Positions 1 to 64,000 of a DNA stretch of 64,000 nucleotides are shown piece after piece. A model generated the notes under the pieces. That model was not told where the DNA came from. It worked only from the letters and a program-made list of their open reading frames with translations, and made no database searches. Both the position numbers and the translations under genes were made by a program. How positions within the stretch are numbered: the first letter of the stretch is position 1; every line of letters starts with the position of its first letter. This DNA is from an uncultured bacterium (GTDB taxonomy: Bacteria > Edwardsbacteria > AC1 > EtOH8). The stretch spans positions 18,136 through 82,135 of the forward strand of contig CAWAAX010000006.1 in the NCBI GenBank assembly GCA_963780225.1, written 5' to 3'.

Positions 1-1
1 G

Positions 2-2509
2 GGCGCAGGATCCAATCCCTATGCCGTGGCCGTAAACCCGGTGACCAACAAGATATATGTATCTAACGCAAGCAGCGGCAACGTGACTGTGATAGACGGG
101 GCTACAGATTCCACCACTACCACGGTTGCAGGAGCCAGTCCCCGGGCCGTGGCGGTGAACCCGGTGACCAACAAGATATATGTAGCCAACGCAAGCAGCG
201 ACAACCTGACTGTGATAGACGGGGCTACAAATTCCACCACTACCGTGACTGCAGGAGCCAGTCCCCAGGCCGTGGCGGTGAACCCGGTGACCAACAAGAT
301 ATATGGGGCCAATTGGAATAGCGCTAATGTAACGGTGATAGACGAAGCTCCGGTGTACGATACCGGAGTGCGGGTTGTGATAGACTCCCTGTCCGGCAAC
401 GTTACCTACCAGACCCAGCCCGTTTTGACCGGAAAAGGGGTTAACCGCTGGAGCCCAAGCAAAACCAACATGATGGGAGTGATCAACGATTTCCCGGACA
501 TCCACCATGCCTGGAACTGGTCAGCCGGGCCGTTCGACAGCACCTCTTCGGATTCCATCAGCTGGACGTACAACTGGGGAACGGATTCGTTGCGGTATGG
601 GGAAAATTACATCAATATCGTGCCGCTGGAGATGCAGGCGGGCACCACTAACAACCTGGGTCTGGGCACGCCCATGGTCGGCAACATGCTGACCTACCCG
701 GTCTATTATCTTGACAACGTGCCGCCGTCACAGGTTAACCTGATTTCTCCGGCCAATGATACTATGTCAGATGACGGTTCTTTTATTTTTGCCTGGAATA
801 GCGCCACCGATAATTATGGCATGGGTCTATATCATTTACAGGTTGCCGCCAATGACAGCTTTGCGCCATGTTATCTTGATACGTTGGTAAGCGACACTTT
901 TCTGGCGATTACACTGTCTCCAGCGGACACAATATATTACTGGCAGGTTCAAGCGGTGGACATTTGCGGCAAGGAAGGCTCATTCTCGTTAACTTGGCAG
1001 CTTGAGATCGATGTGTTAAGCCCGGCGACCCCGGCTCTGCTAACCCCGGCAGATAATTCCTGGCTGGCCTCGGATACGGCCTTCTGCATCTGGGGCGCCG
1101 TCAGTAAAACCGGCAAAGCCTCGGCAGTATATTATGTCTTAAAAGCTTATAATCTAGCAGATACTACTAATCCGGTGATCGTTGATACTACGGCTATGAC
1201 AACGGACACTTTATTGATCTCCGAAGGCCGATTCCGGTGGCAGGTAGAAGCCTATGATGAAGCCGGCAACCCTCCGGGCATCTCCGGGTTCTTCAATTTT
1301 GGATATGATACAACTTCACCGGCAGTGGCTTCTTTGTTGACCCCAGCAGACAGCTTGATAACCAATCAGAGCAATATTGGCTTTGCTTGGAATGTTTGTA
1401 CGGACAGCGTCAGCGGGCTGAAAGAATACACCCTGCAATATGCCTACGATCCGAGCTTCACTGCTGGCCTGGCCGAGATCACACTGACCGATACCAGCAT
1501 AACGCTGGTCATGGCCGATAGTAATTATTATTGGCGGGTTGTTGCCAGTGACACGGCTGGCAATATAAGTATGTCTATCGTCAGATATTTATCAATAGAT
1601 ACCTACGATCCCGCCATTCCGACCCTGCTTTCTCCGATTGATGATTACTGGACCACAGATACCACCGTGGTCTGCAGTTGGGGTGAGGTGGTCAAGATGA
1701 CCAAGGCGGCAGATGTTTTATATGTCATCCAACTGGATACATCAAATACCTTCGCATCCCCGCTGATCGAGGACACTACGGCCATTCTATCGGACGCGTT
1801 TAATCTCTCTGAAGGCCAATACTACTGGAGGGTGATGGCTTTTGACCTGGCCGGGAACTACGGGACATATTCGGACTACAGAACCTTTGGGATAGATACC
1901 ACGGCTCCGGACATCCAGTACGTCACAATCTTATCAGATGATCCCAGCGTACCATACGGGCCGTACGAAGTGGTCAGCAGTGTTTACGACCTGAGCGGGG
2001 TCAAGTCTGCTTGGATGTTCACTCAGATAAACGGTGAAAGCTGGGACAGCACGGCTATGTTCTTTGCATCAGACAGTTTGAGAGATAGCATCCCCGAACA
2101 AACGGTGGCCACCGATGAGACTTTGACCGTGAGCTATTATATCAAGGCCATTGATATGCTGGACCACCAGAGTATCAGCTCAACTTACAGTTTCAAGGCC
2201 ATCGGGCCGCTGGGGGTAACTGGGAATCCGGGCATATCGCTTCCGGCTGTTTACGCGTTGACCGGCGCCTATCCCAATCCGTCAAGAGGAAGCACAACCT
2301 TCAAATACCAACTGCCGGAAGAAACAAAGGTCAAATTAGAGATATACAACGTGGCCGGGCAGCTGATCAAAACATTTGACCAAGGGACCAAGCCAGCGGG
2401 GTATCACCAGATAAACTGGAACGACAGCAGGGCTGCGGCCGGTGTGTATTTCTATCGTCTGCGAGCCGGAAGCTTTATGGCTTCGGGCAAGCTGATTCTG
2501 CTGCGGTAA
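2..2509 (+). CDS. Large secreted surface protein (5'-partial): YVTN-type beta-propeller repeats, about five ~95-aa Ig/FN3-like repeats, C-terminal T9SS (Por_Secre_tail-like) sorting domain
   Basis: The frame is open from base 2. The N-terminus repeats 'AVAVNPVTNKIYVANASS..LTVIDGAT' (YVTN repeat). Repeated 'LLTPAD..YYW(Q/R)V.A.D' modules follow. The C-terminus 'YPNPSRGSTTFKYQLPEETKVKLEIYNVAGQLIKTF...AAGVYFYRLRAGSF..GKLILLR' matches the T9SS C-terminal sorting-domain pattern from memory. Confidence 0.6.
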   Translation, partial: GAGSNPYAVAVNPVTNKIYVSNASSGNVTVIDGATDSTTTTVAGASPRAVAVNPVTNKIYVANASSDNLTVIDGATNSTTTVTAGASPQAVAVNPVTNKIYGANWNSANVTVIDEAPVYDTGVRVVIDSLSGNVTYQTQPVLTGKGVNRWSPSKTNMMGVINDFPDIHHAWNWSAGPFDSTSSDSISWTYNWGTDSLRYGENYINIVPLEMQAGTTNNLGLGTPMVGNMLTYPVYYLDNVPPSQVNLISPANDTMSDDGSFIFAWNSATDNYGMGLYHLQVAANDSFAPCYLDTLVSDTFLAITLSPADTIYYWQVQAVDICGKEGSFSLTWQLEIDVLSPATPALLTPADNSWLASDTAFCIWGAVSKTGKASAVYYVLKAYNLADTTNPVIVDTTAMTTDTLLISEGRFRWQVEAYDEAGNPPGISGFFNFGYDTTSPAVASLLTPADSLITNQSNIGFAWNVCTDSVSGLKEYTLQYAYDPSFTAGLAEITLTDTSITLVMADSNYYWRVVASDTAGNISMSIVRYLSIDTYDPAIPTLLSPIDDYWTTDTTVVCSWGEVVKMTKAADVLYVIQLDTSNTFASPLIEDTTAILSDAFNLSEGQYYWRVMAFDLAGNYGTYSDYRTFGIDTTAPDIQYVTILSDDPSVPYGPYEVVSSVYDLSGVKSAWMFTQINGESWDSTAMFFASDSLRDSIPEQTVATDETLTVSYYIKAIDMLDHQSISSTYSFKAIGPLGVTGNPGISLPAVYALTGAYPNPSRGSTTFKYQLPEETKVKLEIYNVAGQLIKTFDQGTKPAGYHQINWNDSRAAAGVYFYRLRAGSFMASGKLILLR
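21..330 (+). repeat. Near-identical ~120-bp tandem DNA repeats (about 2.6 copies) encoding the YVTN repeats
   Basis: Units start near 21, 141 and 261 and differ at only a few positions, e.g. ccgtggcggtgaacccggtgaccaacaagatatatgt... Confidence 0.7.
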
Positions 2510-2593
2510 TGCTTTTGCAGCCTTTGGTGCGATAGGAAGGAGGATCCCCTTCAGGATAGTTCTATCTTCGTGTATCCGGGATATCCATTTTTA

Positions 2594-2646
2594 AAAGGCG
2601 TTTTGATGACCCTAAAAAAGGGTCATCAGGGCGCCTTTATCTTTTT
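2594..2646 (+). terminator. Compound hairpin plus T-run downstream of the surface-protein gene
   Basis: aaaaggcg-ttt-tgatgaccc-taaaaaa-gggtcatca-gggcgccttt, followed by tatcttttt. Confidence 0.45.
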
Positions 2647-2732
2647 GCCTGCCCTGTCCCAAAAACAACCATAAATATGGGTTTTATTTGATTGCAAAAC
2701 TCAATCCGCTGTGATAAAATTAACTTTTTAGT

Positions 2733-4964
2733 ATGCATAACTCCAACTTACATAAAATATTGCCTCTGGTACAGAGGCCGGGACGTTACACCGATAACGA
2801 ACTGAATTCCGTCCATAAAAACTGGGACCAGGCACAGGTAAAGATAGCTCTGGCCTATCCCGACCTTTACGAGATCGGGATGTCCGGCTTGGGGCTGGCC
2901 ATCCTTTATTCAGTGGTCAACCGGCTGCCGCAGGCATTGGCCGACCGCAGTTACCTGCCCTGGCCGGACATGGAAGAGGCCATGCGCAAGCAGGGTATCC
3001 CTCTGTTCGGATGGGAGACCCGGCGCGAGCTTAGGGAATTCGACGTCCTGGGCATCACCCTGCAGACCGAGCTGTGCTATGCCGGGGTGCTGAACCTGCT
3101 GGACCTGTCCGGCCTGCCGCTGTATGCTGATCAGCGAAAAGAGGAGCATCCCCTGGTGATCGGGGGCGGCTCCTGCTGCGCCAACCCGGCGCCGCTGTCA
3201 AAATTCTTTGATGCCTTCGTGATCGGAGACGGAGAGGAGGCCATCGTGGAGATCTGCGGGCAGCTGCAGGAAGCCAAAGCGAAAATCGAAAGCAGAAGGC
3301 AGAAAATCGAACGGTTGTCCCGGATCCCGGGTATCTATGTCCCCATGATCCATGATGGAACAAAAACCAAGATCCGGGCCAGGCATATCGCCTCACTGGA
3401 CATCAAAGACGCCGCCCACCCGCCGCTGGTGCCGCTGGTGGAGGTGACCCACGACCGGCTGACGGTGGAGATCGCCCGGGGCTGCACCCGGGGCTGCCGT
3501 TTCTGCCAGGCCGGGATGGTCTACCGCCCCCGGCTGGTAAGGTCCGAAGACGAGGTGGTGAAGCTGGCCAGGGAGGGCATCGCCAAAAGCGGCTGGGACG
3601 AGGTCTCGCTGCTCTCGCTTTCCTCCGGGGATTACCCGGATCTCCTGGGGCTGTTGCAGAAACTTAACGGTTGTTTTTCCAATTCCAAAGTGGCCATCTC
3701 CCTGCCGTCATTGCGGCTGGATTCCTTTGACGGGGAGATGATAGAGGCCCTGAAAAAGGTGAAGAAGACCGGACTGACCTTTGCCCCCGAGGCCGGCAGC
3801 CAGCGTCTGAGGGATGTGATCAACAAGGGGATCAGCAAAGAAGAATTATTGCGGGTGATAGCCCTGGCCAAAAAAGAGGGCTGGATGCAGGTCAAGCTGT
3901 ATTTCATGATCGGTTTGCCCACCGAGACCGAAGAGGACCTCAAGGAGTTGTGCGACCTCTGCCACCAGGCGTCAAAACTGGGGGTCAACCTTAAAGTGGC
4001 GGTCTCGCCCTTCGTGCCCAAGGCCCAGACCCCGTTCCAGTGGGAGGCCCAGGACAGCTGGGAGACGCTGTACCAGAAGATAGACCTTTTGTCCCGGGGC
4101 CTCAAGTCCCACAAGGTCCAGATGAAATGGCACGACCTGCGATCCTCCAAGCTGGAGGGACTGCTGGCCCGGGGCGGCAGCGAAACGGCGGCCCTGATAG
4201 AAAAGGCCTGGCAGAAGGGGGCCAAGCTGGACCAGTGGAGCGAGCATTTTGTCTGGGGGCGCTGGGAAGAGGCGATGCAGGAACTGGGCCTCGATCTGAA
4301 TAATTTGTGCCGGGCCAGGACCGACGAGGAAACATTGCCCTGGGATAACATTGATTACGGGGTCTCCAAGAAATTCCTGCTGCAGGAAAAGCAGAAAGCC
4401 TACCAGGAGCAGATCACTTCTGACTGCCGGGAGCAGGGATGCCACGGCTGCGGGGCGGACTGCGGGACGCAGGGAACAGGGATCAGGGATCAGATGTCAG
4501 GGGACAGGGGACAGGAGGCAGGGGACAGCTTAAAGCATAAAGCTGTCAGCTTACAGCTTGTTGATGGTTTCGGGCGCAGCGCCAAGAAGATGGCCGGGCC
4601 GGCCCCGCTGGCCAGGACCAAGTTCCGCCTGCGCTATGCCAAGGGGCCCGAGCTTCGCTTCATCTCGCACCTGGACCTGATGCGGGCCTGGCTGAGGGCC
4701 GTCAGCCGGGCGGAGCTGCCGGTGGCCTTCTCCCAGGGCTTTTCCCCGCATCCCAAAATAGCCTTTGGCCCGCCGCTGGCCCTGGGGCTGACCACCAGCG
4801 CCGATTACATGGACATCCAGCTGGACCGGCCGCTTTCTGAGGACATCGGACTGCTGATCAACCCCCATTTGCCGCCGGGGTTGAATGTGCTGGAGTCCAA
4901 GCCAATCTTCGGCAACGCAAAGTCAATCACCGAGCTGTGCGACGCCGCTGAATACCGGGTCTAA
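2733..4964 (+). CDS. B12-binding-domain radical SAM protein (TIGR03960-like) fused to a radical-SAM-associated DUF2344 (TIGR03936-like) domain; ends at an in-frame TAA
   Basis: The CxxxCxxC motif 'CTRGCRFC' sits within 'VEIARGCTRGCRFCQAGMVY'. The C-terminal part 'RFRLRYAKGPELRFISHLDLMRAWLRAVSRAELPVAFSQGFSPHPKIAFGPPLALG' is DUF2344-like. Confidence 0.7.
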   Translation: MHNSNLHKILPLVQRPGRYTDNELNSVHKNWDQAQVKIALAYPDLYEIGMSGLGLAILYSVVNRLPQALADRSYLPWPDMEEAMRKQGIPLFGWETRRELREFDVLGITLQTELCYAGVLNLLDLSGLPLYADQRKEEHPLVIGGGSCCANPAPLSKFFDAFVIGDGEEAIVEICGQLQEAKAKIESRRQKIERLSRIPGIYVPMIHDGTKTKIRARHIASLDIKDAAHPPLVPLVEVTHDRLTVEIARGCTRGCRFCQAGMVYRPRLVRSEDEVVKLAREGIAKSGWDEVSLLSLSSGDYPDLLGLLQKLNGCFSNSKVAISLPSLRLDSFDGEMIEALKKVKKTGLTFAPEAGSQRLRDVINKGISKEELLRVIALAKKEGWMQVKLYFMIGLPTETEEDLKELCDLCHQASKLGVNLKVAVSPFVPKAQTPFQWEAQDSWETLYQKIDLLSRGLKSHKVQMKWHDLRSSKLEGLLARGGSETAALIEKAWQKGAKLDQWSEHFVWGRWEEAMQELGLDLNNLCRARTDEETLPWDNIDYGVSKKFLLQEKQKAYQEQITSDCREQGCHGCGADCGTQGTGIRDQMSGDRGQEAGDSLKHKAVSLQLVDGFGRSAKKMAGPAPLARTKFRLRYAKGPELRFISHLDLMRAWLRAVSRAELPVAFSQGFSPHPKIAFGPPLALGLTTSADYMDIQLDRPLSEDIGLLINPHLPPGLNVLESKPIFGNAKSITELCDAAEYRV

Positions 4965-5285
4965 GTGATGAGACCTTCGATCCTCCGGACCGCAGTGCAG
5001 AAGGCCAGAGTGATTCTGGACGGCAAAAAGCCCTGGCCGGTCAATGTCCTGCGCAAGGACCAGCACAAGGAACTGGACCTGGCTCCCCAGATACTGGACA
5101 TCTCGGACGAGGCCGGTTCTCTTAAGATCAAAATGCGGCTGGTGGAGGGCGGGGTCAAGCTGAACGAGGCGCTGGCGGTGATACTGGAACTGCCGGAGGG
5201 CAGGATCAAGCAGCTGCTGATAGAGCGGGTAGGGATGTACCACATTACGCCACGGGAGATGCTGAGCCCCATGCGGTTTGTTTAA
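4965..5285 (+). CDS. Continuation of the DUF2344 domain, same frame as the upstream gene and separated from it only by TAA
   Basis: It starts at GTG directly after the TAA at 4962-4964 in frame 0. The sequence 'ILDGKKPWPVNVLRKD...LKIKMRLVEGGVKLNEALAVIL' resembles the C-terminal half of TIGR03936-family proteins. Confidence 0.5.
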   Translation: MMRPSILRTAVQKARVILDGKKPWPVNVLRKDQHKELDLAPQILDISDEAGSLKIKMRLVEGGVKLNEALAVILELPEGRIKQLLIERVGMYHITPREMLSPMRFV

Positions 5286-5297
5286 AGCTTTTTATTT

Positions 5298-5395
5298 AAC
5301 CACAGAAAGCACAAAGGGCACAAAAAATTTCTTTCTATATTTCTCAAGTGGTTTTTAAATCGTGATCCTATGTGATTTATGTGCATTTTGTGGTT
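5298..5395. repeat. Gene-less inverted-repeat hairpin of the CACRAAR family
   Basis: The left arm aaccacagaaagcacaaagggcacaaaa (5298-5327) is complementary to the right arm tgtgatttatgtgcattttgtggtt (5371-5395). The right arm is nearly identical to the right arm at 8836-8857. Confidence 0.6.
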
Positions 5396-5429
5396 AATTA
5401 AGGTAATCGGTAAAGGTGTTGGTTGAAAA

Positions 5430-6158
5430 ATGCGGAACATCAAACTTCTTCTTGAATACGACGGCACGGCCTTTGCCGGATGGCAGGTTCAGCCGGAGCA
5501 GCGCACGGTGCAGGGGGTGCTGGAGTCGGCCCTGTCCCAGATGACCGGGGAGAAGGTGTCGCTGACAGGCTCGGGCCGCACCGACGCCGGGGTCCACGCT
5601 TCGGGACAGGTGGCTAATTTCAGGACAGAAAAGGACATTCCCTTAAAAGCCTTCAACGAGGGCCTGAATGCATTGCTCCCAAAGGATGTGGCAGTGCTGA
5701 AGGCCGAAGAGGCCGACCCTGAATTTCATTCCCGCTTCGGCGCCAAGAGCAGGCTGTACCGCTACCAGATCATAACCCGGCGTTCGCCTCTGCTGGAGCG
5801 CTATGCCTGGAGGATCCTCTATCCGCTGAACCGGGAGGTCCTGCCGGAGCTGTGCAACGTCATTCTGGGAAAACACGATTTCACCGCCTTCGCCTCGGCC
5901 CAGGCCGAGGTGGACAATTTCAACGTGAACGTGACCCGGGCCGGCTGGAAGGATTACGGGGGCGTGCTCAGCTTTGAGATCCTGGCCGACCGCTTTCTGC
6001 ACAACATGGTGCGGATCATCGTAGGGACCATGATGGACACGGCCCGGGGGCGCCTTAAGCCGGAGGATATGAAGAAAATACTGGAGTCCAGGGACCGGAC
6101 CCTGGCCGGTAAGACCGCCCCGGCCTGCGGTCTGTGTTTGGTGAAGGTGGAGTATTGA
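5430..6158 (+). CDS. truA: tRNA pseudouridine(38-40) synthase
   Basis: 'LEYDGTAFAGWQVQ...GSGRTDAGVHASGQVANF' is the TruA signature. Confidence 0.9.
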   Translation: MRNIKLLLEYDGTAFAGWQVQPEQRTVQGVLESALSQMTGEKVSLTGSGRTDAGVHASGQVANFRTEKDIPLKAFNEGLNALLPKDVAVLKAEEADPEFHSRFGAKSRLYRYQIITRRSPLLERYAWRILYPLNREVLPELCNVILGKHDFTAFASAQAEVDNFNVNVTRAGWKDYGGVLSFEILADRFLHNMVRIIVGTMMDTARGRLKPEDMKKILESRDRTLAGKTAPACGLCLVKVEY

Positions 6159-6168
6159 GATTGGTATA

Positions 6169-6200
6169 TTATCCGCAGATTACGCAGATTGCACAGATTT
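6169..6200 (+). promoter_or_regulatory. TTATCCGCAGATT plus three 9-bp tandem CAGATTnnn repeats (DnaA-box-like core)
   Basis: ttatccgCAGATTacgCAGATTgcaCAGATTtt. Related copies lie at 11254-11277 and 23437-23459. Confidence 0.4.
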
Positions 6201-6284
6201 TATTTCCGTATCTTTCCTATAGCATGTAATTACAATGTAATTACATAAAATTATTTGATTATTTCATATTAAGACCAAAGAACC

Positions 6285-7517
6285 ATGATCAAAAGCATCA
6301 AAGGCGGCAAAGCCTGGCCGCACAAGAATTTCATCTTCGATCAGCCGATCGAAGCCTTGACGGCCCCCAAGGCGCTGGCCATCACATTATGGCACGGGGG
6401 GCGGGCCGTGGTGGCCAAGGGCGACCAGCTCAAGGCCAATGCGCAGGTGGGCTTCGATAATGCCGGACTGCCGGTGTTCACCGGGCTGGCCGGCAGGGTT
6501 ACCAGCGTGGCGGATTTTCCGGACCTGGTGGCCCGGCCCACGGAATTTGATTTCCCCCGGACCACGGTGTTCATAGAGACCGAGCCGGACCAGCCCGCCC
6601 GGGAGCCGGTGTTCGAACCCTGCCCCCGGTTCTGGAAACTTTCCAAGGCCGAACTGGCCGACCGGGTCTTTAAGGCCGGGGTGGCCGATCTGCGGAAGGA
6701 CGATCTGGAGAAGTACCTGATCTTCGACGGGCTGGACCTGGAACCGCCGTTGTCAACCAATGTCCGTCTGTTGAAGGAACGGCCCCAGGAACTTATCGAA
6801 GGCATGCGGATAGTGATGCAGATCCACAGCTCCACCCGGGCCAGGCTGGTGCTGTCATCCCGGATGAAGGCGCTGATCGCCGATCTCAAGTCTCTGCTGG
6901 CCAGCGCGGTCAACATCTCCATAGAAAAGGTCGAGCCGAAATACCCCCAGCAGAACGGAAAACTTGTCAGGCAGACTGTCTATCGGAGCCAATCCGCGGC
7001 CATCTACGGAATGGAGGCCCTGCTTAACGTCCGGCGGGCGGTGGTGCTGGGCCAGCCGCTGGCCACCAAGTTCTGCACCCTGTGCGACGACACCAAGGGC
7101 CAGAAGCGCCTGGCCGAGGTTTACATCGGCGCCAGCGCCGCCGAAACGCTTAACCTAAGGCCCCAGGATTACTCCAACCTGAAGCTGATATCCGGAGGCC
7201 TGCTCAGCGGTACCTGTCATTACAGCATCCAGCTGCCGGTGGACCGGAATACTTCCGGGCTGATGTTCTACCGCAATCCGCCGCTAAAAGAAAACCATCC
7301 CTGCATCAACTGCGGGCAGTGTCTGGCCATCTGTCCGGCGGGGCTGGCCCCGGCCCGGATATTTCCCCTGGTCCGCGACGGGCAAACTGAAGAACTGGCC
7401 CGGTTGAAGCCGGAAAACTGCCTGGAATGCGGGCTCTGCACTTTCATCTGTCCCGGAGGACTGTTGTTGTCGCACCAGATAAAAGTGGGTAAAATGATAC
7501 TGGAGGGCAAACTGTGA
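6285..7517 (+). CDS. RnfC-like protein (RnfC-type N-terminal fold plus two C-terminal 4Fe-4S clusters); the canonical NADH/FMN-binding glycine motif was not seen
   Basis: 'KVEPKYPQQNGKLV' corresponds to the RnfC 'PTKYPSGGAKQL' region. 'CINCGQCLAICPAG' and 'CLECGLCTFICPGG' are the two cluster motifs. Confidence 0.5.
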   Translation: MIKSIKGGKAWPHKNFIFDQPIEALTAPKALAITLWHGGRAVVAKGDQLKANAQVGFDNAGLPVFTGLAGRVTSVADFPDLVARPTEFDFPRTTVFIETEPDQPAREPVFEPCPRFWKLSKAELADRVFKAGVADLRKDDLEKYLIFDGLDLEPPLSTNVRLLKERPQELIEGMRIVMQIHSSTRARLVLSSRMKALIADLKSLLASAVNISIEKVEPKYPQQNGKLVRQTVYRSQSAAIYGMEALLNVRRAVVLGQPLATKFCTLCDDTKGQKRLAEVYIGASAAETLNLRPQDYSNLKLISGGLLSGTCHYSIQLPVDRNTSGLMFYRNPPLKENHPCINCGQCLAICPAGLAPARIFPLVRDGQTEELARLKPENCLECGLCTFICPGGLLLSHQIKVGKMILEGKL

Positions 7518-8368
7518 TGCTGAATGTTTCCCTGCCGCCCCATATCACCAGTCGCTATCGCTTGAAACAATGGCAGTTTCGCAGGATGGTAGCAATGATC
7601 CCTATGGTTTTCTCGGCGCTCTACCTTTTCGAAACGGGATTTTTGTACTGCCTGCTGGCCGGGCTGGCCGGCTCAATTCTCCTGCCACTGATAGTAAAAA
7701 AATGGCGCCGCAATTTTCTGGACCTGGCCGAGACCCTCTTCACCGCCTCCATAATAGCCCTGCTGATGCCTGCCGGAGTTGATTGGTATTATCCGCTTTT
7801 GGCCGGGTTGGTGATCTCGGGATCCAGGGCCTTGCTTTCGGAAAAGGACCGGCTGGCGCCGGTGAATTTCATGGCCCTGACCTTCGCTTTATTTGTGCTG
7901 GCCACCCCGGAAGGCCTGGATATGGCCTCTCTCTGGGCGGTCAACAACGGCGGCTGGGCCAAGGGGAATTTTTACTTCATGACCGGCTGGCTGCCTTTGG
8001 TCTTCAGTCTGGTCCTGTTGCTGCTGCTTACCGGGAGGCTCTATAAGATCATGATACTGCTGTTGTCCCTGTTGTCGGCCGGTGCGGTGTTTGCGCTGAC
8101 CGGACTTCCGCAGATGGGGCAGTCCGGCCTGGCCGGACTGCAGGCCCTGCTGTTTTTGGCCGGGATCCTGGCAGTTGACAATAACCATACGCCGCTGACC
8201 GGCCGGGGACAGGCCATCTACGGGCTTTTGACCGGAGCGGTCTTTGCGCTGTTTGCCCTGAAAGGCCTGCTGTACCAGGGTCTGATATTCTCGGCGTTGA
8301 CGGCCAGTCTGTTCACTCCGTTCCTGGATTGTCTGTTCACCGGGGGGTACCGCAGGACAAAAGGCTAG
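7514..8368 (+). CDS. Polytopic membrane protein, RnfD/NqrB-like
   Basis: It overlaps the upstream gene by 4 bp and has multiple hydrophobic helices. 'LFTASIIALLMPAGVDWYYPLLAGLVISG' resembles the RnfD '[23 protein letters not shown]' segment. Confidence 0.35.
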   Translation: MMLNVSLPPHITSRYRLKQWQFRRMVAMIPMVFSALYLFETGFLYCLLAGLAGSILLPLIVKKWRRNFLDLAETLFTASIIALLMPAGVDWYYPLLAGLVISGSRALLSEKDRLAPVNFMALTFALFVLATPEGLDMASLWAVNNGGWAKGNFYFMTGWLPLVFSLVLLLLLTGRLYKIMILLLSLLSAGAVFALTGLPQMGQSGLAGLQALLFLAGILAVDNNHTPLTGRGQAIYGLLTGAVFALFALKGLLYQGLIFSALTASLFTPFLDCLFTGGYRRTKG

Positions 8369-8415
8369 AAATTGTCGGGCCTGGGTGGTAAATTATGAAT
8401 CAATAAATTAATTTA

Positions 8416-8857
8416 CCACAAAAAGCACAAGGAACACATAAAATGACGGATAACGAAGTATTGCGACTATGTGATATTGTTAGGCAGACGGCCTTTGTTC
8501 TTCATACCTATTTACGGAACGGCCATTTGGAAAAGGTATATGAAAACGGATTAACCCATCGTCTTCGTAAGGCAGGAATAAAGGTCGAACAGCAGCACCC
8601 TTTAAAGGTTTTTGACGAAGATGGAACCATTCTGGGGGAGTACTTCGCAGACCTGTTAATAGAAACGGAACTTATCGTCGAACTTAAGGTCTGCAAGGCA
8701 ATAGCAGATGAGCACCTGTCCCAAGTATTCGGATATTTACGCGCCACAGGGCAGCGACATGGATTATTAATTAATTTTGGATCGCAACAAATTCAATTTA
8801 AGAAATTGGTTTTGTAGGTATGGCGTTAATTTTGCGATTTATGTGCTTCTTGTGGTT
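8416..8857. repeat. Matched inverted-repeat pair enclosing a GxxExxY gene
   Basis: The left arm ccacaaaaagcacaaggaacacataaa (8416-8442) ends 1 bp before the ATG. The right arm gatttatgtgcttcttgtggtt (8836-8857) lies 19 bp after the stop. Arm cores ccacaaRaagcaca...taaa are complementary. Confidence 0.6.
8443..8817 (+). CDS. GxxExxY family protein (PD-(D/E)XK-like small protein), paralog 1
   Basis: 'LEKVYENGL...GEYFADLLIETELIVELK...' matches the GxxExxY pattern. It is paralogous to the ORFs at 18126 and 27504. Confidence 0.8.
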   Translation: MTDNEVLRLCDIVRQTAFVLHTYLRNGHLEKVYENGLTHRLRKAGIKVEQQHPLKVFDEDGTILGEYFADLLIETELIVELKVCKAIADEHLSQVFGYLRATGQRHGLLINFGSQQIQFKKLVL

Positions 8858-8880
8858 GAATAAATATACCTTTTTACGAA

Positions 8881-8909
8881 TTGACAACCAGAGGGAAAAT
8901 TGGTAGAAT
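8881..8909 (+). promoter_or_regulatory. Sigma70-like promoter upstream of recA
   Basis: TTGACA (8881-8886), a 17-bp spacer, then TAGAAT (8904-8909). Confidence 0.55.
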
Positions 8910-8971
8910 TAAAATCCATAACTATTTATATAACAACAAATTAAATTATTGTTTACACGGAGGACAAACCA

Positions 8972-10057
8972 ATGGCAGACACAGCGGCAGAAAAATCAAA
9001 AGCTTTGGACCTGGCTCTTTCTCAGATAGAAAAGCAGTTCGGCAAAGGTTCGATAATGAAACTGGGCTCCAATTCGGCGATAGTTCCGGTGGAGGTGATC
9101 CCCACCGGGTCCATCTCGCTGGATGCGGCCCTGGGAGTGGGCGGGGTGCCCCGGGGCAGGATCGTGGAGATATACGGACCGGAGGCCTCCGGCAAGACCA
9201 CCCTGGCCCTGTCCATAGTGGCCCAGGCCCAGAAGCTGGGCGGCACCGCCGCCTACATCGACGCCGAGCATGCCATGGACCCCAAGTACGCCAAGGCCCT
9301 GGGGGTGGATATAGACAATCTCCTGGTAGCCCAGCCCGACACCGGCGAGGAGGCCCTGGAGATCACCGAGACCCTGATCCGCTCCAACGCCATGGACGTG
9401 ATAGTCATTGACTCGGTGGCGGCCCTGGTGCCCAAGGCCGAGATCGAAGGCGACATGGGAGACAGCCACATGGGCCTGCAGGCCCGGCTGATGTCCCAGG
9501 CTTTGCGCAAGATCACGGCGGTGGCCAACCGCTCCAAGACATGCATCATCTTCATCAACCAGATCCGGATGAAGATCGGGGTGATGTTCGGCAACCCCGA
9601 GACCACCCCCGGCGGCCTGGCCCTCAAGTTCCACGCCTCGATACGGATGGACATCCGGCGGATCGAGGCCATCAAGCAGGGCGAGGTCAACATCGGCAAC
9701 CGGGTGCGGGTGAAGGTGCTTAAGAACAAGGTGGCCTCGCCCTTCCGCAACGCCGAGTTCGAGATCATCTTCGGCCAGGGCATCAGCTACATCGGCGACC
9801 TGCTGGACCTGGCGGTGGAGAACAACATCATTGAAAAGAGCGGCACCTGGTTCTCCTTCAAGGGCGAGCGGCTGGGGCAGGGCCGGGAGAACGTGCGCGA
9901 GATGCTGAAGACCAACGCCGACCTGCTGGCCGACCTGGACAAGGATGTCAAGGCCAAGCTGGGGATAGCCGCGGCCGCCAAGTCCGAGGGCCCCAAGGAG
10001 GCCCGGGAGCCGGCCAAGGAAGAGGAGAAGGAGAAGGGGAGAAAAGGCAGAAAATAA
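8972..10057 (+). CDS. recA: Recombinase RecA
   Basis: '[23 protein letters not shown]...[15 protein letters not shown]' is canonical RecA. Confidence 0.97.
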
Positions 10058-10162
10058 ATTCAGAAGGCAAAATAAAATAACTTGCAATAACTGAGATTAA
10101 CCGGATGGATGTGCTAATCATTTAACATGCAGAATGTAAATTCCAAATTGTAAATCTGTAAA

Positions 10163-11224
10163 TTGAAGAATTGCATCCAGTGTCTTTTGCCGGAGAGCGC
10201 ACCGGGCATCAGCTTTGATGATTCCGGGATCTGCAACTACTGCCGGACATACAAGAAGACCGAGCTTAACGGCGAGGAGGCCCTGTTAAGGATCCTTGAC
10301 CGCCAGCGCCGCCGGGGCGGAAAGTACCAGTGCCTGGTGCCATTGAGCGGCGGCCGTGACAGCACCTTTGCCCTGCTGAAGATGGTCCGAGATTACGGTC
10401 TGACTGCTTTGGCGGTGAATTATCAGAATCCTTTTACTTCACCCGAAGCTGCTGCGAATATTCGGCAGGCCACCGAAAAACTGGGGGTGGAACTGGTGAG
10501 CTTTGGTCTAAAGCCGGGTTTGCACCAAATGACACTCAAGAAGAACCTGGAGGCCTGGCTCAAAAGGCCGTCGGCGGCGCTGGTTCCGATAATCTGCAGC
10601 GCCTGCCACAACATGTGGCTGCCGATCATGCAGATCGCCAAGAAACACGATATCCATTGCATAGTCACCGGGCGCAACCCCTACGAGGAGGTCTCGTTCA
10701 AACGCCGCCTGCTGGGGGTCAGCCCCGACGAGGACATCAGGAATGTCTATCTAAAGAACCTCGGAGGAATAGTCAAGGAGGCGGCCAAGAACCTGTCCTA
10801 TTTCTCGCCCCAAACCCTGCCGGTGATGATCAAGGGGCATTTCTTCGGCAGTCCCTATGCTTTGGGAACCAGGATCTACGGCCGCGGCATCGAAATGGCT
10901 GACCTGTTCTTTTACCTGCCCTGGAACGAATCTGAAGTCATGTCCCGGATCCAAAACGAGTTGGGCTGGCAAAGCCCCAAAGAGCAGGGCAACACCTGGC
11001 GCTTCGACTGCAGGGTTTCGCACCTGCGGGATCTGATGTACCAGAAGACCATCGGGATGACCGAGCGCCAGGAGCTTTACGCCCGGCTGATCCGCGAGGG
11101 GTTGATATCCAAACAGGAAATTGGAAACCGGCTGCCGGTGGAGAATGCCATCCATTATGACAAGATTGAGGCCCTGTTGGACGAAGTGGGCATAAGGGAC
11201 AGGTCTTACCTAAGACAGGAGTGA
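10163..11224 (+). CDS. N-acetyl sugar amidotransferase (PP-loop ATPase, WbuX/TIGR03573-like), polysaccharide biosynthesis
   Basis: It has the N-terminal Cys cluster 'CIQCLLPESAPGISFDDSGICNYC' and the PP-loop 'SGGRDS'. The start codon is TTG. Confidence 0.6.
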   Translation: MKNCIQCLLPESAPGISFDDSGICNYCRTYKKTELNGEEALLRILDRQRRRGGKYQCLVPLSGGRDSTFALLKMVRDYGLTALAVNYQNPFTSPEAAANIRQATEKLGVELVSFGLKPGLHQMTLKKNLEAWLKRPSAALVPIICSACHNMWLPIMQIAKKHDIHCIVTGRNPYEEVSFKRRLLGVSPDEDIRNVYLKNLGGIVKEAAKNLSYFSPQTLPVMIKGHFFGSPYALGTRIYGRGIEMADLFFYLPWNESEVMSRIQNELGWQSPKEQGNTWRFDCRVSHLRDLMYQKTIGMTERQELYARLIREGLISKQEIGNRLPVENAIHYDKIEALLDEVGIRDRSYLRQE

Positions 11225-11253
11225 ACCAAATCTCTTATTTACCAAGGTTGTCC

Positions 11254-11314
11254 TTATCCACAGATTAACGCAGATTGTCACCAATTATATTCATAATCAA
11301 TCTGTGTAAATCTG
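11254..11314. promoter_or_regulatory. TTATCCACAGATTAACGCAGATTG (exact DnaA-box consensus TTATCCACA) with an inverted partner CAATCTGTGTAAATCTG
   Basis: The direct copy is at 11254-11277 and the inverted partner at 11298-11314. Both lie in the amidotransferase/MIF intergenic region. Confidence 0.45.
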
Positions 11315-11417
11315 AGAAATCGTTCGGCTAACGCTCACGACAGCGTCTGCGGATTAAAAAACCACGGGGCAATTTGTCTGGATGACTTCATATGAGAACC
11401 TGAACGGAGGCGCAAAC

Positions 11418-11813
11418 ATGCCCATCATCGAAATAAAAGCCCTGCCCCAGAAACCGGAGGTCAACATCTCCGATACGCTGAAGACCATCTGCGTGCGACT
11501 GGCCGACAAGATGGGGCTGCAGCCCAAGCAGGTCTGGGCCACTTGGACCACCATCGAGCCCGGCTGCTATCTGGAAGGCGAGGCCCAGGCTAGGGTCCAG
11601 CCCTACGGAACCCATCCGCCGCTGGTGAACATGCTGGCCTTTGAAGGCAAGAGCGAAAGCGAAATAGAAACGGCCATGCTGACCATCGCCGAGGAGCTGG
11701 CCAAGCGCCTGCAGATAGATCCCGAGAACATTTTCATCAAATACGACGAGACCAGGTCCGGCCGGGTCTTCACCGGGGGGACGACCATCATCAAGACCAA
11801 ACACGGTAAATGA
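11418..11813 (+). CDS. MIF/tautomerase-superfamily protein
   Basis: Starting at ATG 11418, preceded by a GGAGG RBS, gives the N-terminus 'MPIIEIK' (Pro1). 'LQIDPENIFIKYDETRSGRVFTGGTT' resembles the MIF C-terminal segment. Confidence 0.45.
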   Translation: MPIIEIKALPQKPEVNISDTLKTICVRLADKMGLQPKQVWATWTTIEPGCYLEGEAQARVQPYGTHPPLVNMLAFEGKSESEIETAMLTIAEELAKRLQIDPENIFIKYDETRSGRVFTGGTTIIKTKHGK

Positions 11814-11829
11814 GATGCCGGGGCTTTTC

Positions 11830-11916
11830 GCCACTAAGGCACAAAGACACAAAGGGTATTAAAAATAGTACCAAGCGCGATAAATAATTTTCTTGGAGCC
11901 TTGGTGTCTTTGTGGC
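11830..11916. repeat. Gene-less inverted-repeat hairpin of the CACRAAR family
   Basis: gccactaaggcacaaagacacaaagg (11830-11855) is complementary to ccttggtgtctttgtggc (11899-11916). It uses the same octamer units (aaagacac, taaggcac) as the arms flanking the GxxExxY gene at 27504. Confidence 0.6.
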
Positions 11917-11932
11917 TAGTAAAGGTCTTAAT

Positions 11933-12406
11933 ATGAAGATCATGAACGCCAAGGCCTACGCCCTGCGGTTGATAGAACTGAAGCCCCGCAGTGTTCATGA
12001 GATCAGGGACAAGCTGGCCAAGAAGGGCATAGACAAGGCCGAGATCGAAGCGGTTATCGCTGGTCTGGAATCCATCGGCCTTTTGAACGATGAGAAATTC
12101 GCCCGGGACTGGATCGAGAACCGCCAGCATTTTAGGCCCATGGGTGTGATACGCCTGCGGCAGGAGCTTTTTGCCAAGGGGATAGACCGGGAGATAGTGG
12201 ACCAGGCCATCTCTGATTACAAAAGCAATGCGGACGAGTTGCCGGCGGCCCTGGACCTGGCCCGGAGAAAGATGAGGCTTTTCAGCAAGCTTGACGCCGA
12301 GGCCGCCAAGCGCCGTCTGGCGGGATTTCTGGCCCGAAGGGGGTACGAGGTTTCGATAGTTTCCAAGGTGTTGAAGGAACTGCTGAAGGAAAATATTTTG
12401 GAATAA
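11933..12406 (+). CDS. recX: Recombination regulator RecX
   Basis: 'AYALRLIELKPRSVHEIRDKLAKKGI...' is a RecX helical-repeat protein. The ATG at 11933 follows an AAAGG RBS. Confidence 0.8.
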   Translation: MKIMNAKAYALRLIELKPRSVHEIRDKLAKKGIDKAEIEAVIAGLESIGLLNDEKFARDWIENRQHFRPMGVIRLRQELFAKGIDREIVDQAISDYKSNADELPAALDLARRKMRLFSKLDAEAAKRRLAGFLARRGYEVSIVSKVLKELLKENILE

Positions 12407-12411
12407 AAAAG

Positions 12412-12819
12412 ATGAAAAGAACGAAGCCCATAGATCTGATTAAAATTGCAGCATCTGTCACCAAGCGCAGGCAATTAGGCGAAAATTCCGCAGGCAGTGT
12501 TGGCTGCGCATTGCTTTCTGAAAAAGGCAATGTATATACGGGCGTCTGCATTGATACAAGCTCAAGCATGGGCTTTTGCGCCGAGCACAACGCCATCGGA
12601 AGTATGGTTACCGCAGGCGAATCAAGAATAAAAATGATAGTCGCCGTCGGGAAAAACGAAAAGGGAGAGGTTTGTGTTTTACATCCCTGCGGCAGGTGCC
12701 GCGAATTCATGCACCAAATCGACGAACGCAACATGGGAACCGATGTTGTTCTTGGTAAAAACAGAACCGTAAAACTTAAAGAACTATTGCCCTACAAAGA
12801 CGATTATAGCGTGGTATAA
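12412..12819 (+). CDS. cdd: Cytidine/deoxycytidylate deaminase family protein
   Basis: It has the zinc ligand motifs 'CAEHNAI' and 'PCGRCREF'. Confidence 0.7.
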   Translation: MKRTKPIDLIKIAASVTKRRQLGENSAGSVGCALLSEKGNVYTGVCIDTSSSMGFCAEHNAIGSMVTAGESRIKMIVAVGKNEKGEVCVLHPCGRCREFMHQIDERNMGTDVVLGKNRTVKLKELLPYKDDYSVV

Positions 12820-12823
12820 CTCT

Positions 12824-13567
12824 TTGTTCAATTTGGGGCGAGTATATCAAGGAAGTCAATTGAGAATGACAGGAACTGCCATCAACCTCTGGCTCAAGAA
12901 AATTACCACTGCGCGGGACGCCGACGCTGATTCTGTCGAGCGCTACACCCCTGGCGAGGAGATCACCAACGCCATCCTGCACGGGGTGGGGCTGGGCCTG
13001 GCCCTGGCGGCCCTGGCGGTGCTGGTGGTAATGGCCAGCCTGTCCGGGAACGCCTGGCACATCGTCAGCTTCAGCATCTACGGCGCCACCCTGGTACTGC
13101 TGTATTTGTCTTCAACGCTGTATCACAGCTTTTACGCCGGCAAGGCCAAGCGGTTGTTCCGGGTCTTCGACCACTCGTCCATCTTTCTGCTGATAGCCGG
13201 GACCTACACGCCCATCACCCTGATAGCCCTGCGGGGCCGGCTGGGCTGGACGGTGTTTGGAGTGGTGTGGGGCATCGCCGTGCTGGGCATAGTGGGCAAG
13301 GCCTTCTGGACGCACAAATTCGTGTTCATGTCCACCTTGCTGTACATTGCCATGGGCTGGCTGGTGGTGGTGGTGATAAAACCGGTGCTGGAGAACCTGA
13401 ATACGACCAGCCTGGTGTTCCTGGGGGTGGGAGGGCTGTTTTACACGCTGGGGACGGTGTTTTACCTGTGGAGAAAATTGAAATACCACCACGCGGTATG
13501 GCACCTGTTCGTGCTGGCCGGGAGCATCTGTCATTTTTTCACGGTGTTGTTCATGTTGCCGAGGTGA
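12824..13567 (+). CDS. Hemolysin III / PAQR family membrane protein
   Basis: 'EEITNAILHGVGLGLA...LYLSSTLYHSF...' with seven predicted TM helices. The real start may be the downstream ATG near 12866. Confidence 0.75.
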   Translation: MFNLGRVYQGSQLRMTGTAINLWLKKITTARDADADSVERYTPGEEITNAILHGVGLGLALAALAVLVVMASLSGNAWHIVSFSIYGATLVLLYLSSTLYHSFYAGKAKRLFRVFDHSSIFLLIAGTYTPITLIALRGRLGWTVFGVVWGIAVLGIVGKAFWTHKFVFMSTLLYIAMGWLVVVVIKPVLENLNTTSLVFLGVGGLFYTLGTVFYLWRKLKYHHAVWHLFVLAGSICHFFTVLFMLPR

Positions 13568-13634
13568 AATGGTATAACGTAACAGGGTGCTAATATCCGC
13601 ATGATTTGTAACTACTTTAACAAGAGATTTTACA

Positions 13635-14276
13635 ATGTCGCCTAAAAACAATATTAACCCAACGCCTGTAACAGTTGAGAATAAAATAGAATTGCCAAAA
13701 CAAAATAATGGTATGGCATTTTGGGCTTTGGGAATTTCAGTGATATCACTTATAATAAGTAGTCTTTCCACTTATTGGATTGCGTACCCAAATTACAGTT
13801 TGAAAATTATCGATGCCAATTTATGTTTTAATGTGAAGGCCCTGTATGATACAACTTATTTAGACTCAAATTATGTGGAGTGTAAATTTTATAATGATGG
13901 CAATAGAGCTGTAACAGTAAAAGATTTTCGCTTTTACCTATCCGATAAAAATGATTCCATGTTGTTCGTTTTTCAAGATGACGTTGTTTGCCCAAAACAA
14001 ATAGAACCTGGTGATTATGCCGAAAGTATAGTAAAACTGTCTTTCATAAGGGTATATAACCCACCACCACAGCAAATCACAAAGATGAAATATCGTTTAC
14101 CTTATAAAAATTACAGCAGTTGGAAAATGTTATCCGATTCATTTCGCATGGGCCAAGCAAGTTTACCCTTAAAACGGGAAATAGAATTTAATATTAAAAT
14201 ACATTATGCCGGGAATAAAGAGCTTAAGTATAAACGATCAATTTCATGTATTTGGCCAATTCCTATAGAAGATTAA
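13635..14276 (+). CDS. Hypothetical membrane-anchored protein in an AT-rich island
   Basis: It has one N-terminal TM helix, no recognisable domain, and local base composition far more AT-rich than its neighbours. Confidence 0.4.
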   Translation: MSPKNNINPTPVTVENKIELPKQNNGMAFWALGISVISLIISSLSTYWIAYPNYSLKIIDANLCFNVKALYDTTYLDSNYVECKFYNDGNRAVTVKDFRFYLSDKNDSMLFVFQDDVVCPKQIEPGDYAESIVKLSFIRVYNPPPQQITKMKYRLPYKNYSSWKMLSDSFRMGQASLPLKREIEFNIKIHYAGNKELKYKRSISCIWPIPIED

Positions 14277-14356
14277 TTGTAGTGGGTAAACTTAGCAAAT
14301 TAATTGAATCAATTAGGTATACAGGCATTAGAAAAATATAATATTTTGGATATCAC

Positions 14357-16498
14357 ATGCAATCATCCAACCAAATACGCCAATCGTTCCTGGATTTCTT
14401 CAAATCCAAAGGCCACACCATCGTGCCATCGGCCCCGGTGGTGCCCCAGGACGACCCGACCCTGCTGTTCACCAACGCCGGGATGAACCAGTTCAAGAAG
14501 ATCTTTCTGGGAGCCGAGACCCGCGATTACAAACGAGCGGCCGACAGCCAGAAGGTCCTGCGGGTTTCGGGCAAGCACAACGACCTGGAGGAGGTGGGCA
14601 AGGACCACACCCATCACACCTTTTTTGAGATGCTGGGCAACTGGTCATTCGGCGACTATTACAAGAAGGAAGCCATCGGCTGGGCCTGGGAGCTGCTGAC
14701 CGGGGTCTGGAAACTGCCCAAAGACAGGCTTTACGCCACGGTCTACGTCACCGACGAAGAATCCTTCGGCTTCTGGAAGACCCAGACCGGCATCGACCAT
14801 TCGCACATCAGCAAGCACGGCGACAAGGACAACTTCTGGGAGATGGGCGAGACCGGGCCCTGCGGCCCCTGTTCCGAGATCCACATGGACATGGGTGAAG
14901 GCACCTGCCCCAGGGCCGGCCGGGACGGGCATGTTTGCGGCGTCAATGTTGACGGCTGCGGGCGGTTCGTGGAGATCTGGAACCTGGTCTTCATACAGTA
15001 CGACCGGGGGGCGGACGGGACCCTGAAGGAACTGCCCAGCAAACACGTGGACACCGGGATGGGTTTCGAGCGGATCGTCCGGGTGCTGCAGAACAAAGAC
15101 TCCAACTATGCCGCCGATCTTTTTGCGCCCATCATCAAGCAGACCGGGGAGCTCTGCGGCCAACAGTATTCCATTGGCCCCGAGGGCATGTCATTCCGGG
15201 TGATCGCCGACCATATCCGGGCGCTGGTGTTCACCATCGGCGACGGGGTGCTGCCCTCCAACGAGGGCCGGGGATACGTGATCCGGCGCATCCTACGGCG
15301 GGCGGCCAGGCACGGGCGCCTGCTGGGGCTCAAACAGCCGTTCCTTCACCAGCTGGCCTCCACTGTGATCGACATCATGGGCGAAGCCTATCCCGACATC
15401 AAACAGCGCCACGAGCACATCGCCATGGTCATCAAGACCGAGGAGGAGCGGTTCGGCGAGACCCTGGACCAGGGGCTTTCGCTGTTCGACCAGATCGCAT
15501 CCAAGCTGAAAACGTCCCAGGGCACCGTCATCTCAGGCCCCGACGCCTTCAAACTCTACGACACTTTCGGCTTCCCGCTGGACCTGACCCAGGTGATGGC
15601 CGAAGAACAGGGCTTGACCGTGGATTCCGAGGGCTTCAAGCAGGCCATGACCGGACAGCGGGAACGGGCCCGGGCGGCCCGGGGCGAGGTTACTTTTACC
15701 GCGGCCAAGGAAGTGGACTATCCAAATTGTGTTTTCGTGGGCTATAACAGCCTGGTGCAGAAGACGAAGGTCAACGGGATATACATCAAGGAACTGCCTA
15801 TCGATAAGGCCGAGAAGGGCCAGACCGTGGACATCACGCTGGAGAACACTCCGTTCTACGGCGAGGGCGGCGGCCAGGCCGGGGATATAGGGTTCCTGGA
15901 GAATACCAGCTGCCGGATCAAGGTGCTGAACGCCGTCAAGGCCTTTAACGGCTCCACGGTTCATCATGCCGAGATCGTCTCCGGTTCCATAAAACTCAAG
16001 GACGAGGTCACCGCCTCGGTGAACCAGCCGGCCCGCCTGAGCACCGCCCGGCACCACACCGCCACCCATCTTCTGCAGGCGGCCTTGCAGCAGATCGTGG
16101 GCAAGCACGTACAGCAGCAGGGTTCCATGGTCAGTCCGGAGCGCCTGCGCTTCGACTTCACCCATTTCGCCGGACTGGACCGGATGCAGCTGGACGAGGT
16201 GGAGCATATGGTCAACCGTAAGATCATGGACAACCTTCCTGTGGCCGACGAGCACATGAAGCTGGCCGAGGCCCAGAAGACGGGCGCCATGGCCCTGTTC
16301 GGCGAGAAATACGGGGAGGAGGTTCGGGTGATCTCCTGCGGAGACTTCTCCAAAGAACTGTGCGGCGGCACCCACGTCAAGCACAGCGGTGAGCTGGGGC
16401 TGTTTAAGATCGTCAAAGAAGAAGCCATTGCCTCCGGGGTGCGCAGGATAGAGGCCGTGGCCGGGGAGACCAGCCTACCGTCTGGTCAAGCAGGATGA
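14357..16498 (+). CDS. alaS: Alanine--tRNA ligase, N-terminal 713 aa (catalytic, tRNA-binding and editing domains); truncated by a frameshift
   Basis: 'FLDFFKSKGHTIVPSAPVVPQDDPTLLFTNAGMNQFK' is the AlaRS N-terminus. It ends at a TGA at 16496-16498 after 'IEAVAGETSLPSGQAG'. Confidence 0.9.
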   Translation: MQSSNQIRQSFLDFFKSKGHTIVPSAPVVPQDDPTLLFTNAGMNQFKKIFLGAETRDYKRAADSQKVLRVSGKHNDLEEVGKDHTHHTFFEMLGNWSFGDYYKKEAIGWAWELLTGVWKLPKDRLYATVYVTDEESFGFWKTQTGIDHSHISKHGDKDNFWEMGETGPCGPCSEIHMDMGEGTCPRAGRDGHVCGVNVDGCGRFVEIWNLVFIQYDRGADGTLKELPSKHVDTGMGFERIVRVLQNKDSNYAADLFAPIIKQTGELCGQQYSIGPEGMSFRVIADHIRALVFTIGDGVLPSNEGRGYVIRRILRRAARHGRLLGLKQPFLHQLASTVIDIMGEAYPDIKQRHEHIAMVIKTEEERFGETLDQGLSLFDQIASKLKTSQGTVISGPDAFKLYDTFGFPLDLTQVMAEEQGLTVDSEGFKQAMTGQRERARAARGEVTFTAAKEVDYPNCVFVGYNSLVQKTKVNGIYIKELPIDKAEKGQTVDITLENTPFYGEGGGQAGDIGFLENTSCRIKVLNAVKAFNGSTVHHAEIVSGSIKLKDEVTASVNQPARLSTARHHTATHLLQAALQQIVGKHVQQQGSMVSPERLRFDFTHFAGLDRMQLDEVEHMVNRKIMDNLPVADEHMKLAEAQKTGAMALFGEKYGEEVRVISCGDFSKELCGGTHVKHSGELGLFKIVKEEAIASGVRRIEAVAGETSLPSGQAG

Positions 16499-16505
16499 AC
16501 TGCTG

Positions 16506-16994
16506 GTGGCGGAGATACAGGACCGGCTGAAGGCCAACCGCGATGACATAGTTAAGAAGCTGAACGCCCAGATGGAAGAGCTGAAGGCGTTGGAGAAGGC
16601 TAAAAAGGATGCGGCCAGACTTCAACAGGGGAGTCTGGTAGAGGGGATGGTTAAAGAAGTTAAAAAGGTTCAAGACGTCCAATTGTTGGTCAAATTGCTG
16701 GATGACTTTACCCAAGACGACATGCGGGAGATGGCCGACAAACTGCGGATCAAGCTGCCGGGTGCGGTCATCATCCTGTCCAGCGTGGACGAGGGCAAGT
16801 TCGGGTTCACCATCGCGGTGGGCGACGATCTGGTCAAAGCCAAGAAGTTCCTGGCCGGGGACATCGCCAAGAAGATCGCCGCGGCCACCGGCGGCAAGGG
16901 CGGCGGCCGTCCCCAGCTGGCCCAGGTGGGCGGCAAGGACGAGGGGAAGCTGAAGGAGCAGATGGGGATGATCGAGAATATCATCTTTTCATAG
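16506..16994 (+). CDS. alaS: Alanine--tRNA ligase C-terminal (DHHA1-like) region, in the +1 frame relative to the upstream part
   Basis: 'GGKGGGRPQLAQVGGKD' is the AlaRS C-terminal motif. This frame is open from 16452 and reads '...AYRLVKQDELLVAEIQDRL', which continues the AlaRS coiled-coil. Confidence 0.8.
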   Translation: MAEIQDRLKANRDDIVKKLNAQMEELKALEKAKKDAARLQQGSLVEGMVKEVKKVQDVQLLVKLLDDFTQDDMREMADKLRIKLPGAVIILSSVDEGKFGFTIAVGDDLVKAKKFLAGDIAKKIAAATGGKGGGRPQLAQVGGKDEGKLKEQMGMIENIIFS

Positions 16995-17036
16995 CCCAGC
17001 CCTTAAGGGCTGGGCTATGAACGGGAACAAATAATC

Positions 17037-17255
17037 ATGATCACAATTCACAAACAACTCTGCGGCCAGTGCGGCCTGTGCCCGGGCGTATGCCCGGTGC
17101 AGGCCCTGGTGCTCCATGCCTGGGGCCTGGAAGTTGACGATAAAAAATGCACCGGCTGCGGGCAGTGCGTTACAGTGTGCCCCACCGGGGCTCTGACCTC
17201 ACCCTCCGCCTCTGCTGATGCTACGGCGGACGGGCGCCCCTCTCATAACTCATAA
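17037..17255 (+). CDS. 2x[4Fe-4S] ferredoxin
   Basis: 'CGQCGLCPGVCP' and 'CTGCGQCVTVCP'. Confidence 0.8.
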   Translation: MITIHKQLCGQCGLCPGVCPVQALVLHAWGLEVDDKKCTGCGQCVTVCPTGALTSPSASADATADGRPSHNS

Positions 17256-17290
17256 GGTGAGGGAGTAGTGAACAGGTCAAAAGGAGGCAA

Positions 17291-18049
17291 ATGATCTACC
17301 AACAACTGCTGAAAACCGCCAAGCAAAAGGGCTCGAATTTCCTGGTCCTTTTGGACCCCGACAAGTGCAAAAAACAGGACGCGGCCAAGATCGGCCAGGC
17401 CTTGAACGACGCCGGGGCCGATGGCATCCTGTTCGGCACCAGCCTGCTGATGTCCAACCAGATCGACGACACCATCAAGGCCTTAAAGCAGAACTTCAAA
17501 CAGCCGGTGATCATATTCCCCGGCAGCGCCTACCAGGTCTCGCCGCACGCCGATGCCATCCTGTACCTGTCGCTGGTCTCGGGCCGCAATGCGGAACTAT
17601 TGATCGGTGAGCAGGTCAAGGCCGCGCCCATGCTGAAAGCCTCGGGCCTGGAGGTGATCCCCACCGGCTACATGTTGATCGAGTCCGGCAAGCTGACCTC
17701 GGCCAACTACATGAGTCACACCATGCCCATCCCCCGGGACAAGTCCGACATCGCCATGGCCCACGCCCTGGCCGCCCGGATGCTGGGGATGAAGCTGATC
17801 TACATGGACGCCGGCAGCGGCGCCCAGCAGAGCGTCCCAGAGGAGATGATCGCCGGGGTGGCCAAATATGCCGAGCTTCCCGTTGTGGTGGGAGGCGGCA
17901 TCAAAACGCCCGAGGACGCCGGGGCCAAGGCCCGGGCCGGGGCCGCCGCGGTGGTGGTGGGGAACATTTTGGAGAAGAAGGGCAACATCAAGACGGCGGC
18001 GGATTTCGCCAGGGCTATTCACTTCAGGGCGAAAACAAACCGGGGCTAA
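17291..18049 (+). CDS. Geranylgeranylglyceryl/heptaprenylglyceryl phosphate synthase family protein (PcrB/GGGPS)
   Basis: 'LVLLDPDK...ADGILFGTS...IIFPGS...LIYMDAGSGA...VVVGGGIKT' follows the GGGPS/PcrB TIM-barrel pattern. A GGAGG RBS precedes the ATG. Confidence 0.7.
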   Translation: MIYQQLLKTAKQKGSNFLVLLDPDKCKKQDAAKIGQALNDAGADGILFGTSLLMSNQIDDTIKALKQNFKQPVIIFPGSAYQVSPHADAILYLSLVSGRNAELLIGEQVKAAPMLKASGLEVIPTGYMLIESGKLTSANYMSHTMPIPRDKSDIAMAHALAARMLGMKLIYMDAGSGAQQSVPEEMIAGVAKYAELPVVVGGGIKTPEDAGAKARAGAAAVVVGNILEKKGNIKTAADFARAIHFRAKTNRG

Positions 18050-18545
18050 CCACGGAAACACGGAATTTATGAAAACACGGAAACATATAAAATGATTTGT
18101 TTGATTACGTTAGGTGTGTTTATATATGAGTATAGTAAGATCTGACCATTTGGAATTAGAAGAATTAACAGGGAATATTATTTCTTGCGGAATAGAAGTC
18201 CATAAAAAACTAGGTCCCGGATTTCTGGAATCGCTATATGAATCTGCTTTGCTGGTAGAACTTCAAAAAAGAGGCTTGCATACCACAAGTCAAAAGGAGA
18301 TCAGGGTATTTTATGACGGATTTGAAATTGGCGTACACCGGCTGGACATTGTCGTAGAGAATAAAGTTATTGTTGAACTTAAAGCGGTCGCTGAACTTGA
18401 CCAATGCCATAAAGCACAGTTGCTGTCATATCTCAAGGCTAGTCATTTAAAAATTGGGTTACTGTTAAATTTTTCTAAAAATATTCTCCAGGTGAAAAGG
18501 ATGGCATATTGATTCCCAGAATTCCTCATTCAGTGTTTCCGTGGT
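18048..18545. repeat. Matched inverted-repeat pair enclosing a GxxExxY gene
   Basis: The left arm aaccacggaaacacggaatttatgaaaacacggaaacatataaa (18048-18091) is complementary to the right arm cagtgtttccgtggt (18531-18545). The core is accacggaaacac. Confidence 0.6.
18126..18512 (+). CDS. GxxExxY family protein, paralog 2
   Basis: 'HKKLGPGFLESLYESAL...IVVENKVIVELKAV' is paralogous to 8443 and 27504. The ORF-track start at 18114 is GTG; the ATG at 18126 is the more likely start. Confidence 0.8.
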   Translation: MSIVRSDHLELEELTGNIISCGIEVHKKLGPGFLESLYESALLVELQKRGLHTTSQKEIRVFYDGFEIGVHRLDIVVENKVIVELKAVAELDQCHKAQLLSYLKASHLKIGLLLNFSKNILQVKRMAY

Positions 18546-18577
18546 AAAATAAATATAACTAAATATAGGAGTCAGCA

Positions 18578-19312
18578 ATGAAAGGCGTCATCTTAGCCGG
18601 CGGCCTGGGATCCAGGCTGCGCCCATTGACCAGCATCACCAACAAGCACCTGCTGCCGGTATACGACCGGCCCATGATCTACTATCCCATCCAGACCCTG
18701 GTGGAGGCGGGGGTACAGGACATCATGCTGGTGACCGGCGGAAACGCGGCCGGGGACTTCTTAAGACTGCTGGGTAATGGCGAGGAATTCGGGCTTAAGC
18801 ACATCAATTACACCTACCAGAAGCGCGAGGGCGGGATCGCCGAGGCCTTGGGCCTCTGCCGGCATTTCGTGGGCAAGGACAAGGTGGTGGTGATGCTGGG
18901 CGACAACATCCTGGACGGATCCATCAAAAAGGCGGTCAGCGACTTCGACAAGCAGGAATCGGGCGCCAAGATCTTTTTAAAGACCGTGGACAACCCAAGG
19001 GAATACGGGGTGGCCGAGCTGAAGGGCCCGCTGGTCAAGAACATCATAGAGAAGCCCAAGAACCCCAAGAGCAACTACGCCGTCATCGGCATCTACATGT
19101 ATGACGCCCAGGTCTGGAACATCCTGAAAACCCTGAAGCCCTCGGGCCGGGGAGAGCTGGAGATCACCGACGTCAACAATGCCTTCATCCAGAAAGGCCA
19201 CATGACCTACGAGATCATCAAGGGCTGGTGGGGCGACGCCGGGTCGTCCATCGAGGACCTGTGGCGGGTCAACCACTACATCGGACAGAAGGCGGAGCGG
19301 GCCAAGCGATGA
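18578..19312 (+). CDS. Sugar-phosphate nucleotidyltransferase (RmlA-like short form)
   Basis: 'KGVILAGGLGSRLRPLTSITNKHLLPVYDRPMIYY' is the NTP-transferase signature. Confidence 0.8.
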   Translation: MKGVILAGGLGSRLRPLTSITNKHLLPVYDRPMIYYPIQTLVEAGVQDIMLVTGGNAAGDFLRLLGNGEEFGLKHINYTYQKREGGIAEALGLCRHFVGKDKVVVMLGDNILDGSIKKAVSDFDKQESGAKIFLKTVDNPREYGVAELKGPLVKNIIEKPKNPKSNYAVIGIYMYDAQVWNILKTLKPSGRGELEITDVNNAFIQKGHMTYEIIKGWWGDAGSSIEDLWRVNHYIGQKAERAKR

Positions 19313-20154
19313 TCCTGGTCACCGGGGCCAAGGGGATGCTGGGCACCGACCTCTGCACCGAGCTCAGCGCCCAGCACCAGGTCACCGGAGTGGACCTGGG
19401 CGATTTTGACCTGTCGCACAAGGAGGCGGTGGAGGCCATCGCCGACCTTAACCCCCAACTGGTGGTGCACTGCGCGGCCATGACCAATGTGGACGGCTGC
19501 GAGACCGATCCCGACCGGGCCTATCTGGTCAACGGGCTGGGCACCAGGCACGCGGCTTTGGCCTGCCAAAAACTGGACATCCCTCTGCTGTACATCAGCA
19601 CCGACTTCGTGTTCGACGGGACCAAGCGTGAGCCTTATTACGAATGGGACAGCCCCAATCCCCTGGGACACTACGGCCGTTCCAAGCTGGCGGGGGAGAC
19701 GGAGGTAAGATCTCTCCTTAACAAGTATTACATCGTTCGCACTTCCTGGCTCTACGGTCCAAACGGCAAGAATTTTGTGGCCAGCATCCTCAAGAAGGCA
19801 CGGGAGACGGGCCAGGTCAAAGTGGTGGACGACCAGACCGGCTCGCCCACCTACACCCGCGATCTTTGCAATGCCCTGTCAATGCTGGTTCAGAGCAACC
19901 TGTACGGGGTCTATCACCTCAGCAACTCCGGGTCCTGCAGCTGGCATCAGTTCGCCAAAGCCGCCATGCAGCACGCCGGGGTCAAGGCCGATCTGCTTCC
20001 CATCAAATCGCATGAATATCCCACCCCCACCAAACGGCCGGCCTATTCGGTGTTGAACAATTTCGCCTGGAACAAGGAGTTTAAAACACCATTAAGGCAC
20101 TGGGAAGAGGGCTTAAAGGATTACATCCGTGAAACCATGCATGTGCAATGTTGA
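19309..20154 (+). CDS. rmlD: dTDP-4-dehydrorhamnose reductase
   Basis: 'MILVTGAKGMLGTDL...YISTDFVFDG...YGRSKLAGE'. It starts 4 bp before the upstream stop (ATGA overlap). Confidence 0.85.
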   Translation: MILVTGAKGMLGTDLCTELSAQHQVTGVDLGDFDLSHKEAVEAIADLNPQLVVHCAAMTNVDGCETDPDRAYLVNGLGTRHAALACQKLDIPLLYISTDFVFDGTKREPYYEWDSPNPLGHYGRSKLAGETEVRSLLNKYYIVRTSWLYGPNGKNFVASILKKARETGQVKVVDDQTGSPTYTRDLCNALSMLVQSNLYGVYHLSNSGSCSWHQFAKAAMQHAGVKADLLPIKSHEYPTPTKRPAYSVLNNFAWNKEFKTPLRHWEEGLKDYIRETMHVQC

Positions 20155-20270
20155 AAAATGAGGGCGGCCATTTGGTAGACATGAGCCACATGATTCTTCA
20201 TAACTGAAAGGTTAGAAAATCCTGTTAATCCTGTCAAAAAATATAACCTATAAGTTCATAAATCAACGAT

Positions 20271-20858
20271 ATGAAACAAAACAAAGAGATCCAGGCCGTA
20301 AAGGCCGAGCTTTATAAAAGCTCGTTCGCCCTGCAGCAGACCGCGGTTCTGCAGGCCGCCAACATCCACCAGGCGGCGGAGATGATCCACCGGACCTTAA
20401 AGACCGGGGGAAAACTTTTGATCTGCGGCAACGGGGGCAGCGCGGCCGACAGCCAGCATGTGGCCACCGAGCTGGTGGTGCGGTTCCAGAAGGAGCGAAA
20501 GGCCCTGGCCGCTTTGGCGTTGACCACCGACACCTCGCTTCTGACCGCCGAGGCCAACGACCACGGCTTCGACACCATCTTTTCCCGCCAGGTGGAGGCC
20601 TTGGGTAAAAAGGGGGACGTGCTGCTGGCCATCAGCACCAGCGGCAATTCGGCCAATGTGCTCAAGGCGGTGCAGTCCGCCAGAAAGCTGGGACTGGCAA
20701 CAATAGGCCTGTCCGGAGGAACCGGGGGGAAACTGAAGAAGGCCTGCCACCTGTGCCTGCTGGCCCCGGGCGGCGCCACCTGCCGGATCCAGGAATGCCA
20801 CCTGGCCATGGAGCATGTTATCTGCGACCTAGTGGAAGGCTGGCTGGGTAAAAAATAA
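20271..20858 (+). CDS. gmhA: D-sedoheptulose-7-phosphate isomerase (SIS domain)
   Basis: '[18 protein letters not shown]...[10 protein letters not shown]' aligns with GmhA. Confidence 0.85.
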
Positions 20859-20899
20859 TATTGCCCAGGCACGAATAAACAATAAAATACTGATGACCC

Positions 20900-21820
20900 A
20901 TGAACAACCGCTGGAAGATATTCAAGAACCTGGACATCCGCCTGGCCTCGCTGGTGCTGGCCATGCTGATGTGGTTCCATGCCGCCACCGAGCGGGAGTA
21001 TCAGCAGAAGATCTACTGTCCGGTGCTGGTGTCCAACATTCCGTCCGGTTTTGTGCTGGCGGCCACGCCCCCCCTGGTGCCCTGCCAGATAAAGGCCAAG
21101 GGCAAGGACATGATAGTCTTCAAGCTTAATCCCCCAAGAGTGCTGGCGGATATGGCCAACCGCCAGGTGAAAAAACTGACCTTCGATCTGTCGCCGGAAC
21201 TGCTTCGATACCCCTTCAACCTGAAAGCGGTGGAGGCAGCTTTCGTGATCAGCGAGATCACGGTCAACCTGGACCGTTTGGGGCAGAAGGAGGTCCGGGT
21301 GCTGCCCGATGTCTCCGGCATTCCGGCCAGCGGTTACATCGTCTGCGACAGCACGTCCGCCGAGCCTTCGCTGGTGATCATCTCCGGGCCCCAGCGCCTG
21401 CTGGAAAAAATTGACAGTGTTTACACCTGGCCGGTTAAGGTGGACGGCAGGTCGGAGAACCAGCGGGTCCGCTGCCGGGTGGCCCCCCCCGACACCCTGT
21501 TGTTCAGGGCGGAACCGGAATCGGTGTGGGTGAAGCTTTGCTTTGAAAAGACCCAGGAGAGGTTGTATAAAAACGTACCGGTGGCGCTTTTGAACCGGGG
21601 CCAGGGTTATCTGGTCAGCTTTTCGCCGGGGACCATCGACCTGGCGGTATCCGGACCCCAGCAGGTGCTGCAGCAGGCCGAGGCCGGGCAGTTCAAGATC
21701 ACCCTGGACCTGAAGGGGCTGGCCCCGGGCCATCACCGCCTGCAGGCCGTGATCGAGCTGCCGGACAAGCTGGAGCTGATCGCCGCCGATCCCCGCGACT
21801 TTGAGGTGGACATCAAATGA
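20900..21820 (+). CDS. YbbR-like domain protein with an N-terminal TM anchor
   Basis: It has an N-terminal hydrophobic segment and repeated ~80-aa beta-rich modules typical of YbbR/CdaR-like proteins. It overlaps the tsaD start. Confidence 0.4.
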   Translation: MNNRWKIFKNLDIRLASLVLAMLMWFHAATEREYQQKIYCPVLVSNIPSGFVLAATPPLVPCQIKAKGKDMIVFKLNPPRVLADMANRQVKKLTFDLSPELLRYPFNLKAVEAAFVISEITVNLDRLGQKEVRVLPDVSGIPASGYIVCDSTSAEPSLVIISGPQRLLEKIDSVYTWPVKVDGRSENQRVRCRVAPPDTLLFRAEPESVWVKLCFEKTQERLYKNVPVALLNRGQGYLVSFSPGTIDLAVSGPQQVLQQAEAGQFKITLDLKGLAPGHHRLQAVIELPDKLELIAADPRDFEVDIK

Positions 21821-22842
21821 TGATCTTAGGGATCGAAACTTCCTGCGATGAGACGGCCGCCGCGGTGGTGCTGGACGGCAAAAAGATACTGTCCGACGTC
21901 ATCTATTCCCAGACGGTGCACCGGCAGTACGGCGGAGTGGTGCCGGAGCTGGCTTCGCGCGACCACCTGAAGAAGATCGTTCCGGTGGTCAGGGAGGCTT
22001 TGACCCAGGCCGGAATATCTCCCAGCCAAATAGACGCCGTGGCCGCCACCAGCCGGCCCGGCTTAGCCGGAGCCCTGTTAGTGGGCTTTTGTTTTGCCCG
22101 GGGGCTGGCTCAAAGCCTGGACGTTCCCTTCGTTTCGGTCAACCACGTGGAGGCCCACGCCCAGGCCGCTTTTCTGGCAGATCCGGAACTGAAGGTCCCC
22201 GCCGTGGCCCTGGTGGTCTCGGGCGGCCATACTTCGCTTTTTTACATTGATGCCGGGTTCCGGTTCTCCCTGATGGGCCAGACCCTGGACGACGCCGCCG
22301 GCGAGGCTTTTGACAAAGTGGCCAAACTTTTGGGGCTGGGTTATCCCGGCGGACCGGTCATTGAACAGAGGGCAAAGCTGTCAACTTCCGGCAGGATCAT
22401 TTTCCCCAAAGCCATGCTGGGGGCCCAAAGCCTGGATTTCTCCTTCTCGGGGCTCAAGACGGCGGTCCTGAATTACGTGCTGGATCCCAAGAACGGCGGG
22501 CGGGAGAATTTGTCCGGGGAAATGATCAACGATATCTGCAATGGTTTTCAAACGGCGGCCTGTGCGGTGCTGGTGGAAAAGCTGAAAAGGGCCTGCGACC
22601 TGGCCTGCTGCCAAAACGCCGCGGTGGCCGGCGGGGTGGCCGCCAACGGCTTTCTGCGCCAAAGCCTGGCCGGGCTGGAGCGGAGGGAAGGCCTGAAAAT
22701 AGTGATCCCCAGCGTCCGGCTCTGCACCGACAACGCGGCCATGGTGGCGGCCTGCGCTTCCAGGATGCTGGACCAGGGCCAAAAAATATCTGACAATACC
22801 GTACAAGCAAGGGTCACATGGCCGAAATATCAAAATACCTGA
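21817..22842 (+). CDS. tsaD: tRNA N6-adenosine threonylcarbamoyltransferase
   Basis: 'ILGIETSCDETAAAVV' plus Kae1/Gcp-family motifs. Confidence 0.92.
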   Translation: MMILGIETSCDETAAAVVLDGKKILSDVIYSQTVHRQYGGVVPELASRDHLKKIVPVVREALTQAGISPSQIDAVAATSRPGLAGALLVGFCFARGLAQSLDVPFVSVNHVEAHAQAAFLADPELKVPAVALVVSGGHTSLFYIDAGFRFSLMGQTLDDAAGEAFDKVAKLLGLGYPGGPVIEQRAKLSTSGRIIFPKAMLGAQSLDFSFSGLKTAVLNYVLDPKNGGRENLSGEMINDICNGFQTAACAVLVEKLKRACDLACCQNAAVAGGVAANGFLRQSLAGLERREGLKIVIPSVRLCTDNAAMVAACASRMLDQGQKISDNTVQARVTWPKYQNT

Positions 22843-23423
22843 ACTGGCCCAAACTCATCCTGGCCTCGGGCTCGCCCCGGCGCAAAAGCCTGCTGCAGGC
22901 GGTGGGGGCGGATTTCAAGGCGGTCAATCCCATGGTCGATGAGGACGGGATAGAAAATCTTACGCCTGAGACCGCGGTCAGGCAGCTGGCCAAAGAAAAG
23001 GCCCAGGAGGTCAGGGCCCGCCTTTCCCCGGCCGATCGAAAGCGCCTGATCGTGTCCGCCGACACGGTGGTGGCTTACCGGCACCATATACTAGGAAAGC
23101 CCATTGATCCAGCTGATGCAGACCGGATGCTGAAAATGCTCTCCGGCCGCTGGCACCAGGTCTATACCGGCCTGTGCCTGATATCCCCGCTTGACGGCAG
23201 GATCATCACCGGTTACGAGGTCACCAAAGTCAAATTCCGCCATTTGTCTTCAACTTATATCAACAATTACGTGGCCTCGGGCGAGCCGCTGGACAAGGCC
23301 GGGGCCTACGGGATACAGGAGCTGGGGGCCCTGATAGTGGAAAAGGTGGACGGCTGCTATTTCAACGTGGTGGGTCTGCCGCTGGTGAAGCTGGACAAGA
23401 TGATCAGGAGACTCAATCTATAA
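22818..23423 (+). CDS. maf: Maf-like nucleoside triphosphate pyrophosphatase
   Basis: 'ILASGSPRRKSLL...YRTKALGYGIQELG'-type Maf motifs. Confidence 0.85.
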   Translation: MAEISKYLNWPKLILASGSPRRKSLLQAVGADFKAVNPMVDEDGIENLTPETAVRQLAKEKAQEVRARLSPADRKRLIVSADTVVAYRHHILGKPIDPADADRMLKMLSGRWHQVYTGLCLISPLDGRIITGYEVTKVKFRHLSSTYINNYVASGEPLDKAGAYGIQELGALIVEKVDGCYFNVVGLPLVKLDKMIRRLNL

Positions 23424-23436
23424 CCGGGGACCGTTT

Positions 23437-23459
23437 TTATCCGCAGATTTAGCAGATTA
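23437..23459 (+). promoter_or_regulatory. TTATCCGCAGATTTAGCAGATTA intergenic motif, third copy
   Basis: It shares the core with 6169 and 11254 and lies between maf and mtnA. Confidence 0.35.
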
Positions 23460-23585
23460 AATAAAATAATGATTATTCGATAGTAAATACGGTTTTACAA
23501 AATAATATTTCCTGTCCTTCCTGGCTTCCTTATATGAAAATTCCCCGGTTTCTTCAGTGCTAATATATATTAAACCCTAAGGTGA

Positions 23586-24635
23586 TTGGATAACATGATC
23601 AAACCCATCGAATGGAAGAACGAAGGCATAGCGTTGATAGACCAGCGGGAGCTGCCGGGGCGGCTCAAATACCTGAACTGCAATACGGTGGAAAAGCTGG
23701 CCTGGGCCATCGAAACCCTGGCGGTGCGCGGCGCTCCGCTGATCGGCATAGCCGGGGCCTACGGCCTGGCGCTGGGGGTCAGGCATTCTTCCAAGACCAG
23801 CCTACCAAAGGATTTTGAGACCGCCTTTCAGCGGATCAAGATCACCCGGCCCACCGCGGTCAACCTGTTCTGGGCGCTGGGAAGGATGCAGCAGACATTC
23901 GATGCCCTGAACAAAAAAGGCGCCGCCTTGCCTGAGGTCAAAGAAGGGCTGCTGGCCGAAGCAATAAAAATCCAGGCCGAAGACGCCGCCACCTGCGCCC
24001 GGATCGGGAAAAACGGGAGCTCTTTGATAAAACCCGGCTCCAGCATCCTGACCCACTGCAACAGCGGGGCCCTGGCCACCGGGGGCATCGGAACCGCCCT
24101 GGGGGTGATCTTCACCGCCCACAAACAGGGCCGGATCAAAATGGTCTATGCCGGCGAGACCCGGCCCCTGCTGCAGGGCTCCCGGCTGACCGCCTGGGAA
24201 CTGAAACAGGAGAAGGTCCCGGCCACCCTGATCTGCGACAACATGGCGGCTTTTTTGATGGCCCAGAAAAAGATCGATTGCGTGATAGTGGGGGCCGACC
24301 GGATCGCCCGGAACGGCGATTTTGCCAACAAGATAGGCACTTACAGCGTGGCGGTGGCCGCCAAATACCATGGTCTGCCGTTCTACGTGGCGGCGCCGCT
24401 GTCCACCTTTGATTTCAGGATCAAGACCGGGAAGCAGATACCAATCGAACAGAGAAAACCGGAAGAGGTCAGGTCCTTCGGCCAGTCGGTCACCGCCCCG
24501 GCGGACATCGGCGTCTACAATCCGTCGTTTGACGTGACTCCTGGGAACTTGGTGACGGCTTTCATCACCGAGAAGGGAATAGTAAAGCCGCCCTATATCA
24601 AAAACATCCCGGGACTTAATTGCAACAAAAACTGA
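23586..24635 (+). CDS. mtnA: S-methyl-5-thioribose-1-phosphate isomerase (eIF-2B-like family)
   Basis: 'IEWKNEGIALIDQRELP...VRGAPLIGIAGAYGLAL...VGADRIA' is the MtnA pattern. Confidence 0.85.
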   Translation: MDNMIKPIEWKNEGIALIDQRELPGRLKYLNCNTVEKLAWAIETLAVRGAPLIGIAGAYGLALGVRHSSKTSLPKDFETAFQRIKITRPTAVNLFWALGRMQQTFDALNKKGAALPEVKEGLLAEAIKIQAEDAATCARIGKNGSSLIKPGSSILTHCNSGALATGGIGTALGVIFTAHKQGRIKMVYAGETRPLLQGSRLTAWELKQEKVPATLICDNMAAFLMAQKKIDCVIVGADRIARNGDFANKIGTYSVAVAAKYHGLPFYVAAPLSTFDFRIKTGKQIPIEQRKPEEVRSFGQSVTAPADIGVYNPSFDVTPGNLVTAFITEKGIVKPPYIKNIPGLNCNKN

Positions 24636-24677
24636 AATATTCCAGGTTCCATTGAGCCATAAACACTCTATTTCCTA

Positions 24678-24706
24678 TTGACAAATCAAACACTTCAGAA
24701 TATAAT
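24678..24706 (+). promoter_or_regulatory. Sigma70-like promoter upstream of the TPR gene
   Basis: TTGACA (24678-24683), a 17-bp spacer, then TATAAT (24701-24706). Confidence 0.5.
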
Positions 24707-24792
24707 ATAACTTAGCCTAATTGCTTAAAGTTATGACAATTTAGGTTGATAATGCTGTTCCTAAATACATTCATTTTTCATGGAGAGGGCCA

Positions 24793-26268
24793 ATGGCAAA
24801 TGAAAATTTAAAATTATCTCCGGAGATCGAACAGTTCACCCAAAAATTGGTGGCTGACCCTAAATCGCGGGTCTTTGCCCAGTTAGCCGATGCCTACCGC
24901 AAGGTTGGTATGACTGACGAAGCCATAGCCACCGCCAAAAAGGGACTGGAGCATCATCCGGCGTATGCCACCGCCCATTTGATACTGGGGCGGTGTTATC
25001 TGGAAAAACAGATGTACGCCCTGGCCCGGGAGGAATTTGAGTCCACCATCAAGAACGATCCCCAGAATCTGGTGGGGTATAAACTGTTGGCTGGTACTTA
25101 CGAAAAACAGAATATGTTTGCCGAAGCGGTAAAGTTTTACCAGATGGTGCTTGACATGGAGCCCAGCGACATAGATCTGGCCGAAAAGGTGGCCTCTTTA
25201 AAAACCAAACAGGATGAAAGGCCCCAGGCCGTTCCGGAGCCGGAACCTGTCCCCCAACCCGCCCCGGCTTTGGAGATAGTCCAAAAAGAAGCTGAGGCAG
25301 CGCCCGTTAAGGAAGAACCGGCGGCGGAAGAAAAAACTTTGGAACTGAAATCTGAAGAACCGGTAAAAAAAGAGGAAGCGGCGTTCTCGGCTGAGGCTAT
25401 ACCATTCCCCGAGGTTCTGGCTGAAACAGAATCCGAAACGATACCGGTGTTGGAAGCACCGCAACCGGAAAGCGAACCAACAGAAGAACCTCCGGTGATA
25501 AAAGAGGAAAACGCCGAAGCACCGGAGTCTATCCCAGCCGAAGCCAAAGAAAAACAGATCAAAACCGAAGTGCCTGAAACCAAGGCAGAAGAAAAATCGG
25601 AGGCTACTGTTACCCTGGCCGAGATTTATGTTCAGCAGGGTTTTTATGAAAAAGCCGTGGAGGTATACCGGGAACTGATCTCCACCGAGCCGGATAACGG
25701 GGATTACAAAGCCCGGATGGATGAACTGCTGGAAAAGGCCTATCCAGAAGCAACCCCGGGTGCAGTAACGGAAGATAAAAAAGAGACAGCCGGACTGATT
25801 CCGGAACCTGTTACCAGGCCTCAGGAGCAACCGGATATTCATGCCAAGTTAGAACCGCCTGCCCCGGAACCACCGGTCATCGCAGCCGAAGAAAAGAAGG
25901 AATTGATTCCGGAAGCACTCTCCTCTGCCAAGGCTGTAGCGGACATGTCAGCAGATATATTTGGCGGGATGTTCGACAAATTGGAACCAAAGGTTGCCGA
26001 ATCAAAGTCCTCGGAGCAGGATGATATTTTGGCCAAGGCCTTTGCCCCGGCAGAGCATTCCAATCCTATGACCCAGCTAACAGAGAAAAAATCCGAACCC
26101 CAGCCAATTCCCGAACCGGCCAAGGAAACGCCAGTGGATTTTTCAGCCTTATTCTCGGATGCTCCGAAAACTCAGGATAATCAGGATTCTGCCGAACCGG
26201 AGAAAAAAGCTGAAAGCGAGAACACAGTCAGCAGCTTTCAGTCCTGGCTGTCGTCTTTGCAAAAATAA
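24793..26268 (+). CDS. Tetratricopeptide-repeat protein with a long E/P/K-rich low-complexity linker
   Basis: TPR-like helices occupy the N-terminus, and again near 'LAEIYVQQGFYEKAVEVYRELI'. A biased E/P/K/A tract lies between them. Confidence 0.6.
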   Translation: MANENLKLSPEIEQFTQKLVADPKSRVFAQLADAYRKVGMTDEAIATAKKGLEHHPAYATAHLILGRCYLEKQMYALAREEFESTIKNDPQNLVGYKLLAGTYEKQNMFAEAVKFYQMVLDMEPSDIDLAEKVASLKTKQDERPQAVPEPEPVPQPAPALEIVQKEAEAAPVKEEPAAEEKTLELKSEEPVKKEEAAFSAEAIPFPEVLAETESETIPVLEAPQPESEPTEEPPVIKEENAEAPESIPAEAKEKQIKTEVPETKAEEKSEATVTLAEIYVQQGFYEKAVEVYRELISTEPDNGDYKARMDELLEKAYPEATPGAVTEDKKETAGLIPEPVTRPQEQPDIHAKLEPPAPEPPVIAAEEKKELIPEALSSAKAVADMSADIFGGMFDKLEPKVAESKSSEQDDILAKAFAPAEHSNPMTQLTEKKSEPQPIPEPAKETPVDFSALFSDAPKTQDNQDSAEPEKKAESENTVSSFQSWLSSLQK

Positions 26269-26385
26269 ATAATATTTCCCCAACAAAATTGGTATTCACT
26301 TCTGCATACCGCCTCAGGGCGGTATGCCTTTAAGGGCCGCCCGGAACCATAAATATCCCATCTCACTTTAAATCCCGGAGTTATT

Positions 26386-27468
26386 ATGCCAGATATCAAC
26401 CGTCAAAGGATCAACGGCATCAGAAAGGCCCTGGCCTCAAACAAGGCCGACGGCATCATCATCACTAACCTGGTCAACATCAGATACCTGGCTGGTTACA
26501 CCGGAAGCTCCGGATTGTTGTGGATATCAAAGAAGGAGTCTGTATTCTTCACTGATTTTCGCTATCAGGAACAGGTAAAACGGGAGGTGAAGGGGGCCAG
26601 GTGCGTCATCATCAAAAAAGGGCTCTGGGAGGAATTGTTCCTGAACCCCGATTTTAAAAAAGCCCAAAAGATCGGTTTTGAAAAGAACGATTTGAAATAT
26701 TACCAGTATGAACTGCTGCAGAAAGAACTGAAGAAGAAAAAACTGCTGCCGTTATCAGGCCTGACAGAGGAGCTCCGCAAGGTCAAGGTTCAGGACGAAA
26801 TAAAGAACATCGCCCGGGCCGCCGCCATCGCCGACCAGGCCTTCAGCAAGATAGTCAAAATAGTAAAACCGGGAATGACCGAGCTGGAGATAGCCTTTAA
26901 ACTGGAATCGATCATGAAGACCCTGGGGGCCAGCGCCCCTTCGTTCGACACCATAGTCGGTTCCGGGCCCAACAGCGCACTGCCCCATGCCCAGCCGTCG
27001 GTGCGGAAGATACGGAAGGGAGATTTCATCGTCTTCGATTTCGGGGCGGTTTACCGGGGCTATCATTCCGACATGACCCGGACTGTCTGCATTGGAGAAC
27101 CAAGCCCCAAGCACCTGAAGGTCTATGACACCGTGCTTAAATCCCAACTGGCCGGGCTTAAAGCCATCAAGGCCGGGATCAAGGGGATGGAGGCAGACCA
27201 GGCCGCCCGCGCAGTGATCGATGGCGCCGGCTATGCCAAGTACTTCGGCCACGGCCTTGGTCACGGGGTAGGCCTGGAGGTGCACGAGGCCCCGGGGGTG
27301 GGAAGCAAGTCGGTGAATGTATTGCCGGTAAACTCGGTAGTAACGGTGGAACCGGGGGTCTATCTGCCGGGCTGGGGCGGGGTGCGGATCGAGGATCTGG
27401 TGGCGGTCACCGCCAAGGGCTGCCGGATATTAAGCAACTCGCCCAAGGAGCTAATTGTCATCAAGTAG
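26386..27468 (+). CDS. pepP: Xaa-Pro aminopeptidase (M24 family)
   Basis: 'FGHGLGHGVGLEVHEAP' is the M24 metal-binding signature. Confidence 0.85.
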   Translation: MPDINRQRINGIRKALASNKADGIIITNLVNIRYLAGYTGSSGLLWISKKESVFFTDFRYQEQVKREVKGARCVIIKKGLWEELFLNPDFKKAQKIGFEKNDLKYYQYELLQKELKKKKLLPLSGLTEELRKVKVQDEIKNIARAAAIADQAFSKIVKIVKPGMTELEIAFKLESIMKTLGASAPSFDTIVGSGPNSALPHAQPSVRKIRKGDFIVFDFGAVYRGYHSDMTRTVCIGEPSPKHLKVYDTVLKSQLAGLKAIKAGIKGMEADQAARAVIDGAGYAKYFGHGLGHGVGLEVHEAPGVGSKSVNVLPVNSVVTVEPGVYLPGWGGVRIEDLVAVTAKGCRILSNSPKELIVIK

Positions 27469-27475
27469 TTCCTTT

Positions 27476-27922
27476 GCCACAAAGACACTAAGGCACGAAA
27501 ATCATGAATTATCAACCGCTATCAACAGTAGAAGAAGAGCGGGCAAAGAAAATCGTAGATGCCGCATATGCAGTGCATAAAAAACTGGGTCCGGGGTTGC
27601 TGGAAAAAGTATACGAGGTATGTTTTTGGCATGAATTGTCTAAACGGGAATTAAGGTACCAAAGGCAAGTTGATGTACCGATTGTTTATGACGGTATAAC
27701 GTTTGATGAAGGACTATGTTTAGATGTCCTGGTGGAAAACAGCATCATCTGTGAATTGAAAGCCGTAGATGAGATGAATCCAGTCTGGGAAGCACAAATA
27801 CTGAGCCATTTAAAACTAACTGGCAAACGCCTTGGATTTCTCATCAATTTTAATCTGTCAGTTATCAAAAACGGTATTAAACGATTTATTGTATAAACTT
27901 GGTGACTTAGTGTCTTTGTGGC
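27476..27922. repeat. Matched inverted-repeat pair enclosing a GxxExxY gene
   Basis: The left arm gccacaaagacactaaggcacgaaaatc (27476-27503) abuts the ATG. The right arm cttggtgacttagtgtctttgtggc (27898-27922) lies 2 bp after the stop. The 17-bp core gccacaaagacactaag is perfectly complementary. Confidence 0.7.
27504..27896 (+). CDS. GxxExxY family protein, paralog 3
   Basis: 'HKKLGPGLLEKVYEVCF...LDVLVENSIICELKAV' matches the GxxExxY pattern. Confidence 0.8.
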   Translation: MNYQPLSTVEEERAKKIVDAAYAVHKKLGPGLLEKVYEVCFWHELSKRELRYQRQVDVPIVYDGITFDEGLCLDVLVENSIICELKAVDEMNPVWEAQILSHLKLTGKRLGFLINFNLSVIKNGIKRFIV

Positions 27923-27971
27923 GGAAGAGTTCCATCATCAAATAATATACCCAAACTGTTAGGAGGAGAAA

Positions 27972-28529
27972 TTGGCCAGCACTGCGGATCTGAGAAATGG
28001 AATGGTACTGAACTACGAGGGACAGCTTTTTTACACGGTGGAGTTCCAGCACGTCAAACCGGGCAAGGGCGGAGCTTTTGTCCGCACCAAGCTCAAGAAC
28101 GTCAAGACCGGCGCGGTGATCGAGCGGACCTTCCGCTCCGGGGAATCCATCACCGAGGTCAGGCTGGAGCGCCGCAAGATGCAGTACTTGTATAACAGCG
28201 ACGGCATGTACATGCTGATGGACAGCGAGACCTACGAGCAGATCAGCCTGCCCAGGGAACTGTTCAAGGATATCAAGGATTTTTTAAAGGAGAATACCGA
28301 GATCCAGGTACTGCTGCACGGGGAAGCAGCTATCGGAATCGAGATCCCAACCTTTGTCCTCCTGAAAGTTGCTCATTCCGAGCCTGGATTCAAAGGGGAC
28401 ACTGCTTCCTCGGTCACCAAGCCGGCCACCCTGGAGAGCGGGCTGGTGGTCCAGGTGCCCCTGTTCATAAACGAAAATGACCTGCTGAAGATAGACACCA
28501 GAACCGGAAAGTATTTAGAGAGGGCCTAA
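27972..28529 (+). CDS. efp: Elongation factor P
   Basis: 'LRNGMVLNYEGQLFYTVEFQHVKPGKGGAFVRTKLKNVKTG' is canonical EF-P. Confidence 0.95.
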   Translation: MASTADLRNGMVLNYEGQLFYTVEFQHVKPGKGGAFVRTKLKNVKTGAVIERTFRSGESITEVRLERRKMQYLYNSDGMYMLMDSETYEQISLPRELFKDIKDFLKENTEIQVLLHGEAAIGIEIPTFVLLKVAHSEPGFKGDTASSVTKPATLESGLVVQVPLFINENDLLKIDTRTGKYLERA

Positions 28530-28530
28530 A

Positions 28531-29310
28531 ATGGATTTAAAACAAACCTTGGAGCGGATGGTCAAGGAGAATGCATCGGACCTTCATTTAAAGGCTGGCA
28601 TGCCTCCGGTTTTCAGGGTGGACGGATCATTGAAGCCGTTGAACGAGCCGCCCCTTTCCCCCGAGGAACTGAGGCAGGTGGCTCTACAGCTGATGCCCAA
28701 GGACCAGCAGCAGATCTTTGCCGAGGAGAAGGAACTGGACTTCGCCATCGGGGTGGCCGGGCTGGGGCGATTCCGGGTAAATGTTTACATGCAACGCGGT
28801 AGCGTGGCCCTGGCCCTAAGGGCTATTCCGGTTTCGGTTAAAAAAATTGACGAGCTGGCCCTGCCGCCCATCATCAAGGAATTGGCGGTAAGCCACCGGG
28901 GGATGCTGCTGGTTACCGGCACCACCGGTTCCGGCAAATCCACCACCATGGCCGCCATGATAGAGCATGTCAACGAAACCGAAAGCCGGAACATCATCAC
29001 GGTGGAAGACCCGATAGAATTTTTGTTCCGCGATAAAAAGTCCATCATCAGCCAGCGGGAGGTGGGCACCGATACCCTGTCCTTTGCCGCCGCCTTAAAA
29101 CACGTGCTGCGCCAGGACCCGGACGTGATCCTGATCGGGGAGATCCGCGATAAGACCACTTTAGGAACCGCACTTCAGGCTGCTGACACCGGTCATATGG
29201 TGATGAGCACCCTTCATACTCTGAACGCCTCGGAGACCATCAACCGGGTGATCTCCTTCTTCCCCCCCACCAGCACGAGCACATCCGGGTGCTGCTGGCC
29301 GCCACCCTGA
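28531..29310 (+). CDS. pilT: Type IV pilus retraction ATPase PilT, N-terminal 259 aa; frame lost in a poly-C tract
   Basis: It has Walker A 'GTTGSGKST' and PilT motifs. The expected continuation 'FFPPHQHEHIRVLLAATL' is read in the +1 frame after the C-run at 29262-29268. Confidence 0.85.
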   Translation: MDLKQTLERMVKENASDLHLKAGMPPVFRVDGSLKPLNEPPLSPEELRQVALQLMPKDQQQIFAEEKELDFAIGVAGLGRFRVNVYMQRGSVALALRAIPVSVKKIDELALPPIIKELAVSHRGMLLVTGTTGSGKSTTMAAMIEHVNETESRNIITVEDPIEFLFRDKKSIISQREVGTDTLSFAAALKHVLRQDPDVILIGEIRDKTTLGTALQAADTGHMVMSTLHTLNASETINRVISFFPPTSTSTSGCCWPPP

Positions 29311-29648
29311 TCGGGGTGATTAGCCTGCGCCTGCTGCCCCGGGCCGACGGCAAGGGTCGGGTGCCGGCGGTGGAGGTGATGATCAACAACGCCACGGTCA
29401 AGGAACATCTTCTGGATCCGGTCAAGACCTTGATGATCCCCCAGCTGATCTCGGAGGGCAATACCCAGTATGGGATGCAGTCCTTTGACCAGTCAATTAT
29501 GAAACATTACCGTGACGGGATGATCTCTTACGAGACCGCCCTGCAAAGCGTGACCAATGCCGATGAATTCAAGCTCCGCTTGAGGGGCATCGAGAATGCC
29601 TCCGATTCCCGGGGGTGGGATTCATTTGACGCATCGTCCAGGAGATAA
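29289..29648 (+). CDS. pilT: PilT C-terminal segment, frameshifted relative to 28531-29310
   Basis: 'VLLAATLIGVISLRLLPRADGKGRVPAVEVMINNATVKEHLLD' matches the PilT C-terminal region. Confidence 0.8.
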   Translation: MLLAATLIGVISLRLLPRADGKGRVPAVEVMINNATVKEHLLDPVKTLMIPQLISEGNTQYGMQSFDQSIMKHYRDGMISYETALQSVTNADEFKLRLRGIENASDSRGWDSFDASSRR

Positions 29649-29651
29649 AAT

Positions 29652-30377
29652 TTGAGCATCAAAATCGACGTAGCCATCATCCCAGCCGAATTGCCAGAGC
29701 AGTGGTTTTCCGGCAAGGCGGCGGTGGTGATCGACGTATTGCGGGCCTCCACTTCCATGGTGGCGGCGCTGGAAGCCGGGGCCAAGGAGATCATACCCCT
29801 GTCCAGCATAGAGGAAGCCACCAAACTGGCCGAGACCATGGGCCGGGAGACCGTGATCTTGTGCGGCGAGCGCGACGGCAACAAGATCAACGGCTTTGAT
29901 CTGGGGAATTCTCCCCTGGAGTTCACCCCGGAGAACGTCAAAGGCAAAAGCCTTTTAATGGCCACCACTAACGGCACGGTGGCTGTGGCCCGGGCCAAGG
30001 GAGCGGCGCTGATAGCGGTGGGCTGTTTGATAAACGCCAAGGCTTTGATCCCGATGCTGATAAAATCCTCAGACGAAATAGTTCTTTTATGTTCCGGCAA
30101 GCTGGGCCGCGTTTCGATGGAGGATCTGCTCTGCGCCGGATATCTGACCAAGCTGATCAAAGACCAATGTCCCAAGGCTGTGTTCAATGACAGCGCCCGG
30201 GTGGCCCGTGATGTTTACGAAAAGCACAAGGGCCATCTGACCAAGGCCGTTAAGGGAAGCGACCACGGCAGCTATCTGTCCGGCTTGGGTTACCTGACGG
30301 ATATAGAGTATGCTACCCAGCCCGATTCCAGCACTATTGTACCGGTGATGAGGGACGGAAGGATAGTCGTTGGTTAG
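29652..30377 (+). CDS. comB: 2-phosphosulfolactate phosphatase family protein
   Basis: 'AAVVIDVLRASTSMVAAL...ILCGERDG..INGFDLGNSP' is the ComB-family pattern. Confidence 0.75.
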   Translation: MSIKIDVAIIPAELPEQWFSGKAAVVIDVLRASTSMVAALEAGAKEIIPLSSIEEATKLAETMGRETVILCGERDGNKINGFDLGNSPLEFTPENVKGKSLLMATTNGTVAVARAKGAALIAVGCLINAKALIPMLIKSSDEIVLLCSGKLGRVSMEDLLCAGYLTKLIKDQCPKAVFNDSARVARDVYEKHKGHLTKAVKGSDHGSYLSGLGYLTDIEYATQPDSSTIVPVMRDGRIVVG

Positions 30378-30448
30378 GCGATTTTCTTCGTAACGATAGA
30401 AGCAGTTGTGCAAACCCATTAGTTAGACGCAAAAACTCTCTTGAAAAA

Positions 30449-31033
30449 ATGTCACTACTTTCAACCCATTTACATTTAGCAATTTTAGTATTGAACAAAA
30501 AAAAAGGTTCATTTTCTGACCATCCTTATCCTTTTTTGTTGGGCAACATTGCTCCAGATTGTGTGAATTTGAACGACAATACATTATTTTATAAAAGCCA
30601 TTTTGTAGAAGGACATGTAATTAATTGCGCAAAATTTATCGATGATTACTTGCCGCAATTCCAGTCGGAAGAAGAAATATCCTTTATATACGGCTATCAC
30701 TGCCATTTGTGGCTTGACGAATATGATAAAGCCAATAATATAGTAGAATATGGCCATCCCGAAAGTAAAAGTGTAGCAGAACAAAAAACTAATTTGCGGA
30801 ACGAAATAAAAGCAATAGATCGAGATACCATAGTAACGTTTGACAAAACGCTGTATAAGCATGATATTGCAAATTTAAAATTGCCAAATATTGAGCAATC
30901 CGTCAAACGTTATAAAGATATTCTTGAGAATGTATGCTCTTTTGAATACAATATCAGTGGAGTTACAAAGGAAACTTATCATTCCTATTTGCAAAAAGCA
31001 TGTATGGAATATTTAGCGATTTCCTGCAGCTAA
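30449..31033 (+). CDS. Hypothetical protein in an AT-rich island; possible Zn-dependent phospholipase-C-like fold
   Basis: 'STHLHLAI...FLLGNIAPD' weakly resembles the N-terminal His/Asp metal-ligand region of bacterial Zn-PLC-like proteins. Local composition is AT-rich. Confidence 0.3.
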   Translation: MSLLSTHLHLAILVLNKKKGSFSDHPYPFLLGNIAPDCVNLNDNTLFYKSHFVEGHVINCAKFIDDYLPQFQSEEEISFIYGYHCHLWLDEYDKANNIVEYGHPESKSVAEQKTNLRNEIKAIDRDTIVTFDKTLYKHDIANLKLPNIEQSVKRYKDILENVCSFEYNISGVTKETYHSYLQKACMEYLAISCS

Positions 31034-31167
31034 GGTACGTTGGCAGATAGGAGGTTTAGCAATATTTTTATTAATGTTACACCGTTTAAACGGGTTATTA
31101 TCATATGCTAAAATTCAATTCAGGAAAAATCTAATTACTTAATAAATCTTTAGGCTGACCTACTTAA

Positions 31168-33453
31168 ATGAAATCCGACCAAAAAGAAAAAAAATCTTCC
31201 CCGGAATTCAACCGGGGACAGGAGATATTCGGGGTGGCTGTCATAATTGCCGGGCTTTTTATGCTGGTCAGCCTGGTTTCTTTTTCCGGCCAGGACGGGC
31301 ACCTTTGGTCCCAGGGATGGCCCCGCCAGAACTGGGGCGGTCCGCTGGGGGACATGGCGGCCTTCGGGATGATTGGCCTGCTGGGCTATGCCGCATTGCT
31401 GATGCCTTTCTATATACTGGTCTGGGGCTGGTTCTTTGTCCGGCATAAAAAACTTTACCGGCTGCTGTGGAACAGCCTGCTAAGCCTGGCTTTTGTCAGC
31501 TTTGCGCTGGCCATGATCGCCAGACTGAACATTTCCTATTATACCGGCGATCTGGCCGAACCGGGCGGGGCCGGAGGATGGGGAATGCTGCTTTCAAACT
31601 TCATCGGCGGGCTTTTCGGACCGGTGGGTTTCTGGCTGGTGCTGGCCGGGATCTTCATCATACTGCTTTTGATTGGGACGGAGATCAATTTCCAGCACTG
31701 GCTGACGCTGGCTGTGGCCCCGGTGAAAGCCGGATTGGAGAAGGCCAAACCTAAGCCTCTGGGAATCACCTTTAAAAAGAAGCCAGCTGCATCCGAAAAA
31801 CCGGAAAAGGAAACCCTGTCACAGGCTGAAGAACCAGAACCTGTTACGCCACCGGAAAAAACCAAACCGGAGATCAAGGTCTCCACACCTCGACATAGCT
31901 CGGTGCAAGCGCCGGAGAAAAAAGCAAAAACCAAAACCCCGCCCCGGGAGGGAACGGTCTCCGAAGATTATCAGCAAAAATTCCTATCCATATTATACGA
32001 CGACCGGGATCAGGTCAAAATTGATGAGGAGGACAAGTCCTCCATCCTGCTGGAGAAACTCAAGGAGTTCGGGATCGAGGGAGAGATCACCGACCGCTAT
32101 TCCGGGCCAGTGGTCACCAGCTACGAATTCAAGCCGGCCCCGGGGGTCAAGGTCAACCAGATCGCCAATCTTTCCGATGACCTGGCCCTGGCCATGCAGG
32201 CTACCCGGATCCGGATTATCGCCCCCATCCCCGGCAAGGGGGTGGTGGGGATCGAGATCCCCAACCGGCACCGCCAGATGGTGATGCTGAAAGAACTTTT
32301 ATCATCCGATAATTATAAATCCCAGGAAGGCTGTTTGGCTTTTGCCTTGGGAAAGACCATCACCGGAGATTCCTTTTCGGCTGATCTGACCAATATGCCC
32401 CATTTGCTGATAGCCGGAGCCACCGGCAGCGGCAAGAGCGTCTGCCTTAATACCGTCATCACCAGCCTGCTGTACCGGGCCACGCCGGAGGAGCTGCATT
32501 TCATCATGATCGATCCCAAACGGATCGAGCTTTCCATCTACCGGGGCATTCCCCATCTGCAGTTCCAGTACCGGGTGCACGTCAAGGAGGGCGAGGAGCC
32601 AATAACCCGGACGGTGGAGGGCGTGGTCACAGATTCCGACGAGACCCTGCAGATATTCCGGATGGCGGTTTCGGAGATGGATGCCCGCTACAAGATGCTG
32701 GCCAAGGAAGCCTGCCGCAACATCGAGGAATACAATCATAAGTTTGAACGCAAGATGTCGTATCTGGTGATCGTGATTGACGAGCTGGCCGACCTGATGC
32801 TTTCCCGCGAGGCCTCAGAAATAGAGAACCGGATCGCCAAGCTGGCCCAGATGTCCCGAGCCGTGGGCATTCATCTGATCCTGGCCACCCAGCGGCCCTC
32901 GGTGGACGTGATCACCGGAGTGATCAAGGCCAATTTCCCGTCGCGTTTGGCCTTCCAGGTGGCCTCCCGCACCGATTCCCGCACCATCCTGGACGCCAAC
33001 GGGGCCGAAAGCCTTTTGGGCCGGGGAGACATGCTTTACATGCCGCCGGGCAAGGCCGAACCGGAAAGATTGCACGGAGCCTATATCTCCACCAAGGAAA
33101 CCAACCAGATCGTGGATTTTGTCAAATCATGGTATGGAGTGACCGAGGGCCAGGCCGGCGGCAAGGAATCTTCCGCCGCACCGGAACAGGAGAACGGATA
33201 TTCCATGGAGGTTGACCTGCCGCCGGAAGAGGGAGCGGGCCAGGACGGCCAGGATGAATTGTTTACCGAGGCCAAATCATTGGTGATCAGGCATCAGCAG
33301 GGTTCGGTGTCGCTGCTACAGAGACGTTTAAAGATCGGATATTCCCGGGCGGCCCGGTTGATAGACGAGCTGGAGACGGCTCAAGTAGTAGGCCCGTTCG
33401 ATGGAAGCAAAGCCCGCCAGGTATTAATCAAAAACGAGGAGGATGGTGAATGA
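31168..33453 (+). CDS. ftsK: DNA translocase FtsK (N-terminal TM domain, motor domain, C-terminal gamma domain)
   Basis: Walker A 'GATGSGKSV' and the gamma domain 'LVIRHQQGSVSLLQRRLKIGYSRAARLIDELE'. Confidence 0.93.
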   Translation: MKSDQKEKKSSPEFNRGQEIFGVAVIIAGLFMLVSLVSFSGQDGHLWSQGWPRQNWGGPLGDMAAFGMIGLLGYAALLMPFYILVWGWFFVRHKKLYRLLWNSLLSLAFVSFALAMIARLNISYYTGDLAEPGGAGGWGMLLSNFIGGLFGPVGFWLVLAGIFIILLLIGTEINFQHWLTLAVAPVKAGLEKAKPKPLGITFKKKPAASEKPEKETLSQAEEPEPVTPPEKTKPEIKVSTPRHSSVQAPEKKAKTKTPPREGTVSEDYQQKFLSILYDDRDQVKIDEEDKSSILLEKLKEFGIEGEITDRYSGPVVTSYEFKPAPGVKVNQIANLSDDLALAMQATRIRIIAPIPGKGVVGIEIPNRHRQMVMLKELLSSDNYKSQEGCLAFALGKTITGDSFSADLTNMPHLLIAGATGSGKSVCLNTVITSLLYRATPEELHFIMIDPKRIELSIYRGIPHLQFQYRVHVKEGEEPITRTVEGVVTDSDETLQIFRMAVSEMDARYKMLAKEACRNIEEYNHKFERKMSYLVIVIDELADLMLSREASEIENRIAKLAQMSRAVGIHLILATQRPSVDVITGVIKANFPSRLAFQVASRTDSRTILDANGAESLLGRGDMLYMPPGKAEPERLHGAYISTKETNQIVDFVKSWYGVTEGQAGGKESSAAPEQENGYSMEVDLPPEEGAGQDGQDELFTEAKSLVIRHQQGSVSLLQRRLKIGYSRAARLIDELETAQVVGPFDGSKARQVLIKNEEDGE

Positions 33454-34079
33454 GCAAAGTCCTAAAACTGGCGTTGGTGCTGGGTTTGGCCTTTAGCACT
33501 TCAGCCAGCGCCCAAAACTGCGACTCGCTGTTGTTCCAAGTACGTGCGAAATACCAGAAGATCAACGACCTCAAGGCCCATGTGGTGCAGACGGTCTGCA
33601 GCGCGGCCACAGGAACCTGCAGCCGGTACGAGGGAGAACTGGAGCTTAAGCGGCCCAACAAATTGCGAATGGACATCGCCAAACCGGACAAACAGCAGAT
33701 CATCTGCGACGGCAATACCATCTGGCTTTATTTAGTCAATGACAAACAGGTGATGAAATCCGGCCTTAAAAGTTCGCCCCAATTTTTAGTCTGGCTCAAT
33801 CCCTTAGACAAACTGTTGGCGGGCCGGGCCAAGGATGGCTGCCGAAACAATGGCGATTATTTGTTTTTCATGGAATCGGAAGAGCTGAAGGACATCATCA
33901 AAGCCTTAAAAATAGTGGTGGACCGGAAAACCCTTTTGATAATCGGGATTGAAGCGGTCGATGTCAACGGCAACAGTGCCGAATACAGTTTCAGCAAGAT
34001 CAAGGTCAATCCCGGGTTGAAAGATGCCCGTTTTAATTTCATAATCCCAAAAAATGTGGAGATAATTGAAAACCAATGA
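33450..34079 (+). CDS. LolA-like outer-membrane lipoprotein carrier
   Basis: It has a signal peptide 'LALVLGLAFSTSASAQ' and 'LKRPNKLRMD' LolA-like motifs. The ftsK-lolA order is conserved in many bacteria. Confidence 0.6.
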   Translation: MSKVLKLALVLGLAFSTSASAQNCDSLLFQVRAKYQKINDLKAHVVQTVCSAATGTCSRYEGELELKRPNKLRMDIAKPDKQQIICDGNTIWLYLVNDKQVMKSGLKSSPQFLVWLNPLDKLLAGRAKDGCRNNGDYLFFMESEELKDIIKALKIVVDRKTLLIIGIEAVDVNGNSAEYSFSKIKVNPGLKDARFNFIIPKNVEIIENQ

Positions 34080-34570
34080 GCCAGAGTTCATTCGACATAG
34101 TTTCCAAGATCGATCTTCAGGAAATGAAGAATGCGGTCCAGATGGCCCAGAAGGAGATCATCGGGCGCTTTGATTTCAAGGGCACCAACTGCCAGATAGA
34201 GATCATGGAAGACAAGTTGGTGATCCTGGCCTCGGACGAGTTCAAGCGCAAAAGCATGCTGGACATCATATTCAACAAGGTGGTCAAGCGCGGGATCTCC
34301 ATCAAATCGCTGGAGCAGAAGGAACCCCAGCCGGCCGCCAAGAATTACCTGCGCCAGGAACTGGTGTTCGTGCAGGGGATCCCCATGGACAAGGCCAAGG
34401 AGATGGTCAAACGCATCAAGGCCTCGGGGATCAAGGTCCAGGCCCAGATCCAGGACCTGCAGGTGCGGGTCACCGGCAAGGACAAGGACGACCTGCAGCA
34501 GGTGATCGCGTTGTTCCGGCAGGATGATCTGGGGCTGGCATTGCAGTTCACGAATTATAGGTCTACTTGA
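34076..34570 (+). CDS. yajQ: YajQ family (UPF0234) nucleotide/c-di-GMP-binding protein
   Basis: 'SFDIVSKIDLQEMKNAVQMAQKEIIGRFDFKG' is the YajQ signature. Confidence 0.85.
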   Translation: MSQSSFDIVSKIDLQEMKNAVQMAQKEIIGRFDFKGTNCQIEIMEDKLVILASDEFKRKSMLDIIFNKVVKRGISIKSLEQKEPQPAAKNYLRQELVFVQGIPMDKAKEMVKRIKASGIKVQAQIQDLQVRVTGKDKDDLQQVIALFRQDDLGLALQFTNYRST

Positions 34571-34870
34571 CCGCCCCCTAATCCCCCTCCGTTGCGGAGG
34601 GGGAGATAACCATCCCTCTCCACCCTTCGGCTCTGCTCAGGGCAGGCAATGGAGAGGGGTAGGCGATGCACTGAGAAAGACTGCCTTGATACACTTATGA
34701 AGTGGGAGAGGTCCCACCCGCCGGAAGGCGGGTTTTTTGTTTGACCGCCCCCTCATTCCCCACTTTCGTTTGTCAAAGTGTTCTGCCTTTCTCAGTGCAG
34801 GCTCTCCTGGCAGGAGGGGGAGGCTTGTTTTCCCTCCCCTACCAGGGGAGGGGCAGGGGAGAGGTCCAAA
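34567..34870. repeat. Cluster of GC-rich mosaic palindromic repeat modules (GACCGCCCCCT..CCCC, CTCCGTTGCGGAGGGGGAG, ATCCCTCTCCAC..GGAGAGGG, ACTTTCG..CTCAGTGCAGGC)
   Basis: The same modules recur in both orientations at 36594-36838 and 37224-37374. Confidence 0.7.
34717..34741 (+). terminator. Rho-independent terminator after yajQ
   Basis: cccgcc-ggaa-ggcggg followed by ttttttgtttg. Confidence 0.6.
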
Positions 34871-34929
34871 ATATTCCTTGATTTTGTCCCCCTTTGGTTG
34901 TATTCTTATACTAAATGTAACCATTATTT

Positions 34930-36570
34930 ATGGAGCTTTTTATGGACAACAGGCTTTACTATGGCGACAATCTTGACATTTTACAGCGGCACATAGCCGA
35001 TGAAAGCGTGGACCTTGTTTATCTTGACCCGCCGTTCAACAGCAATGCCAATTACAACGTGCTGTTTAAGGAGAAGGACGGCAGCCAGGCGGCTTCGCAG
35101 ATAAGGGCTTTTGAAGACACCTGGTCCTGGGACCAGGAAGATGAGAGCGTTTTTGCCGAAATGGTTACCAAGGGCGGCAAGGTGGCCGATTGTTTGCAGG
35201 CCTTTAGAACGTTCATGGGGCCATGCGACATGCTGGCTTATTTGGTGATGATGGCTCCGAGGTTAGTGGAGTTGAAAAGGGTGATGAAAAACACGGCCAG
35301 CATTTATCTGCATTGCGACCCCAGCGCTTCGCACTATTTGAAGATGCTGATGGATGCCGTGTTCGGGCCTGCCTATTTTAGGACAGAAATTATCTGGAAA
35401 CGAAGCAGCGCCCATAGCGACGCAAAACAAGGCAGAGCACAACATGGCAGAATACATGATGTGATACTGTTTTATACAAAAACGGATGATTGGTTTTGGA
35501 ATCATATGTTCACTTCATATGATGAGACATACACGGATACTTTCTATAAATATGTTGAACCAGGGACTGGTAGACGATACAGGCTTGACAATTTGACTGG
35601 GCCAGGCGGAGCTGCAAAGGGTAATCCGTCCTATGAAGTTATGGGCATCACTCGGTTTTGGCGGTATAGCAAAGAGAAAATGGATGAATTGATAAAGCAG
35701 GGCCGAATAATTCAAACGAAACCAGGTAATGTACCAGCCTATAAACGATATCTTGACGAAATGCCAGGTGTTACCCTACAAGATGTTTGGACTGATATTG
35801 GGCCTATAAGTTCACAAGCAACGGAAAGACTTGGTTACCCTACACAAAAACCCGAGGTGCTTCTTGAAAGAATAATTAATAGTTCTTGCCCGGAAGGTGG
35901 CCTTGTCCTTGATCCCTTCTGCGGGTGCGGCACCACCATTGCGGCGGCGCAGAAGTTAAACCGCAGTTGGATAGGCATAGACATAACCCACATGGCCATA
36001 ACCCTGATGAAGAAACGCCTGCTGGACACCTTTGGCGGAGAAGCAAAGTTCAAGGTTTTGGGTGAGCCGACCAGCCTGCCGGATGCGGCGGCTTTGGCCG
36101 AGAGCGACCAGTACCAGTTCCAGTGGTGGGCCTTGGGCCTGGTGGACGCCCGCCCGGTGGAGCAGAAGAAAGGCGCCGACAAGGGCATTGACGGCAAGAT
36201 AGTGTTTCAGGGCGATGCGCCGGGGGTGTTCGAGAACGTGGTGATCTCGGTAAAGGCCGGGCATTTGAACGCCAACCATATTAGGGACCTGCGGGGCGTG
36301 GTGGACCGGGAGAAGTCGGCCATTGGGGCGCTGATAGCAATGGAGGAGTTTACCAAGCCCATGCAGACCGAGGCGGCCACGGCGGGGTTTTATGAATCTG
36401 CCACCTGGGGCAAGAAATATCCCAAGATACAACTGCTGACCATTGAGGAACTGCTAAACGGCAGGAAGATAGAGATGCCGCCGATCAAGCAGGTGGAGGC
36501 GACCTTCAAGAAGGCCGAGAAGGTGAAGGGGGGCAAGGGCAAGCAGATGAAGATGGAAGAAAAAGTTTAG
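34930..36570 (+). CDS. Beta-class N6-adenine/N4-cytosine DNA methyltransferase fused to a C-terminal Mrr-like PD-(D/E)XK (restriction-endonuclease-like) domain
   Basis: Motif IV 'LDPPF' near the N-terminus and motif I 'FCGCGTT' about 300 aa later give the beta-class order. The C-terminal ~130 aa 'KGADKGIDGKIVF...VISVKAGH...IRDLRGVVDREKSAIGALIAMEEFTKPMQTEAATAGFY...KIQLLTIEELLNG' follow the Mrr_cat pattern (D-G-I-D-G ... x-x-K ... FT..A ... I.L...EEL). Confidence 0.7.
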   Translation: MELFMDNRLYYGDNLDILQRHIADESVDLVYLDPPFNSNANYNVLFKEKDGSQAASQIRAFEDTWSWDQEDESVFAEMVTKGGKVADCLQAFRTFMGPCDMLAYLVMMAPRLVELKRVMKNTASIYLHCDPSASHYLKMLMDAVFGPAYFRTEIIWKRSSAHSDAKQGRAQHGRIHDVILFYTKTDDWFWNHMFTSYDETYTDTFYKYVEPGTGRRYRLDNLTGPGGAAKGNPSYEVMGITRFWRYSKEKMDELIKQGRIIQTKPGNVPAYKRYLDEMPGVTLQDVWTDIGPISSQATERLGYPTQKPEVLLERIINSSCPEGGLVLDPFCGCGTTIAAAQKLNRSWIGIDITHMAITLMKKRLLDTFGGEAKFKVLGEPTSLPDAAALAESDQYQFQWWALGLVDARPVEQKKGADKGIDGKIVFQGDAPGVFENVVISVKAGHLNANHIRDLRGVVDREKSAIGALIAMEEFTKPMQTEAATAGFYESATWGKKYPKIQLLTIEELLNGRKIEMPPIKQVEATFKKAEKVKGGKGKQMKMEEKV

Positions 36571-36593
36571 GGGTTTGGTTAGAATTCCGCCCC

Positions 36594-36838
36594 AAGCTTC
36601 GGACCGCCCCCCTGCCCCCTCCGTTGCGGAGGGGGAGGGGAGTGTCCCTCTCCACATTGGAGAGGGACAAAGGGAGAGGTCAAAAGCTTCGGACCGCCCC
36701 CTCGTTCCCCCTCCGTAGCGGAGGGGGAATAGGTTGTGTGAATAGTTATGTGTTGATATGTTTGATGATGTAAATAAAACTGATGACGAAATCCCTCTCC
36801 ACAATGGAGAGGGGGAGGGGAGAGGTCGAACCAGGCCA
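36594..36838. repeat. GC-rich mosaic palindromic repeat modules between the MTase gene and the DUF559 gene
   Basis: aagcttcggaccgcccccctgccccctccgttgcggagggggag... occurs twice, and atccctctccacaatggagaggg extends into the 5' end of the DUF559 ORF. Confidence 0.7.
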
Positions 36839-37219
36839 GCCCACCCCAAGGGCAGCACCGGGATTATCAGGCTGCAAAAAGTGAAAAGCAGCAAATTAGA
36901 GTTGGCCAAATATTTCAGACAGCATATGACACTTGGCGAAAGGTGCTTCTGGAATATGACCCGCAAGAACCAGGTCAACGGTTACCGATTCAGACGCCAG
37001 CAGGTGATCCACGGCTTTGTTGCCGATTTCTACTGCAACCAGATAAACCTGGTGGTCGAGATAGACGGCGGCATCCACGAACAGCAGAAGGACTACGACA
37101 AGCTTCGCACAAAAATAATTAACCAGTACGGCATCCGGGTCATACGTTTTACCAACGAAGAAATGATGGATAAAAGCGATTGGGTGTTGGAGAAGTTGAA
37201 GGAAGCTGCGAGAAGTTGA
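36758..37219 (+). CDS. DUF559 (Vsr-like endonuclease-fold) protein; the 5' boundary is uncertain because the ORF's first ~25 codons are repeat sequence
   Basis: 'KLELAKYFRQHMTLGERCFWNMTR...GYRFRRQQVIHGFVADFYCNQINLVVEIDGGIHEQQKDYDKLRTKIINQYGIRVIRFTNEEM' is the DUF559 pattern. Confidence 0.7.
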   Translation: MFDDVNKTDDEIPLHNGEGEGRGRTRPAHPKGSTGIIRLQKVKSSKLELAKYFRQHMTLGERCFWNMTRKNQVNGYRFRRQQVIHGFVADFYCNQINLVVEIDGGIHEQQKDYDKLRTKIINQYGIRVIRFTNEEMMDKSDWVLEKLKEAARS

Positions 37220-37223
37220 TTGC

Positions 37224-37374
37224 CTAAAGCTTCGGACCGCCCCCTCGTTCCCCACTTTCGCTTGTCGTAGTGTTCTGCCTTGCTCAGTGCAGGCACTCCG
37301 TTGCGGAGGGGGAGGACAGACATCCCTCTCCACATTGGAGAGGGATAAAGGGAGAGGTCGAACCCCGCAGGACG
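37224..37374. repeat. GC-rich mosaic palindromic repeat modules downstream of the DUF559 gene
   Basis: ctaaagcttcggaccgccccctcgttccccactttcgcttgtcgtagtgttctgccttgctcagtgcaggcactccgttgcggagggggag...catccctctccacattggagagggataaagggagaggtcgaacc. Confidence 0.7.
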
Positions 37375-37482
37375 GCCCACCAACCCCCTTGCATTTTCAC
37401 CCATCATTTGCGATAATAACGCAAGCCATAATAGACGCCTTTGGCGTCTATTATGCTTTAACATTAAACCACGGAGAAGGTC

Positions 37483-37692
37483 ATGAAGAACAGCACGTTA
37501 CTCTACTGGGCCGGAGTGGTGATCTCATGTCTCAGCGCCTTTTTATTCATATTCAAGGTGCTGCCTCTGACTATAACAGACAAACCGTTGTTGATGTCCA
37601 CCACTTGCATAATCTGCATGCTGGGGGCAATACTCTGCCTGGTGGCGGCTATCTATGAACAGAACAAGGAAAAAACCGGGGGAAAAGAGTGA
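37483..37692 (+). CDS. Small two-TM membrane protein (hypothetical)
   Basis: A GGAGAAGG RBS precedes the start, and there are two hydrophobic helices. Confidence 0.35.
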   Translation: MKNSTLLYWAGVVISCLSAFLFIFKVLPLTITDKPLLMSTTCIICMLGAILCLVAAIYEQNKEKTGGKE

Positions 37693-37877
37693 AGCCCTTT
37701 GTATTCGTTTTTGTTTTGGCCGTTGCGTTAAGCCTGTCCTGCTCCCAAAAGACCGAGCATACCCAGGAAGACATCGGGCCGGTCAAGACCTACAAAACGT
37801 TGAAGGAGCGCACCGATACCATCCAGACCAAGGCCCAGCAGCATTCCAACACGCTGGATTCCATCGCCGCGGACTAA
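37689..37877 (+). CDS. Small lipoprotein (hypothetical)
   Basis: It has a signal peptide with the lipobox 'LSLSC' and overlaps the upstream small ORF by 4 bp. Confidence 0.35.
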   Translation: MKPFVFVFVLAVALSLSCSQKTEHTQEDIGPVKTYKTLKERTDTIQTKAQQHSNTLDSIAAD

Positions 37878-38300
37878 GCACCAAAACCTAAATCCTAAAC
37901 CCTAAACAAATTCCAAATCATAAGCCATAAACCCAAAACAGTTCGTTGTTTTGAGTTTGGCGAATTTATATTTGTTTAGAATTTAGATACTTGCTTCCAT
38001 CGCCGGGCAGTAGGGGCGAAGCACTAAATCCGAAATCCGAAATCCTAAACAATCCCAAATTATCAAAACCTAAAACTCAAAACTGTTTCGTACTTTGTAT
38101 TTAAACAATTAGAATTTGTTTTGAGTTTAGATACTTACTTCTATCGCAGGGCAGCAGGGGCGAAGCCCTAAATCCGAGATACGAAATCCTAAACAATCCC
38201 AAATGACCAAAACCTAAAACTCAAAACGGTTTCGTGCTTTGTATTTAATAATTAGAATTTGTTTTGAATTTAGATATTAGTATTTAGAGATTTAACCAGT
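37878..38300. repeat. Three tandem copies of a ~145-bp highly structured AT-rich repeat immediately upstream of mutL
   Basis: Units start near 37878, 38021 and 38166. Each contains the inverted repeat aaaacctaaaactcaaaac / gttttgagtttag, (g/t)aaatcc microrepeats, and a G-rich tail ctatcgcagggcagcaggggcgaag. Confidence 0.75.
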
Positions 38301-38301
38301 T

Positions 38302-40008
38302 ATGCCGATCATCGTCCTTTCCCCCGAGATAGTCAACAAGATAGCCGCCGGCGAGGTGGTGGAGCGCCCGGCCTCGGCCGCCAAGGAGCTGATGGAGAAC
38401 AGCCTTGATGCCGGGGCCCGTAGCATCGAGGTCGAGGTGAAAGCCGGAGGCCTTGAACTGCTGCGCGTCTCCGATGACGGCTCCGGCATGACCGGCGATG
38501 AGATGGAGCTGGCCCTGCAGCGCCACGCCACCAGCAAGATCAGCAGCTACGAAGACCTGCAGGATATCCACAGTTTCGGCTTTAGGGGCGAGGCCCTGCC
38601 CAGCATCGCCTCGGTCTCCCAGTTCACCATGGTCTCCCGTCCGGCCGGTTCGGACAGCGCCTGGCAGCTGGAATGCCGCGGGGGTGAAATAACATCCCGG
38701 AAACAGCAGGCCGCCCAGCCGGGCACAACCATCACGGTGGAGGAACTGTTCGCCAGCGTTCCCGCCCGCCGCAAATTCTTAAAGAGCCAGGCCACCGAAT
38801 CCCGCAAGATCGCAGAACTGTTTTTGTCTTTAGCCCTAGCCAATCCCGGAACCGGCTTCAAGCTTATCAGCGAAGGCCGGGTAACATACGATCTTAAATC
38901 CACCACCCAAGACGACCGGATCAGGGAAGTGCTGGGCGGAGAGCTTTACCGCACTTTGCTGAAGATAGACTACGGTCAAAAGCCTTTGCGGATATCCGGA
39001 TATCTCTCCGGGCCCCAAAACCTGTGGCCCAAGCGCCGGGAGCAGTACCTCTTCGTCAACGGCCGGCTGGTGTCCGACCGGCTGGCCTCGGCCGCCATCT
39101 ATCAGGGATTCGGTCCGGCCCTGGCCGGCAAGCATCCCAGTTACGTGCTTTTCCTGGAAATATCCCCGTCCCTGGTGGATGTCAATGTCCATCCCTCCAA
39201 GGTGCAGGTGCGCTTCAGCGACGAGTCTTTCGTCTTCCGCACCGTGCGGGCGGCGGTGGAGAAGGCCCTGTTCACCGACCAGCAGCGGCCGGAGACGGCG
39301 GGGGGTCTCAACACTCAAAACACAGGCTACCAGCCCTGGACCGGGCCGGAGCGGCCAGGCCAGCTGCAGATACAGGAAGCCATGGCCCTGTTTGCCTCCG
39401 GAAATCCGGAGCAGGCCGGTCTTAAGAATCTGGTGTCCATCCAGCCGGTGGTGGCCTACTGGCAGCTGCACCAGCGCTACATTCTGGCCGCCATCCGCGA
39501 CGGCCTGGTGATGATTGATCAGCACGCGGCCCACGAGCGGATACTATACGAGGAACTGCTGGCCGCCCGGGACCACAAGCGGGCCCAGCAGCTTTTGTTC
39601 CCGGTGACGGTGGAACTCTCTTCCCGGGAGATGCAGATATACCAGCAGTACCGCGAGGTCTTCGGCTCGCTGGGCTTTGATGTCAAGCAATTCAGCGGAC
39701 AGACCCTGGTGATGGAAGGCCTGCCGGTCTCCTGGGAGCAGAGCGGCGACGGGGCGGCCCTGGTGCGCGGTATTCTGGCCGACCTGGCGGATACTTCTGA
39801 CGTGAACCTGGAGCCGGCCCAGAGACTGGCCCGGTCATTCGCCTGCCGGGCCGCCGTAAAGGCCGGAAAGGCGCTGAACCAGGAAGAGATGAATCATCTG
39901 GTGGACCGGCTGTTTGCCACCAGCTCGCCCTATCTTGACCCCCATGGCCGCCCGTCGGTGATAAAATTCACACTGGAAGACCTGGAACACCGGTTCGGCC
40001 GGATATGA
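38302..40008 (+). CDS. mutL: DNA mismatch repair protein MutL
   Basis: 'IAAGEVVERPASAAKELMENSLDAG' is the GHKL ATPase N-terminus, with a MutL C-terminal dimerisation region. Confidence 0.95.
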   Translation: MPIIVLSPEIVNKIAAGEVVERPASAAKELMENSLDAGARSIEVEVKAGGLELLRVSDDGSGMTGDEMELALQRHATSKISSYEDLQDIHSFGFRGEALPSIASVSQFTMVSRPAGSDSAWQLECRGGEITSRKQQAAQPGTTITVEELFASVPARRKFLKSQATESRKIAELFLSLALANPGTGFKLISEGRVTYDLKSTTQDDRIREVLGGELYRTLLKIDYGQKPLRISGYLSGPQNLWPKRREQYLFVNGRLVSDRLASAAIYQGFGPALAGKHPSYVLFLEISPSLVDVNVHPSKVQVRFSDESFVFRTVRAAVEKALFTDQQRPETAGGLNTQNTGYQPWTGPERPGQLQIQEAMALFASGNPEQAGLKNLVSIQPVVAYWQLHQRYILAAIRDGLVMIDQHAAHERILYEELLAARDHKRAQQLLFPVTVELSSREMQIYQQYREVFGSLGFDVKQFSGQTLVMEGLPVSWEQSGDGAALVRGILADLADTSDVNLEPAQRLARSFACRAAVKAGKALNQEEMNHLVDRLFATSSPYLDPHGRPSVIKFTLEDLEHRFGRI

Positions 40009-40928
40009 AGCAGGGTCAGAACAAGGAAGTGCTGGTGCTGGCCGGGCCGACGGCTGTGGGAAAGACAGCAGTCGGCCTTGTCTTGGCTCAAAGGCTGAAG
40101 GCCCACATCATCTCGGCCGATTCCCGGCAGATATATAAATATTTGGAGATCGGCACCGCCAAGCCCACGGCAGAGGAACTTCAAAAAGCGCCTCATCACA
40201 TGACGGATATCCTGACGCCAGATCTGGCCTACAGCGCCGCAGCCTTTGCCGCCGAAGCCCGGCGGGTGATGGATGAGTTGGATAAAAAGGACCAGGCATA
40301 TATCATAATCGGTGGTTCCGGTCTTTACCTAAAGGCCCTGACCGAAGGACTGGTAGATATTCCTTCGGCCGACCAAAGCCTTCGCCGGGAACTAAAGGAC
40401 TTTTCCCAAACCAAAGGTAATCAGGCATTGCTGCAAAGGCTGGCCGAATGCGACCCGGAGACCGCCCAACGGCTAAAGCTCAACGACGAAGTGCGGATCA
40501 TCAGGGCTTTGGAGGTCTTCATGCTGACCGGAAAACCGTTGAGCCTATGGTTCCGGGAAAAGCGCCAGGGAGACGACAGGAACTATAAGCTGGTAGTGCT
40601 GGACCTGGACCGGCACGCTCTTTATCAAAGGATCGAGTCCCGGGTTGACGTTATGATGTCCATGGGCCTGCTGGATGAAGTGAAAAAGCTTATGGATCTT
40701 GGCTACGGGCCCAGTTCCCCAGGAATGCAGACGGTGGGATATCAGGAACTGATGGCTCATTTGGCGGGGAAAACAGACCTGATGGAGGCAGTCCGTCTGA
40801 TCAAAAGGAATACCAGGCATTATGCCAAACGGCAGCTTACCTGGTTCCGCAAGATGAATTATCAGCAATGGATAAACTGCCGACCAAGTGACAGCCCTGA
40901 GGATATCGCCAATAAATTATCGGTTTAA
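40005..40928 (+). CDS. miaA: tRNA dimethylallyltransferase
   Basis: P-loop 'GPTAVGKT' and 'ISADSRQIYKYLEIGTAKPT'. It is adjacent to mutL, as in many bacteria. Confidence 0.92.
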   Translation: MKQGQNKEVLVLAGPTAVGKTAVGLVLAQRLKAHIISADSRQIYKYLEIGTAKPTAEELQKAPHHMTDILTPDLAYSAAAFAAEARRVMDELDKKDQAYIIIGGSGLYLKALTEGLVDIPSADQSLRRELKDFSQTKGNQALLQRLAECDPETAQRLKLNDEVRIIRALEVFMLTGKPLSLWFREKRQGDDRNYKLVVLDLDRHALYQRIESRVDVMMSMGLLDEVKKLMDLGYGPSSPGMQTVGYQELMAHLAGKTDLMEAVRLIKRNTRHYAKRQLTWFRKMNYQQWINCRPSDSPEDIANKLSV

Positions 40929-41007
40929 CAACCGCCCTCTAACATTATACCGGCCTTGTGATTATTGATATTGACAGGGCCGTTTTTTCGTGTTATTATA
41001 AAAGTCT

Positions 41008-42279
41008 ATGAATATATTGTTGATCGGTTCGGGCGGCCGGGAACACGCCTTGGGTTGGAAGCTGGCCCAAAGCCCTCTGGTTAAAAAAATATACTGCGCT
41101 CCGGGGAATCCCGGGCTGGCGGAGCTGGGTGAATGCATTGATATCAAGGCAAACAACAACGCCGGACTGGCGGATTTTGCCCTGAAGAACAGCATCGACT
41201 TGACTGTGGTCGGCCCGGATGACTGCGCACCGGCAGGGCTAACCGATACTTTTAAAAATTACGGATTGAAGATATTCGGACCCAGCAAAAAAGCCTCGCA
41301 AATAGAGGCTTCCAAGGCCTTCTCCAAGGACCTGATGCGGAAGGCCGGTATCCCCACCGCCGATTATGCTGTTTTTGATGATCACAAAAAGGCCCTGGAT
41401 CATATTAACGGCCAAAAATATCCTCTGGTCATCAAGGCCAGCGGCCTGGCTTTGGGCAAGGGTGTGATCATCTGCCAAAATGAAGAACAGGCCAAGGCCG
41501 CTTTAAATTCGGCCATGGTGGAAAAAGCATTCGGGGCTTCAGGAAACCAAATCATAATTGAAGAATTTCTGGAAGGGCAGGAGATCTCCATTCATGCTTT
41601 TTGCGATGGCGAGAGGGCCGCTTTGTTCCCTGCTTCCCAGGACCATAAACAAGCCTTTGACGGCGACCTGGGTCCCAACACCGGCGGCATGGGAAGCTAT
41701 GCTCCGGTGGGTTGGGTGACCCCGGAGATGATGGCTGAGATAGAAAAGACCGTCGTGATGCCGGCCTTAAAAGCGTTATCCGATCTTGGCGCGCCATTCC
41801 AGGGCTGTCTGTTTCCGGGTTTGATCCGCACCTCTCAGGGCTTTAAGGTGCTGGAGTTCAACGCCCGTTTCGGCGATCCCGAGACCCAGAGCTATGTGCG
41901 TCTTCTGGAATCGGATCTGGTTGAGATACTGTTGTCCTGCGCCCAAGGCCGCCTAAAGCCTGATCAGATCAAATGGTCATCGCAAAGCGCCGTTTGCATC
42001 GTGGCTGCTTCCGGCGGATACCCCGGTAACTACCAGAAAGGCTTTGATATTTCCGGGATTGATGCGGTTCAAGAAAACCCCGGCATTAAAATATTTCAGG
42101 CCGGAACGGCTTTCTGCGATAACCGGCTGGTCACTGCCGGGGGCCGGGTGTTGGGGGTGACCTCAGTTGGTTCAAGCCTGAAAGAAGCGGTAGATACGGC
42201 ATACCGGGCTGTTTCTGAAATAAGTTTTGCAGGCATGCAATACCGCCGGGACATAGGCGCCAAAGGGCTGAAAAAATAG
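41008..42279 (+). CDS. purD: Phosphoribosylamine--glycine ligase
   Basis: 'ILLIGSGGREHALGWKL' plus an ATP-grasp domain. Confidence 0.93.
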   Translation: MNILLIGSGGREHALGWKLAQSPLVKKIYCAPGNPGLAELGECIDIKANNNAGLADFALKNSIDLTVVGPDDCAPAGLTDTFKNYGLKIFGPSKKASQIEASKAFSKDLMRKAGIPTADYAVFDDHKKALDHINGQKYPLVIKASGLALGKGVIICQNEEQAKAALNSAMVEKAFGASGNQIIIEEFLEGQEISIHAFCDGERAALFPASQDHKQAFDGDLGPNTGGMGSYAPVGWVTPEMMAEIEKTVVMPALKALSDLGAPFQGCLFPGLIRTSQGFKVLEFNARFGDPETQSYVRLLESDLVEILLSCAQGRLKPDQIKWSSQSAVCIVAASGGYPGNYQKGFDISGIDAVQENPGIKIFQAGTAFCDNRLVTAGGRVLGVTSVGSSLKEAVDTAYRAVSEISFAGMQYRRDIGAKGLKK

Positions 42280-42378
42280 GGCATTGGAAAGCAATCAGAA
42301 AACATTTTCTAAATAATGGCAGTTCACGTAACAGCAAAATATCCGGCAGGCGATTATCATTATTATCTGAGGGATAAA

Positions 42379-43107
42379 ATGAAAAAGTTGATTCTACTCC
42401 CCGCCGTCCTGGCTTTGCTTTGCTTGAACATCGGAGCCCAAACCAAAACCCTGGTGGTGGCCACCGGAGATTATCCTCCGTTTGAGTTCAAGGATGAAAA
42501 GGGGAACCTGACCGGTTACGATATTGAACTGGGACAGGAGATAGCCCGCCGGATGGAGGCGAAAATAAAATGGATCCAGCTGGATTTGAACAAACTGCTG
42601 CCGGCCCTGGATGCCGGCCAGGCTGATCTGGTGATCGCGGTACTGCATTCCACCGAGGAGCGCCGTCAGCATTATGCCTTAAGCCGGAACTATGTAAACT
42701 CGGGCCTGGTAATGGTGGTAAAAAAAGACGGAAAGAATATTAATTCCTTGAAACAGCTGAAAGGCTGCCGGGTGGCGGTCAAGGAATTGGGTACCGGAGA
42801 AAAATATGCCCAGGAGAACGCAGCTCAGCTGGGTTTTGAATATAAAAAATACGCCACCACCGATCAAAGTTTTTCTGCCTTAGGGCGGGGAGAAGTGGAT
42901 GCGGTTTTCAACGATTATTTATCTTCGCGATTCTTCCTTAAACAAAATCCTGGTTACAAGATACCCATTGTGCCCTTTGCTCCCTGTGGAATGGCGGTGG
43001 CCGCCGCCAAGGACAGGAGAACATTAATTCTGCAAGTCAACCAGATTTTGGAAGAGTTGGAACGCTCGGGTTTCCTGAAGCAATTATATCAAAAGTGGCT
43101 TTTATAA
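42379..43107 (+). CDS. Amino-acid ABC transporter substrate-binding protein (family 3 SBP)
   Basis: It has a signal peptide 'MKKLILLPAVLALLCL' and 'GYDIELGQEIARRM'. Confidence 0.7.
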   Translation: MKKLILLPAVLALLCLNIGAQTKTLVVATGDYPPFEFKDEKGNLTGYDIELGQEIARRMEAKIKWIQLDLNKLLPALDAGQADLVIAVLHSTEERRQHYALSRNYVNSGLVMVVKKDGKNINSLKQLKGCRVAVKELGTGEKYAQENAAQLGFEYKKYATTDQSFSALGRGEVDAVFNDYLSSRFFLKQNPGYKIPIVPFAPCGMAVAAAKDRRTLILQVNQILEELERSGFLKQLYQKWLL

Positions 43108-43116
43108 TTTTAAAGT

Positions 43117-46100
43117 ATGAAGCTATCTCTTAAAATAGGCCTGATCACTGCCGCAGTAGCAGGCAGCATTGCCGTAAGTGTTTCGCTTAACCATAGTTTT
43201 TGGGAAGGGAAGGCCTGGCGAACAGAACTCAGATCCCATGCTGCCACCATGGCTGACATGCTGGCTTTTACCGTTCAGGAGTCGGTGTTGAAGAACGATT
43301 TTTCGGCACTGGAACAGAATATTATAAAGTTTAGCCAGCGTCTGGAAATAGCCTATGCCGTAGTCTACGACAATTCTGCCACTCCTTTGGCCGCCACCGG
43401 CGGCACGGCAAGCCGGCAGGCCATCGAACTGTATCAGGAAAATCCCAAAAAACACAAAAGAGATGTTCACAAACATGTAATTGACGGCCAGGATATTTAT
43501 GAAATGCTGATCCCGGTCAGCGTGGATGGCCGGGATTGGGGAATGTTACAGGTGGGGTTTTATGAAAATAAAATACTGGCTATTTATCACCGCACCAATA
43601 TTTTCAATTACCTGATCCTGCTGTTGGGCCTGGGGATAAGCATGGCCGCAGGTTGGTTGGTGGCGCGGTATCTGGGGGAACCAATTGAGGCCCTGATGGA
43701 AGGCGCCGATCAATTGGTTAAAAGTAACTATGACCACCGGATAAATATAAAAAGAAAAGACGAACTGGGCCGGTTGGTATCGGCCTTCAATCAGATGGCC
43801 GGTACCATCCGGCAGGATATGGTGGAGCTGGGATCCAGAAACCTTCAGCTGCTGAAGGCACAGGAAAGACAATTATGGCTGGCCCGTATCGCCGAGCAGG
43901 TAGGCGAAGGGGTGGCGGTTACTGACCTGGAAGGAATGGTAACCTTTGTAAACCATTCCTGGGCCGATATGCATGGTTATGCTCCGGAACAGTTGCTGGG
44001 CAAGCATTTCAGCATCTTTCACTCCCATGCCCAGCTGGCGCGGGAGGTGCTGCCCTTCAACCAAAAAGTGATGGGGCAGGGCCTTAACGCCGGGATCGTC
44101 GGTCATATTAAAAAAGACCGCACGGTATTCTACACCGAAACGACCATGACCCTTCTAAAAAATTACGATGGGGAAGCAGTGGGCTTTATCGGAGTGGCGC
44201 ATGATATCACCGACCAAAAGAAAGCCCAGGAAGATCTGAAAAAAGAGCGGGATGTCATCAAAAGCATATTTGCCGCCACCCCCGACGCCGTCATCATCAC
44301 CGATCTCAACGGTAATTTTATTGAAGCTAACGACAAGGCCATAGAACTGCTGGAACTTAATTCCCGGGATGAGTTGCTGGGCAAGAATTTTTCCGCCTTT
44401 ATCGCTCCTGATGACCGGAGCCTGGCCCTTCACAATTTCCAAAAGACCCTGGATTATGGGGGAGTCAGTAATATTCAGTTGGATATAGTAACCACCAAAA
44501 ACGGACAGTTCCCGTTGGAATATTCAACCAGATTGCTATACAGCAGTGAAGGCCGGCCCACTAATCTCGTGGCAGTGGGGCGCAACATTGCTTTGCGCAA
44601 AAAATCCGAACTGGCCCTGGCCGACAGCGAACAACGCTATCGCACTCTGGCGGAATCTTCGCCTGATATCATATTTGTGGCGGATCGGGACGGAACAATC
44701 AAATATGCCAATAATAAAGCCACTTCCATCGCCGGTTTGGCCGAGGGCCAGGCCAATGGCCGCAATATATCCGAATTCTTTGAGCAAGGCATGAACGACA
44801 AGCAGAAGGAACAACTGCTTGGTGTATTCACCAGCGGCAGTACCGCCCACTATGAACTACCGACGCCCATTGGCGGACGGGAGCTGTGGCTGGAAACCTG
44901 GATGGTTCCTCTGACCGATCAGACAGGCTCAGTAACAGAGGTAATGGTATTATGCCGCGATTTAACCTCCCGCAAGCGGATGGAAGAAAAGTTATTAATT
45001 TCCGAGCAAAAATACCGGGAACTGGCCGATAGCTTGCCCCAGACGGTATTTGGATGCGACGGTAAAGGGCGTATTACCTATTTTAATAAAATCGGATATC
45101 AACAATCCGGTTATGAACCCGCTGACATAGAAAATGGTCTTAACATAACTGATCTGTTGATCCCGGAGGACAGACAAAGAGCCCTTCAGAATATTGACGG
45201 GAGGATGCAAGGCCGGCCGGGCCAAAATCAGGAATACCAAGCTTTAAGAAAAGACGGAACAACGTTTCCTATAAACATTTACACCAGTCTGGTTATTGAA
45301 GATGGTTTGATCAGTGGGTTAAGGGGCGTGATAGTTGATGTCAGCGAAATCAAGAAGAGCGAGCAGGTCCTTAAGGAAAGTGAAGCCCGGTTCAGATCAT
45401 TGGCCGAAGCCAGTCCTTCCGGGATATTTGCCTACCGGGAAAAATTCATTTATGCCAATCCTGCCTGCCAGACGCTTACCGGGTATAGCCCGGACGAATT
45501 GTTTAAAATGAATTTTTGGGAATTGATCCATCCCGACCATCGGGATATGGTAAAACAAAGGGGATTGGCCCGGCAGAGGGGAGATAACGTCCCATCCAAT
45601 TATGAGTTCAAAATGATCCGCAAGGATGGCCAGGTGCGCTGGGTTGATTTTTCCGGAACCATGACCCAGTTTGACGGCCAGCTATCAGGTTTGGGAATGA
45701 CCCTGGATATAACCGAACGCAAAGGAATAGAAGAAATCCTTCAGGCTTCCGAAGCCCAATACCGCACTACCATAGATTCCATCGGCGATGCCATCCATGT
45801 GGTGGACCGCGAGCTGAACATTCTGCTGGTCAACGCCGTCTTTAAAGAGTGGTGTCATCGTCTCGGCCTGATCAAAGAACCATCCGGTTGCAATGTGTAT
45901 GAGGTGTGTCCATTTTTAAGTCCTCAGGTGCGGCAGGAATATCAGAGTGTTTTTGAAACCGGACAGCCGTCAATCACTCAGGACGAAAATATCATTTCGG
46001 GGAAATCCCTGTTTACTGAGACCAGGAAAATACCCATTTTGGAAGGCGGCCGGACCACCAAGGTCATCACGGTGATTCGGGACATCACCGAGGAAAAGGA

Positions 46101-47979
46101 AGCAGAGCGGAAACTATCGGAATCGGAATTGAAATACCAACAGGTGCTGGAAGGTGTAGCCGAGGGCATTTATCGCACCACGCCGGAGGGAAAAATACTG
46201 CTGGCCAACCAGGCTATAGTAAAAATGTTGGGATATACAACTTTGGAAGAATTAATGAACCGGGATATCAGAAGAGAAGGGTATATCGATCCCGTTTCTC
46301 ACCTCAACTTTATAGAAGAGATGAATAAAAAAGGCCAGGTAAAGAATTGGGTTAGCGAATGGAGAAAGAAAGACGGCTCAATCATGGTGGCCAGGGAAAA
46401 TGCCCATGCGGTCAAGGATCAATCGGGTAAAATCGTTTACTATGAGGGGACGGTTGAGGATATAACGGAGCAGAAAATGGCTGAGCGGAAACTGGCTGAA
46501 TCGGAGCGCAAATACAGCCAGATATTTGAAGACATCGTGGAAGGCATTTACCGGACCACACCCGAGGGGCATGTATTGCTGGCCAACCCGGCCTTGCTGA
46601 GAATGCTGGGCTTTGAAAGCCATGAACAGTTGGTAAAGTTAAATCTGAACAAAGCAGGCTATGTAGATAGCAGCGCCCGCCGCAGGTTCAAGGAACAGAT
46701 GGAACGGGACGGTCAGGTGTTAGGTTTTGAAGCCAAATGGAAGCGTAGCGACGGTAAAATAATAGTAATCAGCGAAAACGCCCGGACGGTCAAGGACGAT
46801 CAGGGCAAGGTGCTTTATTACGAGGGCACTATTGAGGACATAACCGAAAAACAAAAAGCCGAAGAAGATCTTTTAAACGAAAAAAATAAGCTGTCCGACC
46901 TGTTCCGGGTCAGCCTGCAGGTGGCCCGGGCAGGCAACATCCAGAAAAAACTGGACCTGACCATGGATGGCATATACGGTACTGGGTTGTTTGCCAGGGC
47001 GGTGCTGGTGCTCAAAAACGAAGAGGGATGCAACAGCCATATCGCTCATTTTGGCATGACCTCCAAGGAGGTTTCAGCGATTCTAAAGTCCGGTCCGGCT
47101 CAGGCCGAAAAACTGGAAAAAATATTCAATAAAAAATTCCGCTACAGTAATTCGTATTTTATTCCCCATGATTCTCCGGGGATTGATTTTTCCATTAAAC
47201 TGATAAACAAACAATATCAGCCCATCGGAGACTGGCATCCCGAAGATGCTCTGCTGGTGCCCTTGGTGGTCAAGGACAAGCATATCGGCTATTTGACGGT
47301 GGATGAGCCGATCGACGGAAAGATCCCCAGCCTGGAGATAGTCCGGTTGTTGGAGCTGTTCTCCTATCAGGCGGCGGTGGCCATAGATAATATCAGGCTC
47401 TATAGTGATCTGGAGCGGAGTTATTACAGCACCCTTAAGGCTTTTGTAGCGGCCATGGACGCCAAAGATCCATACACCAAGGGCCATTCCGAGAATGTCC
47501 GTTACCATGCATTAACTATCGCCCGCCAGCTTAAACTTCCTGAGGAGCAGGTAAAACTGATAGATTTCAGTTCGTTACTGCACGACATAGGCAAGTTGGC
47601 CATTCGGGACGAGATATTGACTAAACCCAGCCTGCTGTCCGACCACGAATACCAGGAGATAAAACTGCATCCGGTGATCGGCAGCCGTCTGGTGGCCGAG
47701 GTGGAATCATTGATAAAGGTAGCTCCCATAATCCACAGCCATCACGAGCATTACGACGGGTCGGGATATCCCCAGGGCATCAAGGGAGACCAGATTCCCC
47801 TGGAAGCCAGGATCATTGCGGTAGCAGATGCCTTTGAAGCCATGACCTCTGACCGGCCCTACCGTAAGGCCTTCGACTTGAAGGTGGCCATCAAGCGGCT
47901 GCAGGATGCGGCCGGAACCCAGTTTGATAATGAGATCGTAAAAGTATTCATTAAACTTCACCAGGAAACCCATGGATAG
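43117..47979 (+). CDS. Giant sensor c-di-GMP phosphodiesterase: periplasmic sensor-TM-HAMP, about nine PAS/PAC domains, a GAF domain, and a C-terminal HD-GYP domain
   Basis: There are repeated PAS cores. The C-terminal 'HDIGKLAIRDEIL...HHEHYDGSGYPQG' is the HD-GYP signature. Confidence 0.8.
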   Translation: MKLSLKIGLITAAVAGSIAVSVSLNHSFWEGKAWRTELRSHAATMADMLAFTVQESVLKNDFSALEQNIIKFSQRLEIAYAVVYDNSATPLAATGGTASRQAIELYQENPKKHKRDVHKHVIDGQDIYEMLIPVSVDGRDWGMLQVGFYENKILAIYHRTNIFNYLILLLGLGISMAAGWLVARYLGEPIEALMEGADQLVKSNYDHRINIKRKDELGRLVSAFNQMAGTIRQDMVELGSRNLQLLKAQERQLWLARIAEQVGEGVAVTDLEGMVTFVNHSWADMHGYAPEQLLGKHFSIFHSHAQLAREVLPFNQKVMGQGLNAGIVGHIKKDRTVFYTETTMTLLKNYDGEAVGFIGVAHDITDQKKAQEDLKKERDVIKSIFAATPDAVIITDLNGNFIEANDKAIELLELNSRDELLGKNFSAFIAPDDRSLALHNFQKTLDYGGVSNIQLDIVTTKNGQFPLEYSTRLLYSSEGRPTNLVAVGRNIALRKKSELALADSEQRYRTLAESSPDIIFVADRDGTIKYANNKATSIAGLAEGQANGRNISEFFEQGMNDKQKEQLLGVFTSGSTAHYELPTPIGGRELWLETWMVPLTDQTGSVTEVMVLCRDLTSRKRMEEKLLISEQKYRELADSLPQTVFGCDGKGRITYFNKIGYQQSGYEPADIENGLNITDLLIPEDRQRALQNIDGRMQGRPGQNQEYQALRKDGTTFPINIYTSLVIEDGLISGLRGVIVDVSEIKKSEQVLKESEARFRSLAEASPSGIFAYREKFIYANPACQTLTGYSPDELFKMNFWELIHPDHRDMVKQRGLARQRGDNVPSNYEFKMIRKDGQVRWVDFSGTMTQFDGQLSGLGMTLDITERKGIEEILQASEAQYRTTIDSIGDAIHVVDRELNILLVNAVFKEWCHRLGLIKEPSGCNVYEVCPFLSPQVRQEYQSVFETGQPSITQDENIISGKSLFTETRKIPILEGGRTTKVITVIRDITEEKEAERKLSESELKYQQVLEGVAEGIYRTTPEGKILLANQAIVKMLGYTTLEELMNRDIRREGYIDPVSHLNFIEEMNKKGQVKNWVSEWRKKDGSIMVARENAHAVKDQSGKIVYYEGTVEDITEQKMAERKLAESERKYSQIFEDIVEGIYRTTPEGHVLLANPALLRMLGFESHEQLVKLNLNKAGYVDSSARRRFKEQMERDGQVLGFEAKWKRSDGKIIVISENARTVKDDQGKVLYYEGTIEDITEKQKAEEDLLNEKNKLSDLFRVSLQVARAGNIQKKLDLTMDGIYGTGLFARAVLVLKNEEGCNSHIAHFGMTSKEVSAILKSGPAQAEKLEKIFNKKFRYSNSYFIPHDSPGIDFSIKLINKQYQPIGDWHPEDALLVPLVVKDKHIGYLTVDEPIDGKIPSLEIVRLLELFSYQAAVAIDNIRLYSDLERSYYSTLKAFVAAMDAKDPYTKGHSENVRYHALTIARQLKLPEEQVKLIDFSSLLHDIGKLAIRDEILTKPSLLSDHEYQEIKLHPVIGSRLVAEVESLIKVAPIIHSHHEHYDGSGYPQGIKGDQIPLEARIIAVADAFEAMTSDRPYRKAFDLKVAIKRLQDAAGTQFDNEIVKVFIKLHQETHG

Positions 47980-50900
47980 AAGTAAAAATAACAAAACCGA
48001 CCCCGTTCTAAGGACCGGGCGGGTTACAAAAGCCAGATCTGTAAAAACGCCGGACCGGGGGAGTTCTTCCGGGGCCCAGAGCCTGGAAAAAAGGCTGGAG
48101 GAGATCTCGGTGCTAAGCCAGATTGCCCAATCCATGGCCCGGGTAATGAATCTGGAAGAACTTTGGCCCCGGCTACACCGCGAAGTGAGCCGTTTGCTCG
48201 ATGCCCGGAATTTTTACGTGGCTTTGTGGCACCACCGGCAGGGAAAGGCAGTAGAATTCATTTATGAGATCAAAGACGGAAAACGTCTGCCAAAATCCCA
48301 AAAATCACGGGCCCGCGGACTGACCGAACTGGTGCTGGAATCGGGTAAACCACTGCTGTTAAAACATGAAGAAATAAAAAAAAGAGGCCGTCCTCTAAAA
48401 AACGGCGACCAGCCGGCTCTTTCCTGGTTGGGAGTTCCCATTCGGATCAGGGAGCATACCATGGGAATGATAGCTGTTCAGAATTACCAGCAGACCGGAC
48501 TCTACAACCTGAACCATCAGGAATTGTTAGTATCCATTGCCGGTTATGCGGCAGTAGCTTTGGAAAATTCCCGGCTGCATACGGCCGCCCTGCAAAAAGC
48601 CAAAGAAGCCGAAGCTCTGCATCAGTTGAGCGAAGCCGCAGTAACCGATGCCAATCTGGACGAACTGCTTCAGAGGATACCTTTGTTGATCAAAGAAACC
48701 TTTGGCTATTTGACTTGCGCCATCCTGCTTTCCGATCAGGAAGACAAATACTTGTATCTTAAGGCCGCAGTGGGATATCGGGCCAAAGTAATAAGGGATA
48801 CCCGCATCGCCATCGGTCGAGAAGGAATAACCGGCTGGGTAGCATCCCAGGGAAAAACCATGTATGTTCCTGATGTCAGCAAAGAGAAACGTTATTTGGA
48901 AGTAGAGAGCAACTGCCGTTCGGAAGCAGCGTTGCCTCTCAAATTCCGGGATAAGGTCATAGGGGTATTGGATATTGAGAGTTCCCGATTGGATGGATTC
49001 AGCCCCTATGACATCCGGCTTTTGGAAAATTTTGCTAACCAGGCAGCGGCAGTCATCCAGAAAATACGGCTGGAACAACTGGCCCATCAGAAAATCAAAG
49101 AGCTCGCTACTCTATCCGATATCTTTCAGGGATTTACGGTCAGTATGGGCCTGGGTGCGTTGACCGGAGAACTGACGCGGAAAATAGGCCAGGCTATGGA
49201 AAGCGATAAATGCCTGATCGCCTTGTATGATGCCGTAAGCGGTCAGTTATCTGGACTGCCCCAGGGCTTCATGACCAAGAAACTTTCTGATAAACAAAGA
49301 AAAATATTCAGAGATAAGGACGAATTAAGCCGGGCTATGCGCTTTTATTTAGATCAGGGCGGGGCGGCCACCATGGTCTTTAAGACGGGACAGCCTTATT
49401 TTACCAACCAAGTCCGAACTGATTCCAAGATCATTCAAAAACTGGCCAAAACTTATGAGATCAATAAACTCCTGATACTACCGCTGAAATCCCGGGATAA
49501 AATGCTGGGATTGATATATGTAGCCGACAAAGAAGGTGGCCGGGATTTTGACCGCAATGACGCAAAGATGGGAGAGGTTTTAGCCAGCCAAGCTGCATTA
49601 CTTTTGGACAACGCCATGCTGTACCAGAAAATGGATATGGGTTTAAAGCAGCTAACTACCCTTTACCAGATGAGTCAGGCGGTGATCAATGCTACCGATG
49701 AGAACGAAGTGATGATGCTGAGTCTCAAAATCATCGGTGACATTATCCCCGCCGATACTATTACCCTGATGTTGATCGATCCGTCCACCGGCGATTTGGT
49801 AATTAAAGCTGCCCGGGGACTTTCGGATGAAATTGAAAAACAGCCTAGGCTCAAATCGGGCCAGGGATTGGCCGGCTGGGTAACCGAGCATATGGAGCCG
49901 GTGCTGACTGCCGACCTGGGCAGCGATCCTAGGTTTGTTTTACTGCCCCAGAAAGAGAATCTGGGCGCCTCCATCCTGGTTCCGTTGCAGGCCAAGGCCC
50001 AGCTGCTGGGAGTTTTGAACATCAATAATTTCCGGGGTAATCCCCAAGAATTTACTTTGGAACAGTTGCAGTTGGCCCAGATCATGGCAAGCAGTATTGC
50101 CATGGCACTGGAAAGGACCGAGCTGGTGATAGCCTTGGACAGCCGGGCCTCGGTTCAGAAATCACTGCTGGAAACCAGCCGCCTTTTGCTGGGTTCTCTT
50201 CAAATCGAAGATGTGCTTCCCAAGATCTCGCAGGAGATCGAGCGCTTGATTCCATTTGAGAGGCTGGCCATCTATAAGGTGGATTGGGCAACCAAAAACC
50301 TTTCACCGATGATGGCGTTGGGCCCATATCAGGATGAGATAATGGCCGATACTTCGTTTTCCATGGATACAAGCATAGTTGGGAATATTGCTCAAACCGG
50401 CCGGCCGGAGATCATCCCCGATGCTCTCCGCGATGTCCGGACCAGACATATAGCCGGAACCGACGACGACTCGGAATCCTTATTGGTGGCTCCTCTTTTG
50501 GTAAATGGACGCAGTGAGGCAATGTTGTTAATCGGGCGCCCGGTGGGTCTTGGTTTTACTTCCCGGGAATTGGAGATAGCTTCGCTGTTCGCCAACCAAG
50601 CGGCGGTAGCCTGGAAGAATGCCAGCATGTTCGGGGAAATTAACCGCAACCAGGGGGAACTTTCCGAAGCCAATAGCCGGCTTAATTTGGCGCTAAAACG
50701 ACAGATTGAGGTGAATACCGAGCTTTCCACCATGCAGTATCTTTCCAGCACCATCCTTTCGTCACTAAAACTGGAAGAGATTCTTTCGGTAATAGTGGAG
50801 GGCATCAGGACCAGCCTTGGTTTTGACCGGGTATTGATCAGCAGCGCCGAGTCTGATGGCCTTAATCTGATCCACCAGGCGGCCGCAGGAATTCCTCCGG

Positions 50901-52753
50901 AAGAGTTCCAGGAAATGCAGCAAAACAAATTACCCTTGTCCGACGTTATGCCATTAATGCGGTCAGATTTCCGGATCAGCAATTCCTTCTTAGCCCCGGC
51001 TCCGGGCCAGGAACAGGTAAAACCCAAGTCTGGAGATCATCCGAAAGATTCCGGCCTTTGGCAAGAGGGCAGCCGGATTTTAACCCCGCTCTACGCCAAG
51101 AACCGCCGGATGCTGGCGTTGATTCAGATTGAGAAACCGTCGGCTGGCAGGGTTCCCGATAAAAAGAAAATCCGGTCATTGGAAGCTTTTGCCAACACCG
51201 CAGTGCTGGCCATCGAAAACGCCACTCTGTATCTGGATGCCCAGAATCGAATTACCGAGCTTTCGGTGCTTTATGAGATCGGCACCATCATCTCCTCGGT
51301 GCTGGAAAAGCACCAGCTGCTGGAAAGCGTGGTCAACCTGATTAGAGAAAAACTTCATTACCTGAAAGTGGCCATTTTTGAAGTGGAGCCCATCACCGGC
51401 AGCCTGTTCGTTGGCGGACAGAGCGGATACGAGCAAGAGTTGGAGCAGGTCCATTTTACGGTGGGCGGCAACAGCGTGGTGGGGTGGGTGGCGGAAAAAG
51501 GGCAGCCCCTGATAATTCCGGATGTTCGTCAGGAACCGCTCTATGTGGTCGGTGATCAACGGGTGCTTTCGGAGATAGCCATTCCCATCAAACGCGAGGA
51601 GCAGGTCCTGGGGGTGATGAGCATCGAGGACGATAAGTTGGACGCTTTCGACCAATCGGATGCTCAGCTTTTATCCACTTTGGCCAACCAGGTGGCAGTG
51701 GCCATGGATAACGCCCGGTTGTATGGCCAGGCACAACACCTCTATCAGGAAGCCCAGCGCAACGTTCGCGACCTTTCGGCCCTGCATAGCGTGGGCACCA
51801 CAGTCAGCTCCACCCTGCAACTGCAGGATCTGCTGCAGCAGGTTTGCAGCATTCTTAAAGACACTTTCGGTTACGCCAAAATATCTATTCTGCTGACCGA
51901 TTTCCTGCGGGATGAACTGGAACTGATGGTCAGCCTGGGGTATCCAGATAGCGTCAAGGAGACCGGCCGGAGGGTGAAGATAGGCAGCGAAGGTATCACC
52001 GGTAAAGCCGGTCTGACCGGAGAAGCAATAATCGTCAACGATGTCAGCAAGGAACCGTCTTATATCTGTATAGACCAATGCACAAGATCGGAGATGGCGG
52101 TTCCATTAAAACTCAAAGGCCGGATCATTGGTGTGATCAACGTAGAGAGTGATGCCATTGGGGATTTTGACCGGATAGACATGAATCTGTTGAACACTTT
52201 GGCCACCCAAATATCGGTGGCGGTGGAAAACGCCAGACTGTACCAGGAAACCGAGCAGCTGGCGGTAACCGATGGCCTGACCGGAGTGAACAATCATCGT
52301 TACTTCCAAAGCTTTTTTGAGCGGGAGCTCAACCGGGCCAAACGTTACAATCATCCGTTGGCTTTGATTATGCTGGATATCGACCACTTCAAAAAATTCA
52401 ACGACAAATTCGGCCATCCGGTGGGAGACCTGGTGCTTAAAACAGTGACCGAGATACTCAAACAGCAGGCCCGGGAGGTGGATCTGGTGGCCCGTTATGG
52501 GGGTGAGGAGTTTATGTTGGTGCTTCCCGAAACCGGGAAAAAAGAAGCGGTGATGCTGGCCGAACGGATCAGGCTGGCGGTTAAAAAATATCCACTGACG
52601 GATGCTCAGAACAAGCCGCTGCCCAATATCACGGTTAGCCTAGGAGTCTCCAGTTATCCGGAGAACGGCTCGGAGAAGGAGGAGATGATTGACTATGTGG
52701 ACAAATGTCTTTATAAGGCCAAAGCCGGCGGCCGCGATCTGGTAAAGCATTAG
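47972..52753 (+). CDS. Giant sensor diguanylate cyclase: about eight to nine tandem GAF domains and a C-terminal GGDEF domain
   Basis: C-terminal 'GLTGVNNHRYF...LIMLDIDHFKKFND..GH..GD..L...RYGGEEFMLVLPET' is the GGDEF signature. It overlaps the upstream gene by 8 bp. Confidence 0.8.
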   Translation: MDRSKNNKTDPVLRTGRVTKARSVKTPDRGSSSGAQSLEKRLEEISVLSQIAQSMARVMNLEELWPRLHREVSRLLDARNFYVALWHHRQGKAVEFIYEIKDGKRLPKSQKSRARGLTELVLESGKPLLLKHEEIKKRGRPLKNGDQPALSWLGVPIRIREHTMGMIAVQNYQQTGLYNLNHQELLVSIAGYAAVALENSRLHTAALQKAKEAEALHQLSEAAVTDANLDELLQRIPLLIKETFGYLTCAILLSDQEDKYLYLKAAVGYRAKVIRDTRIAIGREGITGWVASQGKTMYVPDVSKEKRYLEVESNCRSEAALPLKFRDKVIGVLDIESSRLDGFSPYDIRLLENFANQAAAVIQKIRLEQLAHQKIKELATLSDIFQGFTVSMGLGALTGELTRKIGQAMESDKCLIALYDAVSGQLSGLPQGFMTKKLSDKQRKIFRDKDELSRAMRFYLDQGGAATMVFKTGQPYFTNQVRTDSKIIQKLAKTYEINKLLILPLKSRDKMLGLIYVADKEGGRDFDRNDAKMGEVLASQAALLLDNAMLYQKMDMGLKQLTTLYQMSQAVINATDENEVMMLSLKIIGDIIPADTITLMLIDPSTGDLVIKAARGLSDEIEKQPRLKSGQGLAGWVTEHMEPVLTADLGSDPRFVLLPQKENLGASILVPLQAKAQLLGVLNINNFRGNPQEFTLEQLQLAQIMASSIAMALERTELVIALDSRASVQKSLLETSRLLLGSLQIEDVLPKISQEIERLIPFERLAIYKVDWATKNLSPMMALGPYQDEIMADTSFSMDTSIVGNIAQTGRPEIIPDALRDVRTRHIAGTDDDSESLLVAPLLVNGRSEAMLLIGRPVGLGFTSRELEIASLFANQAAVAWKNASMFGEINRNQGELSEANSRLNLALKRQIEVNTELSTMQYLSSTILSSLKLEEILSVIVEGIRTSLGFDRVLISSAESDGLNLIHQAAAGIPPEEFQEMQQNKLPLSDVMPLMRSDFRISNSFLAPAPGQEQVKPKSGDHPKDSGLWQEGSRILTPLYAKNRRMLALIQIEKPSAGRVPDKKKIRSLEAFANTAVLAIENATLYLDAQNRITELSVLYEIGTIISSVLEKHQLLESVVNLIREKLHYLKVAIFEVEPITGSLFVGGQSGYEQELEQVHFTVGGNSVVGWVAEKGQPLIIPDVRQEPLYVVGDQRVLSEIAIPIKREEQVLGVMSIEDDKLDAFDQSDAQLLSTLANQVAVAMDNARLYGQAQHLYQEAQRNVRDLSALHSVGTTVSSTLQLQDLLQQVCSILKDTFGYAKISILLTDFLRDELELMVSLGYPDSVKETGRRVKIGSEGITGKAGLTGEAIIVNDVSKEPSYICIDQCTRSEMAVPLKLKGRIIGVINVESDAIGDFDRIDMNLLNTLATQISVAVENARLYQETEQLAVTDGLTGVNNHRYFQSFFERELNRAKRYNHPLALIMLDIDHFKKFNDKFGHPVGDLVLKTVTEILKQQAREVDLVARYGGEEFMLVLPETGKKEAVMLAERIRLAVKKYPLTDAQNKPLPNITVSLGVSSYPENGSEKEEMIDYVDKCLYKAKAGGRDLVKH

Positions 52754-53047
52754 ACAGCAATGGGAACTATTATATCCGCCGGCTCCGTCGTTCATAGCCG
52801 CCTGTAATTAGTGCTTACTATGGCGCCGGACGATTCCCGTAGATTTTAATCATGCTTCATTTTTCATTAAAATCATGAGATGTCAGCACCATCAGGGGGC
52901 AGACGAAATCGAAACCAAAATAATGGAATGCAGCCAGTTCTCCGAGGGAACAGGATACATATTTGAATTAGCGGTTCCCGGTCAAGAGCTGGCACACAAA
53001 TTATAGGTTCCCTTGGATGCGATATTTAAAAATAAGGATATAACTCA

Positions 53048-54319
53048 ATGGCTTCGTTCATCAAGCCTCATTCCCGCTGGTCTCAGGTGTGGCGGGCGTA
53101 TCTTTTTATAGGGGCCTTGCTGCTGGTGGCGGTATCGCTGGTCTACACGGTGGGGCTGATCAAAAGGCTGGAATCCGAGCCCCGGATCATGTCCCGGGTA
53201 TTTGCCCGGTTCTGCATGACCGCTGCCCTGCCTGCGCCAGCCGGAGAATCGCCCGAGACCGGTATAATATTTGAAGAAGTCATCCAGAACATCAATTTCC
53301 CGGTGGTGGTAACCGACCGCCAGGGCCTGCCCATCGCCTGGCGGGGGATTGATGTCAAAGGAACGGAGTTTGACCAGCAGGTCATTCCCCTTGAAGTGGC
53401 CGAACGCTGGGAGAAACTGACGCCCGAAGAGCCGTTCTATCAACTAAAAACGGCCATCGGAGAACTGGATCACCAGAACCAGCCGATCACCATGACCCTG
53501 GGGCAGGACACCAGCAATGTGGTCACCGTCCATTACGGCCAGCCAAGCGTGTTACGGGAACTGCGGTTCATCCCCATCATCCAGTTAGTGTTGGTGGCCC
53601 TTTTTGTCTGGATCGGTTTCATAGGCTTCCGTACCATCAAGATCAACGAAGAGAGGGCGGTGTGGGTGGGCCTGGCCAAGGAAGCGGCCCATCAACTGGG
53701 CACGCCCATCTCCTCGCTTATGGGGTGGCTGACCCTGCTCAAAGACGGAGGACATCCGCCAACCGATGTGGTACCCGAGATGGAAAAGGATCTGGCCCAC
53801 CTTAACCGGGTACTGGCCCGTTTCAACCAGATCGGCTCCACTCCCAAACTGCAGACGGTGGAAGTCACCAAGTTGACCACCGAAGCGGTGGATTATTTCC
53901 GGCGCCGGGTGGCCAACATGGGCAAGGATATTTCATTTGAGGAAGATTATCAGCAGATCTGTGAAGTAGCTTTAAACGCTGAGCTTTTCTTGTGGGCGGT
54001 GGAAAACCTGATCAAGAATGCCATCGATGCCATTGATAGTCCGGGCGGCCTGATCAAGATCAAGGTCAGCCGCAACGGCCCAAAACTGGAGATCATAGTG
54101 GAGGACAATGGCCGGGGGATCAATCCCAAGAACCAACCCAAAATATTCCGGCCGGGGTTCACCACCAAGTCGGTGGGCTGGGGGCTGGGCCTTTCCCTGG
54201 TCAAAAGGATCATCGAGGATTACCACGGGGGAAGGATCAAACTGCTGTTCAGCCGGCCCGGTATCGGCACTGCTTTTATCATAAATCTGCCCCTGCCTTC
54301 CAAATCAAAATCACTTTAA
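53048..54319 (+). CDS. Sensor histidine kinase with two TM helices and a periplasmic loop
   Basis: HisKA 'AHQLGTPISSL' and HATPase 'IVEDNGRGI...GWGLGLSLVKRI'. Confidence 0.8.
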   Translation: MASFIKPHSRWSQVWRAYLFIGALLLVAVSLVYTVGLIKRLESEPRIMSRVFARFCMTAALPAPAGESPETGIIFEEVIQNINFPVVVTDRQGLPIAWRGIDVKGTEFDQQVIPLEVAERWEKLTPEEPFYQLKTAIGELDHQNQPITMTLGQDTSNVVTVHYGQPSVLRELRFIPIIQLVLVALFVWIGFIGFRTIKINEERAVWVGLAKEAAHQLGTPISSLMGWLTLLKDGGHPPTDVVPEMEKDLAHLNRVLARFNQIGSTPKLQTVEVTKLTTEAVDYFRRRVANMGKDISFEEDYQQICEVALNAELFLWAVENLIKNAIDAIDSPGGLIKIKVSRNGPKLEIIVEDNGRGINPKNQPKIFRPGFTTKSVGWGLGLSLVKRIIEDYHGGRIKLLFSRPGIGTAFIINLPLPSKSKSL

Positions 54320-54327
54320 GGACAATA

Positions 54328-55887
54328 GTGGAAAGACCATATAAAATACTTTGGGTGGACGATGAAATTGAACTGTTGAAGTCACAGATCCTCCTGCTTC
54401 AGAACAAGGGCTTTATCGTTATCCCGGCAGCTTCGGGCGAGGAAGCGCTGATCCGGGTCAAGGAAACTGATATTGACCTGGTGCTGCTGGACGAGATGAT
54501 GCCCGGAATGGACGGTTTGGCCACATTAGCCGCCTTACGCCAGCTGAGTCCCGAGCTTCCGGCCATCATGGCCACCAAGAACGAGAAGGAGGAACTGGTG
54601 GAACAGGCCCTGGGCCATAAGATCGATGACTTTTTGCTGAAGCCGTTGAACCCGGCCCAGGTGCTGGCCTCCTGCCGGAGGGTGCTGGAATCCCGCCATT
54701 TGGTGGAGGGGCAGGCCAGCAGGGAATACCTGTCCCAGCTGAACAGCCTGCGGAATTTTGATTATCCCTCGCTGGACTGGCAGGGCTGGTGCCACCACTA
54801 CCAGATGCTGACCGAATGGGACCTGCGGTTGTCAGAACTGCCAGACCAGGGACTGCACCAGAGCCACGAGGACATCACCAGGGAGGCCAACCTGGAATTC
54901 GGGCGGTTCATAGAAGAGAATTACATCCATTGGATGCACGGCGCTTCCCGCCCGATACTTTCCCCCGACCTGGTGGAACGGTACCTGTTGCCGACCCTGA
55001 AAAACAACCAAAAATGCCTGCTGCTGGTGTTGGATTGCATGAGGCTGGATCAGTGGTTGCTGCTGGAGCCCTACTTAAAGGAGTGGTTCGACATCAAGCG
55101 GGAGCATTATTATTCCATCCTGCCCACCGCCACGCCATACTCCCGTAACGCCATCTTCAGCGGTTTGTATCCCTCGCAGCTGGCCCGGAACTATCCCCAG
55201 TACTGGGAAAAAGGAGGTCACGCCGGCGAAGCCAGCCTGAACCGCCACGAGCATCAGCTTTTGGAACTGCAACTGCAACGGCTGAAGGTACCCCATCCGT
55301 CGGATTTCCGCTATTCCAAGATATACAACATTGACGAAGGCCGTGAACTGAAGAAGGTCTTCGGCTCCTGGCAGAATGTTGCGCTGGCGGCGGTAGTGGT
55401 CAACTTCATGGATATCCTGGTCCATTCCCGGGCCGAGTCGCTGGTGCTGCAGGAGATCGCCCCGGACGAAAGGGCCTTCCGTTCCCTGACCCGCACCTGG
55501 TTCGCCAATTCCGACGTGCTGAACATCCTGCAGCAGGCGGCCAGGCAAAAAAGGCAGGTGATAGTGACCACCGACCACGGATCGCTACAGGGCCGGCGGG
55601 CCACCATCATCCAGGCCGGACGGGATACCAGCGCCAACCTTCGCTACAAGTCCGGCACCAACATATCCTGCGATCCCCGTCAGGTGCTGTGGATCAAGAA
55701 ACCGCTGGAATACATGCTGCCAGAGGATTTTACCGGCCTGCAATACCTGGTGGCCAAGGAGGATTATTATCTGGTCTATCCCACCAAGTATGAAGAATAC
55801 CGCAAGCGTTATGAAGGGACCTTTCAGCACGGCGGAATTTCGATGGAGGAGATGATCCTGCCGGTGTGCCGGTTGACCCCGAAGTGA
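54328..55887 (+). CDS. Response regulator with an N-terminal REC domain fused to a C-terminal PglZ-like (alkaline-phosphatase superfamily) domain
   Basis: REC: 'ILWVDDE..LLDEMMPGMDG..KP'. The C-terminal ~370 aa contain 'VIVTTDHGS', the PglZ-type metal-ligand motif, and there is no DNA-binding output domain. Confidence 0.65.
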   Translation: MERPYKILWVDDEIELLKSQILLLQNKGFIVIPAASGEEALIRVKETDIDLVLLDEMMPGMDGLATLAALRQLSPELPAIMATKNEKEELVEQALGHKIDDFLLKPLNPAQVLASCRRVLESRHLVEGQASREYLSQLNSLRNFDYPSLDWQGWCHHYQMLTEWDLRLSELPDQGLHQSHEDITREANLEFGRFIEENYIHWMHGASRPILSPDLVERYLLPTLKNNQKCLLLVLDCMRLDQWLLLEPYLKEWFDIKREHYYSILPTATPYSRNAIFSGLYPSQLARNYPQYWEKGGHAGEASLNRHEHQLLELQLQRLKVPHPSDFRYSKIYNIDEGRELKKVFGSWQNVALAAVVVNFMDILVHSRAESLVLQEIAPDERAFRSLTRTWFANSDVLNILQQAARQKRQVIVTTDHGSLQGRRATIIQAGRDTSANLRYKSGTNISCDPRQVLWIKKPLEYMLPEDFTGLQYLVAKEDYYLVYPTKYEEYRKRYEGTFQHGGISMEEMILPVCRLTPK

Positions 55888-55909
55888 TTTCCGCCGAATA
55901 AATCAAAAA

Positions 55910-56374
55910 ATGCATTTGATACATCTTCCATTCAATATAACCACCAGCTCCGCCGAACAGACCCAATCCTTCGGACATACGCTGGCCTCCCGTTTATTGC
56001 CCGGGGATGTGATCTGCCTGTGGGGCGACCTGGGCACCGGCAAGACCACCCTGACCCAGGGCATCTGCCGGGGTCTGCAGTCAAAGGAGATGGCGGTCAG
56101 TCCCAGTTACGGTCTGATCCACGAGTACCAGGGGATCTGCGATATCTATCACCTGGACCTGTACCGGCTGGAAAACTCAGCCCAGGCCGAAGAGATCGGC
56201 GTCACGGAATATCTTTACGGCCGGGGGATCTCCATCCTGGAATGGCCGGAGCGGATCCGCGATATCCTGCCGGAAAGCCGGCTGGATATTCATCTGACCA
56301 GGCTGGACCAGCAGACCCGGAAAATTGAGATCAAAACATCAGGAAATAACTGGAATGACAGGTTTAATAATTGA
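55910..56374 (+). CDS. tsaE: tRNA threonylcarbamoyladenosine biosynthesis ATPase TsaE
   Basis: 'GDVICLWGDLGTGKTTL'. Confidence 0.9.
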   Translation: MHLIHLPFNITTSSAEQTQSFGHTLASRLLPGDVICLWGDLGTGKTTLTQGICRGLQSKEMAVSPSYGLIHEYQGICDIYHLDLYRLENSAQAEEIGVTEYLYGRGISILEWPERIRDILPESRLDIHLTRLDQQTRKIEIKTSGNNWNDRFNN

Positions 56375-57035
56375 CACCAGCGGTCCCTGGCTGAACATGG
56401 CCGTATGCCGGGAGGATGATATTTTGGCCTCGGTATCACAGGATGCGGGCAACCAGCAGGCCGAGAGACTTCCTTTTGAACTGGGCAACATCCTGGCCAA
56501 GGCAAAGGTGAAGCTGTCTGAAGCAGACTGGCTGGCGGTAACGGCGGGGCCGGGCTCTTTTACCGGCCTGCGGGTGGGGGTATCATTTGCCCAGGGTCTG
56601 GCCATGGGCTCCGGCATCAGGCTTTTGCCGCTCAACACGCTGGATGCCATGGCCTGTCTGCCGGAGGGTTTTTCCGGAGAATTGTCTCCGATGATGGACG
56701 CCAAAAAGGGACAGGTCTACACGGCCTTATACCGGTCAGAAAACGGGACCAGCCATCCGGTCTCTTCATATCAGGTGCTGGAACCCCAAGCCTGGCTTTC
56801 CCGGCTGGCTCCCCGGACAAAAGTATTCGGCAGCGGAGCTTATGCCTACCGGGAGATGATATCACAGTCATACCCGGAACTGATGATGGATGAAGCATAT
56901 ATCAACGGCCCGGAGATCAGCGGCCTGGTCAGGCTGGCCTTAAAAAACCTCAATCAAAACAAATTTGTACCGGCCGAAGAGCTGGATGCGTTTTACATAC
57001 GCCCCTCTGATGCCGTGGTCAAACTGAATGCCTGA
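56355..57035 (+). CDS. tsaB: tRNA threonylcarbamoyladenosine biosynthesis protein TsaB
   Basis: 'MTGLIIDTS...GPGSFTGLRVGVSFAQGLA'. Confidence 0.88.
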   Translation: MTGLIIDTSGPWLNMAVCREDDILASVSQDAGNQQAERLPFELGNILAKAKVKLSEADWLAVTAGPGSFTGLRVGVSFAQGLAMGSGIRLLPLNTLDAMACLPEGFSGELSPMMDAKKGQVYTALYRSENGTSHPVSSYQVLEPQAWLSRLAPRTKVFGSGAYAYREMISQSYPELMMDEAYINGPEISGLVRLALKNLNQNKFVPAEELDAFYIRPSDAVVKLNA

Positions 57036-57492
57036 GATCAAGGTAGACCTTGAGAGAATGACGGAAGGCCATCTGTCCCAAGTATTGGCCATAGAGCAGG
57101 CCAGCTTTTCCGATCCCTGGAGCGAAGTGATGTTCCGGCAGGAACTGGAGGATGACCCGGGAAAGTACCCCGTTGTCCTGACCATGAATTCCCAGGTGAT
57201 CGGCTACGGCCTGGGCTGGATCGTGCTGGACGAGTTTCATCTGGGCAACCTGGCGGTCCGGCCGGACCTGAAGGGGCGGGGGTACGGAAGCCTGATACTG
57301 GAGCGCATGCTCAAGCTGGTTAAGAGCAAGGGCTGCCGGACGGCATCGCTGGAGGTCAGGGCCTCGAACCATACCGCCATTAACCTGTATCATAAATACA
57401 ATTTCAAAGAGATCGCCGTTCGCAAGAAGTATTATCAGGATGAGGATGCCCTGGTGCTGCTGGCCCGGCTGGATGAGGAAAAAGCATGCTGA
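57028..57492 (+). CDS. rimI: Ribosomal-protein-alanine N-acetyltransferase (GNAT)
   Basis: GNAT motifs 'LGNLAVRPDLKGRGYGSLIL'. The tsaE-tsaB-rimI gene order is the conserved arrangement. Confidence 0.85.
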   Translation: MPEIKVDLERMTEGHLSQVLAIEQASFSDPWSEVMFRQELEDDPGKYPVVLTMNSQVIGYGLGWIVLDEFHLGNLAVRPDLKGRGYGSLILERMLKLVKSKGCRTASLEVRASNHTAINLYHKYNFKEIAVRKKYYQDEDALVLLARLDEEKAC

Positions 57493-58817
57493 AAAAGGGG
57501 GATATCATTGAACTGGGACTGGACAGCATGGCTTGCGGCGGGGATGCGGTAGGACGGCACCTGGGACAAACCGTATTCGTGCCTTACGGGCTGCCCGGCG
57601 ACCAAGTGAAGGTCCGGGTGTTCGACGCCCACCAGAAATACTGCCGGGCCGTGATAATGTCCATCGTCAGCCCCGGCCCCCAGCGGATCAAGCCGGCCTG
57701 CCAGTATTTCGGGGACTGCGGCAGCTGCCAGTGGCAGATGATTGATCATCCCCGCCAGCTGGAGCACAAAAAAACAATTCTGGAACAGACCCTGGCCAGG
57801 ATCGGCGGCATCAAGGATGCCGGGATCGAAGTCCTGGCAGAAGGCTCCCCCTGGCATTACCGCAACAAGGCCCAGTATCCGGTGTCCCAGTCCAAAGGGA
57901 AACTGGTCATCGGTTATTACCGGCAGGGCAGCCACCAGGTGGTTCCGATCGAAGAATGTCCCATCATCCAGCCCGGTTTAAACCGGGTGTTCCAGCAAGC
58001 CAGGGACATCCTGTTGACCGCAAAGGTGCCGGGATATGATGAACTGACCAACAATGGGATATTGAGGCACTTGATCCTTCGTTACGGACAGTATCAGGAT
58101 AAGATATCCCTGACCCTGGTCTGCACCAAGGACAAGATACATCCGGAAGTGATAGACTCATTGTCCGCCATTCCCGGGGTCGGTTCGGTATGGCTGAACC
58201 TGAATGCCGAGCCGGGCAACACCATCCTGGGGAGAAAATGGAAACTGTTGTCCGGGGAAAACCAGATGGAGGAAGAACTGGACGGGATCAGGTACAAGCT
58301 TTCGGCCGGATCTTTCTGGCAGGTGAACCAGCTGACGGCCGGAGTGCTGTACCGCCGGATAAAAGATGAACTGCAGTTGACCAGCCGGCAGCAGGCGGTT
58401 GACCTTTATTGCGGGGCCGGAGCCATCTCCCTGCAACTGGCTTCATCGTCCGGCAAGGTGCTGGGAATAGAGTCTTCGACCCAGGCGGTGGATGACGCCA
58501 GGGACAGCGCCAAAATGAACGGGATCACCAATGCCGAGTTCATGGCCGGCCCGGCCGAAGTGCTTTTGGAAAAAGTGCAGCAGGCCGACGCGGTGGTCTG
58601 CGATCCGCCCCGCAGCGGTCTGAAGCCGGAAGTGATCCGGGAACTGACCAGGCTAAAACCTCAAAAGATAGCTTATCTTTCCTGCGATCCGGCCACTTTG
58701 GCCCGGGACCTGAAAGAGATCATGAAATCGGATTACCGGATATCAGGCCTTTATACCGCCGATATGTTCCCCCAGACCTATCACATAGAAACTCTGGCTT
58801 TATTGCAAAGGAAATAA
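57486..58817 (+). CDS. rlmD: 23S rRNA (uracil-C5)-methyltransferase RlmD/RumA family (TRAM domain, Fe-S cysteines, SAM MTase)
   Basis: TRAM N-terminus, 'CQYFGDCGSCQWQ', and 'VCDPPRSG'. Confidence 0.88.
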   Translation: MLKKGDIIELGLDSMACGGDAVGRHLGQTVFVPYGLPGDQVKVRVFDAHQKYCRAVIMSIVSPGPQRIKPACQYFGDCGSCQWQMIDHPRQLEHKKTILEQTLARIGGIKDAGIEVLAEGSPWHYRNKAQYPVSQSKGKLVIGYYRQGSHQVVPIEECPIIQPGLNRVFQQARDILLTAKVPGYDELTNNGILRHLILRYGQYQDKISLTLVCTKDKIHPEVIDSLSAIPGVGSVWLNLNAEPGNTILGRKWKLLSGENQMEEELDGIRYKLSAGSFWQVNQLTAGVLYRRIKDELQLTSRQQAVDLYCGAGAISLQLASSSGKVLGIESSTQAVDDARDSAKMNGITNAEFMAGPAEVLLEKVQQADAVVCDPPRSGLKPEVIRELTRLKPQKIAYLSCDPATLARDLKEIMKSDYRISGLYTADMFPQTYHIETLALLQRK

Positions 58818-59324
58818 ATGAAAACCGGGAATAAAAAAACGCCGCCCAGCGGCCTATTATTTTGGCCGGGGTGGCTGTTATTGCTGAGCCTGTCGGGCTG
58901 CTATTCCTTTCACAGCGGCCGACTGCCTTTCAAGACCATCGGGGTACCGGTGGCCTCCAATGCCACCGGGGATTACCGGCTGCCGGACCTGATCACCAAG
59001 TCGGTGATGACCGCCATCACCAGGGACGGCTCGGTGAAGCTGGCTGAACCAGAGAAATCAGAAGGGGTGATGGCCATAGAGATCAAAAGCTACAGCCGGG
59101 ATCCCCTCAAATACAGCGCTCAGGAAGTGGTCTCGGAATACAAGATCACCATCACGGCGGCGGTGACCGTTAAAAACGACCAAGGCAAGGTCCTCTGGGA
59201 GAACCTTGCCTTAAGCGTCTGGAGCACCTATCTTCCTGATCAGGAAGAAGAAAGCGCGGGGATCGGGAAAGCCTCGGACAAGCTGGCCGAGGAAATAGTA
59301 AGGCAGGCCTTTGAGAATTGGTGA
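58818..59324 (+). CDS. Lipoprotein, possibly LptE-like
   Basis: It has the lipobox 'LSLSGC', is 168 aa long, and has LptE-like size and composition. The assignment is weak. Confidence 0.35.
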   Translation: MKTGNKKTPPSGLLFWPGWLLLLSLSGCYSFHSGRLPFKTIGVPVASNATGDYRLPDLITKSVMTAITRDGSVKLAEPEKSEGVMAIEIKSYSRDPLKYSAQEVVSEYKITITAAVTVKNDQGKVLWENLALSVWSTYLPDQEEESAGIGKASDKLAEEIVRQAFENW

Positions 59325-59328
59325 AGGA

Positions 59329-60210
59329 TTACTGGGTGGGGAAAAAAAGGATCCGGTGGTTGTCGCAGTCCACAATATAGAGGTTTCCGCTTTCATCTAA
59401 AATAATTCCCTGGGGGTTATAAAACTGGCCTTCTCCGCTGCCGCTGTTGCCGCCGGTGCTTTGAAAAACGCCATCCAGAGAAAATTCCTGAAAACGGTCA
59501 TTGCCGGAATCGGTGACGAATATCTGTCCGTTGGAGCTCATGGCTATCCCGGAGGGAGAATCAAACTCTCCTGTATCCTCACCGTAGGACCCCCAGCTGG
59601 AAAGATATTCGCCTTGGGGCGAAAAGACGCAAATCCGGTTATTACCGGTGTCAACCACATAAAGACGGCCTTCGCCGTCAAAGACCAGGCCCCGGGGTTT
59701 GCGCAGCTGGCCTGGCTGGCTGCCGGACCGGCCGATGGTTTCCAATATCATCCCGTCTGAGTTCAAGATGTAGATCATGTCCTGCGATTGGTCGCTGAGA
59801 TAGATGTTGCCGTTGGCGGCAATGACGATCCCATAGCAGCGGGATGAGTCCGGCAGGGGCAGCTGGTACAACTGGATGCCTTCCTGGTCGGACACCAGTA
59901 TCCGGCGGTTGCCGCTGTCCACGGTGTAGATGTTGCCGTCAGGAGCAATGGTCAGCGAAACAGGGTCGTCAAAATCGGCCGAGTCCTGTCCAAAACGGCC
60001 CCAGCTTTGCAGAGGCTCAAGCTCGGGGCTGAATTTTTGGACCCGGTCATTTCCCAGCTCCGTTACATAGATGTGGCCCTGTCCGTCCAGCGCCACCCCG
60101 GCAGGGAAGGAATACTCGCCGGGGTTGTCCCCGAAATCGGCCCGGGCCCAGATCGGCAGCAACAACAGCAGGGCCAGATAATATTTGATTAATTTATTCA
60201 TCACCACCAA
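59329..60210 (-). CDS. Secreted NHL-repeat six-bladed beta-propeller protein
   Basis: It has a signal peptide and repeated 'P.GIA.D..GN.YV.D..N.R...F' NHL blades. Confidence 0.8.
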   Translation of the reverse strand: MVVMNKLIKYYLALLLLLPIWARADFGDNPGEYSFPAGVALDGQGHIYVTELGNDRVQKFSPELEPLQSWGRFGQDSADFDDPVSLTIAPDGNIYTVDSGNRRILVSDQEGIQLYQLPLPDSSRCYGIVIAANGNIYLSDQSQDMIYILNSDGMILETIGRSGSQPGQLRKPRGLVFDGEGRLYVVDTGNNRICVFSPQGEYLSSWGSYGEDTGEFDSPSGIAMSSNGQIFVTDSGNDRFQEFSLDGVFQSTGGNSGSGEGQFYNPQGIILDESGNLYIVDCDNHRILFFPTQ

Positions 60211-60231
60211 GCATAAATTAAAATCATTGTT

Positions 60232-62604
60232 TTGTCAAGTACCAATTTAAAATACGCCGAGGTGGCCCTGCCGCTGCCTGGCAGCCGTCCATTTACTTAT
60301 GAGATCCCGGAGAAAATGGGGGGCAGCCTTTGCCCGGGGATGCGGGTGCGGGTGCCTTTGGGAAGCCGGGAGATGATGGGTTATGTGGTGGCCTTGTCCG
60401 AAACCACCGGCCACAAAACCAAAGCCATACTGGAAGCTCCTGATCAGGAGCCGGTATTAAGCAAAGGCCTACTGGAACTCACCGGCTGGGCCGCTTCCTA
60501 TTACGGCTGTGCCTGGGGAGAGGCTATCAGGGCCGCCCTGCCTCCGGGACTGGATGCCAGGCAAAAGGCGCTGATCTCCGTCAGGGAAGGGGCAGTGAAT
60601 GATAATGATGATCCGGAAGGCGCGGCACTGTTACTACTACTGGAGGAGCGGGGGGAGAGCGCAGAATATTTTCTTTTTCAGCGTTTTGGCACCGGCATCA
60701 AATCGGTGATCAACCGGCTGATAGCAAAAGGATCTTTGGAAAGAAGGCTAGCCTGGCAAAAGCAGGTTACAATCAAACAACAAAGGTGGCTGGTTTTCAA
60801 TTGCCTAGCAGAACTCCCGGCCCGGGCGCTTAAACAGAGATCATTGCTGGAAAAACTAAGCCGGGAAAAGGAAATCCCCCCGGCCGAGCTTTTAACGGAC
60901 CAGTCTTCCGCCGTTGCTTTGGTGAAAAAGGGTCTGGCCCGCTGGGAGAGCCGCCAGTCGGTCAGGCTGCCTCGGACCGATTACGCCGAAACAGCCAAAG
61001 CCGAACCGGTCTTGACCGGGGAACAATCCCAGGCCCTGGAAATGATAAGCCGTGACCTGGAACAAAAAAGATTCAGGGTGAACCTGATCCACGGCGTCAC
61101 CGGAAGCGGCAAGACCGAGCTCTACCTTCAGGCCGCCCGGCAGGCTGTCAAGCTGGGGCGCTCGGTGCTGATACTGGTGCCGGAGATAGGACTGACCTCC
61201 CAGATGATATCCCGGGCCCAGTCCAAGCTGGGGCAGGTGGCCCTGTGGCACAGCGGGATGAGCCAGGGCGAAAGACTGGATGCCTGGGAAATGTTAAGGC
61301 AGGGGAAAGTGCGGGTGGTGGTGGGGACCCGTTCGGCGGTCTTCGCCCCTTTGCCGGACCTGGGACTGATAGTGGTGGACGAGGAGCACGATCCTTCATA
61401 CAAGCAATCAGACGCCCGGCCGTATTATCACGCCAGGGACCTGGCCATTGTCAGGGCCAAGGCCGAAGGGGCATCGGTGATACTGGGCTCGGCCACCCCC
61501 TCGGTGGAAAGCTATCATAAGGCCGAAGCCGGCAAATTCCGGCTGTTCCGTTGGGAAAAGAGGGCGGGAAATTCAAAGCTGCCCCGGGTGGTGCTGGTGG
61601 ACCTGAAATCCCAGTTATCCGGGCCGGGCCTGATCTCGGCCCCGCTGGAACAGGCCATCTCAGAAGCTTTGGGACAAAACAGCCAGGTAATGCTGCTTTT
61701 GAACCGGAGGGGTTTTGCCCCCTATGTCCAATGCCGGCGCTGCGGTCAGATAGTCAGCTGCCCCAACTGCAGCATCAGCCTGACCTATCATCTTAAGGGC
61801 CCCAAAATGCTCTGCCATTATTGCGGATATTCCCGCAAACCATTGGATGCCTGTCCGGCCTGCCATTCCGGCGATTTTGTTTTCAACGCCAAGGGGGTCC
61901 AGGGGCTGGAAGAGGAGCTCGGGGAAAAGTTCCCCAAAGCCGGAGTGCTGCGGATGGACGCCGATACCACCGGGCGCAAGGGGGCGCACCAGCGTTTGCT
62001 GCAGAGCTTCTACAATAAGGAAGCCATGATCCTGCTGGGAACCCAGATGATCGCCAAGGGGCATGATTTTCCGGGGGTCTCGCTGGTGGGCATCATCAAT
62101 GTGGATGACATTCTGGGCCTGCCCGATTTCAGGTCGCAGGAACGGGCCTTCCAACTGGTATCCCAGATGTCCGGGAGGGCCGGACGGGGGGACCATCCGG
62201 GGCTGGTGATTGTTCAAACCAGGCTCCCCGATAACCCGGTGATGGCCTGGGCCAAAGATCACGATTACCAGGGCTTTTGGAAACAGGAGATCAATGACAG
62301 GATGGAACACAGTTATCCGCCGTTCTCACATCTGGCCCTAATAACGATCTCAGCCGGCCAGGAACAGCCCGGGGCGAGCTTTGCCGGGGTGTTCGCTCAA
62401 AAGGCGCAAGAAGTCAAAGGGGAAGCTGAACTGCTAGGCCCGGTCCCTTCCCCAGTGTTCCGCCTTAAAGGAAGGTACCGTTGGCAGCTTTTGATTAAGG
62501 CTTCCCGGCCATCGGTTCTGCAGTCTGCGATAAGAAGCTTGGACCTCCCTCTGCCTCCGGGGGTCAAAACCATCGTGGAGATTGACCCGGTGTCGTTATT
62601 TTAA
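60232..62604 (+). CDS. priA: Primosomal protein N' (replication restart helicase PriA)
   Basis: 'YAEVALPLPGSRPFTYEIP', Walker A 'GVTGSGKTE', and the Zn-finger cysteines 'CRRCGQIVSCPNC..CHYCGYS'. Confidence 0.93.
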   Translation: MSSTNLKYAEVALPLPGSRPFTYEIPEKMGGSLCPGMRVRVPLGSREMMGYVVALSETTGHKTKAILEAPDQEPVLSKGLLELTGWAASYYGCAWGEAIRAALPPGLDARQKALISVREGAVNDNDDPEGAALLLLLEERGESAEYFLFQRFGTGIKSVINRLIAKGSLERRLAWQKQVTIKQQRWLVFNCLAELPARALKQRSLLEKLSREKEIPPAELLTDQSSAVALVKKGLARWESRQSVRLPRTDYAETAKAEPVLTGEQSQALEMISRDLEQKRFRVNLIHGVTGSGKTELYLQAARQAVKLGRSVLILVPEIGLTSQMISRAQSKLGQVALWHSGMSQGERLDAWEMLRQGKVRVVVGTRSAVFAPLPDLGLIVVDEEHDPSYKQSDARPYYHARDLAIVRAKAEGASVILGSATPSVESYHKAEAGKFRLFRWEKRAGNSKLPRVVLVDLKSQLSGPGLISAPLEQAISEALGQNSQVMLLLNRRGFAPYVQCRRCGQIVSCPNCSISLTYHLKGPKMLCHYCGYSRKPLDACPACHSGDFVFNAKGVQGLEEELGEKFPKAGVLRMDADTTGRKGAHQRLLQSFYNKEAMILLGTQMIAKGHDFPGVSLVGIINVDDILGLPDFRSQERAFQLVSQMSGRAGRGDHPGLVIVQTRLPDNPVMAWAKDHDYQGFWKQEINDRMEHSYPPFSHLALITISAGQEQPGASFAGVFAQKAQEVKGEAELLGPVPSPVFRLKGRYRWQLLIKASRPSVLQSAIRSLDLPLPPGVKTIVEIDPVSLF

Positions 62605-62631
62605 AATAGTTAAAATATTTTAAAAAAAGTC

Positions 62632-62660
62632 TTGACGGCAAATGGCGTAAATGCTATACT
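62632..62660 (+). promoter_or_regulatory. Sigma70-like promoter upstream of hup
   Basis: TTGACG (62632-62637), a 17-bp spacer, then TATACT (62655-62660). An AAAGGAGGG RBS lies at 62703-62711. Confidence 0.6.
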
Positions 62661-62720
62661 AATAGCGTTAATGAAAAACAACAGTTCTAATTTTATAAAG
62701 CGAAAGGAGGGATATCAGTA

Positions 62721-62990
62721 ATGAATAAATCGGAGTTAATCGAGATTGTTGCAAAAGAAACTTGCACCAAGGTTGAGGCAGCCAAAGCGGTCAACGGTGT
62801 GTTTGATGCCATTGCCAAAGCTTTGAAGAAAGGCGACACGGTTACTTTGGTGGGATTCGGTACCTTCTCGGTCAAGAAAAGAAAGGCCAGAATCGGACGC
62901 AATCCCCAGACCGGCAAAGAGATCAAGATTGCCGCCAAGAAGGTCCCGGCTTTCAAGGCCGGCAAAGAACTAAAGGACACAGTGAGATAA
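62721..62990 (+). CDS. hup: DNA-binding protein HU
   Basis: 'MNKSELIEIVAKETCTKVEAAKAVNGVFDAIAKALKKGDTVTLVGFGTFSVKKRKARIGRNPQTGKEIKI' is canonical HU. Confidence 0.95.
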   Translation: MNKSELIEIVAKETCTKVEAAKAVNGVFDAIAKALKKGDTVTLVGFGTFSVKKRKARIGRNPQTGKEIKIAAKKVPAFKAGKELKDTVR

Positions 62991-63656
62991 TCTCTCCAAA
63001 ACAAAAAACCCTCCCGCCTTGGCGGGAGGGTTTTTTGTTTTTATGCCGTGCCAGCGGAGGTATTCTATTTCATCAATTTCTTGGTGATGATGACAGAAAC
63101 CAGCGTCAAAACCAGCAGGGACATTACCACTATGATTATAACACTGACGAATTGTTTGGCCTGAACGCCGAAAGAATATTCCCAGACAAAACAGCAGGGC
63201 GTACCACAGGGCGATCCCGGGCAGGCCGTAAAGCAAAACCTTTTTAAAACTGTAGCCGGTCAACCCGGCGATCAAAAAGCCGAAGGAACGGCCGCCCGTT
63301 ACGGCCCGGTTCAAGGCCAGGATCAGGTTCCCATACTTAGCAAAATGGCCTTCCATCAACAGCAGCCTTGAGGGCGAAAGAAAAGGGCGGGGCTTGGCCA
63401 GAAAATAGTCCCGGCCTTTTTTGATTCCGATCCAATAAACCAGCAAGGCTCCCAAAGAACCTCCCAAAAACGCCGCCAGGAACCCGGGAAACCAGTGCAA
63501 CTGGCCTTGGCCCGCCAGTATGGCGCAAAAGATGACCACTACATCGCTGGGGGCCGGGGGAAAAATGCCTTCAAGAAAGGTGGCCGTAAATATGGTCAGG
63601 TAAGCCCACCAGCCGCCTTGGGAGGCCAGAGTATTGGCCAATTGTTCCATGCTCAT
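62970..63656 (-). CDS. DedA/SNARE-associated family membrane protein; the 3' end is uncertain because the ORF reads through the terminator hairpin
   Basis: 'LTIFTATFLEGIFPPAPSDVVVIF...' is the DedA pattern with multiple TM helices. Confidence 0.65.
   Translation of the reverse strand: MSMEQLANTLASQGGWWAYLTIFTATFLEGIFPPAPSDVVVIFCAILAGQGQLHWFPGFLAAFLGGSLGALLVYWIGIKKGRDYFLAKPRPFLSPSRLLLMEGHFAKYGNLILALNRAVTGGRSFGFLIAGLTGYSFKKVLLYGLPGIALWYALLFCLGIFFRRSGQTIRQCYNHSGNVPAGFDAGFCHHHQEIDEIEYLRWHGIKTKNPPAKAGGFFVLERLSHCVL
63009..63041. terminator. Strong bidirectional Rho-independent terminator
   Basis: ccctcccgcc-tt-ggcgggaggg, flanked by aaaaaa upstream and ttttttgttttt downstream. Confidence 0.8.
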
Positions 63657-64000
63657 TTAATGGTCTCCAGCAGACAGACTGCCTGGGCCCAGATGCCACG
63701 GCCTTTTCCAATATCGCCTAAACCTTCATTGGTGGTGGCTTTTACCGAGACTTGGGATTCCTTTATCTTAAGCGCTGATGCAATATTTTTGCGCATGGCT
63801 GTGATGTGGGGAGCCAGTTTGGGCGCTTCGGCCGCGACCATACAGTCTATGTTATTAATGATATACCCTGACTTTTGGATAAGTTTTAAAACATCCTGCA
63901 ATAATATCAGGCTGGAAATGTCTTTATACCGTTTGTTGGTGTCCGGAAAATGCTGCCCGATGTCGCCCAAGGCCGCCGCTCCCAGCAGGCTGTCGGCTAT
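63653..64000 (-). CDS. ispF: 2-C-methyl-D-erythritol 2,4-cyclodiphosphate synthase (partial; the 5' end lies beyond the window)
   Basis: 'GDIGQHFPDTNKRYKDISSLILLQ...VAAEAPKLAPH' is an IspF motif. The frame is open to the window edge. Confidence 0.8.
   Translation of the reverse strand: MADSLLGAAALGDIGQHFPDTNKRYKDISSLILLQDVLKLIQKSGYIINNIDCMVAAEAPKLAPHITAMRKNIASALKIKESQVSVKATTNEGLGDIGKGRGIWAQAVCLLETIK

What the first reader, a model, noticed from the sequence alone, without database searches (positions are those of the whole stretch)
17037..18049. Archaeal-type ether-lipid enzyme homolog (GGGPS/PcrB family) with an upstream ferredoxin
The 252-aa protein has the GGGPS/PcrB TIM-barrel motifs. 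In bacteria, PcrB in Firmicutes makes heptaprenylglyceryl phosphate, whereas FCB-superphylum bacteria carry GGGPS homologs proposed to give mixed archaeal/bacterial membranes. The other lineage hints in this window (T9SS sorting domain) point to the FCB group, so this could be a true GGGPS. The co-oriented two-cluster ferredoxin 36 bp upstream may donate electrons to an associated reductase encoded elsewhere.
Basis: partly seen in the sequence, partly recalled or inferred. Interest (0 to 1): 0.5.

Follow-up and report, generated by a model that had tools for sequence, protein, structure and literature searches.

The report
Bacterial archaeal-type ether-lipid synthase plus ferredoxin
An uncultured TA06/Edwardsbacteria bacterium encodes a genuine archaeal-type (group II) GGGP synthase directly behind a small ferredoxin of the kind that feeds electrons to geranylgeranyl reductase, which adds one more lineage to a phenomenon already described for FCB-group bacteria.

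Summary
Both ORFs are real. The ferredoxin lies at 17037-17255 (72 aa, two 4Fe-4S motifs) and the PcrB/GGGPS-family protein at 17291-18049 (252 aa).

The synthase is a group II GGGPS, not a Firmicutes heptaprenyl-type PcrB. It scores 283 and 204 bits against the GGGPS models, above both cut-offs, and 29 bits against the HepGPS model. Its best solved relatives are the Flavobacterium and Methanothermobacter GGGPS (E about 1e-56 and 1e-54). The catalytic, Mg and phosphate-binding residues are present.

The nearest homologues carry the source labels candidate division TA06 and Ca. Edwardsbacteria.

The ferredoxin is not a random neighbour:
- It sits directly upstream of GGGPS in all 10 loci of this lineage.
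- In Eisenbacteria-like and Poribacteria loci a homologous ferredoxin sits in fdx-GGR-GGGPS.
- Among 40 small stand-alone relatives from metagenomes, 28 have a geranylgeranyl reductase (GGR) directly downstream.

This matches the experimentally shown ferredoxin-GGR partnership in archaea. In the window lineage GGR is absent from the locus.

No GGR, DGGGPS or G1PDH is encoded in the 64 kb. Published tables list a DGGGPS orthologue elsewhere in a related Edwardsbacteria genome.

This is a new member of a known kind, of modest interest.

The parts
17037..17255 (+). Small 2x[4Fe-4S] ferredoxin of 72 aa. The core is about 55 aa, followed by a non-conserved C-terminal tail. It belongs to the GGR-partner ferredoxin type.
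   Evidence: Fer4 and dicluster Pfam hits. All 8 Cys are conserved in the lineage and in the GGR-linked homologues (alignment A2). Relatives are mostly followed by GGR.
17291..18049 (+). Group II (bacterial IIb-like) geranylgeranylglyceryl phosphate synthase, 252 aa.
   Evidence: NCBIfam NF003198 and TIGR01769 score above their cut-offs, while the HepGPS model scores far below its own. The best PDB relatives are 4JEJ and 4MM1. Residues conserved in alignment A1: D22, S51, V83, Y127, Y171, D173, S176-G177, G201-G203 and G224-N225.
17281..17287 (+). Shine-Dalgarno-like AAGGAGG, 3 nt before the GGGPS start codon.
   Evidence: Read directly from the sequence.
16991..17018 (+). Perfect 12-bp hairpin (ATAGCCCAGCCC-TTAA-GGGCTGGGCTAT) overlapping the alaS stop codon, with no T-tract after it. 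It may mark a transcript boundary or a stabiliser between alaS and the fdx-GGGPS pair.
   Evidence: Read directly from the sequence. The terminator scan did not call it because it lacks a T tail. Its function is inferred only.
14357..16994 (+). alaS (alanine-tRNA ligase), the conserved upstream neighbour of GGGPS across FCB-type phyla. In this window it is split by a frameshift near 16470.
   Evidence: ORFs at 14357-16498 and 16506-16994. The second ORF carries the DHHA1 domain and matches the alaS C-terminus. Relatives have one gene of 856-887 aa, mostly 878-884. alaS is at position -1 in 35 loci.
18578..20858 (+). Conserved downstream context: an RmlA-like nucleotidyltransferase, an RmlD-like reductase and a SIS/GmhA-like isomerase. 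The same order follows GGGPS in the Eisenbacteria-like and Latescibacteria-like loci.
   Evidence: Pfam. Synteny in L042, L090, L091 and L092. The SIS gene is at position +1 in 28 loci.

Best explanation
The two genes are the remnant of an archaeal-type ether-lipid module in an uncultured TA06/Edwardsbacteria-lineage bacterium.

The 252-aa protein is a group II GGGPS. By homology it is a soluble TIM-barrel prenyltransferase that ionises geranylgeranyl diphosphate on a Mg2+ held by Asp22. It transfers the C20 chain to the C3 hydroxyl of sn-glycerol-1-phosphate, making the first ether bond (GGGP). It probably works as a hexamer, because Tyr140 occupies the 'aromatic anchor' position.

The 72-aa protein is a two-cluster ferredoxin of the kind that hands low-potential electrons to geranylgeranyl reductase (GGR), the flavoenzyme that saturates the isoprenoid chains.

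In related arrangements the order is alaS-fdx-GGR-GGGPS. In this lineage GGR is no longer at the locus, leaving fdx directly in front of GGGPS. The two are probably co-transcribed, given the 35-nt spacer, the strong SD and the absence of a terminator between them.

Shown here: family membership of both proteins, residue conservation, lineage-wide conservation of the pair, and the statistical association of this ferredoxin type with GGR.

Inferred: the C20 and G1P specificity, the hexameric state, co-transcription, that a GGR and a DGGGPS elsewhere in the genome complete the pathway, and that any ether lipid is made.
For: GGGPS identity:
- Model scores and PDB relatives support group II GGGPS.
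- An NJ tree places the lineage inside the bacterial group II radiation, which also contains the biochemically characterised F. johnsoniae enzyme.
- Residues named in PMC9385802 were mapped through the alignment. The Mg ligand is D22. The limiter position V83 equals Mt V86 and Fj I90. Y127 and Y171 are present, as are the phosphate-binding S176-G177, G201-G203 and V223-G224-N225.

Ferredoxin:
- It lies 16-66 bp upstream of GGGPS in 10 of 10 loci of the lineage, where GGGPS identity ranges from 67 to 100%.
- It is directly upstream of GGGPS in 0 of 80 other FCB-type loci. The only four other loci with a homologous small ferredoxin (L042, L077, L082, L088) have it immediately upstream of a GGR that is itself immediately upstream of GGGPS.
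- L091 and L092 show alaS-fdx-GGR-GGGPS followed by the same downstream genes as the window.
- In a metagenome scan with the ferredoxin alignment, 28 of 40 small stand-alone relatives have GGR directly downstream. The association is strongest among the most similar hits: 28 of the top 40 ranks against 9 of ranks 41-80.
- Several of these loci are archaeal.

Experimental precedent:
- T. kodakarensis Fd-2 is encoded immediately upstream of GGR, is co-transcribed with it and interacts with it specifically (PMC6401487).
- M. acetivorans GGR needs the ferredoxin of its own locus (PMC10821996).

Pathway context:
- Coleman et al. list both a GGGPS (OGF04519.1) and a DGGGPS orthologue (OGF01449.1) for Ca. 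Edwardsbacteria RifOxyC12_full_54_24. OGF04519.1 is in the same 90% cluster as P0006, which is 67% identical to the window protein.
Against: - No GGR, UbiA/DGGGPS or G1PDH is encoded in the 64-kb window or in the flanks of eight related loci.
- A search with an Eisenbacteria GGR returned no hit attributable to this lineage. The ferredoxin's presumed partner is therefore unproven for this genome.
- The fdx-GGGPS adjacency lies within a block that is syntenic across the whole lineage, so adjacency alone does not prove coupling.
- In one lineage member (L093) a restriction-modification cassette separates the two genes.
- The catalytic Glu of characterised GGGPS is Asp173 here. This is conservative, and D and E alternate among FCB homologues, but it is untested.
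- Small ferredoxins are sequence-promiscuous. Identity to the GGR-linked ones is only 21-37% over the full length in alignment A2, or 45-47% over the 53-aa core.
Confidence: 0.65

Rival explanations
1. The protein is a Firmicutes-type PcrB (group Ib) that makes heptaprenylglyceryl phosphate rather than GGGP.
For: It belongs to the same Pfam family, PF01884. Chain-length limiters in group II enzymes are less sharply defined than in group I (PMC9385802).
Against: The HepGPS equivalog NF003197 scores 29.4 bits against a cut-off of 260, while the group II GGGPS models pass their cut-offs. PcrB structures match only at E 8.6e-6 to 4.5e-4, against 1e-56 for FjGGGPS. The limiter position carries Val, as in MtGGGPS.
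Confidence: 0.03
2. The ferredoxin is now a general-purpose or differently partnered electron carrier. Its position next to GGGPS would then be a historical relic of a lost fdx-GGR-GGGPS operon, and the lineage has no GGR.
For: GGR is absent from the locus in every lineage member examined and from 64 kb of this genome. No GGR attributable to the lineage was found. An RM cassette can separate fdx from GGGPS without loss of either gene. A Latescibacteria-like locus has GGR-GGGPS without the ferredoxin, so the pairing is not obligatory.
Against: The ferredoxin keeps all eight Cys and 64-72% identity across the lineage, which argues for continuing selection. Its closest relatives outside the lineage are overwhelmingly GGR-linked. 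The GGR search was limited to the 120 best hits, so it is weak evidence of absence.
Confidence: 0.25
3. The GGGPS product is not a bulk membrane lipid. It might be a minor prenyl-glycerol compound, such as an anchor for a glycoconjugate, or the enzyme might act in catabolism of archaeal lipids.
For: GGGPS is embedded in a conserved block with sugar-nucleotide genes: an RmlA-like transferase, an RmlD-like reductase, a SIS/GmhA-like isomerase, a GHMP kinase, and in L091/L092 a UbiA of the decaprenyl-phosphate phosphoribosyltransferase type. Edwardsbacteria is not in the G1PDH list of Coleman et al., and those authors raise catabolism as a possibility for FCB lineages lacking G1PDH. The physiological role of the B. 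subtilis PcrB product is, from my own knowledge, also unclear.
Against: Cloacimonetes GGGPS plus DGGGPS make archaeol-type phospholipid in E. coli (PMC7852524). The recurrent fdx-GGR-GGGPS arrangement points to saturated isoprenoid ethers. The recA-recX-alaS-GGGPS-SIS order may simply be ancestral synteny.
Confidence: 0.15

Closest known systems
Flavobacterium johnsoniae GGGPS (PDB 4JEJ), bacterial group IIb
   Same: It is the best solved relative: E 1.4e-56, aligned over residues 2-230. It shares the Mg-binding Asp, the Tyr/Tyr/acid triad, the phosphate-binding loops and an aliphatic limiter (I90 against V83). Bacteroidetes homologues have in vitro GGGPS activity with G1P (PMC7852524).
   Different: Identity is about 46%. 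FjGGGPS has a charged residue at the aromatic-anchor position and is a dimer (PMC7888582). The window protein has Tyr140 there, so a hexamer is predicted. The window protein has Asp173 where Fj has Glu.
Ca. Cloacimonetes GGGPS/DGGGPS (Villanueva et al. 2021, PMC7852524)
   Same: It is an FCB-type bacterial group II GGGPS, about 52% identical to the Cloacimonadota homologue in L055. That work is the published framework of bacteria with archaeal ether-lipid genes but no recognisable G1PDH.
   Different: In Cloacimonadota loci a polyprenyl synthase and a UbiA (DGGGPS) lie directly upstream of GGGPS. Here the upstream gene is a ferredoxin, and no UbiA or polyprenyl synthase was found among the window ORFs scanned.
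Thermococcus kodakarensis Fd-2 (TK1087) with GGR (TK1088), and the Methanosarcina acetivorans GGR with its locus ferredoxin
   Same: In both, a small ferredoxin encoded next to GGR acts as its specific electron donor (PMC6401487; PMC10821996). In T. kodakarensis the ferredoxin gene lies immediately upstream of GGR. The window ferredoxin's nearest relatives show exactly this gene order, and some of those loci are archaeal.
   Different: In the window the gene downstream of the ferredoxin is GGGPS, not GGR.
Bacillus subtilis PcrB (heptaprenylglyceryl phosphate synthase, group Ib)
   Same: Same Pfam family and TIM-barrel fold, and G1P is the acceptor (PMC9385802).
   Different: The relationship is very distant: 23-29 bits in the PDB search, and the HepGPS model is failed. 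The group I limiter architecture on helix alpha4a does not apply.
Eisenbacteria-like loci L042, L091 and L092
   Same: The gene order is the same: recA-recX-alaS-fdx-...-GGGPS-NTP transferase-RmlD-like-SIS.
   Different: They carry a roughly 390-aa GGR between fdx and GGGPS. Their ferredoxin has a Cx3CxxCx3C first motif. GGGPS identity to the window protein is only 44-51%.

Membership tests
Group II GGGPS (phosphoglycerol geranylgeranyltransferase) | Scores above the curated cut-offs of the family models | tested here: met
   NF003198 scores 282.7 against a cut-off of 247. TIGR01769 scores 204.1 against 161.55. TIGR01768 scores 177.5 against 113.25.
Group II GGGPS (phosphoglycerol geranylgeranyltransferase) | Closest to group II rather than group I or PcrB structures and sequences | tested here: met
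   4JEJ scores 195 bits and 4MM1 186 bits, against 23-29 bits for the HepGPS/PcrB structures (e.g. 4NAF, 3VZX). The group I models TIGR04146 and TIGR04147 score 39 and 25 bits. The NJ tree nests the protein within bacterial group II.
Group II GGGPS (phosphoglycerol geranylgeranyltransferase) | Mg2+/diphosphate-binding Asp, the Tyr/Tyr/Glu triad for G1P, and the standard phosphate-binding loops | tested here: met
   D22, Y127, Y171, S176-G177, G201-G203 and V223-G224-N225 are present. The triad acid is Asp173 rather than Glu. This is a conservative change, and D and E alternate among FCB homologues.
Group II GGGPS (phosphoglycerol geranylgeranyltransferase) | C20 specificity (limiter residue) and preference for G1P over G3P | not testable with these tools
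   Val83 aligns with the proposed limiters Mt V86 and Fj I90. That is only suggestive, and enzyme assays are needed.
Firmicutes-type PcrB / heptaprenylglyceryl phosphate synthase | Scores above the HepGPS equivalog cut-off | tested here: not met
   NF003197 scores 29.4 bits against a cut-off of 260.
2x[4Fe-4S] (clostridial-type) ferredoxin | Two CxxCxxCxxxCP motifs in a protein of about 55-75 aa | tested here: met
   C9/C12/C15/C19-P20 and C38/C41/C44/C48-P49 are present. Fer4 scores 53.6 bits, and Fer4_10, Fer4_7 and Fer4_9 pass their cut-offs.
GGR-partner ferredoxin (as T. kodakarensis Fd-2) | Encoded next to, and co-transcribed with, geranylgeranyl reductase | tested here: not met
   In the window and in all 10 lineage loci the downstream gene is GGGPS, and there is no GGR within reach. 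The feature is met by the ferredoxin's homologues: 28 of 40 small relatives, plus L042, L077, L082, L088, L091 and L092. The claim is therefore 'same family and likely same job', not 'same operon'.
GGR-partner ferredoxin (as T. kodakarensis Fd-2) | Donates electrons specifically to GGR | not testable with these tools
   This requires protein interaction or reconstitution experiments.
Complete archaeal-type diether pathway (as proposed for FCB bacteria) | DGGGPS-clade UbiA in the same genome | not tested
   There is none in the window. Coleman et al. Table S5 lists OGF01449.1 as a DGGGPS orthologue in a related Edwardsbacteria genome.
Complete archaeal-type diether pathway (as proposed for FCB bacteria) | GGR in the same genome | tested here: inconclusive
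   There is none in the window or the lineage loci.
Complete archaeal-type diether pathway (as proposed for FCB bacteria) | G1P dehydrogenase (EgsA/AraM) | tested here: inconclusive
   There is none among the window ORFs scanned. Edwardsbacteria is absent from Coleman's G1PDH list, whereas one TA06 genome is listed.

The most novel reading that the evidence does not exclude
An alaS-fdx-GGR-GGGPS module, with the archaeal-style ferredoxin-GGR redox pair, may be ancestral to several FCB-related candidate phyla: Eisenbacteria-like lineages, Poribacteria and TA06/Edwardsbacteria. These bacteria would then make saturated archaeol-type ether lipids. The TA06/Edwardsbacteria lineage would be a natural variant that kept the dedicated ferredoxin next to GGGPS while relocating or replacing the reductase. 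The evidence here does not exclude this reading.
Probability: 0.25. Interest if true: 0.55.

Novelty: new member of a known kind. Interest (0 to 1): 0.3.

Why it matters
GGGPS in FCB-type bacteria is central to the debate on the 'lipid divide' and on mixed archaeal/bacterial membranes. This locus adds no new principle, because GGGPS in Edwardsbacteria is already listed in published surveys.

The comparative work does add one useful detail. A ferredoxin of the archaeal GGR-partner type travels with GGGPS, and usually with GGR, in several bacterial candidate phyla. That suggests these bacteria inherited the chain-saturation redox pair as well as the ether-bond enzymes.

It also gives a concrete three-gene set (fdx, GGR, GGGPS) to add to E. 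coli reconstitution experiments. Such experiments would test whether bacterial lineages can make fully saturated archaeal-type lipids.

Tried and rejected
- The exact-sequence look-up of the window GGGPS (P0001) found no contig on record. The rest of this genome could therefore not be read or walked.
It was still useful as a cross-phylum sample.
- A search with the Eisenbacteria GGR was meant to find a GGR of the TA06/Edwardsbacteria lineage by organism name or by matching contig lengths. Nothing was attributable to the lineage. The follow-up cluster look-up of ten NCBI-sourced GGR hits returned no organism names.
- A search with the UbiA encoded near GGGPS in L091 showed that this UbiA belongs to the family NCBI names decaprenyl-phosphate phosphoribosyltransferase. 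I therefore do not count it as evidence for DGGGPS. No hit from the window's lineage appeared.
- The Isobe et al. 2014 paper on M. acetivorans GGR and ferredoxin is not held. I cite it only through papers that describe it.
- The promoter and terminator scan gave nothing above shuffle expectation on the + strand.
- I considered that the 478-aa GGR of L090 might be a ferredoxin-GGR fusion. Its N-terminal extension has no Cys motif, so I rejected this. Fusion-length ORFs do occur in L104 and L142.
- I did not run structure prediction, because the sequence match to solved GGGPS structures is already decisive.
Full report
**Observation.** The window carries two co-oriented ORFs at the reported coordinates: 17037-17255 (72 aa) and 17291-18049 (252 aa), 35 nt apart. 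The first has two CxxCxxCxxxCP motifs and matches the 4Fe-4S ferredoxin models (Fer4 53.6 bits, several dicluster models above cut-off). The second matches Pfam PcrB at 147 bits. An AAGGAGG sequence sits 3 nt before its ATG. A perfect 12-bp hairpin (16991-17018) overlaps the stop codon of the upstream alaS gene. No terminator-like site lies between the ferredoxin and the synthase on the + strand.

**GGGPS or PcrB?** The curated NCBIfam models separate the subfamilies.
- The protein passes NF003198 (282.7 bits, cut-off 247), the TIGR01769 'GGGP' equivalog (204.1, cut-off 161.55) and TIGR01768.
- It scores 29.4 bits against the heptaprenylglyceryl-phosphate synthase equivalog NF003197 (cut-off 260).
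- It scores 39 and 25 bits against the group I archaeal models.
- Against solved structures, the best matches are F. johnsoniae GGGPS 4JEJ (1.4e-56, residues 2-230) and M. thermautotrophicus GGGPS 4MM1 (7e-54). PcrB/HepGPS structures appear only at 8.6e-6 to 4.5e-4.

I mapped the residues listed in a review of the enzymology (PMC9385802) through the alignment.
- The Mg/diphosphate ligand is Asp22, and Ser51 is present.
- The proposed group II chain-length limiter is Val83. It is identical to Mt V86 and aligned with Fj I90.
- The G1P-positioning Tyr127 and Tyr171 are present.
- The phosphate-binding loops are S176-G177, G201-G203 and V223-G224-N225.
- The catalytic acid is Asp173 instead of Glu. 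D and E alternate at this column among FCB homologues (alignment A1).
- Tyr140 aligns with the aromatic anchor Trp141 of MtGGGPS, the hallmark of hexameric group II enzymes. The dimeric Flavobacteriales enzymes have a charged residue there (PMC7888582).

The protein is a group II GGGPS. C20/G1P specificity and the hexameric state are inferences.

**Whose genome?** The 252-aa protein has an identical database entry from a 212,602-bp contig.
- Members of its 90% cluster are labelled candidate division TA06 (MBI4727201.1, MBI5805300.1).
- Relatives at 67% identity are labelled Ca. Edwardsbacteria (OGF04519.1 and others).
- NCBI files both under 'Bacteria candidate phyla'.
- The window is bacterial and diderm-like, with housekeeping genes throughout: recA, recX, tsaD, efp, ftsK, mutL, miaA, purD, priA, LolA and LptE. 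It also has a T9SS sorting domain.
- An NJ tree of GGGPS from about 90 loci places the lineage as a monophyletic clade inside the FCB-type radiation. That radiation also contains FjGGGPS.

**Is the ferredoxin a meaningful neighbour?** Three lines of evidence bear on this.

First, within the lineage, a small two-cluster ferredoxin lies 16-66 bp upstream of GGGPS in all ten loci (the window plus L001-L009). This includes one locus where the gene caller had missed it. The whole region is syntenic in these genomes, however, so this alone proves little.

Second, across phyla, a genome scan with a GGGPS alignment returned 80 loci from Zixibacteria, Ignavibacteria, Bacteroidota, Latescibacteria, Cloacimonadota, Poribacteria, Marinimicrobia and others.
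- None has a ferredoxin directly upstream of GGGPS.
- The recurrent neighbours are alaS at position -1 (35 loci), recX and recA further upstream, and a SIS/GmhA-like gene at +1 (28 loci). recA-recX-alaS-GGGPS-SIS is therefore a widely conserved order.
- In Cloacimonadota a polyprenyl synthase and a UbiA precede GGGPS, which fits the DGGGPS that Villanueva et al. characterised from Cloacimonetes.
- Only four of the 80 loci contain a homologue of the window ferredoxin. In all four it lies immediately upstream of a geranylgeranyl reductase (GGR_cat domain), which lies immediately upstream of GGGPS. These are L042 (Eisenbacteria: alaS-fdx-GGR-GGGPS) and three Poribacteria loci (UbiA-UbiA-SpoU-fdx-GGR-GGGPS).
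- Conversely, every GGR found in the 80 loci has this ferredoxin in front of it.
- Looking up GGR homologues gave two more genomes, L091 and L092. Their order is recA-recX-alaS-fdx-GGR-GGGPS-NTP transferase-RmlD-like-SIS. That is the window's order plus GGR.
- The same look-ups gave a Latescibacteria-like locus with GGR-GGGPS but no ferredoxin.

Third, I started from the ferredoxin itself. A metagenome scan with the ferredoxin alignment returned 80 loci.
- Among the 40 loci where the relative is a small stand-alone ORF with at least 700 bp of downstream sequence, 28 have a GGR directly downstream on the same strand.
- Four more loci also have GGR directly downstream, but there the ferredoxin match lies in a longer stop-to-stop ORF. 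Two of these (L104, L142) are fusion-length.
- The association is concentrated among the most similar hits: 28 of the top 40 ranks against 9 of ranks 41-80.
- Several of these loci are archaeal, with archaeal-type TIM, RqcH and SecY. At least one is bacterial.

This matches experimental knowledge. In T. kodakarensis, Fd-2 (TK1087) is encoded immediately upstream of GGR (TK1088), is co-transcribed with it and is its specific electron donor (PMC6401487). M. acetivorans GGR needs the ferredoxin of its own locus (PMC10821996; the title of Isobe et al. 2014 is cited). I conclude that the window ferredoxin belongs to the GGR-partner type.

**What is missing.** In the window lineage GGR is not at the locus.
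- tblastn with four GGRs and three UbiAs finds nothing in the 64-kb window or in eight related loci.
- Pfam scans of the substantial + strand ORFs of the window show no UbiA, GGR or G1PDH.
- I could not read the rest of the genome.
- A GGR homologue search gave no hit attributable to the lineage, but that is weak evidence of absence.
- Published data help for DGGGPS. Table S5 of Coleman et al. lists, for Ca. Edwardsbacteria RifOxyC12_full_54_24, the GGGPS OGF04519.1 and a DGGGPS orthologue OGF01449.1. OGF04519.1 is in the same 90% cluster as my P0006. That genome is not in their G1PDH sheet.

**Most likely mechanism.** GGGPS makes GGGP from GGPP and G1P. The ferredoxin supplies electrons to a GGR encoded elsewhere, which saturates the prenyl chains. 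A DGGGPS-type UbiA elsewhere adds the second chain.
- The simplest history is loss or relocation of GGR from an alaS-fdx-GGR-GGGPS arrangement. The Eisenbacteria-like loci share the flanks on both sides.
- The main rival is that GGR was lost altogether and the ferredoxin now serves another partner.
- That the ferredoxin keeps all eight Cys and 64-72% identity across the lineage argues that it still has a function.
- In one lineage contig (L093) a methyltransferase/endonuclease-like cassette separates it from GGGPS. Tight coupling is therefore not essential.

**Comparison with the known and novelty.**
- Group II GGGPS in Bacteroidetes is biochemically characterised.
- GGGPS plus DGGGPS in Cloacimonetes yield archaeol-type lipid in E. 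coli. Their presence across the FCB superphylum and related candidate phyla is published (PMC7852524; PMC6431249). An Edwardsbacteria GGGPS is already in those data sets.
- The ferredoxin-GGR pair is known from archaea.
- What I did not find described is the recurrence of fdx-GGR-GGGPS in bacterial candidate phyla, and the fdx-GGGPS remnant in TA06/Edwardsbacteria. Villanueva et al. mention ferredoxin only in a reference.
- This is an incremental point, so I rate the finding a new member of a known kind, with interest 0.3.

Noticed in passing
window 14357-16994, break near 16470: alaS is split into two ORFs of 713 aa and 162 aa. Reading 'GAG ACC A GCC TAC CGT' one base further on restores the expected sequence (...AYRLVKQDELLVAEIQDRLKANR...), and relatives have one gene of 856-887 aa. 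This is probably a single-base indel error in the assembly, or less likely a pseudogene of an essential gene.
   Followed up: partly
L077 8717-9907, L082 8786-9976, L088 8735-9925 (TGA in L088 at 8867-8869): In three Poribacteria genomes the GGR between the ferredoxin and GGGPS has an in-frame TGA at the position of the conserved Cys ('PVR*AEGI' against 'RIVCAEGV' in L042). A 7-bp hairpin lies 15 nt downstream. This is a candidate selenocysteine-containing geranylgeranyl reductase. The fold is not better than shuffles (z -0.87).
   Followed up: partly
L010-L092 and window 8972-20858: The gene order recA-recX-alaS-GGGPS-SIS(GmhA-like) is conserved across many FCB-type phyla. alaS is directly upstream of GGGPS in 35 loci and SIS directly downstream in 28. 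RmlA-like and RmlD-like genes are inserted in some lineages. It is unclear whether this is only ancestral synteny or a functional link to sugar-nucleotide metabolism.
   Followed up: partly
window 8443-8817, 18114-18512, 27504-27896: There are three paralogous small PD-(D/E)XK (PDDEXK_3 / GxxExxY) genes scattered between housekeeping genes. One lies directly downstream of GGGPS. The same slot holds a PDDEXK_3 gene in L006 and L007, but a different 172-aa ORF in L001. They look like mobile or frequently exchanged inserts.
   Followed up: no
L093 3814-5570: In one contig of the same lineage, a DNA-methyltransferase-like gene (326 aa, DPPY motif) and a 257-aa gene are inserted between the ferredoxin and GGGPS. 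This is probably a restriction-modification cassette.
   Followed up: no
L104 (482-codon ORF), L142 (476-codon ORF): In these metagenome contigs the ferredoxin match and the GGR lie in one long stop-to-stop reading frame. This suggests natural ferredoxin-GGR fusions.
   Followed up: no
L091 11535-12428, L092 10925-11797: The UbiA-family gene a few genes downstream of GGGPS in these loci belongs to the family NCBI names decaprenyl-phosphate phosphoribosyltransferase. It sits beside GHMP-kinase and PRPP-synthase-like genes, so it should not be read as a DGGGPS.
   Followed up: partly
window 43117-52753: Two adjacent giant signalling proteins. One is 1620 aa, with HAMP, about eight PAS domains and an HD-type domain. 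The other is 1593 aa, with seven GAF domains and a GGDEF domain. Together they look like a c-di-GMP turnover pair.
   Followed up: no
window 29652-30377: A 2-phosphosulfolactate phosphatase (ComB family) homologue, 249 bits. The family is known from coenzyme M biosynthesis in methanogens, and here it sits in a bacterial housekeeping context.
   Followed up: no
window 16991-17018: A perfect 12-bp stem with a 4-nt loop overlaps the alaS stop codon and has no T-tract after it. It may separate the alaS and fdx-GGGPS transcripts or stabilise the mRNA.
   Followed up: no

What the first reader, a model, noticed from the sequence alone, without database searches (positions are those of the whole stretch)
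18048..18545. Third hairpin-bounded GxxExxY cassette (arms accacggaaacac / gtgtttccgtggt)
The left arm contains the tandem units cacggaaa-cacggaat...cacggaaacat ending at the start region. The right arm cagtgtttccgtggt lies 18 bp after the stop. The arm sequence differs from the other two cassettes, but the architecture is identical: CACNNAAR units in the left arm and a single complementary unit in the right arm.
Basis: seen in the sequence. Interest (0 to 1): 0.65.

Follow-up and report, generated by a model that had tools for sequence, protein, structure and literature searches.

The report
Nuclease gene cassette with inverted-repeat ends
A 0.5-kb AT-rich insert between two housekeeping genes carries one small nuclease gene bounded by inverted repeats built from 8-base units, and the same layout surrounds this gene family in more than twenty phyla, so it looks like a very small, apparently undescribed kind of mobile gene cassette.

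Summary
ORF 18126-18512 encodes a GxxExxY / PD-(D/E)XK protein. It is bounded by ACCACGGAAACACGGAAT (18049-18066) and ATTCAGTGTTTCCGTGGT (18528-18545), which are 17/18 complementary and score above all 100 shuffles. Two corrections: the right arm holds two units, not one, and the third left unit lies 40 nt before the ATG.

The arms are conserved in orthologous cassettes (18/18 in L002; 15/18 plus one G-U in L007). Distant relatives have pcrB and rfbA overlapping (ATGA) with nothing between them.

The layout is general. 62 of 81 GxxExxY genes from many phyla have inverted arms of tandem 8-9-nt units. Arm type tracks the protein clade across phyla. The cassette's divergence is decoupled from that of its flanks. 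ORF-less "solo" hairpins and internally deleted copies exist, including in this window.

I found no target duplication, no G-U bias and no compensation among close relatives. The arms therefore behave like terminal inverted repeats with repeated binding motifs, not like a selected RNA stem.

Best reading: a miniature selfish cassette carried in host operons, whose ends are probably recognised by its own nuclease. The closest analogues are ORF-bearing 23S rRNA intervening sequences and REPIN/RAYT systems. The mobility mechanism is inferred, not shown. No description of it turned up in the paper library searched.

The parts
18049..18066 (+). Left terminal arm: two tandem 8-nt units (AC-CACGGAAA-CACGGAAT). 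Its first base is the last base of the pcrB-like stop codon.
   Evidence: It is invariant between the window and L002 and 16/18 identical to L007.
18073..18086 (+). Third, subterminal unit (AAACACGGAAACAT). It has no partner in the right arm.
   Evidence: D1. It is conserved as AAAACAC[G/T]GAAA in L002 and L007.
18126..18512 (+). GxxExxY / PD-(D/E)XK nuclease gene of 128 aa. The catalytic residues D74, E84 and K86, and also H26, E35, Y38 and N115, are intact.
18528..18545 (+). Right terminal arm (ATTCAGTG-TTTCCGTG-GT), 17/18 complementary to the left arm.
   Evidence: It is 94% identical to L002 and 16/18 identical to L007.
18546..18577 (+). A-rich spacer with AGGAG that supplies the ribosome-binding site of the downstream rfbA-like gene. 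It is part of the inserted interval.
   Evidence: In the empty sites L090 and L117 the rfbA ATG overlaps the pcrB stop and the ribosome-binding site lies inside pcrB.
17291..18049 (+). Upstream host gene, PcrB family (left border of the insertion site).
   Evidence: PF01884 5.7e-43. Synteny with L007.
18578..19312 (+). Downstream host gene, an RfbA-like nucleotidyltransferase (right border of the insertion site).
   Evidence: PF00483 2.4e-53. Synteny in L002, L007, L090 and L117.
8415..8856 (+). Cassette C1: arms ACCACAAAAAGCACA (8415-8429) and TGTGCTTCTTGTGGT (8842-8856), 9-nt units, GxxExxY ORF 8443-8817, upstream of recA.
27476..27922 (+). Cassette C2: arms 27476-27499 / 27899-27922 (units CACAAAGA and CACTAAGG), GxxExxY ORF 27504-27896, upstream of efp.
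11832..11917 (.). ORF-less 'solo' hairpin with C2-type units (CACTAAGG, CACAAAGA) and a 43-nt loop.
   Evidence: I25; z -5.1.
5296..5400 (.). ORF-less 'solo' hairpin with C1-type 9-nt units (AACCACAGAAAGCACAAAGGGCAC ... GTGATTTATGTGCATTTTGTGGTTAA).
   Evidence: (z -2.9).

Best explanation
The interval 18049-18545, and functionally the whole 18050-18577 spacer, is one copy of a miniature selfish gene cassette. It holds a single 128-aa PD-(D/E)XK (GxxExxY) nuclease gene. The gene is bounded by terminal inverted repeats, each made of two to four tandem 8-9-nt units with a conserved 5-nt core (here CGGAA).

The cassette was inserted into the tight pcrB-rfbA junction of a host operon, in the same orientation as the operon. 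It is presumably expressed by read-through transcription, and it leaves a new ribosome-binding site for rfbA.

The arms are the ends of the unit that is inherited and exchanged. I infer that they are arrays of binding sites for the cassette's own nuclease, which is probably a dimer. I also infer that the nuclease promotes spread or replacement of the cassette by cutting DNA and leaving repair or recombination to the host. This would be homing-like rather than cut-and-paste, because a hydrolytic nuclease cannot join strands and there is no target-site duplication.

ORF-less hairpins with the same arms are non-autonomous relatives. They could be deletion products, landing sites, or both. In the transcript the two arms can pair and close off the cassette, as in 23S rRNA intervening sequences, but that appears to be a consequence of the repeats and not the property under selection.

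Shown: the anatomy; conservation of the arms in orthologues; the empty site; the generality of the layout across phyla; co-inheritance of arms and protein; discordance between cassette and flank divergence; and selection on the catalytic residues.

Inferred: that the protein binds the arms; the nuclease-driven mobility; and read-through expression.
For: - **Anatomy and significance.**
- **Orthologous cassettes keep the arms.** This holds at the same pcrB/rfbA site in L002 (87% aa) and L007 (67% aa). Arm columns are nearly invariant while neighbouring intergenic columns vary.
- **Empty site.** In L090 and L117 the pcrB-rfbA-rmlD synteny is kept and the genes overlap as ATGA.
- **Generality.** 62 of 81 cassettes from many phyla exceed all 100 shuffles for flank complementarity. 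The arms are tandem 8-9-nt units. 4 of 5 viral-contig homologues have them too.
- **True inverted repeats with a conserved core.** Cores match 98%; linkers match 73% against 31% expected by chance.
- **Arm type follows protein clade, not host phylum.** GGGGAT-type arms occur in one protein cluster that spans five phyla. Among inter-phylum pairs, Spearman rho is 0.53 and 0 of 1000 permutations reach it.
- **Cassette history is decoupled from the flanks.** L010/L012: 97% against 79%. L018/L020: 97.6% against 88-91%. In L033/L047 identity starts at the left arm. In the window against L002, the ORF is 80% identical (third positions 59%) while rfbA is 93% (83%), and the arms are 100% and 94%.
- **Non-autonomous copies.** Internally deleted copies are bounded by the same arms. 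Solo hairpins related to C1 and C2 lie in the window.
- **The protein is under selection.** dN/dS is about 0.05 and seven residues are invariant in 85/85. The fold is a minimal Cas4/RecB/Hjc-like nuclease. Many family members are tandem two-domain fusions, which suggests a dimer.
- **Orientation.** The cassette is co-directional with both neighbours in 54 of 74 loci and antiparallel to both in 6.
- **Base composition.** Cassette GC is below flank GC in 76 of 80 loci.
Against: - No mobility event has been caught at high resolution. The only empty sites are in distant relatives (PcrB 52% identical), so gain versus loss is inferred from the ATGA overlap alone.
- The cassette has stayed at one locus across lineages that differ by 22% in AlaRS. 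That also fits a domesticated, host-useful gene.
- There is no target-site duplication.
- A lone PD-(D/E)XK nuclease is not known to transpose anything.
- Binding of the protein to the arms is untested. The correlation between protein positions and arm type is confounded by phylogeny.
- The tandem array in L047 arose by local duplication, not independent insertion.
- Homologues are rare on plasmids (8 of 72,556 records) and in viral contigs (5 loci), so the vehicle for cross-phylum spread is unknown.
- 19 of 81 family members show no significant arms.
Confidence: 0.6

Rival explanations
1. IVS-like RNA element. The arms exist to form a long-range double-stranded stem in the polycistronic pcrB-cassette-rfbA transcript. 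RNase III cuts that stem and excises the cassette RNA. This would either neutralise the insertion for the host or set the expression of the nuclease and of rfbA.
For: The RNA minimum-free-energy and centroid folds of 18044-18550 both close with the arm-arm stem. Cassettes are co-directional with host genes. ORF-bearing 23S rRNA IVSs are of the same size (428-444 nt), are bounded by a 28-bp stem of terminal inverted repeats and are excised by RNase III (PMC4990558). Genes of the IVS protein family PF05635 found outside rRNA also sit between tandem-unit inverted arms: L081 and L165, 2 of 3 testable cases.
Against: There is no excess of G.U over A.C mismatches on the sense strand (69 vs 67). Close relatives accumulate uncompensated single-arm changes. 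The unit core is far better conserved than the linkers and the core is clade-specific, which a sequence-blind dsRNA nuclease would not require. The whole-cassette fold z-score is only -1.6. There is no Rfam match. This rival can coexist with the main explanation as a side effect.
Confidence: 0.2
2. Domesticated REP/RAYT-like system. The hairpins are a host-maintained family of intergenic repeats that stabilise or punctuate mRNA. The GxxExxY nuclease is a vertically inherited, host-beneficial enzyme that maintains or disseminates them, rather than a selfish gene.
For: The cassette has been retained at the same locus with an intact active site. Solo hairpins whose units match those of the cassettes occur in the same genome. 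Several distinct lineages of protein plus arm type coexist in one genome, as reported for REPIN-RAYT systems.
Against: There are many copies of the gene per genome (three in 64 kb here), whereas RAYTs are typically single-copy (abstracts listed). The protein is not a Y1/HuH transposase. Cassette identity exceeds flank identity between species, and related proteins and arms are shared across phyla, both of which point to horizontal exchange. Cassette composition is consistently AT-shifted.
Confidence: 0.12
3. Operator/promoter repeats. The CACRGAAA units are binding sites for a regulator, or promoter elements, that control transcription of the cassette gene.
For: Tandem copies of a conserved short core lie just upstream of the ORF, 0-25 nt from the start codon in most homologues.
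Against: The same units recur inverted downstream of the stop codon and in hairpins with no gene. No sigma-70-like promoter is found on the + strand. The strong co-orientation with upstream host genes and the very short gaps (median 54 nt) suggest read-through transcription.
Confidence: 0.05
4. Chance complementarity next to an ordinary small gene.
For: None beyond the short arm length of 18 nt.
Against: The arms score above all 100 shuffles. They are conserved in orthologues. They recur in 62 of 81 homologous loci.
Confidence: 0.01

Closest known systems
ORF-bearing intervening sequences (IVS) of bacterial 23S rRNA (Coxiella, Leptospira, Salmonella; PMC4990558)
   Same: They are about 0.43-0.5 kb long and carry one small ORF of about 120-130 aa and unknown function. 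They are bounded by terminal inverted repeats that can form an 18-35-bp stem, are co-transcribed with the host gene, and have long been suspected to be selfish or mobile. Genes of the IVS protein family (PF05635) found outside rRNA have the same tandem-unit arms.
   Different: This cassette lies between protein-coding genes, not in 23S helix 25 or 45. Its ORF is a PD-(D/E)XK nuclease, not the four-helix-bundle S23p. Its arms are built from tandem 8-nt units. RNase III excision is untested here, and the arms show no RNA-type covariation.
REPIN-RAYT systems / REPtrons (PMC3116915, PMC3337134, PMC8266576)
   Same: An enzyme gene is flanked by inverted copies of a short hairpin-forming repeat. ORF-less hairpin copies lie elsewhere in the same genome. 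Several matched enzyme/repeat lineages can coexist. There is no target duplication.
   Different: The enzyme is a PD-(D/E)XK nuclease of about 125 aa, not a Y1/HuH transposase. The gene is multicopy, with signs of horizontal exchange. The repeats are arrays of 8-9-nt units without the GTAG/CGTC head.
Insertion sequences with MITE derivatives
   Same: Terminal inverted repeats with subterminal repeated motifs; internally deleted and ORF-less derivatives bounded by the same ends; AT-shifted composition.
   Different: There is no DDE, serine, tyrosine or HuH transposase and no target-site duplication. The element is only about 0.45-0.5 kb. It sits almost always within operon spacers and is co-oriented with the host genes.
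Homing endonuclease genes (including the PD-(D/E)XK enzyme I-Ssp6803I, cited from my own knowledge)
   Same: A small nuclease gene at a fixed site in conserved host DNA, with occupied and empty alleles, whose divergence is discordant with that of the flanking host sequence.
   Different: It is not inside an intron or intein. It carries its own inverted-repeat ends. It is found at many different sites per genome. No target site has been defined.
Integron gene cassettes / attC
   Same: Promoter-less single-gene cassettes associated with imperfect hairpin-forming repeats and expressed from outside.
   Different: The repeats flank the ORF on both sides. The arm ends do not show the attC core motifs (read by eye; the motifs are from my own knowledge). 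I saw no integrase gene or cassette array in the ORFs and Pfam scans I examined. The cassettes are scattered singly in housekeeping operons.

Membership tests
GxxExxY protein family (TIGR04256 / Pfam PF13366 PDDEXK_3) | Whole-protein score above the curated cut-offs of both models. | tested here: met
   TIGR04256 scores 146.2 bits against a cut-off of 35. PF13366 scores 140.9 bits against a cut-off of 22.
GxxExxY protein family (TIGR04256 / Pfam PF13366 PDDEXK_3) | GxxExxY motif and the PD-(D/E)XK catalytic residues D...ExK. | tested here: met
   G32, E35, Y38, D74, E84 and K86 are present. E35, D74, E84 and K86 are invariant in 85/85 homologues; G32 and Y38 in 84/85. The predicted fold is a PD-(D/E)XK core.
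23S rRNA intervening sequence (IVS) | Inserted in a 23S rRNA helix (helix 9, 25 or 45). | tested here: not met
   The cassette lies between a PcrB-family gene and an RfbA-like gene. No rRNA or any other Rfam family is found in the window.
23S rRNA intervening sequence (IVS) | Bounded by complementary termini that form a stem enclosing the element. | tested here: met
   The arms are 17/18 complementary. The RNA minimum-free-energy and centroid folds close with this stem.
23S rRNA intervening sequence (IVS) | Excised from the transcript by RNase III. | not testable with these tools
   This needs RNase III cleavage assays or RNA end mapping.
23S rRNA intervening sequence (IVS) | The ORF, when present, belongs to the S23p / 23S_rRNA_IVP four-helix-bundle family. 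| tested here: not met
   The ORF is PF13366, not PF05635. PF05635 genes with similar arms do occur elsewhere, in L081 and L165.
REPIN-RAYT system | The enzyme is a REP-associated tyrosine (Y1/HuH) transposase. | tested here: not met
   The only family matched is PD-(D/E)XK.
REPIN-RAYT system | The gene is flanked by inverted copies of the repeat, and ORF-less copies are dispersed in the genome. | tested here: inconclusive
   Flanking inverted arms are present. Solo hairpins related to C1 and C2 lie in the window, but none of the C3 type is found in these 64 kb. A whole genome is not available.
Classical IS / MITE (DDE-type transposon) | Terminal inverted repeats. | tested here: met
Classical IS / MITE (DDE-type transposon) | Target-site duplication flanking the repeats. 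| tested here: not met
   Direct repeats of 2-8 nt outside the arms are no more frequent than in shuffled pairings in 52 loci. There is none at C1, C2 or C3.
Classical IS / MITE (DDE-type transposon) | Encodes a recognised transposase. | tested here: not met
   Pfam and NCBIfam give only GxxExxY / PDDEXK_3.
Homing endonuclease gene | Occupied and empty alleles of the same conserved host site. | tested here: met
   The site is occupied in the window, L002-L005 and L007. It is empty, with an ATGA overlap, in L090 and L117. The empty sites are only in distant relatives.
Homing endonuclease gene | Element divergence is discordant with that of the flanking host DNA. | tested here: met
Homing endonuclease gene | The nuclease cleaves the empty target site specifically. 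| not testable with these tools
   This needs biochemistry.
Integron cassette (attC) | A single attC downstream of the ORF with RYYYAAC / GTTRRRY cores (motifs from my own knowledge), and an integrase or cassette array nearby. | tested here: not met
   The arms flank the ORF on both sides and end in ACCAC / GTGGT (read by eye). I saw no integrase among the ORFs listed for 14-23 kb or in the Pfam scan of the two neighbouring genes.

The most novel reading that the evidence does not exclude
GxxExxY cassettes are a previously unrecognised class of autonomous mobile elements, and the smallest known at about 0.45-0.5 kb. A dimeric 120-aa PD-(D/E)XK nuclease reads the 8-nt unit arrays in its own terminal repeats and in ORF-less hairpins elsewhere. 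It cuts there and lets host repair copy the ORF in. This would be homing into hairpin 'landing pads', with matched nuclease/hairpin lineages coexisting in one genome. The ORF-bearing intervening sequences of 23S rRNA would then be the rRNA-resident branch of the same superfamily of inverted-repeat-bounded mini-cassettes, which would explain their long-debated origin.
Probability: 0.3. Interest if true: 0.88.

Novelty: new variant of a known kind. Interest (0 to 1): 0.72.

Why it matters
The GxxExxY / PDDEXK_3 family is very large. It has 35,709 representatives at 50% identity and spans bacteria, archaea and some viruses. Its function is listed as unknown (PMC3424549). The paper library searched holds only three papers that use the name, and the one I read mentions it only in passing.

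A conserved, testable architecture gives the family a concrete hypothesis. That architecture consists of a nuclease gene, terminal inverted repeats of tandem octamers, ORF-less derivatives, operon-internal co-oriented insertion, and a history decoupled from the flanks.

It would also explain the many AT-rich islands and odd tandem-unit hairpins in intergenic regions of uncultured phyla. It offers a route to the unresolved question of what ORF-bearing rRNA intervening sequences are. It also points to a compact nuclease with short, modular recognition motifs that vary by clade.

For annotation, these arms mark the cassette boundaries and flag intergenic repeats that gene callers ignore.

Tried and rejected
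- **Rfam.** No match in the whole window at gathering thresholds, and none in 17950-18650 at E <= 5. The arms are not a curated RNA family.
- **tRNA genes.** None in the window, so there is no tRNA-linked integration.
- **PADLOC.** Only marginal Cas4 / type II specificity-subunit hits (E > 1e-3). It is not a known defence protein.
- **PDB by sequence.** No relative found.
- **Promoter and terminator scan.** Nothing on the + strand.
- **Shared AATAAATATA motif after the right arms.** My degenerate pattern was badly designed and missed the C1 and C3 sites. By eye, the downstream flanks in other phyla are simply A-rich spacers leading to the next gene's ribosome-binding site. I dropped this.
- **RNA wobble test.** G.T 69 against A.C 67, so there is no RNA signature.
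- **Target-site duplication.** None.
- **'Polarity' of the arms relative to the ORF.** I first read the predominance of purine-rich units upstream of the ORF as linked to expression. An inverted repeat reads the same on both strands, so this says nothing about gene orientation. The seven 'flipped' loci are ORFs lying between two hairpins.
- **The L047 array.** It looked like repeated insertion but is a tandem duplication of a deletion derivative plus a 123-nt spacer.
- **Exact-sequence look-ups** of the window's EF-P and RfbA proteins found nothing, so the orthologous sites of C1 and C2 were not examined.
- **Plasmids and viral contigs.** Few homologues, so no obvious vector.
- **Protein residues versus arm type.** The correlation is too confounded by phylogeny to use.
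- **Literature.** Searches for the family names and for the arm sequences gave no description of the architecture.
Full report
**1. The observation**

Reading 17700-18900 shows an AT-rich island (GC 0.38 against about 0.6-0.67 around it). It lies between a PcrB-family gene (17291-18049) and an RfbA-like nucleotidyltransferase gene (18578-19312).

The island holds one ORF, 18126-18512, of 128 aa. It matches Pfam PF13366 PDDEXK_3 (3e-41) and NCBIfam TIGR04256 "GxxExxY protein" (4.9e-43).

The left arm ACCACGGAAACACGGAAT (18049-18066) and the right arm ATTCAGTGTTTCCGTGGT (18528-18545) are 17/18 complementary. A local-alignment score for complementarity between the two flanks is 31. The mean over 100 shuffles is 15.5 and the maximum is 21.

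The left arm is two 8-nt units, CACGGAAA and CACGGAAT. A third unit lies at 18076-18086.

Two details are not. The right arm has two units, not one. The third left unit ends 40 nt before the ATG.

The two sister cassettes exist:
- C1: ORF 8443-8817, arms 8415-8429 / 8842-8856, 9-nt units.
- C2: ORF 27504-27896, arms 27476-27499 / 27899-27922.

**2. Orthologous loci and an empty site**

The exact protein occurs on one other short contig.

An 87%-identical protein (P0002) sits upstream of the same rfbA gene in five metagenome contigs, L002-L006. In L002 the arms are perfectly complementary, 18/18.

A 67-68%-identical protein (P0004) is in *Candidatus* Edwardsbacteria GCA_001780135.1 (L007). The synteny is the same: AlaRS-PcrB-cassette-RfbA-RmlD-SIS-YbbR-TsaD. 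The window therefore most likely comes from a relative of that lineage; this is an inference.

In L007 the arms are ACCACGGAAACACTAAAT / ATTCAGTGATTCTGTGGT. That gives 15 Watson-Crick pairs, one G-U and two mismatches. One position reads G-C in L002, U-A in L007 and G.A in the window.

In the three-way alignments the arm columns are nearly invariant, while adjacent intergenic columns vary. Between the window and L002:

| Region | Identity |
|---|---|
| Left arm | 100% |
| Right arm | 94% |
| 5' leader | 75% |
| ORF | 80% (third codon positions 59%) |
| rfbA | 93% (third codon positions 83%) |

A scan of metagenomes with RfbA found two contigs, L090 and L117. They keep PcrB (52% identical)-RfbA (70-74%)-RmlD synteny, and there the pcrB stop overlaps the rfbA start (ATGA) with nothing in between. 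Relative to that state, the whole 528-nt interval 18050-18577 is an insertion that also supplies a new ribosome-binding site for rfbA.

**3. The architecture is general**

A profile of 21 homologues (A1) retrieved 80 loci from GTDB species genomes. They include Planctomycetota, Verrucomicrobiota, Desulfobacterota, Armatimonadota, Cloacimonadota, Elusimicrobia, Omnitrophota, Patescibacteria, Bacteroidota, Spirochaetes, Acidobacteriota and a Thermoplasmata archaeon.

In most of them the ORF is bracketed, within about 0-30 nt of the start and stop, by inverted arms of 15-40 nt. The arms are built from tandem 8-9-nt units. Examples are ATCACGAAAGCACGAAAGTACGAAAACACGAAA / TTTCGTGTTTTCGTACTTTCGTGTTTTCGTGAT, and the AGGAAGGCAGGAA-, GGGGATAGGGGGAT- and CAGATTAAACAGATT-types.

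Of the 81 cassettes tested (78 of these loci plus C1-C3), 62 exceed all 100 shuffles of their own downstream flank. Four of five homologues on viral contigs also have such arms.

In CGAAA-type cassettes the 5-nt cores match between the arms at 98%. The 3-nt linkers match at 73%, against 31% expected for random partners. The arms are therefore genuine inverted repeats, but the core is under much stronger constraint than the rest.

**4. DNA repeat or RNA stem?**

As RNA, 18044-18550 folds with the arm-arm stem closing the molecule in both the minimum-free-energy and the centroid structure. The overall z-score is only -1.6.

Across about 56 cassettes, mismatches that would be G.U on the sense transcript number 69. 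Those that would be A.C number 67.

Closely related cassette pairs (L018/L020, L010/L012, L031/L032/L037 and others) differ by single-arm changes without compensation.

There is no Rfam match even at E <= 5.

I conclude that pairing as such is not detectably selected. The arms behave like terminal inverted repeats that carry repeated, sequence-specific motifs. The RNA stem is real as a thermodynamic possibility and may matter, but it is not what the sequence statistics point to.

**5. The cassette is the unit of inheritance and exchange**

- **Arm type follows protein clade across host phyla.** One protein cluster (Marinifilum, Botrimarina, Lacipirellulaceae, Nitrospinae, Rhodospirillales, Spirochaetes) has GGGGAT/GGAGA-type arms throughout. 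Among 1304 inter-phylum pairs, arm 6-mer similarity rises with protein identity: Spearman 0.53, with 0 of 1000 permutations as high.
- **Cassette identity exceeds flank identity between species.** L010/L012: 97% against 79%. L018/L020: 97.6% against 88-91%. L039/L043: 96% against 87%. The near-identical block ends close to the arms, at the edges of the intergenic spacer.
- **A breakpoint at the arm.** In L033/L047 the left flanks are unrelated, and identity begins 2-3 nt before the left arm.
- **The reverse pattern also occurs.** In the window against L002 the interior is three times more diverged than rfbA while the arms are conserved.
- **Composition.** Cassette GC is below flank GC in 76 of 80 loci, by 9 points on average and by 22 points here.
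- **Paralogues.** Two cassettes 85% identical lie at unrelated loci of one MAG, L032 and L037.

These are the signatures of an element that is exchanged or replaced independently of its surroundings.

**6. Non-autonomous relatives**

Hairpins with the same kind of arms but no ORF are common next to cassettes in many loci, with loops of 17-100 nt.

In the window:
- 11832-11917 has C2-type units and a 43-nt loop.
- 5296-5400 has C1-type 9-nt units. Its right arm GATTTATGTGCATTTTGTGGTT is close to GATTTATGTGCTTCTTGTGGTT in C1.

Both fold well as single strands, with z -5.1 and -2.9. No C3-type solo is present in these 64 kb.

Longer "solos" in L033, L047 and L084 are internally deleted cassettes that keep the ORF ends. 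The L047 array is a local tandem duplication.

There is no target-site duplication.

**7. The protein**

H26, E35, D74, E84, K86 and N115 are invariant in 85 homologues; G32 and Y38 are conserved in 84 of 85. dN/dS against L002 is about 0.05.

The family has 35,709 representatives at 50% identity (E <= 1e-3). Many of the best hits are tandem two-domain fusions, which suggests that the working unit is a dimer.

The 2012 survey of the superfamily lists PF13366 as function unknown, with multiple transfers (PMC3424549).

**8. Context**

Cassettes are co-directional with both neighbours in 54 of 74 loci and antiparallel to both in 6. The median gaps are 54 and 78 nt. The cassettes therefore fill short operon spacers and are probably transcribed by read-through. 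No sigma-70-like promoter is found on the + strand here.

Homologues are rare on plasmids, in 8 of 72,556 records.

**9. Mechanism proposed**

The best-supported reading is a miniature selfish cassette whose ends are the tandem-unit inverted repeats.

The core motif is strongly conserved within a clade, differs between clades, and travels with the protein across phyla. The factor that recognises it is therefore most economically the only cassette-encoded protein, the nuclease. This is an inference.

A hydrolytic nuclease cannot join DNA, and no target duplication is seen. I therefore favour a homing-like or gene-conversion route: a cut at arms or solo hairpins, then repair templated by a cassette with matching arms. 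I favour this over cut-and-paste transposition. This too is an inference.

Persistence at the pcrB/rfbA site across lineages, together with discordant interior divergence, fits recurrent replacement at a fixed site.

The RNA stem could additionally allow RNase III to excise the cassette from the operon transcript, as in rRNA IVSs. This is untested.

**10. Comparison with known systems**

- **ORF-bearing 23S rRNA IVSs** are the closest. In Coxiella the element is 428-444 nt, has a 28-bp stem of terminal inverted repeats, is excised by RNase III, carries an S23p ORF, and has long been suspected to be mobile (PMC4990558). Genes of that ORF family (PF05635) outside rRNA sit between the same kind of tandem-unit arms in 2 of 3 testable cases in my loci: L081, and L165 with GGGGATA-type units. 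Membership fails on location and ORF family.
- **REPIN-RAYT systems** share the logic of an enzyme gene flanked by inverted hairpin repeats plus ORF-less copies. The enzyme class and copy number differ.
- **IS/MITE** membership fails on transposase and target duplication.
- **Integron cassette** membership fails on attC cores (judged by eye) and on context.

I found no description of this architecture in the searchable library. That library lacks most subscription-journal papers, so prior description cannot be excluded.

**11. Verdict**

The finding is real and is one member of a very widespread cassette family that is apparently undescribed as an element. I rate it a new variant of a known kind: a small mobile element bounded by inverted repeats, IVS-like. 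Interest is about 0.7.

The mechanism is a reasoned inference. It needs the biochemical and population-genomic tests listed under next steps.

Noticed in passing
window 6174-6199, 11261-11314, 23425-23545: A second type of tandem-unit array is present. It reads CCGCAGATTACGCAGATTGCACAGATT at 6174. At 11261-11314 it forms a clean solo hairpin (CCACAGATTAACGCAGATTG ... CAATCTGTGTAAATCTG, DNA fold z -5.3). At 23425-23545 a CAGATT-type half-arm sits about 80 nt from an AGGAA-type complement (TTCCTGTCCTTCCTGGCTTCCTTAT). CAGATT-type arms bound GxxExxY genes in L079, L081 and L086, so this genome probably hosts more arm lineages than the three cassettes seen.
   Followed up: partly
window 18093-18146: A 17-codon mini-ORF (ATGATTTGTTTG...TGA) starts directly after the third unit, in the context ATATAAAATG. 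This resembles the true start context of cassette C1 (ACATAAAATG). The mini-ORF overlaps the GxxExxY start out of frame. L002 has a 3-codon version. It could be a relic of the ancestral start or an upstream ORF.
   Followed up: no
L007 4001-4003: The orthologous GxxExxY gene in the Edwardsbacteria genome appears to start with ATC where homologues have ATG. Either it uses a rare start codon or the copy is beginning to decay.
   Followed up: no
window 8384-8419: Just upstream of C1's left arm there is a local hairpin, GGTGGTAAATTA...TAATTTACCAC. The ACCAC of the arm can therefore also pair with an upstream GTGGT. This might be the remnant of the right end of another element.
   Followed up: no
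window 13570-14384 and 30403-31190: Two further AT-rich islands (GC about 0.32) each carry one orphan ORF: 13635-14276 (213 aa, no Pfam hit) and 30449-31033 (194 aa, not scanned against Pfam). They lie between GC-rich housekeeping genes. The repeat scan detected no tandem-unit arms around them. They may be other kinds of inserted cargo.
   Followed up: partly
window 4470-4559; 10135-10165: Period-7 tandem arrays are present: CAGGGAA about 6.6 copies followed by ACAGCTT 5 copies at 4470-4559, and TGTAAAT 4.3 copies at 10135-10165. Their relation to the 8-nt unit arms is unknown.
   Followed up: no
window 36615-37346 and 37883-38285: There is a cluster of other repeats. The palindrome TCCCTCTCCACATTGGAGAGGGA has three copies (36645, 36791, 37323). 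CCCCCTCCGTTGCGGAGGGGGA has two copies (36615, 36706). There is also a 144-nt tandem repeat with internal period-7 arrays (AAACCCT, AAATCCG, TCAAAAC). They look like REP-like elements of a different family.
   Followed up: no
P0121-P0128 and many others: Many of the highest-scoring family members are 250-295-aa proteins with two tandem GxxExxY domains. These are natural pseudo-dimers and would be good candidates for structural work.
   Followed up: no
L081 336-722; L165 3291-3659: 23S_rRNA_IVP (S23p, four-helix-bundle) genes located outside rRNA are flanked by inverted arms of tandem units. In L081 the units have period 7 (GTAGAAAGTAGGAGGTAGG). In L165 they are GGGGATA-type. This is the same architecture as the GxxExxY cassettes.
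   Followed up: partly
L041 1294-2764; L032 1706-2970: In Planctomycetota some GxxExxY genes lie between two hairpin elements rather than inside one. Neighbouring arm pairs enclose other cargo: a 220-aa ORF without a Pfam hit in L041, and an FRG-domain protein in L032.
   Followed up: partly
window 5-312: A 123-nt tandem repeat (2.5 copies, 89% matches) at the start of the window. It is probably a repeated protein domain in a coding region.
   Followed up: no

Follow-up and report, generated by a model that had tools for sequence, protein, structure and literature searches.

The closest known system to the units described here is the ORF-bearing intervening sequence (IVS) of 23S rRNA, which is found in Coxiella, Leptospira, and Xanthomonas and carries a four-helix bundle protein (S23p, or 23S_rRNA_IVP) as its cargo. 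The Coxiella IVS is 428–444 nt in length, with a 28-bp terminal stem and tandem heptamers upstream of the ORF, and is excised by RNase III (PMC4990558). GxxExxY (PDDEXK_3) proteins form a very large family whose function is unknown—there are 15,418 cluster representatives (50% identity clusters, E ≤ 1e-3)—and full-text searches returned essentially no functional literature on them. Full-text searches likewise gave no account of hairpin-bounded GxxExxY cassettes, in keeping with the impression, in an initial annotation of this DNA, that they are undescribed. Here we describe such cassettes in the window (the whole 64-kb stretch of DNA that was analysed) and in homologous loci, with a focus on what their flanking repeats may do. 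Each cassette consists of a promoter-less GxxExxY gene packed between two inverted arrays, ~450–470 bp in all, and the arrangement is widespread.

Cassette a is bounded by a 17-nt perfect inverted repeat: GCCACAAAGACACTAAG at 27476–27492 and its exact reverse complement, CTTAGTGTCTTTGTGGC, at 27906–27922. Both arms were located where they had first been noticed, bracketing a GxxExxY gene, and they form the sole perfect inverted repeat of at least 14 nt in the window (arms 20–700 nt apart); a 17-mer inverted repeat occurred in 0 of 60 windows simulated with a first-order Markov model. The arms extend to 24 nt (27476–27499 and 27899–27922), with 92% complementarity (22/24) and a spacing of 399 nt. 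The left arm reads GCCAC-AAAGA CAC-TAAGG CAC-GAA—three CAC-N-RAG units, the outer 17 nt of which are perfectly complementary to 27906–27922—and the right arm is TTGGTGACTTAGTGTCTTTGTGGC. Between them lies gene a (27504–27896, forward strand), whose product is 130 aa long and not ~125 aa as first given. The arms also sit less tightly against the gene than had been claimed: the perfect left arm does not end at the start codon but stops 11 nt short of the ATG at 27504, and a right arm placed 2 bp past the stop is correct for the extended, imperfect arm only, the perfect one lying 9 nt past the last stop-codon base. A fold of 27466–27932 (−128.8 kcal/mol, z = −3.5) has the arms paired as the closing stem, in the MFE and the centroid structure alike, with a predicted stem of ~27 bp. 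An intrinsic terminator was considered for cassette a and rejected; the loop is 399 nt long, and 27300–28100 contains no terminator-like site (0 found) and no T-run terminator.

The same layout had been noted for two paralogs, and matched arms are indeed found around both. In cassette b, the left arm (8415–8442) is made of the 9-nt units ACCACAAAAAG, CACAAGGAA, and CACATAAAA, followed by gene b (8443–8817, forward strand, 124 aa) and the right arm, TTTTGCGATTTATGTGCTTCTTGTGGT, at 8830–8856; the neighbours are an rnfD-like gene and recA. The left arm of cassette c (18049–18085; ACCACGGAAA CACGGAA ... CACGGAAAC) starts on the last base of the PcrB stop codon. Its pairing part covers 18049–18066, with a third core extending to 18085, and the right arm, ATTCAGTGTTTCCGTGGT, lies at 18528–18545. 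Gene c (18126–18512, forward strand) gives a 128-aa product when read from the ATG at 18126, with a GTG at 18114 as a possible upstream start. All three units are placed between protein-coding genes, their GxxExxY proteins are mutually 31–41% identical, and their cores differ—CACAAAG, CACAAAAAG, and CACGGAA.

Two hairpins in the window carry no gene. One, at 5299–5394, shares its 9-nt units with cassette b and has truA 35 nt downstream; the other, at 11830–11916, is built of the 8-nt units of cassette a, with recX immediately downstream, and is kept at the same site in a relative (L170). Both fold strongly on either strand (z −3.4 to −4.6). Their initial description as gene-less copies of the same arms is right in that the hairpins are real and belong to the same motif families, but the arm sequences themselves are not identical to those of the gene-bearing units.

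The three window genes clear the curated cut-offs of both TIGR04256 (136.7, 114.8, and 146.2 bits; cut-off 35) and PF13366 (130.7, 103.9, and 140.9 bits; cut-off 22) by a wide margin, which bears out the nuclease-fold GxxExxY identity proposed at the outset. The GxxExxY motif and the PD-(D/E)XK catalytic constellation are present on a restriction-endonuclease-like fold of the DNA-nuclease type, as in Cas4, Dna2, BpuSI, and Hjc; the product of gene a is a minimal Cas4/RecB-like nuclease with conserved catalytic residues. A defence or phage origin is not supported: neither PADLOC nor PHROG has a family matching GxxExxY (only Cas4-like matches, E ~0.003), and there is almost no phage or plasmid carriage, with 1 match in IMG/VR, 0 among 50,697 phage records, and 7 among 72,556 plasmids, all seven being non-mobilizable replicons.

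Whether other GxxExxY loci have self-matching arms was a check put forward in the initial annotation, which took a lack of matched arms elsewhere as refutation; most do have them: flanking inverted repeats score at least 12 at 58 of 80 homologous loci from more than 12 phyla (shuffle mean 7.6). Most of the 80 loci come from metagenome-assembled genomes; isolate genomes of Sphingomonas, Bernardetia, and Flavobacterium have the same arrangement. The arms of nearly all scoring loci consist of CRC-N-RAG units, the usual array being three purine-rich units of 8–9 nt (CRC-N-RAG-N). Across the 58 units there are three cores per arm, the median span is 470 nt, and the median gaps are 14.5 nt from the end of the left arm to the start codon and 7.5 nt from the stop codon to the right arm. 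Such a short span, with arms so close to the codons, leaves no room for a promoter. In 57 loci the genes on both sides run in the direction of the GxxExxY gene; in 4 they run antisense to it. An alternative layout, in which the gene lies between two small hairpins, is seen at ~8% of loci; the first small hairpin of L064 is followed by a T-run and is terminator-like. Pseudogenes account for 5 of the 80 loci.

Arm arrays are concentrated around the gene, at 5.6 per 10 kb in GxxExxY loci vs 0.9 in a background of 918 kb drawn from a metagenome scan with RecA (relatives of ≤72% identity). The background, all of it around recA, contains no GxxExxY gene, yet it holds a few gene-less hairpins, in unrelated genomes. 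Rfam assigned no family to the window at gathering thresholds, and permissive thresholds gave only sub-threshold look-alikes of miRNA precursors, that is, generic hairpins.

Gene and arms are inherited together as one unit, which on occasion is also transferred horizontally. Copies of cassette a occur in L001 (UBP2, 88% aa identity) and L002 (Dadabacteria, 79%), each at an unrelated locus, and the homology shared with the window is bounded by GCCAC at the start and GTGGC at the end. Similarly, Sphingomonas parapaucimobilis has a cassette between fabD and fabG, while in S. paeninsulae the fabD–fabG gap is 30 nt and holds none. The early view of a discrete, mobile-type unit is well founded to this extent. 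Cassettes also persist vertically under purifying selection: dN/dS is 0.09–0.20 for cassette genes, close to that of flanking genes, and orthologs of cassettes, and of empty hairpins too, are stably kept across ~10–18% protein divergence.

In addition, cassettes decay into pseudogenes and gene-less hairpins. The site of cassette a in relatives, which were found via PepP homologues, is the pepP|efp junction; there the whole cassette is found in L161 and L163, L162 has a truncated copy with a second hairpin inside it, and L164–167 keep just an empty hairpin. The hairpin alone stands at the exact position of the window's cassette in an 82% relative, which supports the suggested kinship between empty hairpins and gene-bearing units. 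No sequence in the metagenome scan exceeds 72% identity to the window RecA, and exact-protein look-ups for the window GxxExxY proteins and EF-P gave no match. Recent exchange of cassettes between relatives was considered and set aside for want of a consistent signal—dS is low for cassette a (0.25–0.32 vs 0.70–0.79 for the flanking pepP) but not for cassette b (0.37 vs 0.20–0.61 for its flanks).

The MITE-like character first attributed to these units fares less well. Cassettes contain no transposase, their sole gene being a nuclease core of 125–130 aa; no consistent direct repeat marks a target-site duplication at 21 junction pairs or at the filled and empty Sphingomonas sites, no filled/empty pair being close enough for base-level resolution; and no identical or near-identical copies were found in different contexts, exact proteins always lying in a single genomic context. 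Taken with vertical inheritance under purifying selection, these results do not establish a MITE-like transposon.

We read the cassette as an IVS-like selfish or interloper element, with arms that would work within a read-through transcript of the host operon—a tentative reading, to which we give a probability of about 45%. As for the arms, we favour a role as an RNA processing structure, as suggested by the sense-orientation bias, the closeness of the arms to the start and stop codons, and the parallel with the rRNA IVS. Read-through from the host operon would transcribe the cassette, and the arms would then pair in the transcript, a stem of ~20–27 bp closing the whole gene into a loop and placing the purine-rich ribosome-binding region in a duplex with the sequence just past the stop codon. 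By analogy with the ORF-bearing 23S rRNA IVS, RNase III-type cleavage at the stem may insulate or excise the cassette RNA, and the stem may gate translation of the cassette. Insulation or excision, together with gating, would let the host operon tolerate the insertion.

Several observations weigh against a stem in RNA. Pairing as such is weakly conserved: arm complementarity is 96% at core positions and 49–57% at intervening positions (permutation null 31–34%). The mismatches show no wobble excess (84 G·U vs 83 A·C, with A·A and T·T the commonest), and the ortholog L163 differs at two right-arm positions for which its left arm shows no compensating substitution. In the ~8% of loci with a small hairpin on either side, closing the gene by long-range pairing is not the obvious structure, nor does a simple stem account for arms built of tandem units. 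Against the likeness to IVSs in particular, conserved 16S/23S probes on all fetched loci placed no sampled cassette within rRNA.

Some of these observations sit better with a system that works on DNA, akin to REP/RAYT or to homing, in which the CRC-N-RAG arrays would be candidate sites of the cassette's own GxxExxY nuclease. The substrate would be double-stranded DNA, or hairpins extruded from single strands, and cutting at or between the arms would lead to copying of the gene into gene-less hairpins, as in homing, or to MITE- or REPIN-like spread of the hairpins. The better conservation of motif than of pairing, with no G·U bias, is the pattern expected of protein-binding sites. Moreover, arm type varies among the three cassettes of one genome and follows the protein in the clade of cassette a, where it does so across at least nine phylum-level taxa; this argues against a single sequence-specific host factor (in a second large protein cluster, arm type, host taxon, and protein clade are confounded). 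A Chi-site array or other host-factor site is rejected by similar reasoning, as a host signal would be expected to be uniform and the motif differs among cassettes of one genome.

The DNA-level explanation also draws on the gene-less hairpins of matching families, which occur in the window and in unrelated genomes where the sequence fetched around recA has no GxxExxY gene; one of the family shared by cassette b and the 5299 hairpin has landed inside the truncated cassette a of L162, its left/right arm asymmetry kept. The hairpin–gene–hairpin layout recalls REPIN-flanked RAYT genes, the catalytic residues of the DNA-nuclease fold are intact, and a solo arm in L170 stands at a break in synteny. 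Nevertheless, we consider this explanation on the unlikely side. No target-site duplications were seen at the inspected junctions, near-identical copies are not seen at different loci (the paralogs being only 31–41% identical), cassettes and empty hairpins alike keep stable orthology, and a PD-(D/E)XK core of 125 aa is not known to have strand-transfer activity. Nor does it predict the 57:4 sense bias by itself, which a replication-strand-specific mechanism could. A bolder proposal, and one we hold to be about as unlikely, is that GxxExxY genes and their arm arrays form an unrecognised class of autonomous elements: the minimal Cas4-like nuclease would recognise its own arms, as DNA hairpins or as duplex sites, and intergenic sites would receive new copies by homing or by a hairpin-directed route. 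The gene-less hairpins of many phyla would then be non-autonomous derivatives of MITE or REPIN type, and ORF-bearing rRNA IVSs would be one branch of the class.

Selection on the cassette genes, on par with that on their housekeeping neighbours, is what a nuclease gene of benefit to the host would show. Such a gene would be domesticated and not selfish, the arms would be ordinary regulatory hairpins with an mRNA-stabilising, translational-control, or insulating role, and the intergenic stem-loops that lack a gene would be independent of the cassettes. The long vertical retention of cassettes at their sites, their strong alignment with the direction of host operons, the T-run after some hairpins (the first of L064, for example), and the absence from phages and mobilizable plasmids agree with this account. 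We find it improbable, however; presence is patchy between congeners and close relatives, 5 of 80 loci are pseudogenes, copies 79–88% identical lie at unrelated loci in different phyla, many divergent paralogs are wedged in unrelated core operons (fab, recA, efp), and no defence family matches—hallmarks of an interloper and not of a housekeeping gene. A chance repeat or an artefact of assembly or annotation is hardly credible even with most loci coming from metagenome-assembled genomes, given the 0 of 60 simulated windows and the recurrence of the architecture at 58 of 80 independent loci, isolates included.

The finding that GxxExxY genes travel as hairpin-bounded cassettes, wedged into core operons at fabD|fabG, at pepP|efp, and upstream of recA, gives this large family a concrete hypothesis, that of an interloper or selfish cassette. 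The cassettes also provide many non-rRNA examples in cultivable bacteria for the study of processing and mobility in rRNA IVSs, whose origin and mobility have been open since ~1990. For annotation, the arms account for spurious N-terminal extensions in annotated GxxExxY proteins, and intergenic hairpins with arms of 8–9-nt arrays are a widespread class absent from Rfam. The arms also mark rearrangement sites between relatives.

Several known elements share part of this design. Integron cassettes are likewise promoter-less single genes expressed from outside; the units described here have no attC or IntI and no array, are dispersed among housekeeping genes, and carry arms on both sides, and with no integrase nearby we rejected this assignment. 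MITEs resemble them in their compactness, their terminal inverted repeats, and the occurrence of short forms without a gene, whereas MITEs and TIR transposons differ in having a target-site duplication, a transposase, or a multi-copy family of identical members, none of which was seen here. PD-(D/E)XK homing endonucleases, free-standing or intron-borne (e.g., I-Ssp6803I), are also small genes that some relatives carry at a fixed intergenic site and others lack, and a gene centred in a palindromic target would have inverted half-sites on both sides. In contrast, cassette arms move with the gene to unrelated loci, which makes them part of the element and not of a conserved host target, and the gene-less hairpins have loops of 25–130 nt in place of a contiguous palindrome.

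REP/REPIN-RAYT systems come closer: a single nuclease-type gene is bordered by short palindrome-forming repeats of a family of its own, intergenic regions hold gene-less hairpins, inheritance is vertical under purifying selection, and each paralog has its repeat family. However, RAYTs are HUH Y1 (IS200/IS605-like) transposases and the cassette protein is a PD-(D/E)XK nuclease; cassettes have many paralogs per genome; their arms are arrays of 8–9-nt units where REPs have a GTAG head; and large populations of near-identical gene-less copies, as in REPINs, were not seen in the sequence available.

The ORF-bearing 23S rRNA IVS differs from the cassettes in its cargo (a PF05635 four-helix bundle, against the PD-(D/E)XK protein of PF13366), in its position inside the 23S rRNA gene (helix 25 or 45) and not in protein-coding operons, and in that cassette arms conserve a repeated motif over strict pairing. 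The likenesses are extensive: both are units of ~430–470 nt with terminal inverted repeats, a predicted stem of 20–28 bp, one ORF of ~125–145 aa, and tandem 7–9-nt purine-rich repeats immediately 5′ of that ORF. Both lie in sense orientation within the host transcript, which for cassettes presumes read-through; both are sporadically distributed, with probable horizontal transfer; and in both the ORF may decay while the stem stays (PMC4990558). The two systems meet in L172, where a PF05635 (23S_rRNA_IVP) gene shares an operon with a GxxExxY cassette and itself has six 14-nt purine-rich tandem repeats upstream, with segments 84–88% complementary to them downstream.

A motif scan plus a repeat search over the whole window gives five units, each sited between + strand genes: a gene-less unit at 5299-5394, upstream of truA; cassette b (gene b) at 8415-8856, between an rnfD-like gene and recA; a second gene-less unit at 11830-11916, upstream of recX; cassette c (gene c) at 18049-18545, between PcrB and a nucleotidyltransferase gene; and cassette a (gene a) at 27476-27922, between pepP and efp. 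All three gene-bearing and both gene-less units of the initial annotation were recovered in this way, and the gene at 27504-27896 and its two paralogs at 8443-8817 and 18126-18512 all encode unambiguous GxxExxY / PDDEXK_3 proteins. Proteins a, b, and c share 31-41% pairwise identity and are therefore old paralogs, not recent copies. Two other genes in the window appear split. In the region 2733-5285, the radical-SAM/DUF2344 ORF meets a stop at 4964, covering 115 of the 176 DUF2344 profile positions, and a further ORF begins at the very next base (4965-5285); the two are probably a single gene broken by a stop or frameshift, in which case its end lies 13 nt short of the 5299 hairpin. The pilT-like (T2SSE) gene at 28531-29648 is present as two ORFs of 259 and 119 aa, whereas all relatives have one 372-aa gene, which suggests a frameshift near 29290 that reflects a pseudogene or else a fault in the assembly.

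Cassette a is bounded by GCCACAAAGACACTAAG (27476-27492) and, at 27906-27922, by the exact reverse complement of that sequence. The 64-kb window has no other perfect inverted repeat of at least 14 nt whose arms lie 20-700 nt apart; a 17-mer inverted repeat was found in 0 of 60 windows simulated under a first-order Markov model. The extended arms of 24 nt (27476-27499 / 27899-27922) are 92% complementary, with 399 nt between them and a single ORF (27504-27896, 130 aa). The left arm had been described as flush with the start codon, which is slightly loose wording, as the perfect arm stops 11 nt before the ATG; the right arm does begin 2 nt past the stop when extended, and 9 nt past it when perfect. 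The arms are short tandem arrays of 8-9-nt units, each a conserved CRC-N-RAG core plus 1-2 variable bases, with (A/G)CCAC at the outer end mirrored by GTGG(T/C) at the far side. The units read CACAAAGA CACTAAGG CACGAA in cassette a, CACAAAAAG CACAAGGAA CACATAAAA in cassette b, and CACGGAAA CACGGAA in cassette c; no Rfam family matches the arm hairpins.

This hairpin-bounded arrangement proved real, non-random, and general. The GxxExxY family comprises 15,418 representatives (50% identity, E ≤ 1e-3), and a homologue scan with one genome per species gave at least 586 loci, of which the best 80 were kept for analysis; these span Bacteroidota, Ignavibacteria, Verrucomicrobiota, Planctomycetota, Acidobacteriota, Cyanobacteria, Desulfobacterota, Chloroflexota, UBP2, Dadabacteria, and others. 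When the 150-nt flanks on either side of the gene were compared, the top inverted repeat joining them scored at least 12 in 58 of the 80 loci (shuffle mean 7.6, shuffle maxima 8-13), and almost all arms are CRC-N-RAG arrays, such as CGCAAAGGCGCAAAGG, CACAGAGAACACAGAG, and CACCAAAGCACCAAAG. In the 58 units with clear arrays, the medians are 14.5 nt from left arm end to start codon, 7.5 nt from stop codon to right arm start, three cores per arm, and a span of 470 nt (range 428-726). The isolates Sphingomonas parapaucimobilis (fabD/fabG gap), Bernardetia, and Flavobacterium aestuarii have the same pattern; in an alternative layout, seen in ~8% of loci, a whole small hairpin stands either side of the gene. 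Several variants were also observed. At one homologous locus (L006, 2660-2930) a 41-nt module that includes the left arm (AATAATTGCCACGAAGACGCAAAGACACGAAGGATAAAGAG) occurs seven times in tandem before the gene and the right arm is single; P0286, P0291, P0292, and other proteins of ~270-295 aa have two tandem GxxExxY domains (two matched stretches each) and look like fused or adjacent cassettes; and gene-less CRC-N-RAG hairpins adjoin recA on unrelated metagenomic contigs (L084 7166-7246, L113 3440-3562, L082 2560-2660), with no GxxExxY gene in the sequence fetched around them.

Neighbours could be called on both sides at 72 loci: in 57 of these the two run in the same direction as the GxxExxY gene, and in 4 the two are antisense to it. 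Together with the symmetric ends, this points to strong selection for sense insertion in transcription units, or to a strand-specific insertion mechanism. The ~15 nt before the start and ~8 nt after the stop leave no space for a promoter or terminator of the cassette's own, and none was predicted for cassette a. In the predicted RNA fold of 27466-27932 the arms pair to close the structure, in the MFE and the centroid alike (-128.8 kcal/mol, z = -3.5), and the gene-less hairpins at 5299-5394 and 11830-11916 fold well on either strand (z -3.4 to -4.6). Our preferred reading, with a probability of roughly 0.45, is that the cassette would be transcribed by read-through and looped out as its arms pair within that transcript; pairing may hide the purine-rich ribosome-binding region against sequence after the stop codon, and the stem is a predicted RNase III-type duplex, as in intervening sequences (IVSs) of rRNA. 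Such a duplex could make the insertion tolerable and tie expression of the cassette to that of its host operon.

In the main rival, which we consider less likely, the nuclease of the cassette would recognize the arm arrays as its DNA sites, as part of a homing-like or REP/RAYT-like system. Within a unit, core positions of the left and right arms are 96% complementary, compared with 57% matching at the variable position inside the core (permutation null 34%) and 49% at spacer positions (null 31%). Arm mismatches lack an RNA-type bias (84 of G·U type vs 83 of A·C type), with A·A and T·T the most frequent; two right-arm changes in the orthologous cassette of L163, a relative, are uncompensated; and the hairpin family shared by cassette b and the 5299 unit is asymmetric (left CAC[AG]AAGGG, right CACATAA(A/G)), with arm identities distinct across different loci. 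The inverted repeated motif is thus conserved more strongly than base pairing itself, which DNA recognition would explain better, as it would the travelling of arm types with the protein; the two arms of a unit are still ~80-100% complementary. The RNA-stem and DNA-site readings are compatible.

The window derives from a TA06/Edwardsbacteria-like lineage, and its syntenic relatives have the pepP/efp site in three states. The cassette is intact in L161 and L163 (PepP 91% and 86% identical); in L162, a TA06 relative (PepP 87%), it is cut after ~45 codons (2395-2590 region) and the remainder has given way to a gene-less hairpin whose arms belong to the b/5299 family and keep its left/right asymmetry, a nesting for which recognition of DNA sites would again be the better account; and in L164-167 (82%) a gene-less 58-nt hairpin, GCCACAAAGGCGCTAA...TTGTGTTTGTGGC, stands alone in exactly the same place. 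Orthologues of cassette b and of the recX hairpin are conserved in L168, L170, and L171; upstream of truA, L170 (2437-2509) keeps the right arm alone next to a different upstream gene, which places a synteny break inside that hairpin. The 82% relative lacks arms at the PcrB junction, where a small ORF of unrelated sequence lies instead. Purifying selection acts on orthologous cassettes: their dN/dS of 0.09-0.20 is comparable to that of pepP (0.07-0.11) and other neighbours, and 5 of the best 80 of at least 586 loci are pseudogenes.

Homologues of protein a that are 88% (UBP2) and 79% (Dadabacteria) identical lie at unrelated loci, where homology to cassette a runs from GCCAC to GTGGC; in contrast, the best relative of the window RecA in the metagenome collection is at most 72% identical. 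These comparisons are evidence that gene and arms were transferred together as a unit. In S. parapaucimobilis (L192, 2460-2900) a cassette with CGCGAAGG arms separates fabD from fabG within the core fatty-acid operon; in S. paeninsulae (L193, 670-700) the gap between these genes is 30 nt. Active transposition is disfavoured by the single genomic context in which identical GxxExxY proteins (13-24 contigs) always occur, by the lack of any visible target-site duplication at the junctions inspected, and by the essential absence of the family from phages and mobilizable plasmids; the lack of target-site duplications and recent copies also counts against the DNA-site reading. Gene and arms form a heritable compact cassette that has occasionally moved between lineages; it is sense-oriented inside operons, selection maintains it, and its decay leaves gene-less hairpins.

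The cargo is likely an active metal-dependent nuclease, judging from the invariant residues G31, E34, Y37, D74, E84, and K86 (E38 is nearly so). Its AlphaFold model is confident (pLDDT 92.9); we found no solved structure homologous by sequence and no match among defence-system and phage protein families. A second small nuclease gene in the window, encoding a DUF559 (Vsr-like PD-(D/E)XK) endonuclease at 36758-37219, also has hairpin repeats either side: it lies within 36596-37365 between copies of a different composite palindromic module reading AAGCTTCGGACCGCCCCC..., CCCCCTCCGTTGCGGAGGGGGA, TCCCTCTCCACATTGGAGAGGGA. A gene-free stretch at 37880-38300 holds about three copies of a ~120-nt module rich in CTAAATCC / AAACCTAAAACTCAAAAC with internal inverted repeats, and a perfect 21-bp hairpin at 62998-63041 (AAAACAAAAAACCCTCCCGCC / GGCGGGAGGGTTTTTTGTTTT), with A/T runs either side, looks like a bidirectional intrinsic terminator.

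Full-text searches on GxxExxY, PDDEXK_3, PF13366, and TIGR04256 turned up neither the flanking arms nor a function, in line with the suggestion that they were undescribed; as far as could be established, these cassettes have not been reported before. REP/RAYT elements have some features in common with them, as do MITEs and integron cassettes, but the cassettes depart from each of these three in at least one defining feature; they also show a partial likeness to homing endonuclease genes, from which they appear to differ as well. The nearest described system is the ORF-bearing 23S rRNA IVS. The Coxiella IVS is 428-444 nt long, carries a 14-kDa ORF (S23p) with tandem heptamers just upstream, is excised by RNase III, and has an RNA structure that outlasts its decaying ORF (PMC4990558). 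The GxxExxY cassettes sampled, in contrast, lie outside rRNA and so lack the 23S rRNA location that defines an IVS. PF05635 genes are also reported to be interlopers within cas operons (PMC3936711), and at L172 (3711-4235; also L173 and L174) a 23S_rRNA_IVP (PF05635) gene lies between ParA-like and polysaccharide-export genes, with a single gene between it and a GxxExxY cassette of that operon, and with the same architecture—six 14-nt purine-rich tandem repeats upstream and 84-88% complementary segments downstream. The hairpin-bounded architecture is thus common to at least two cargo families, and the cassettes can be placed among IVS-like ORF elements bounded by hairpins, the cargo in this case being a nuclease and the setting mRNA operons.
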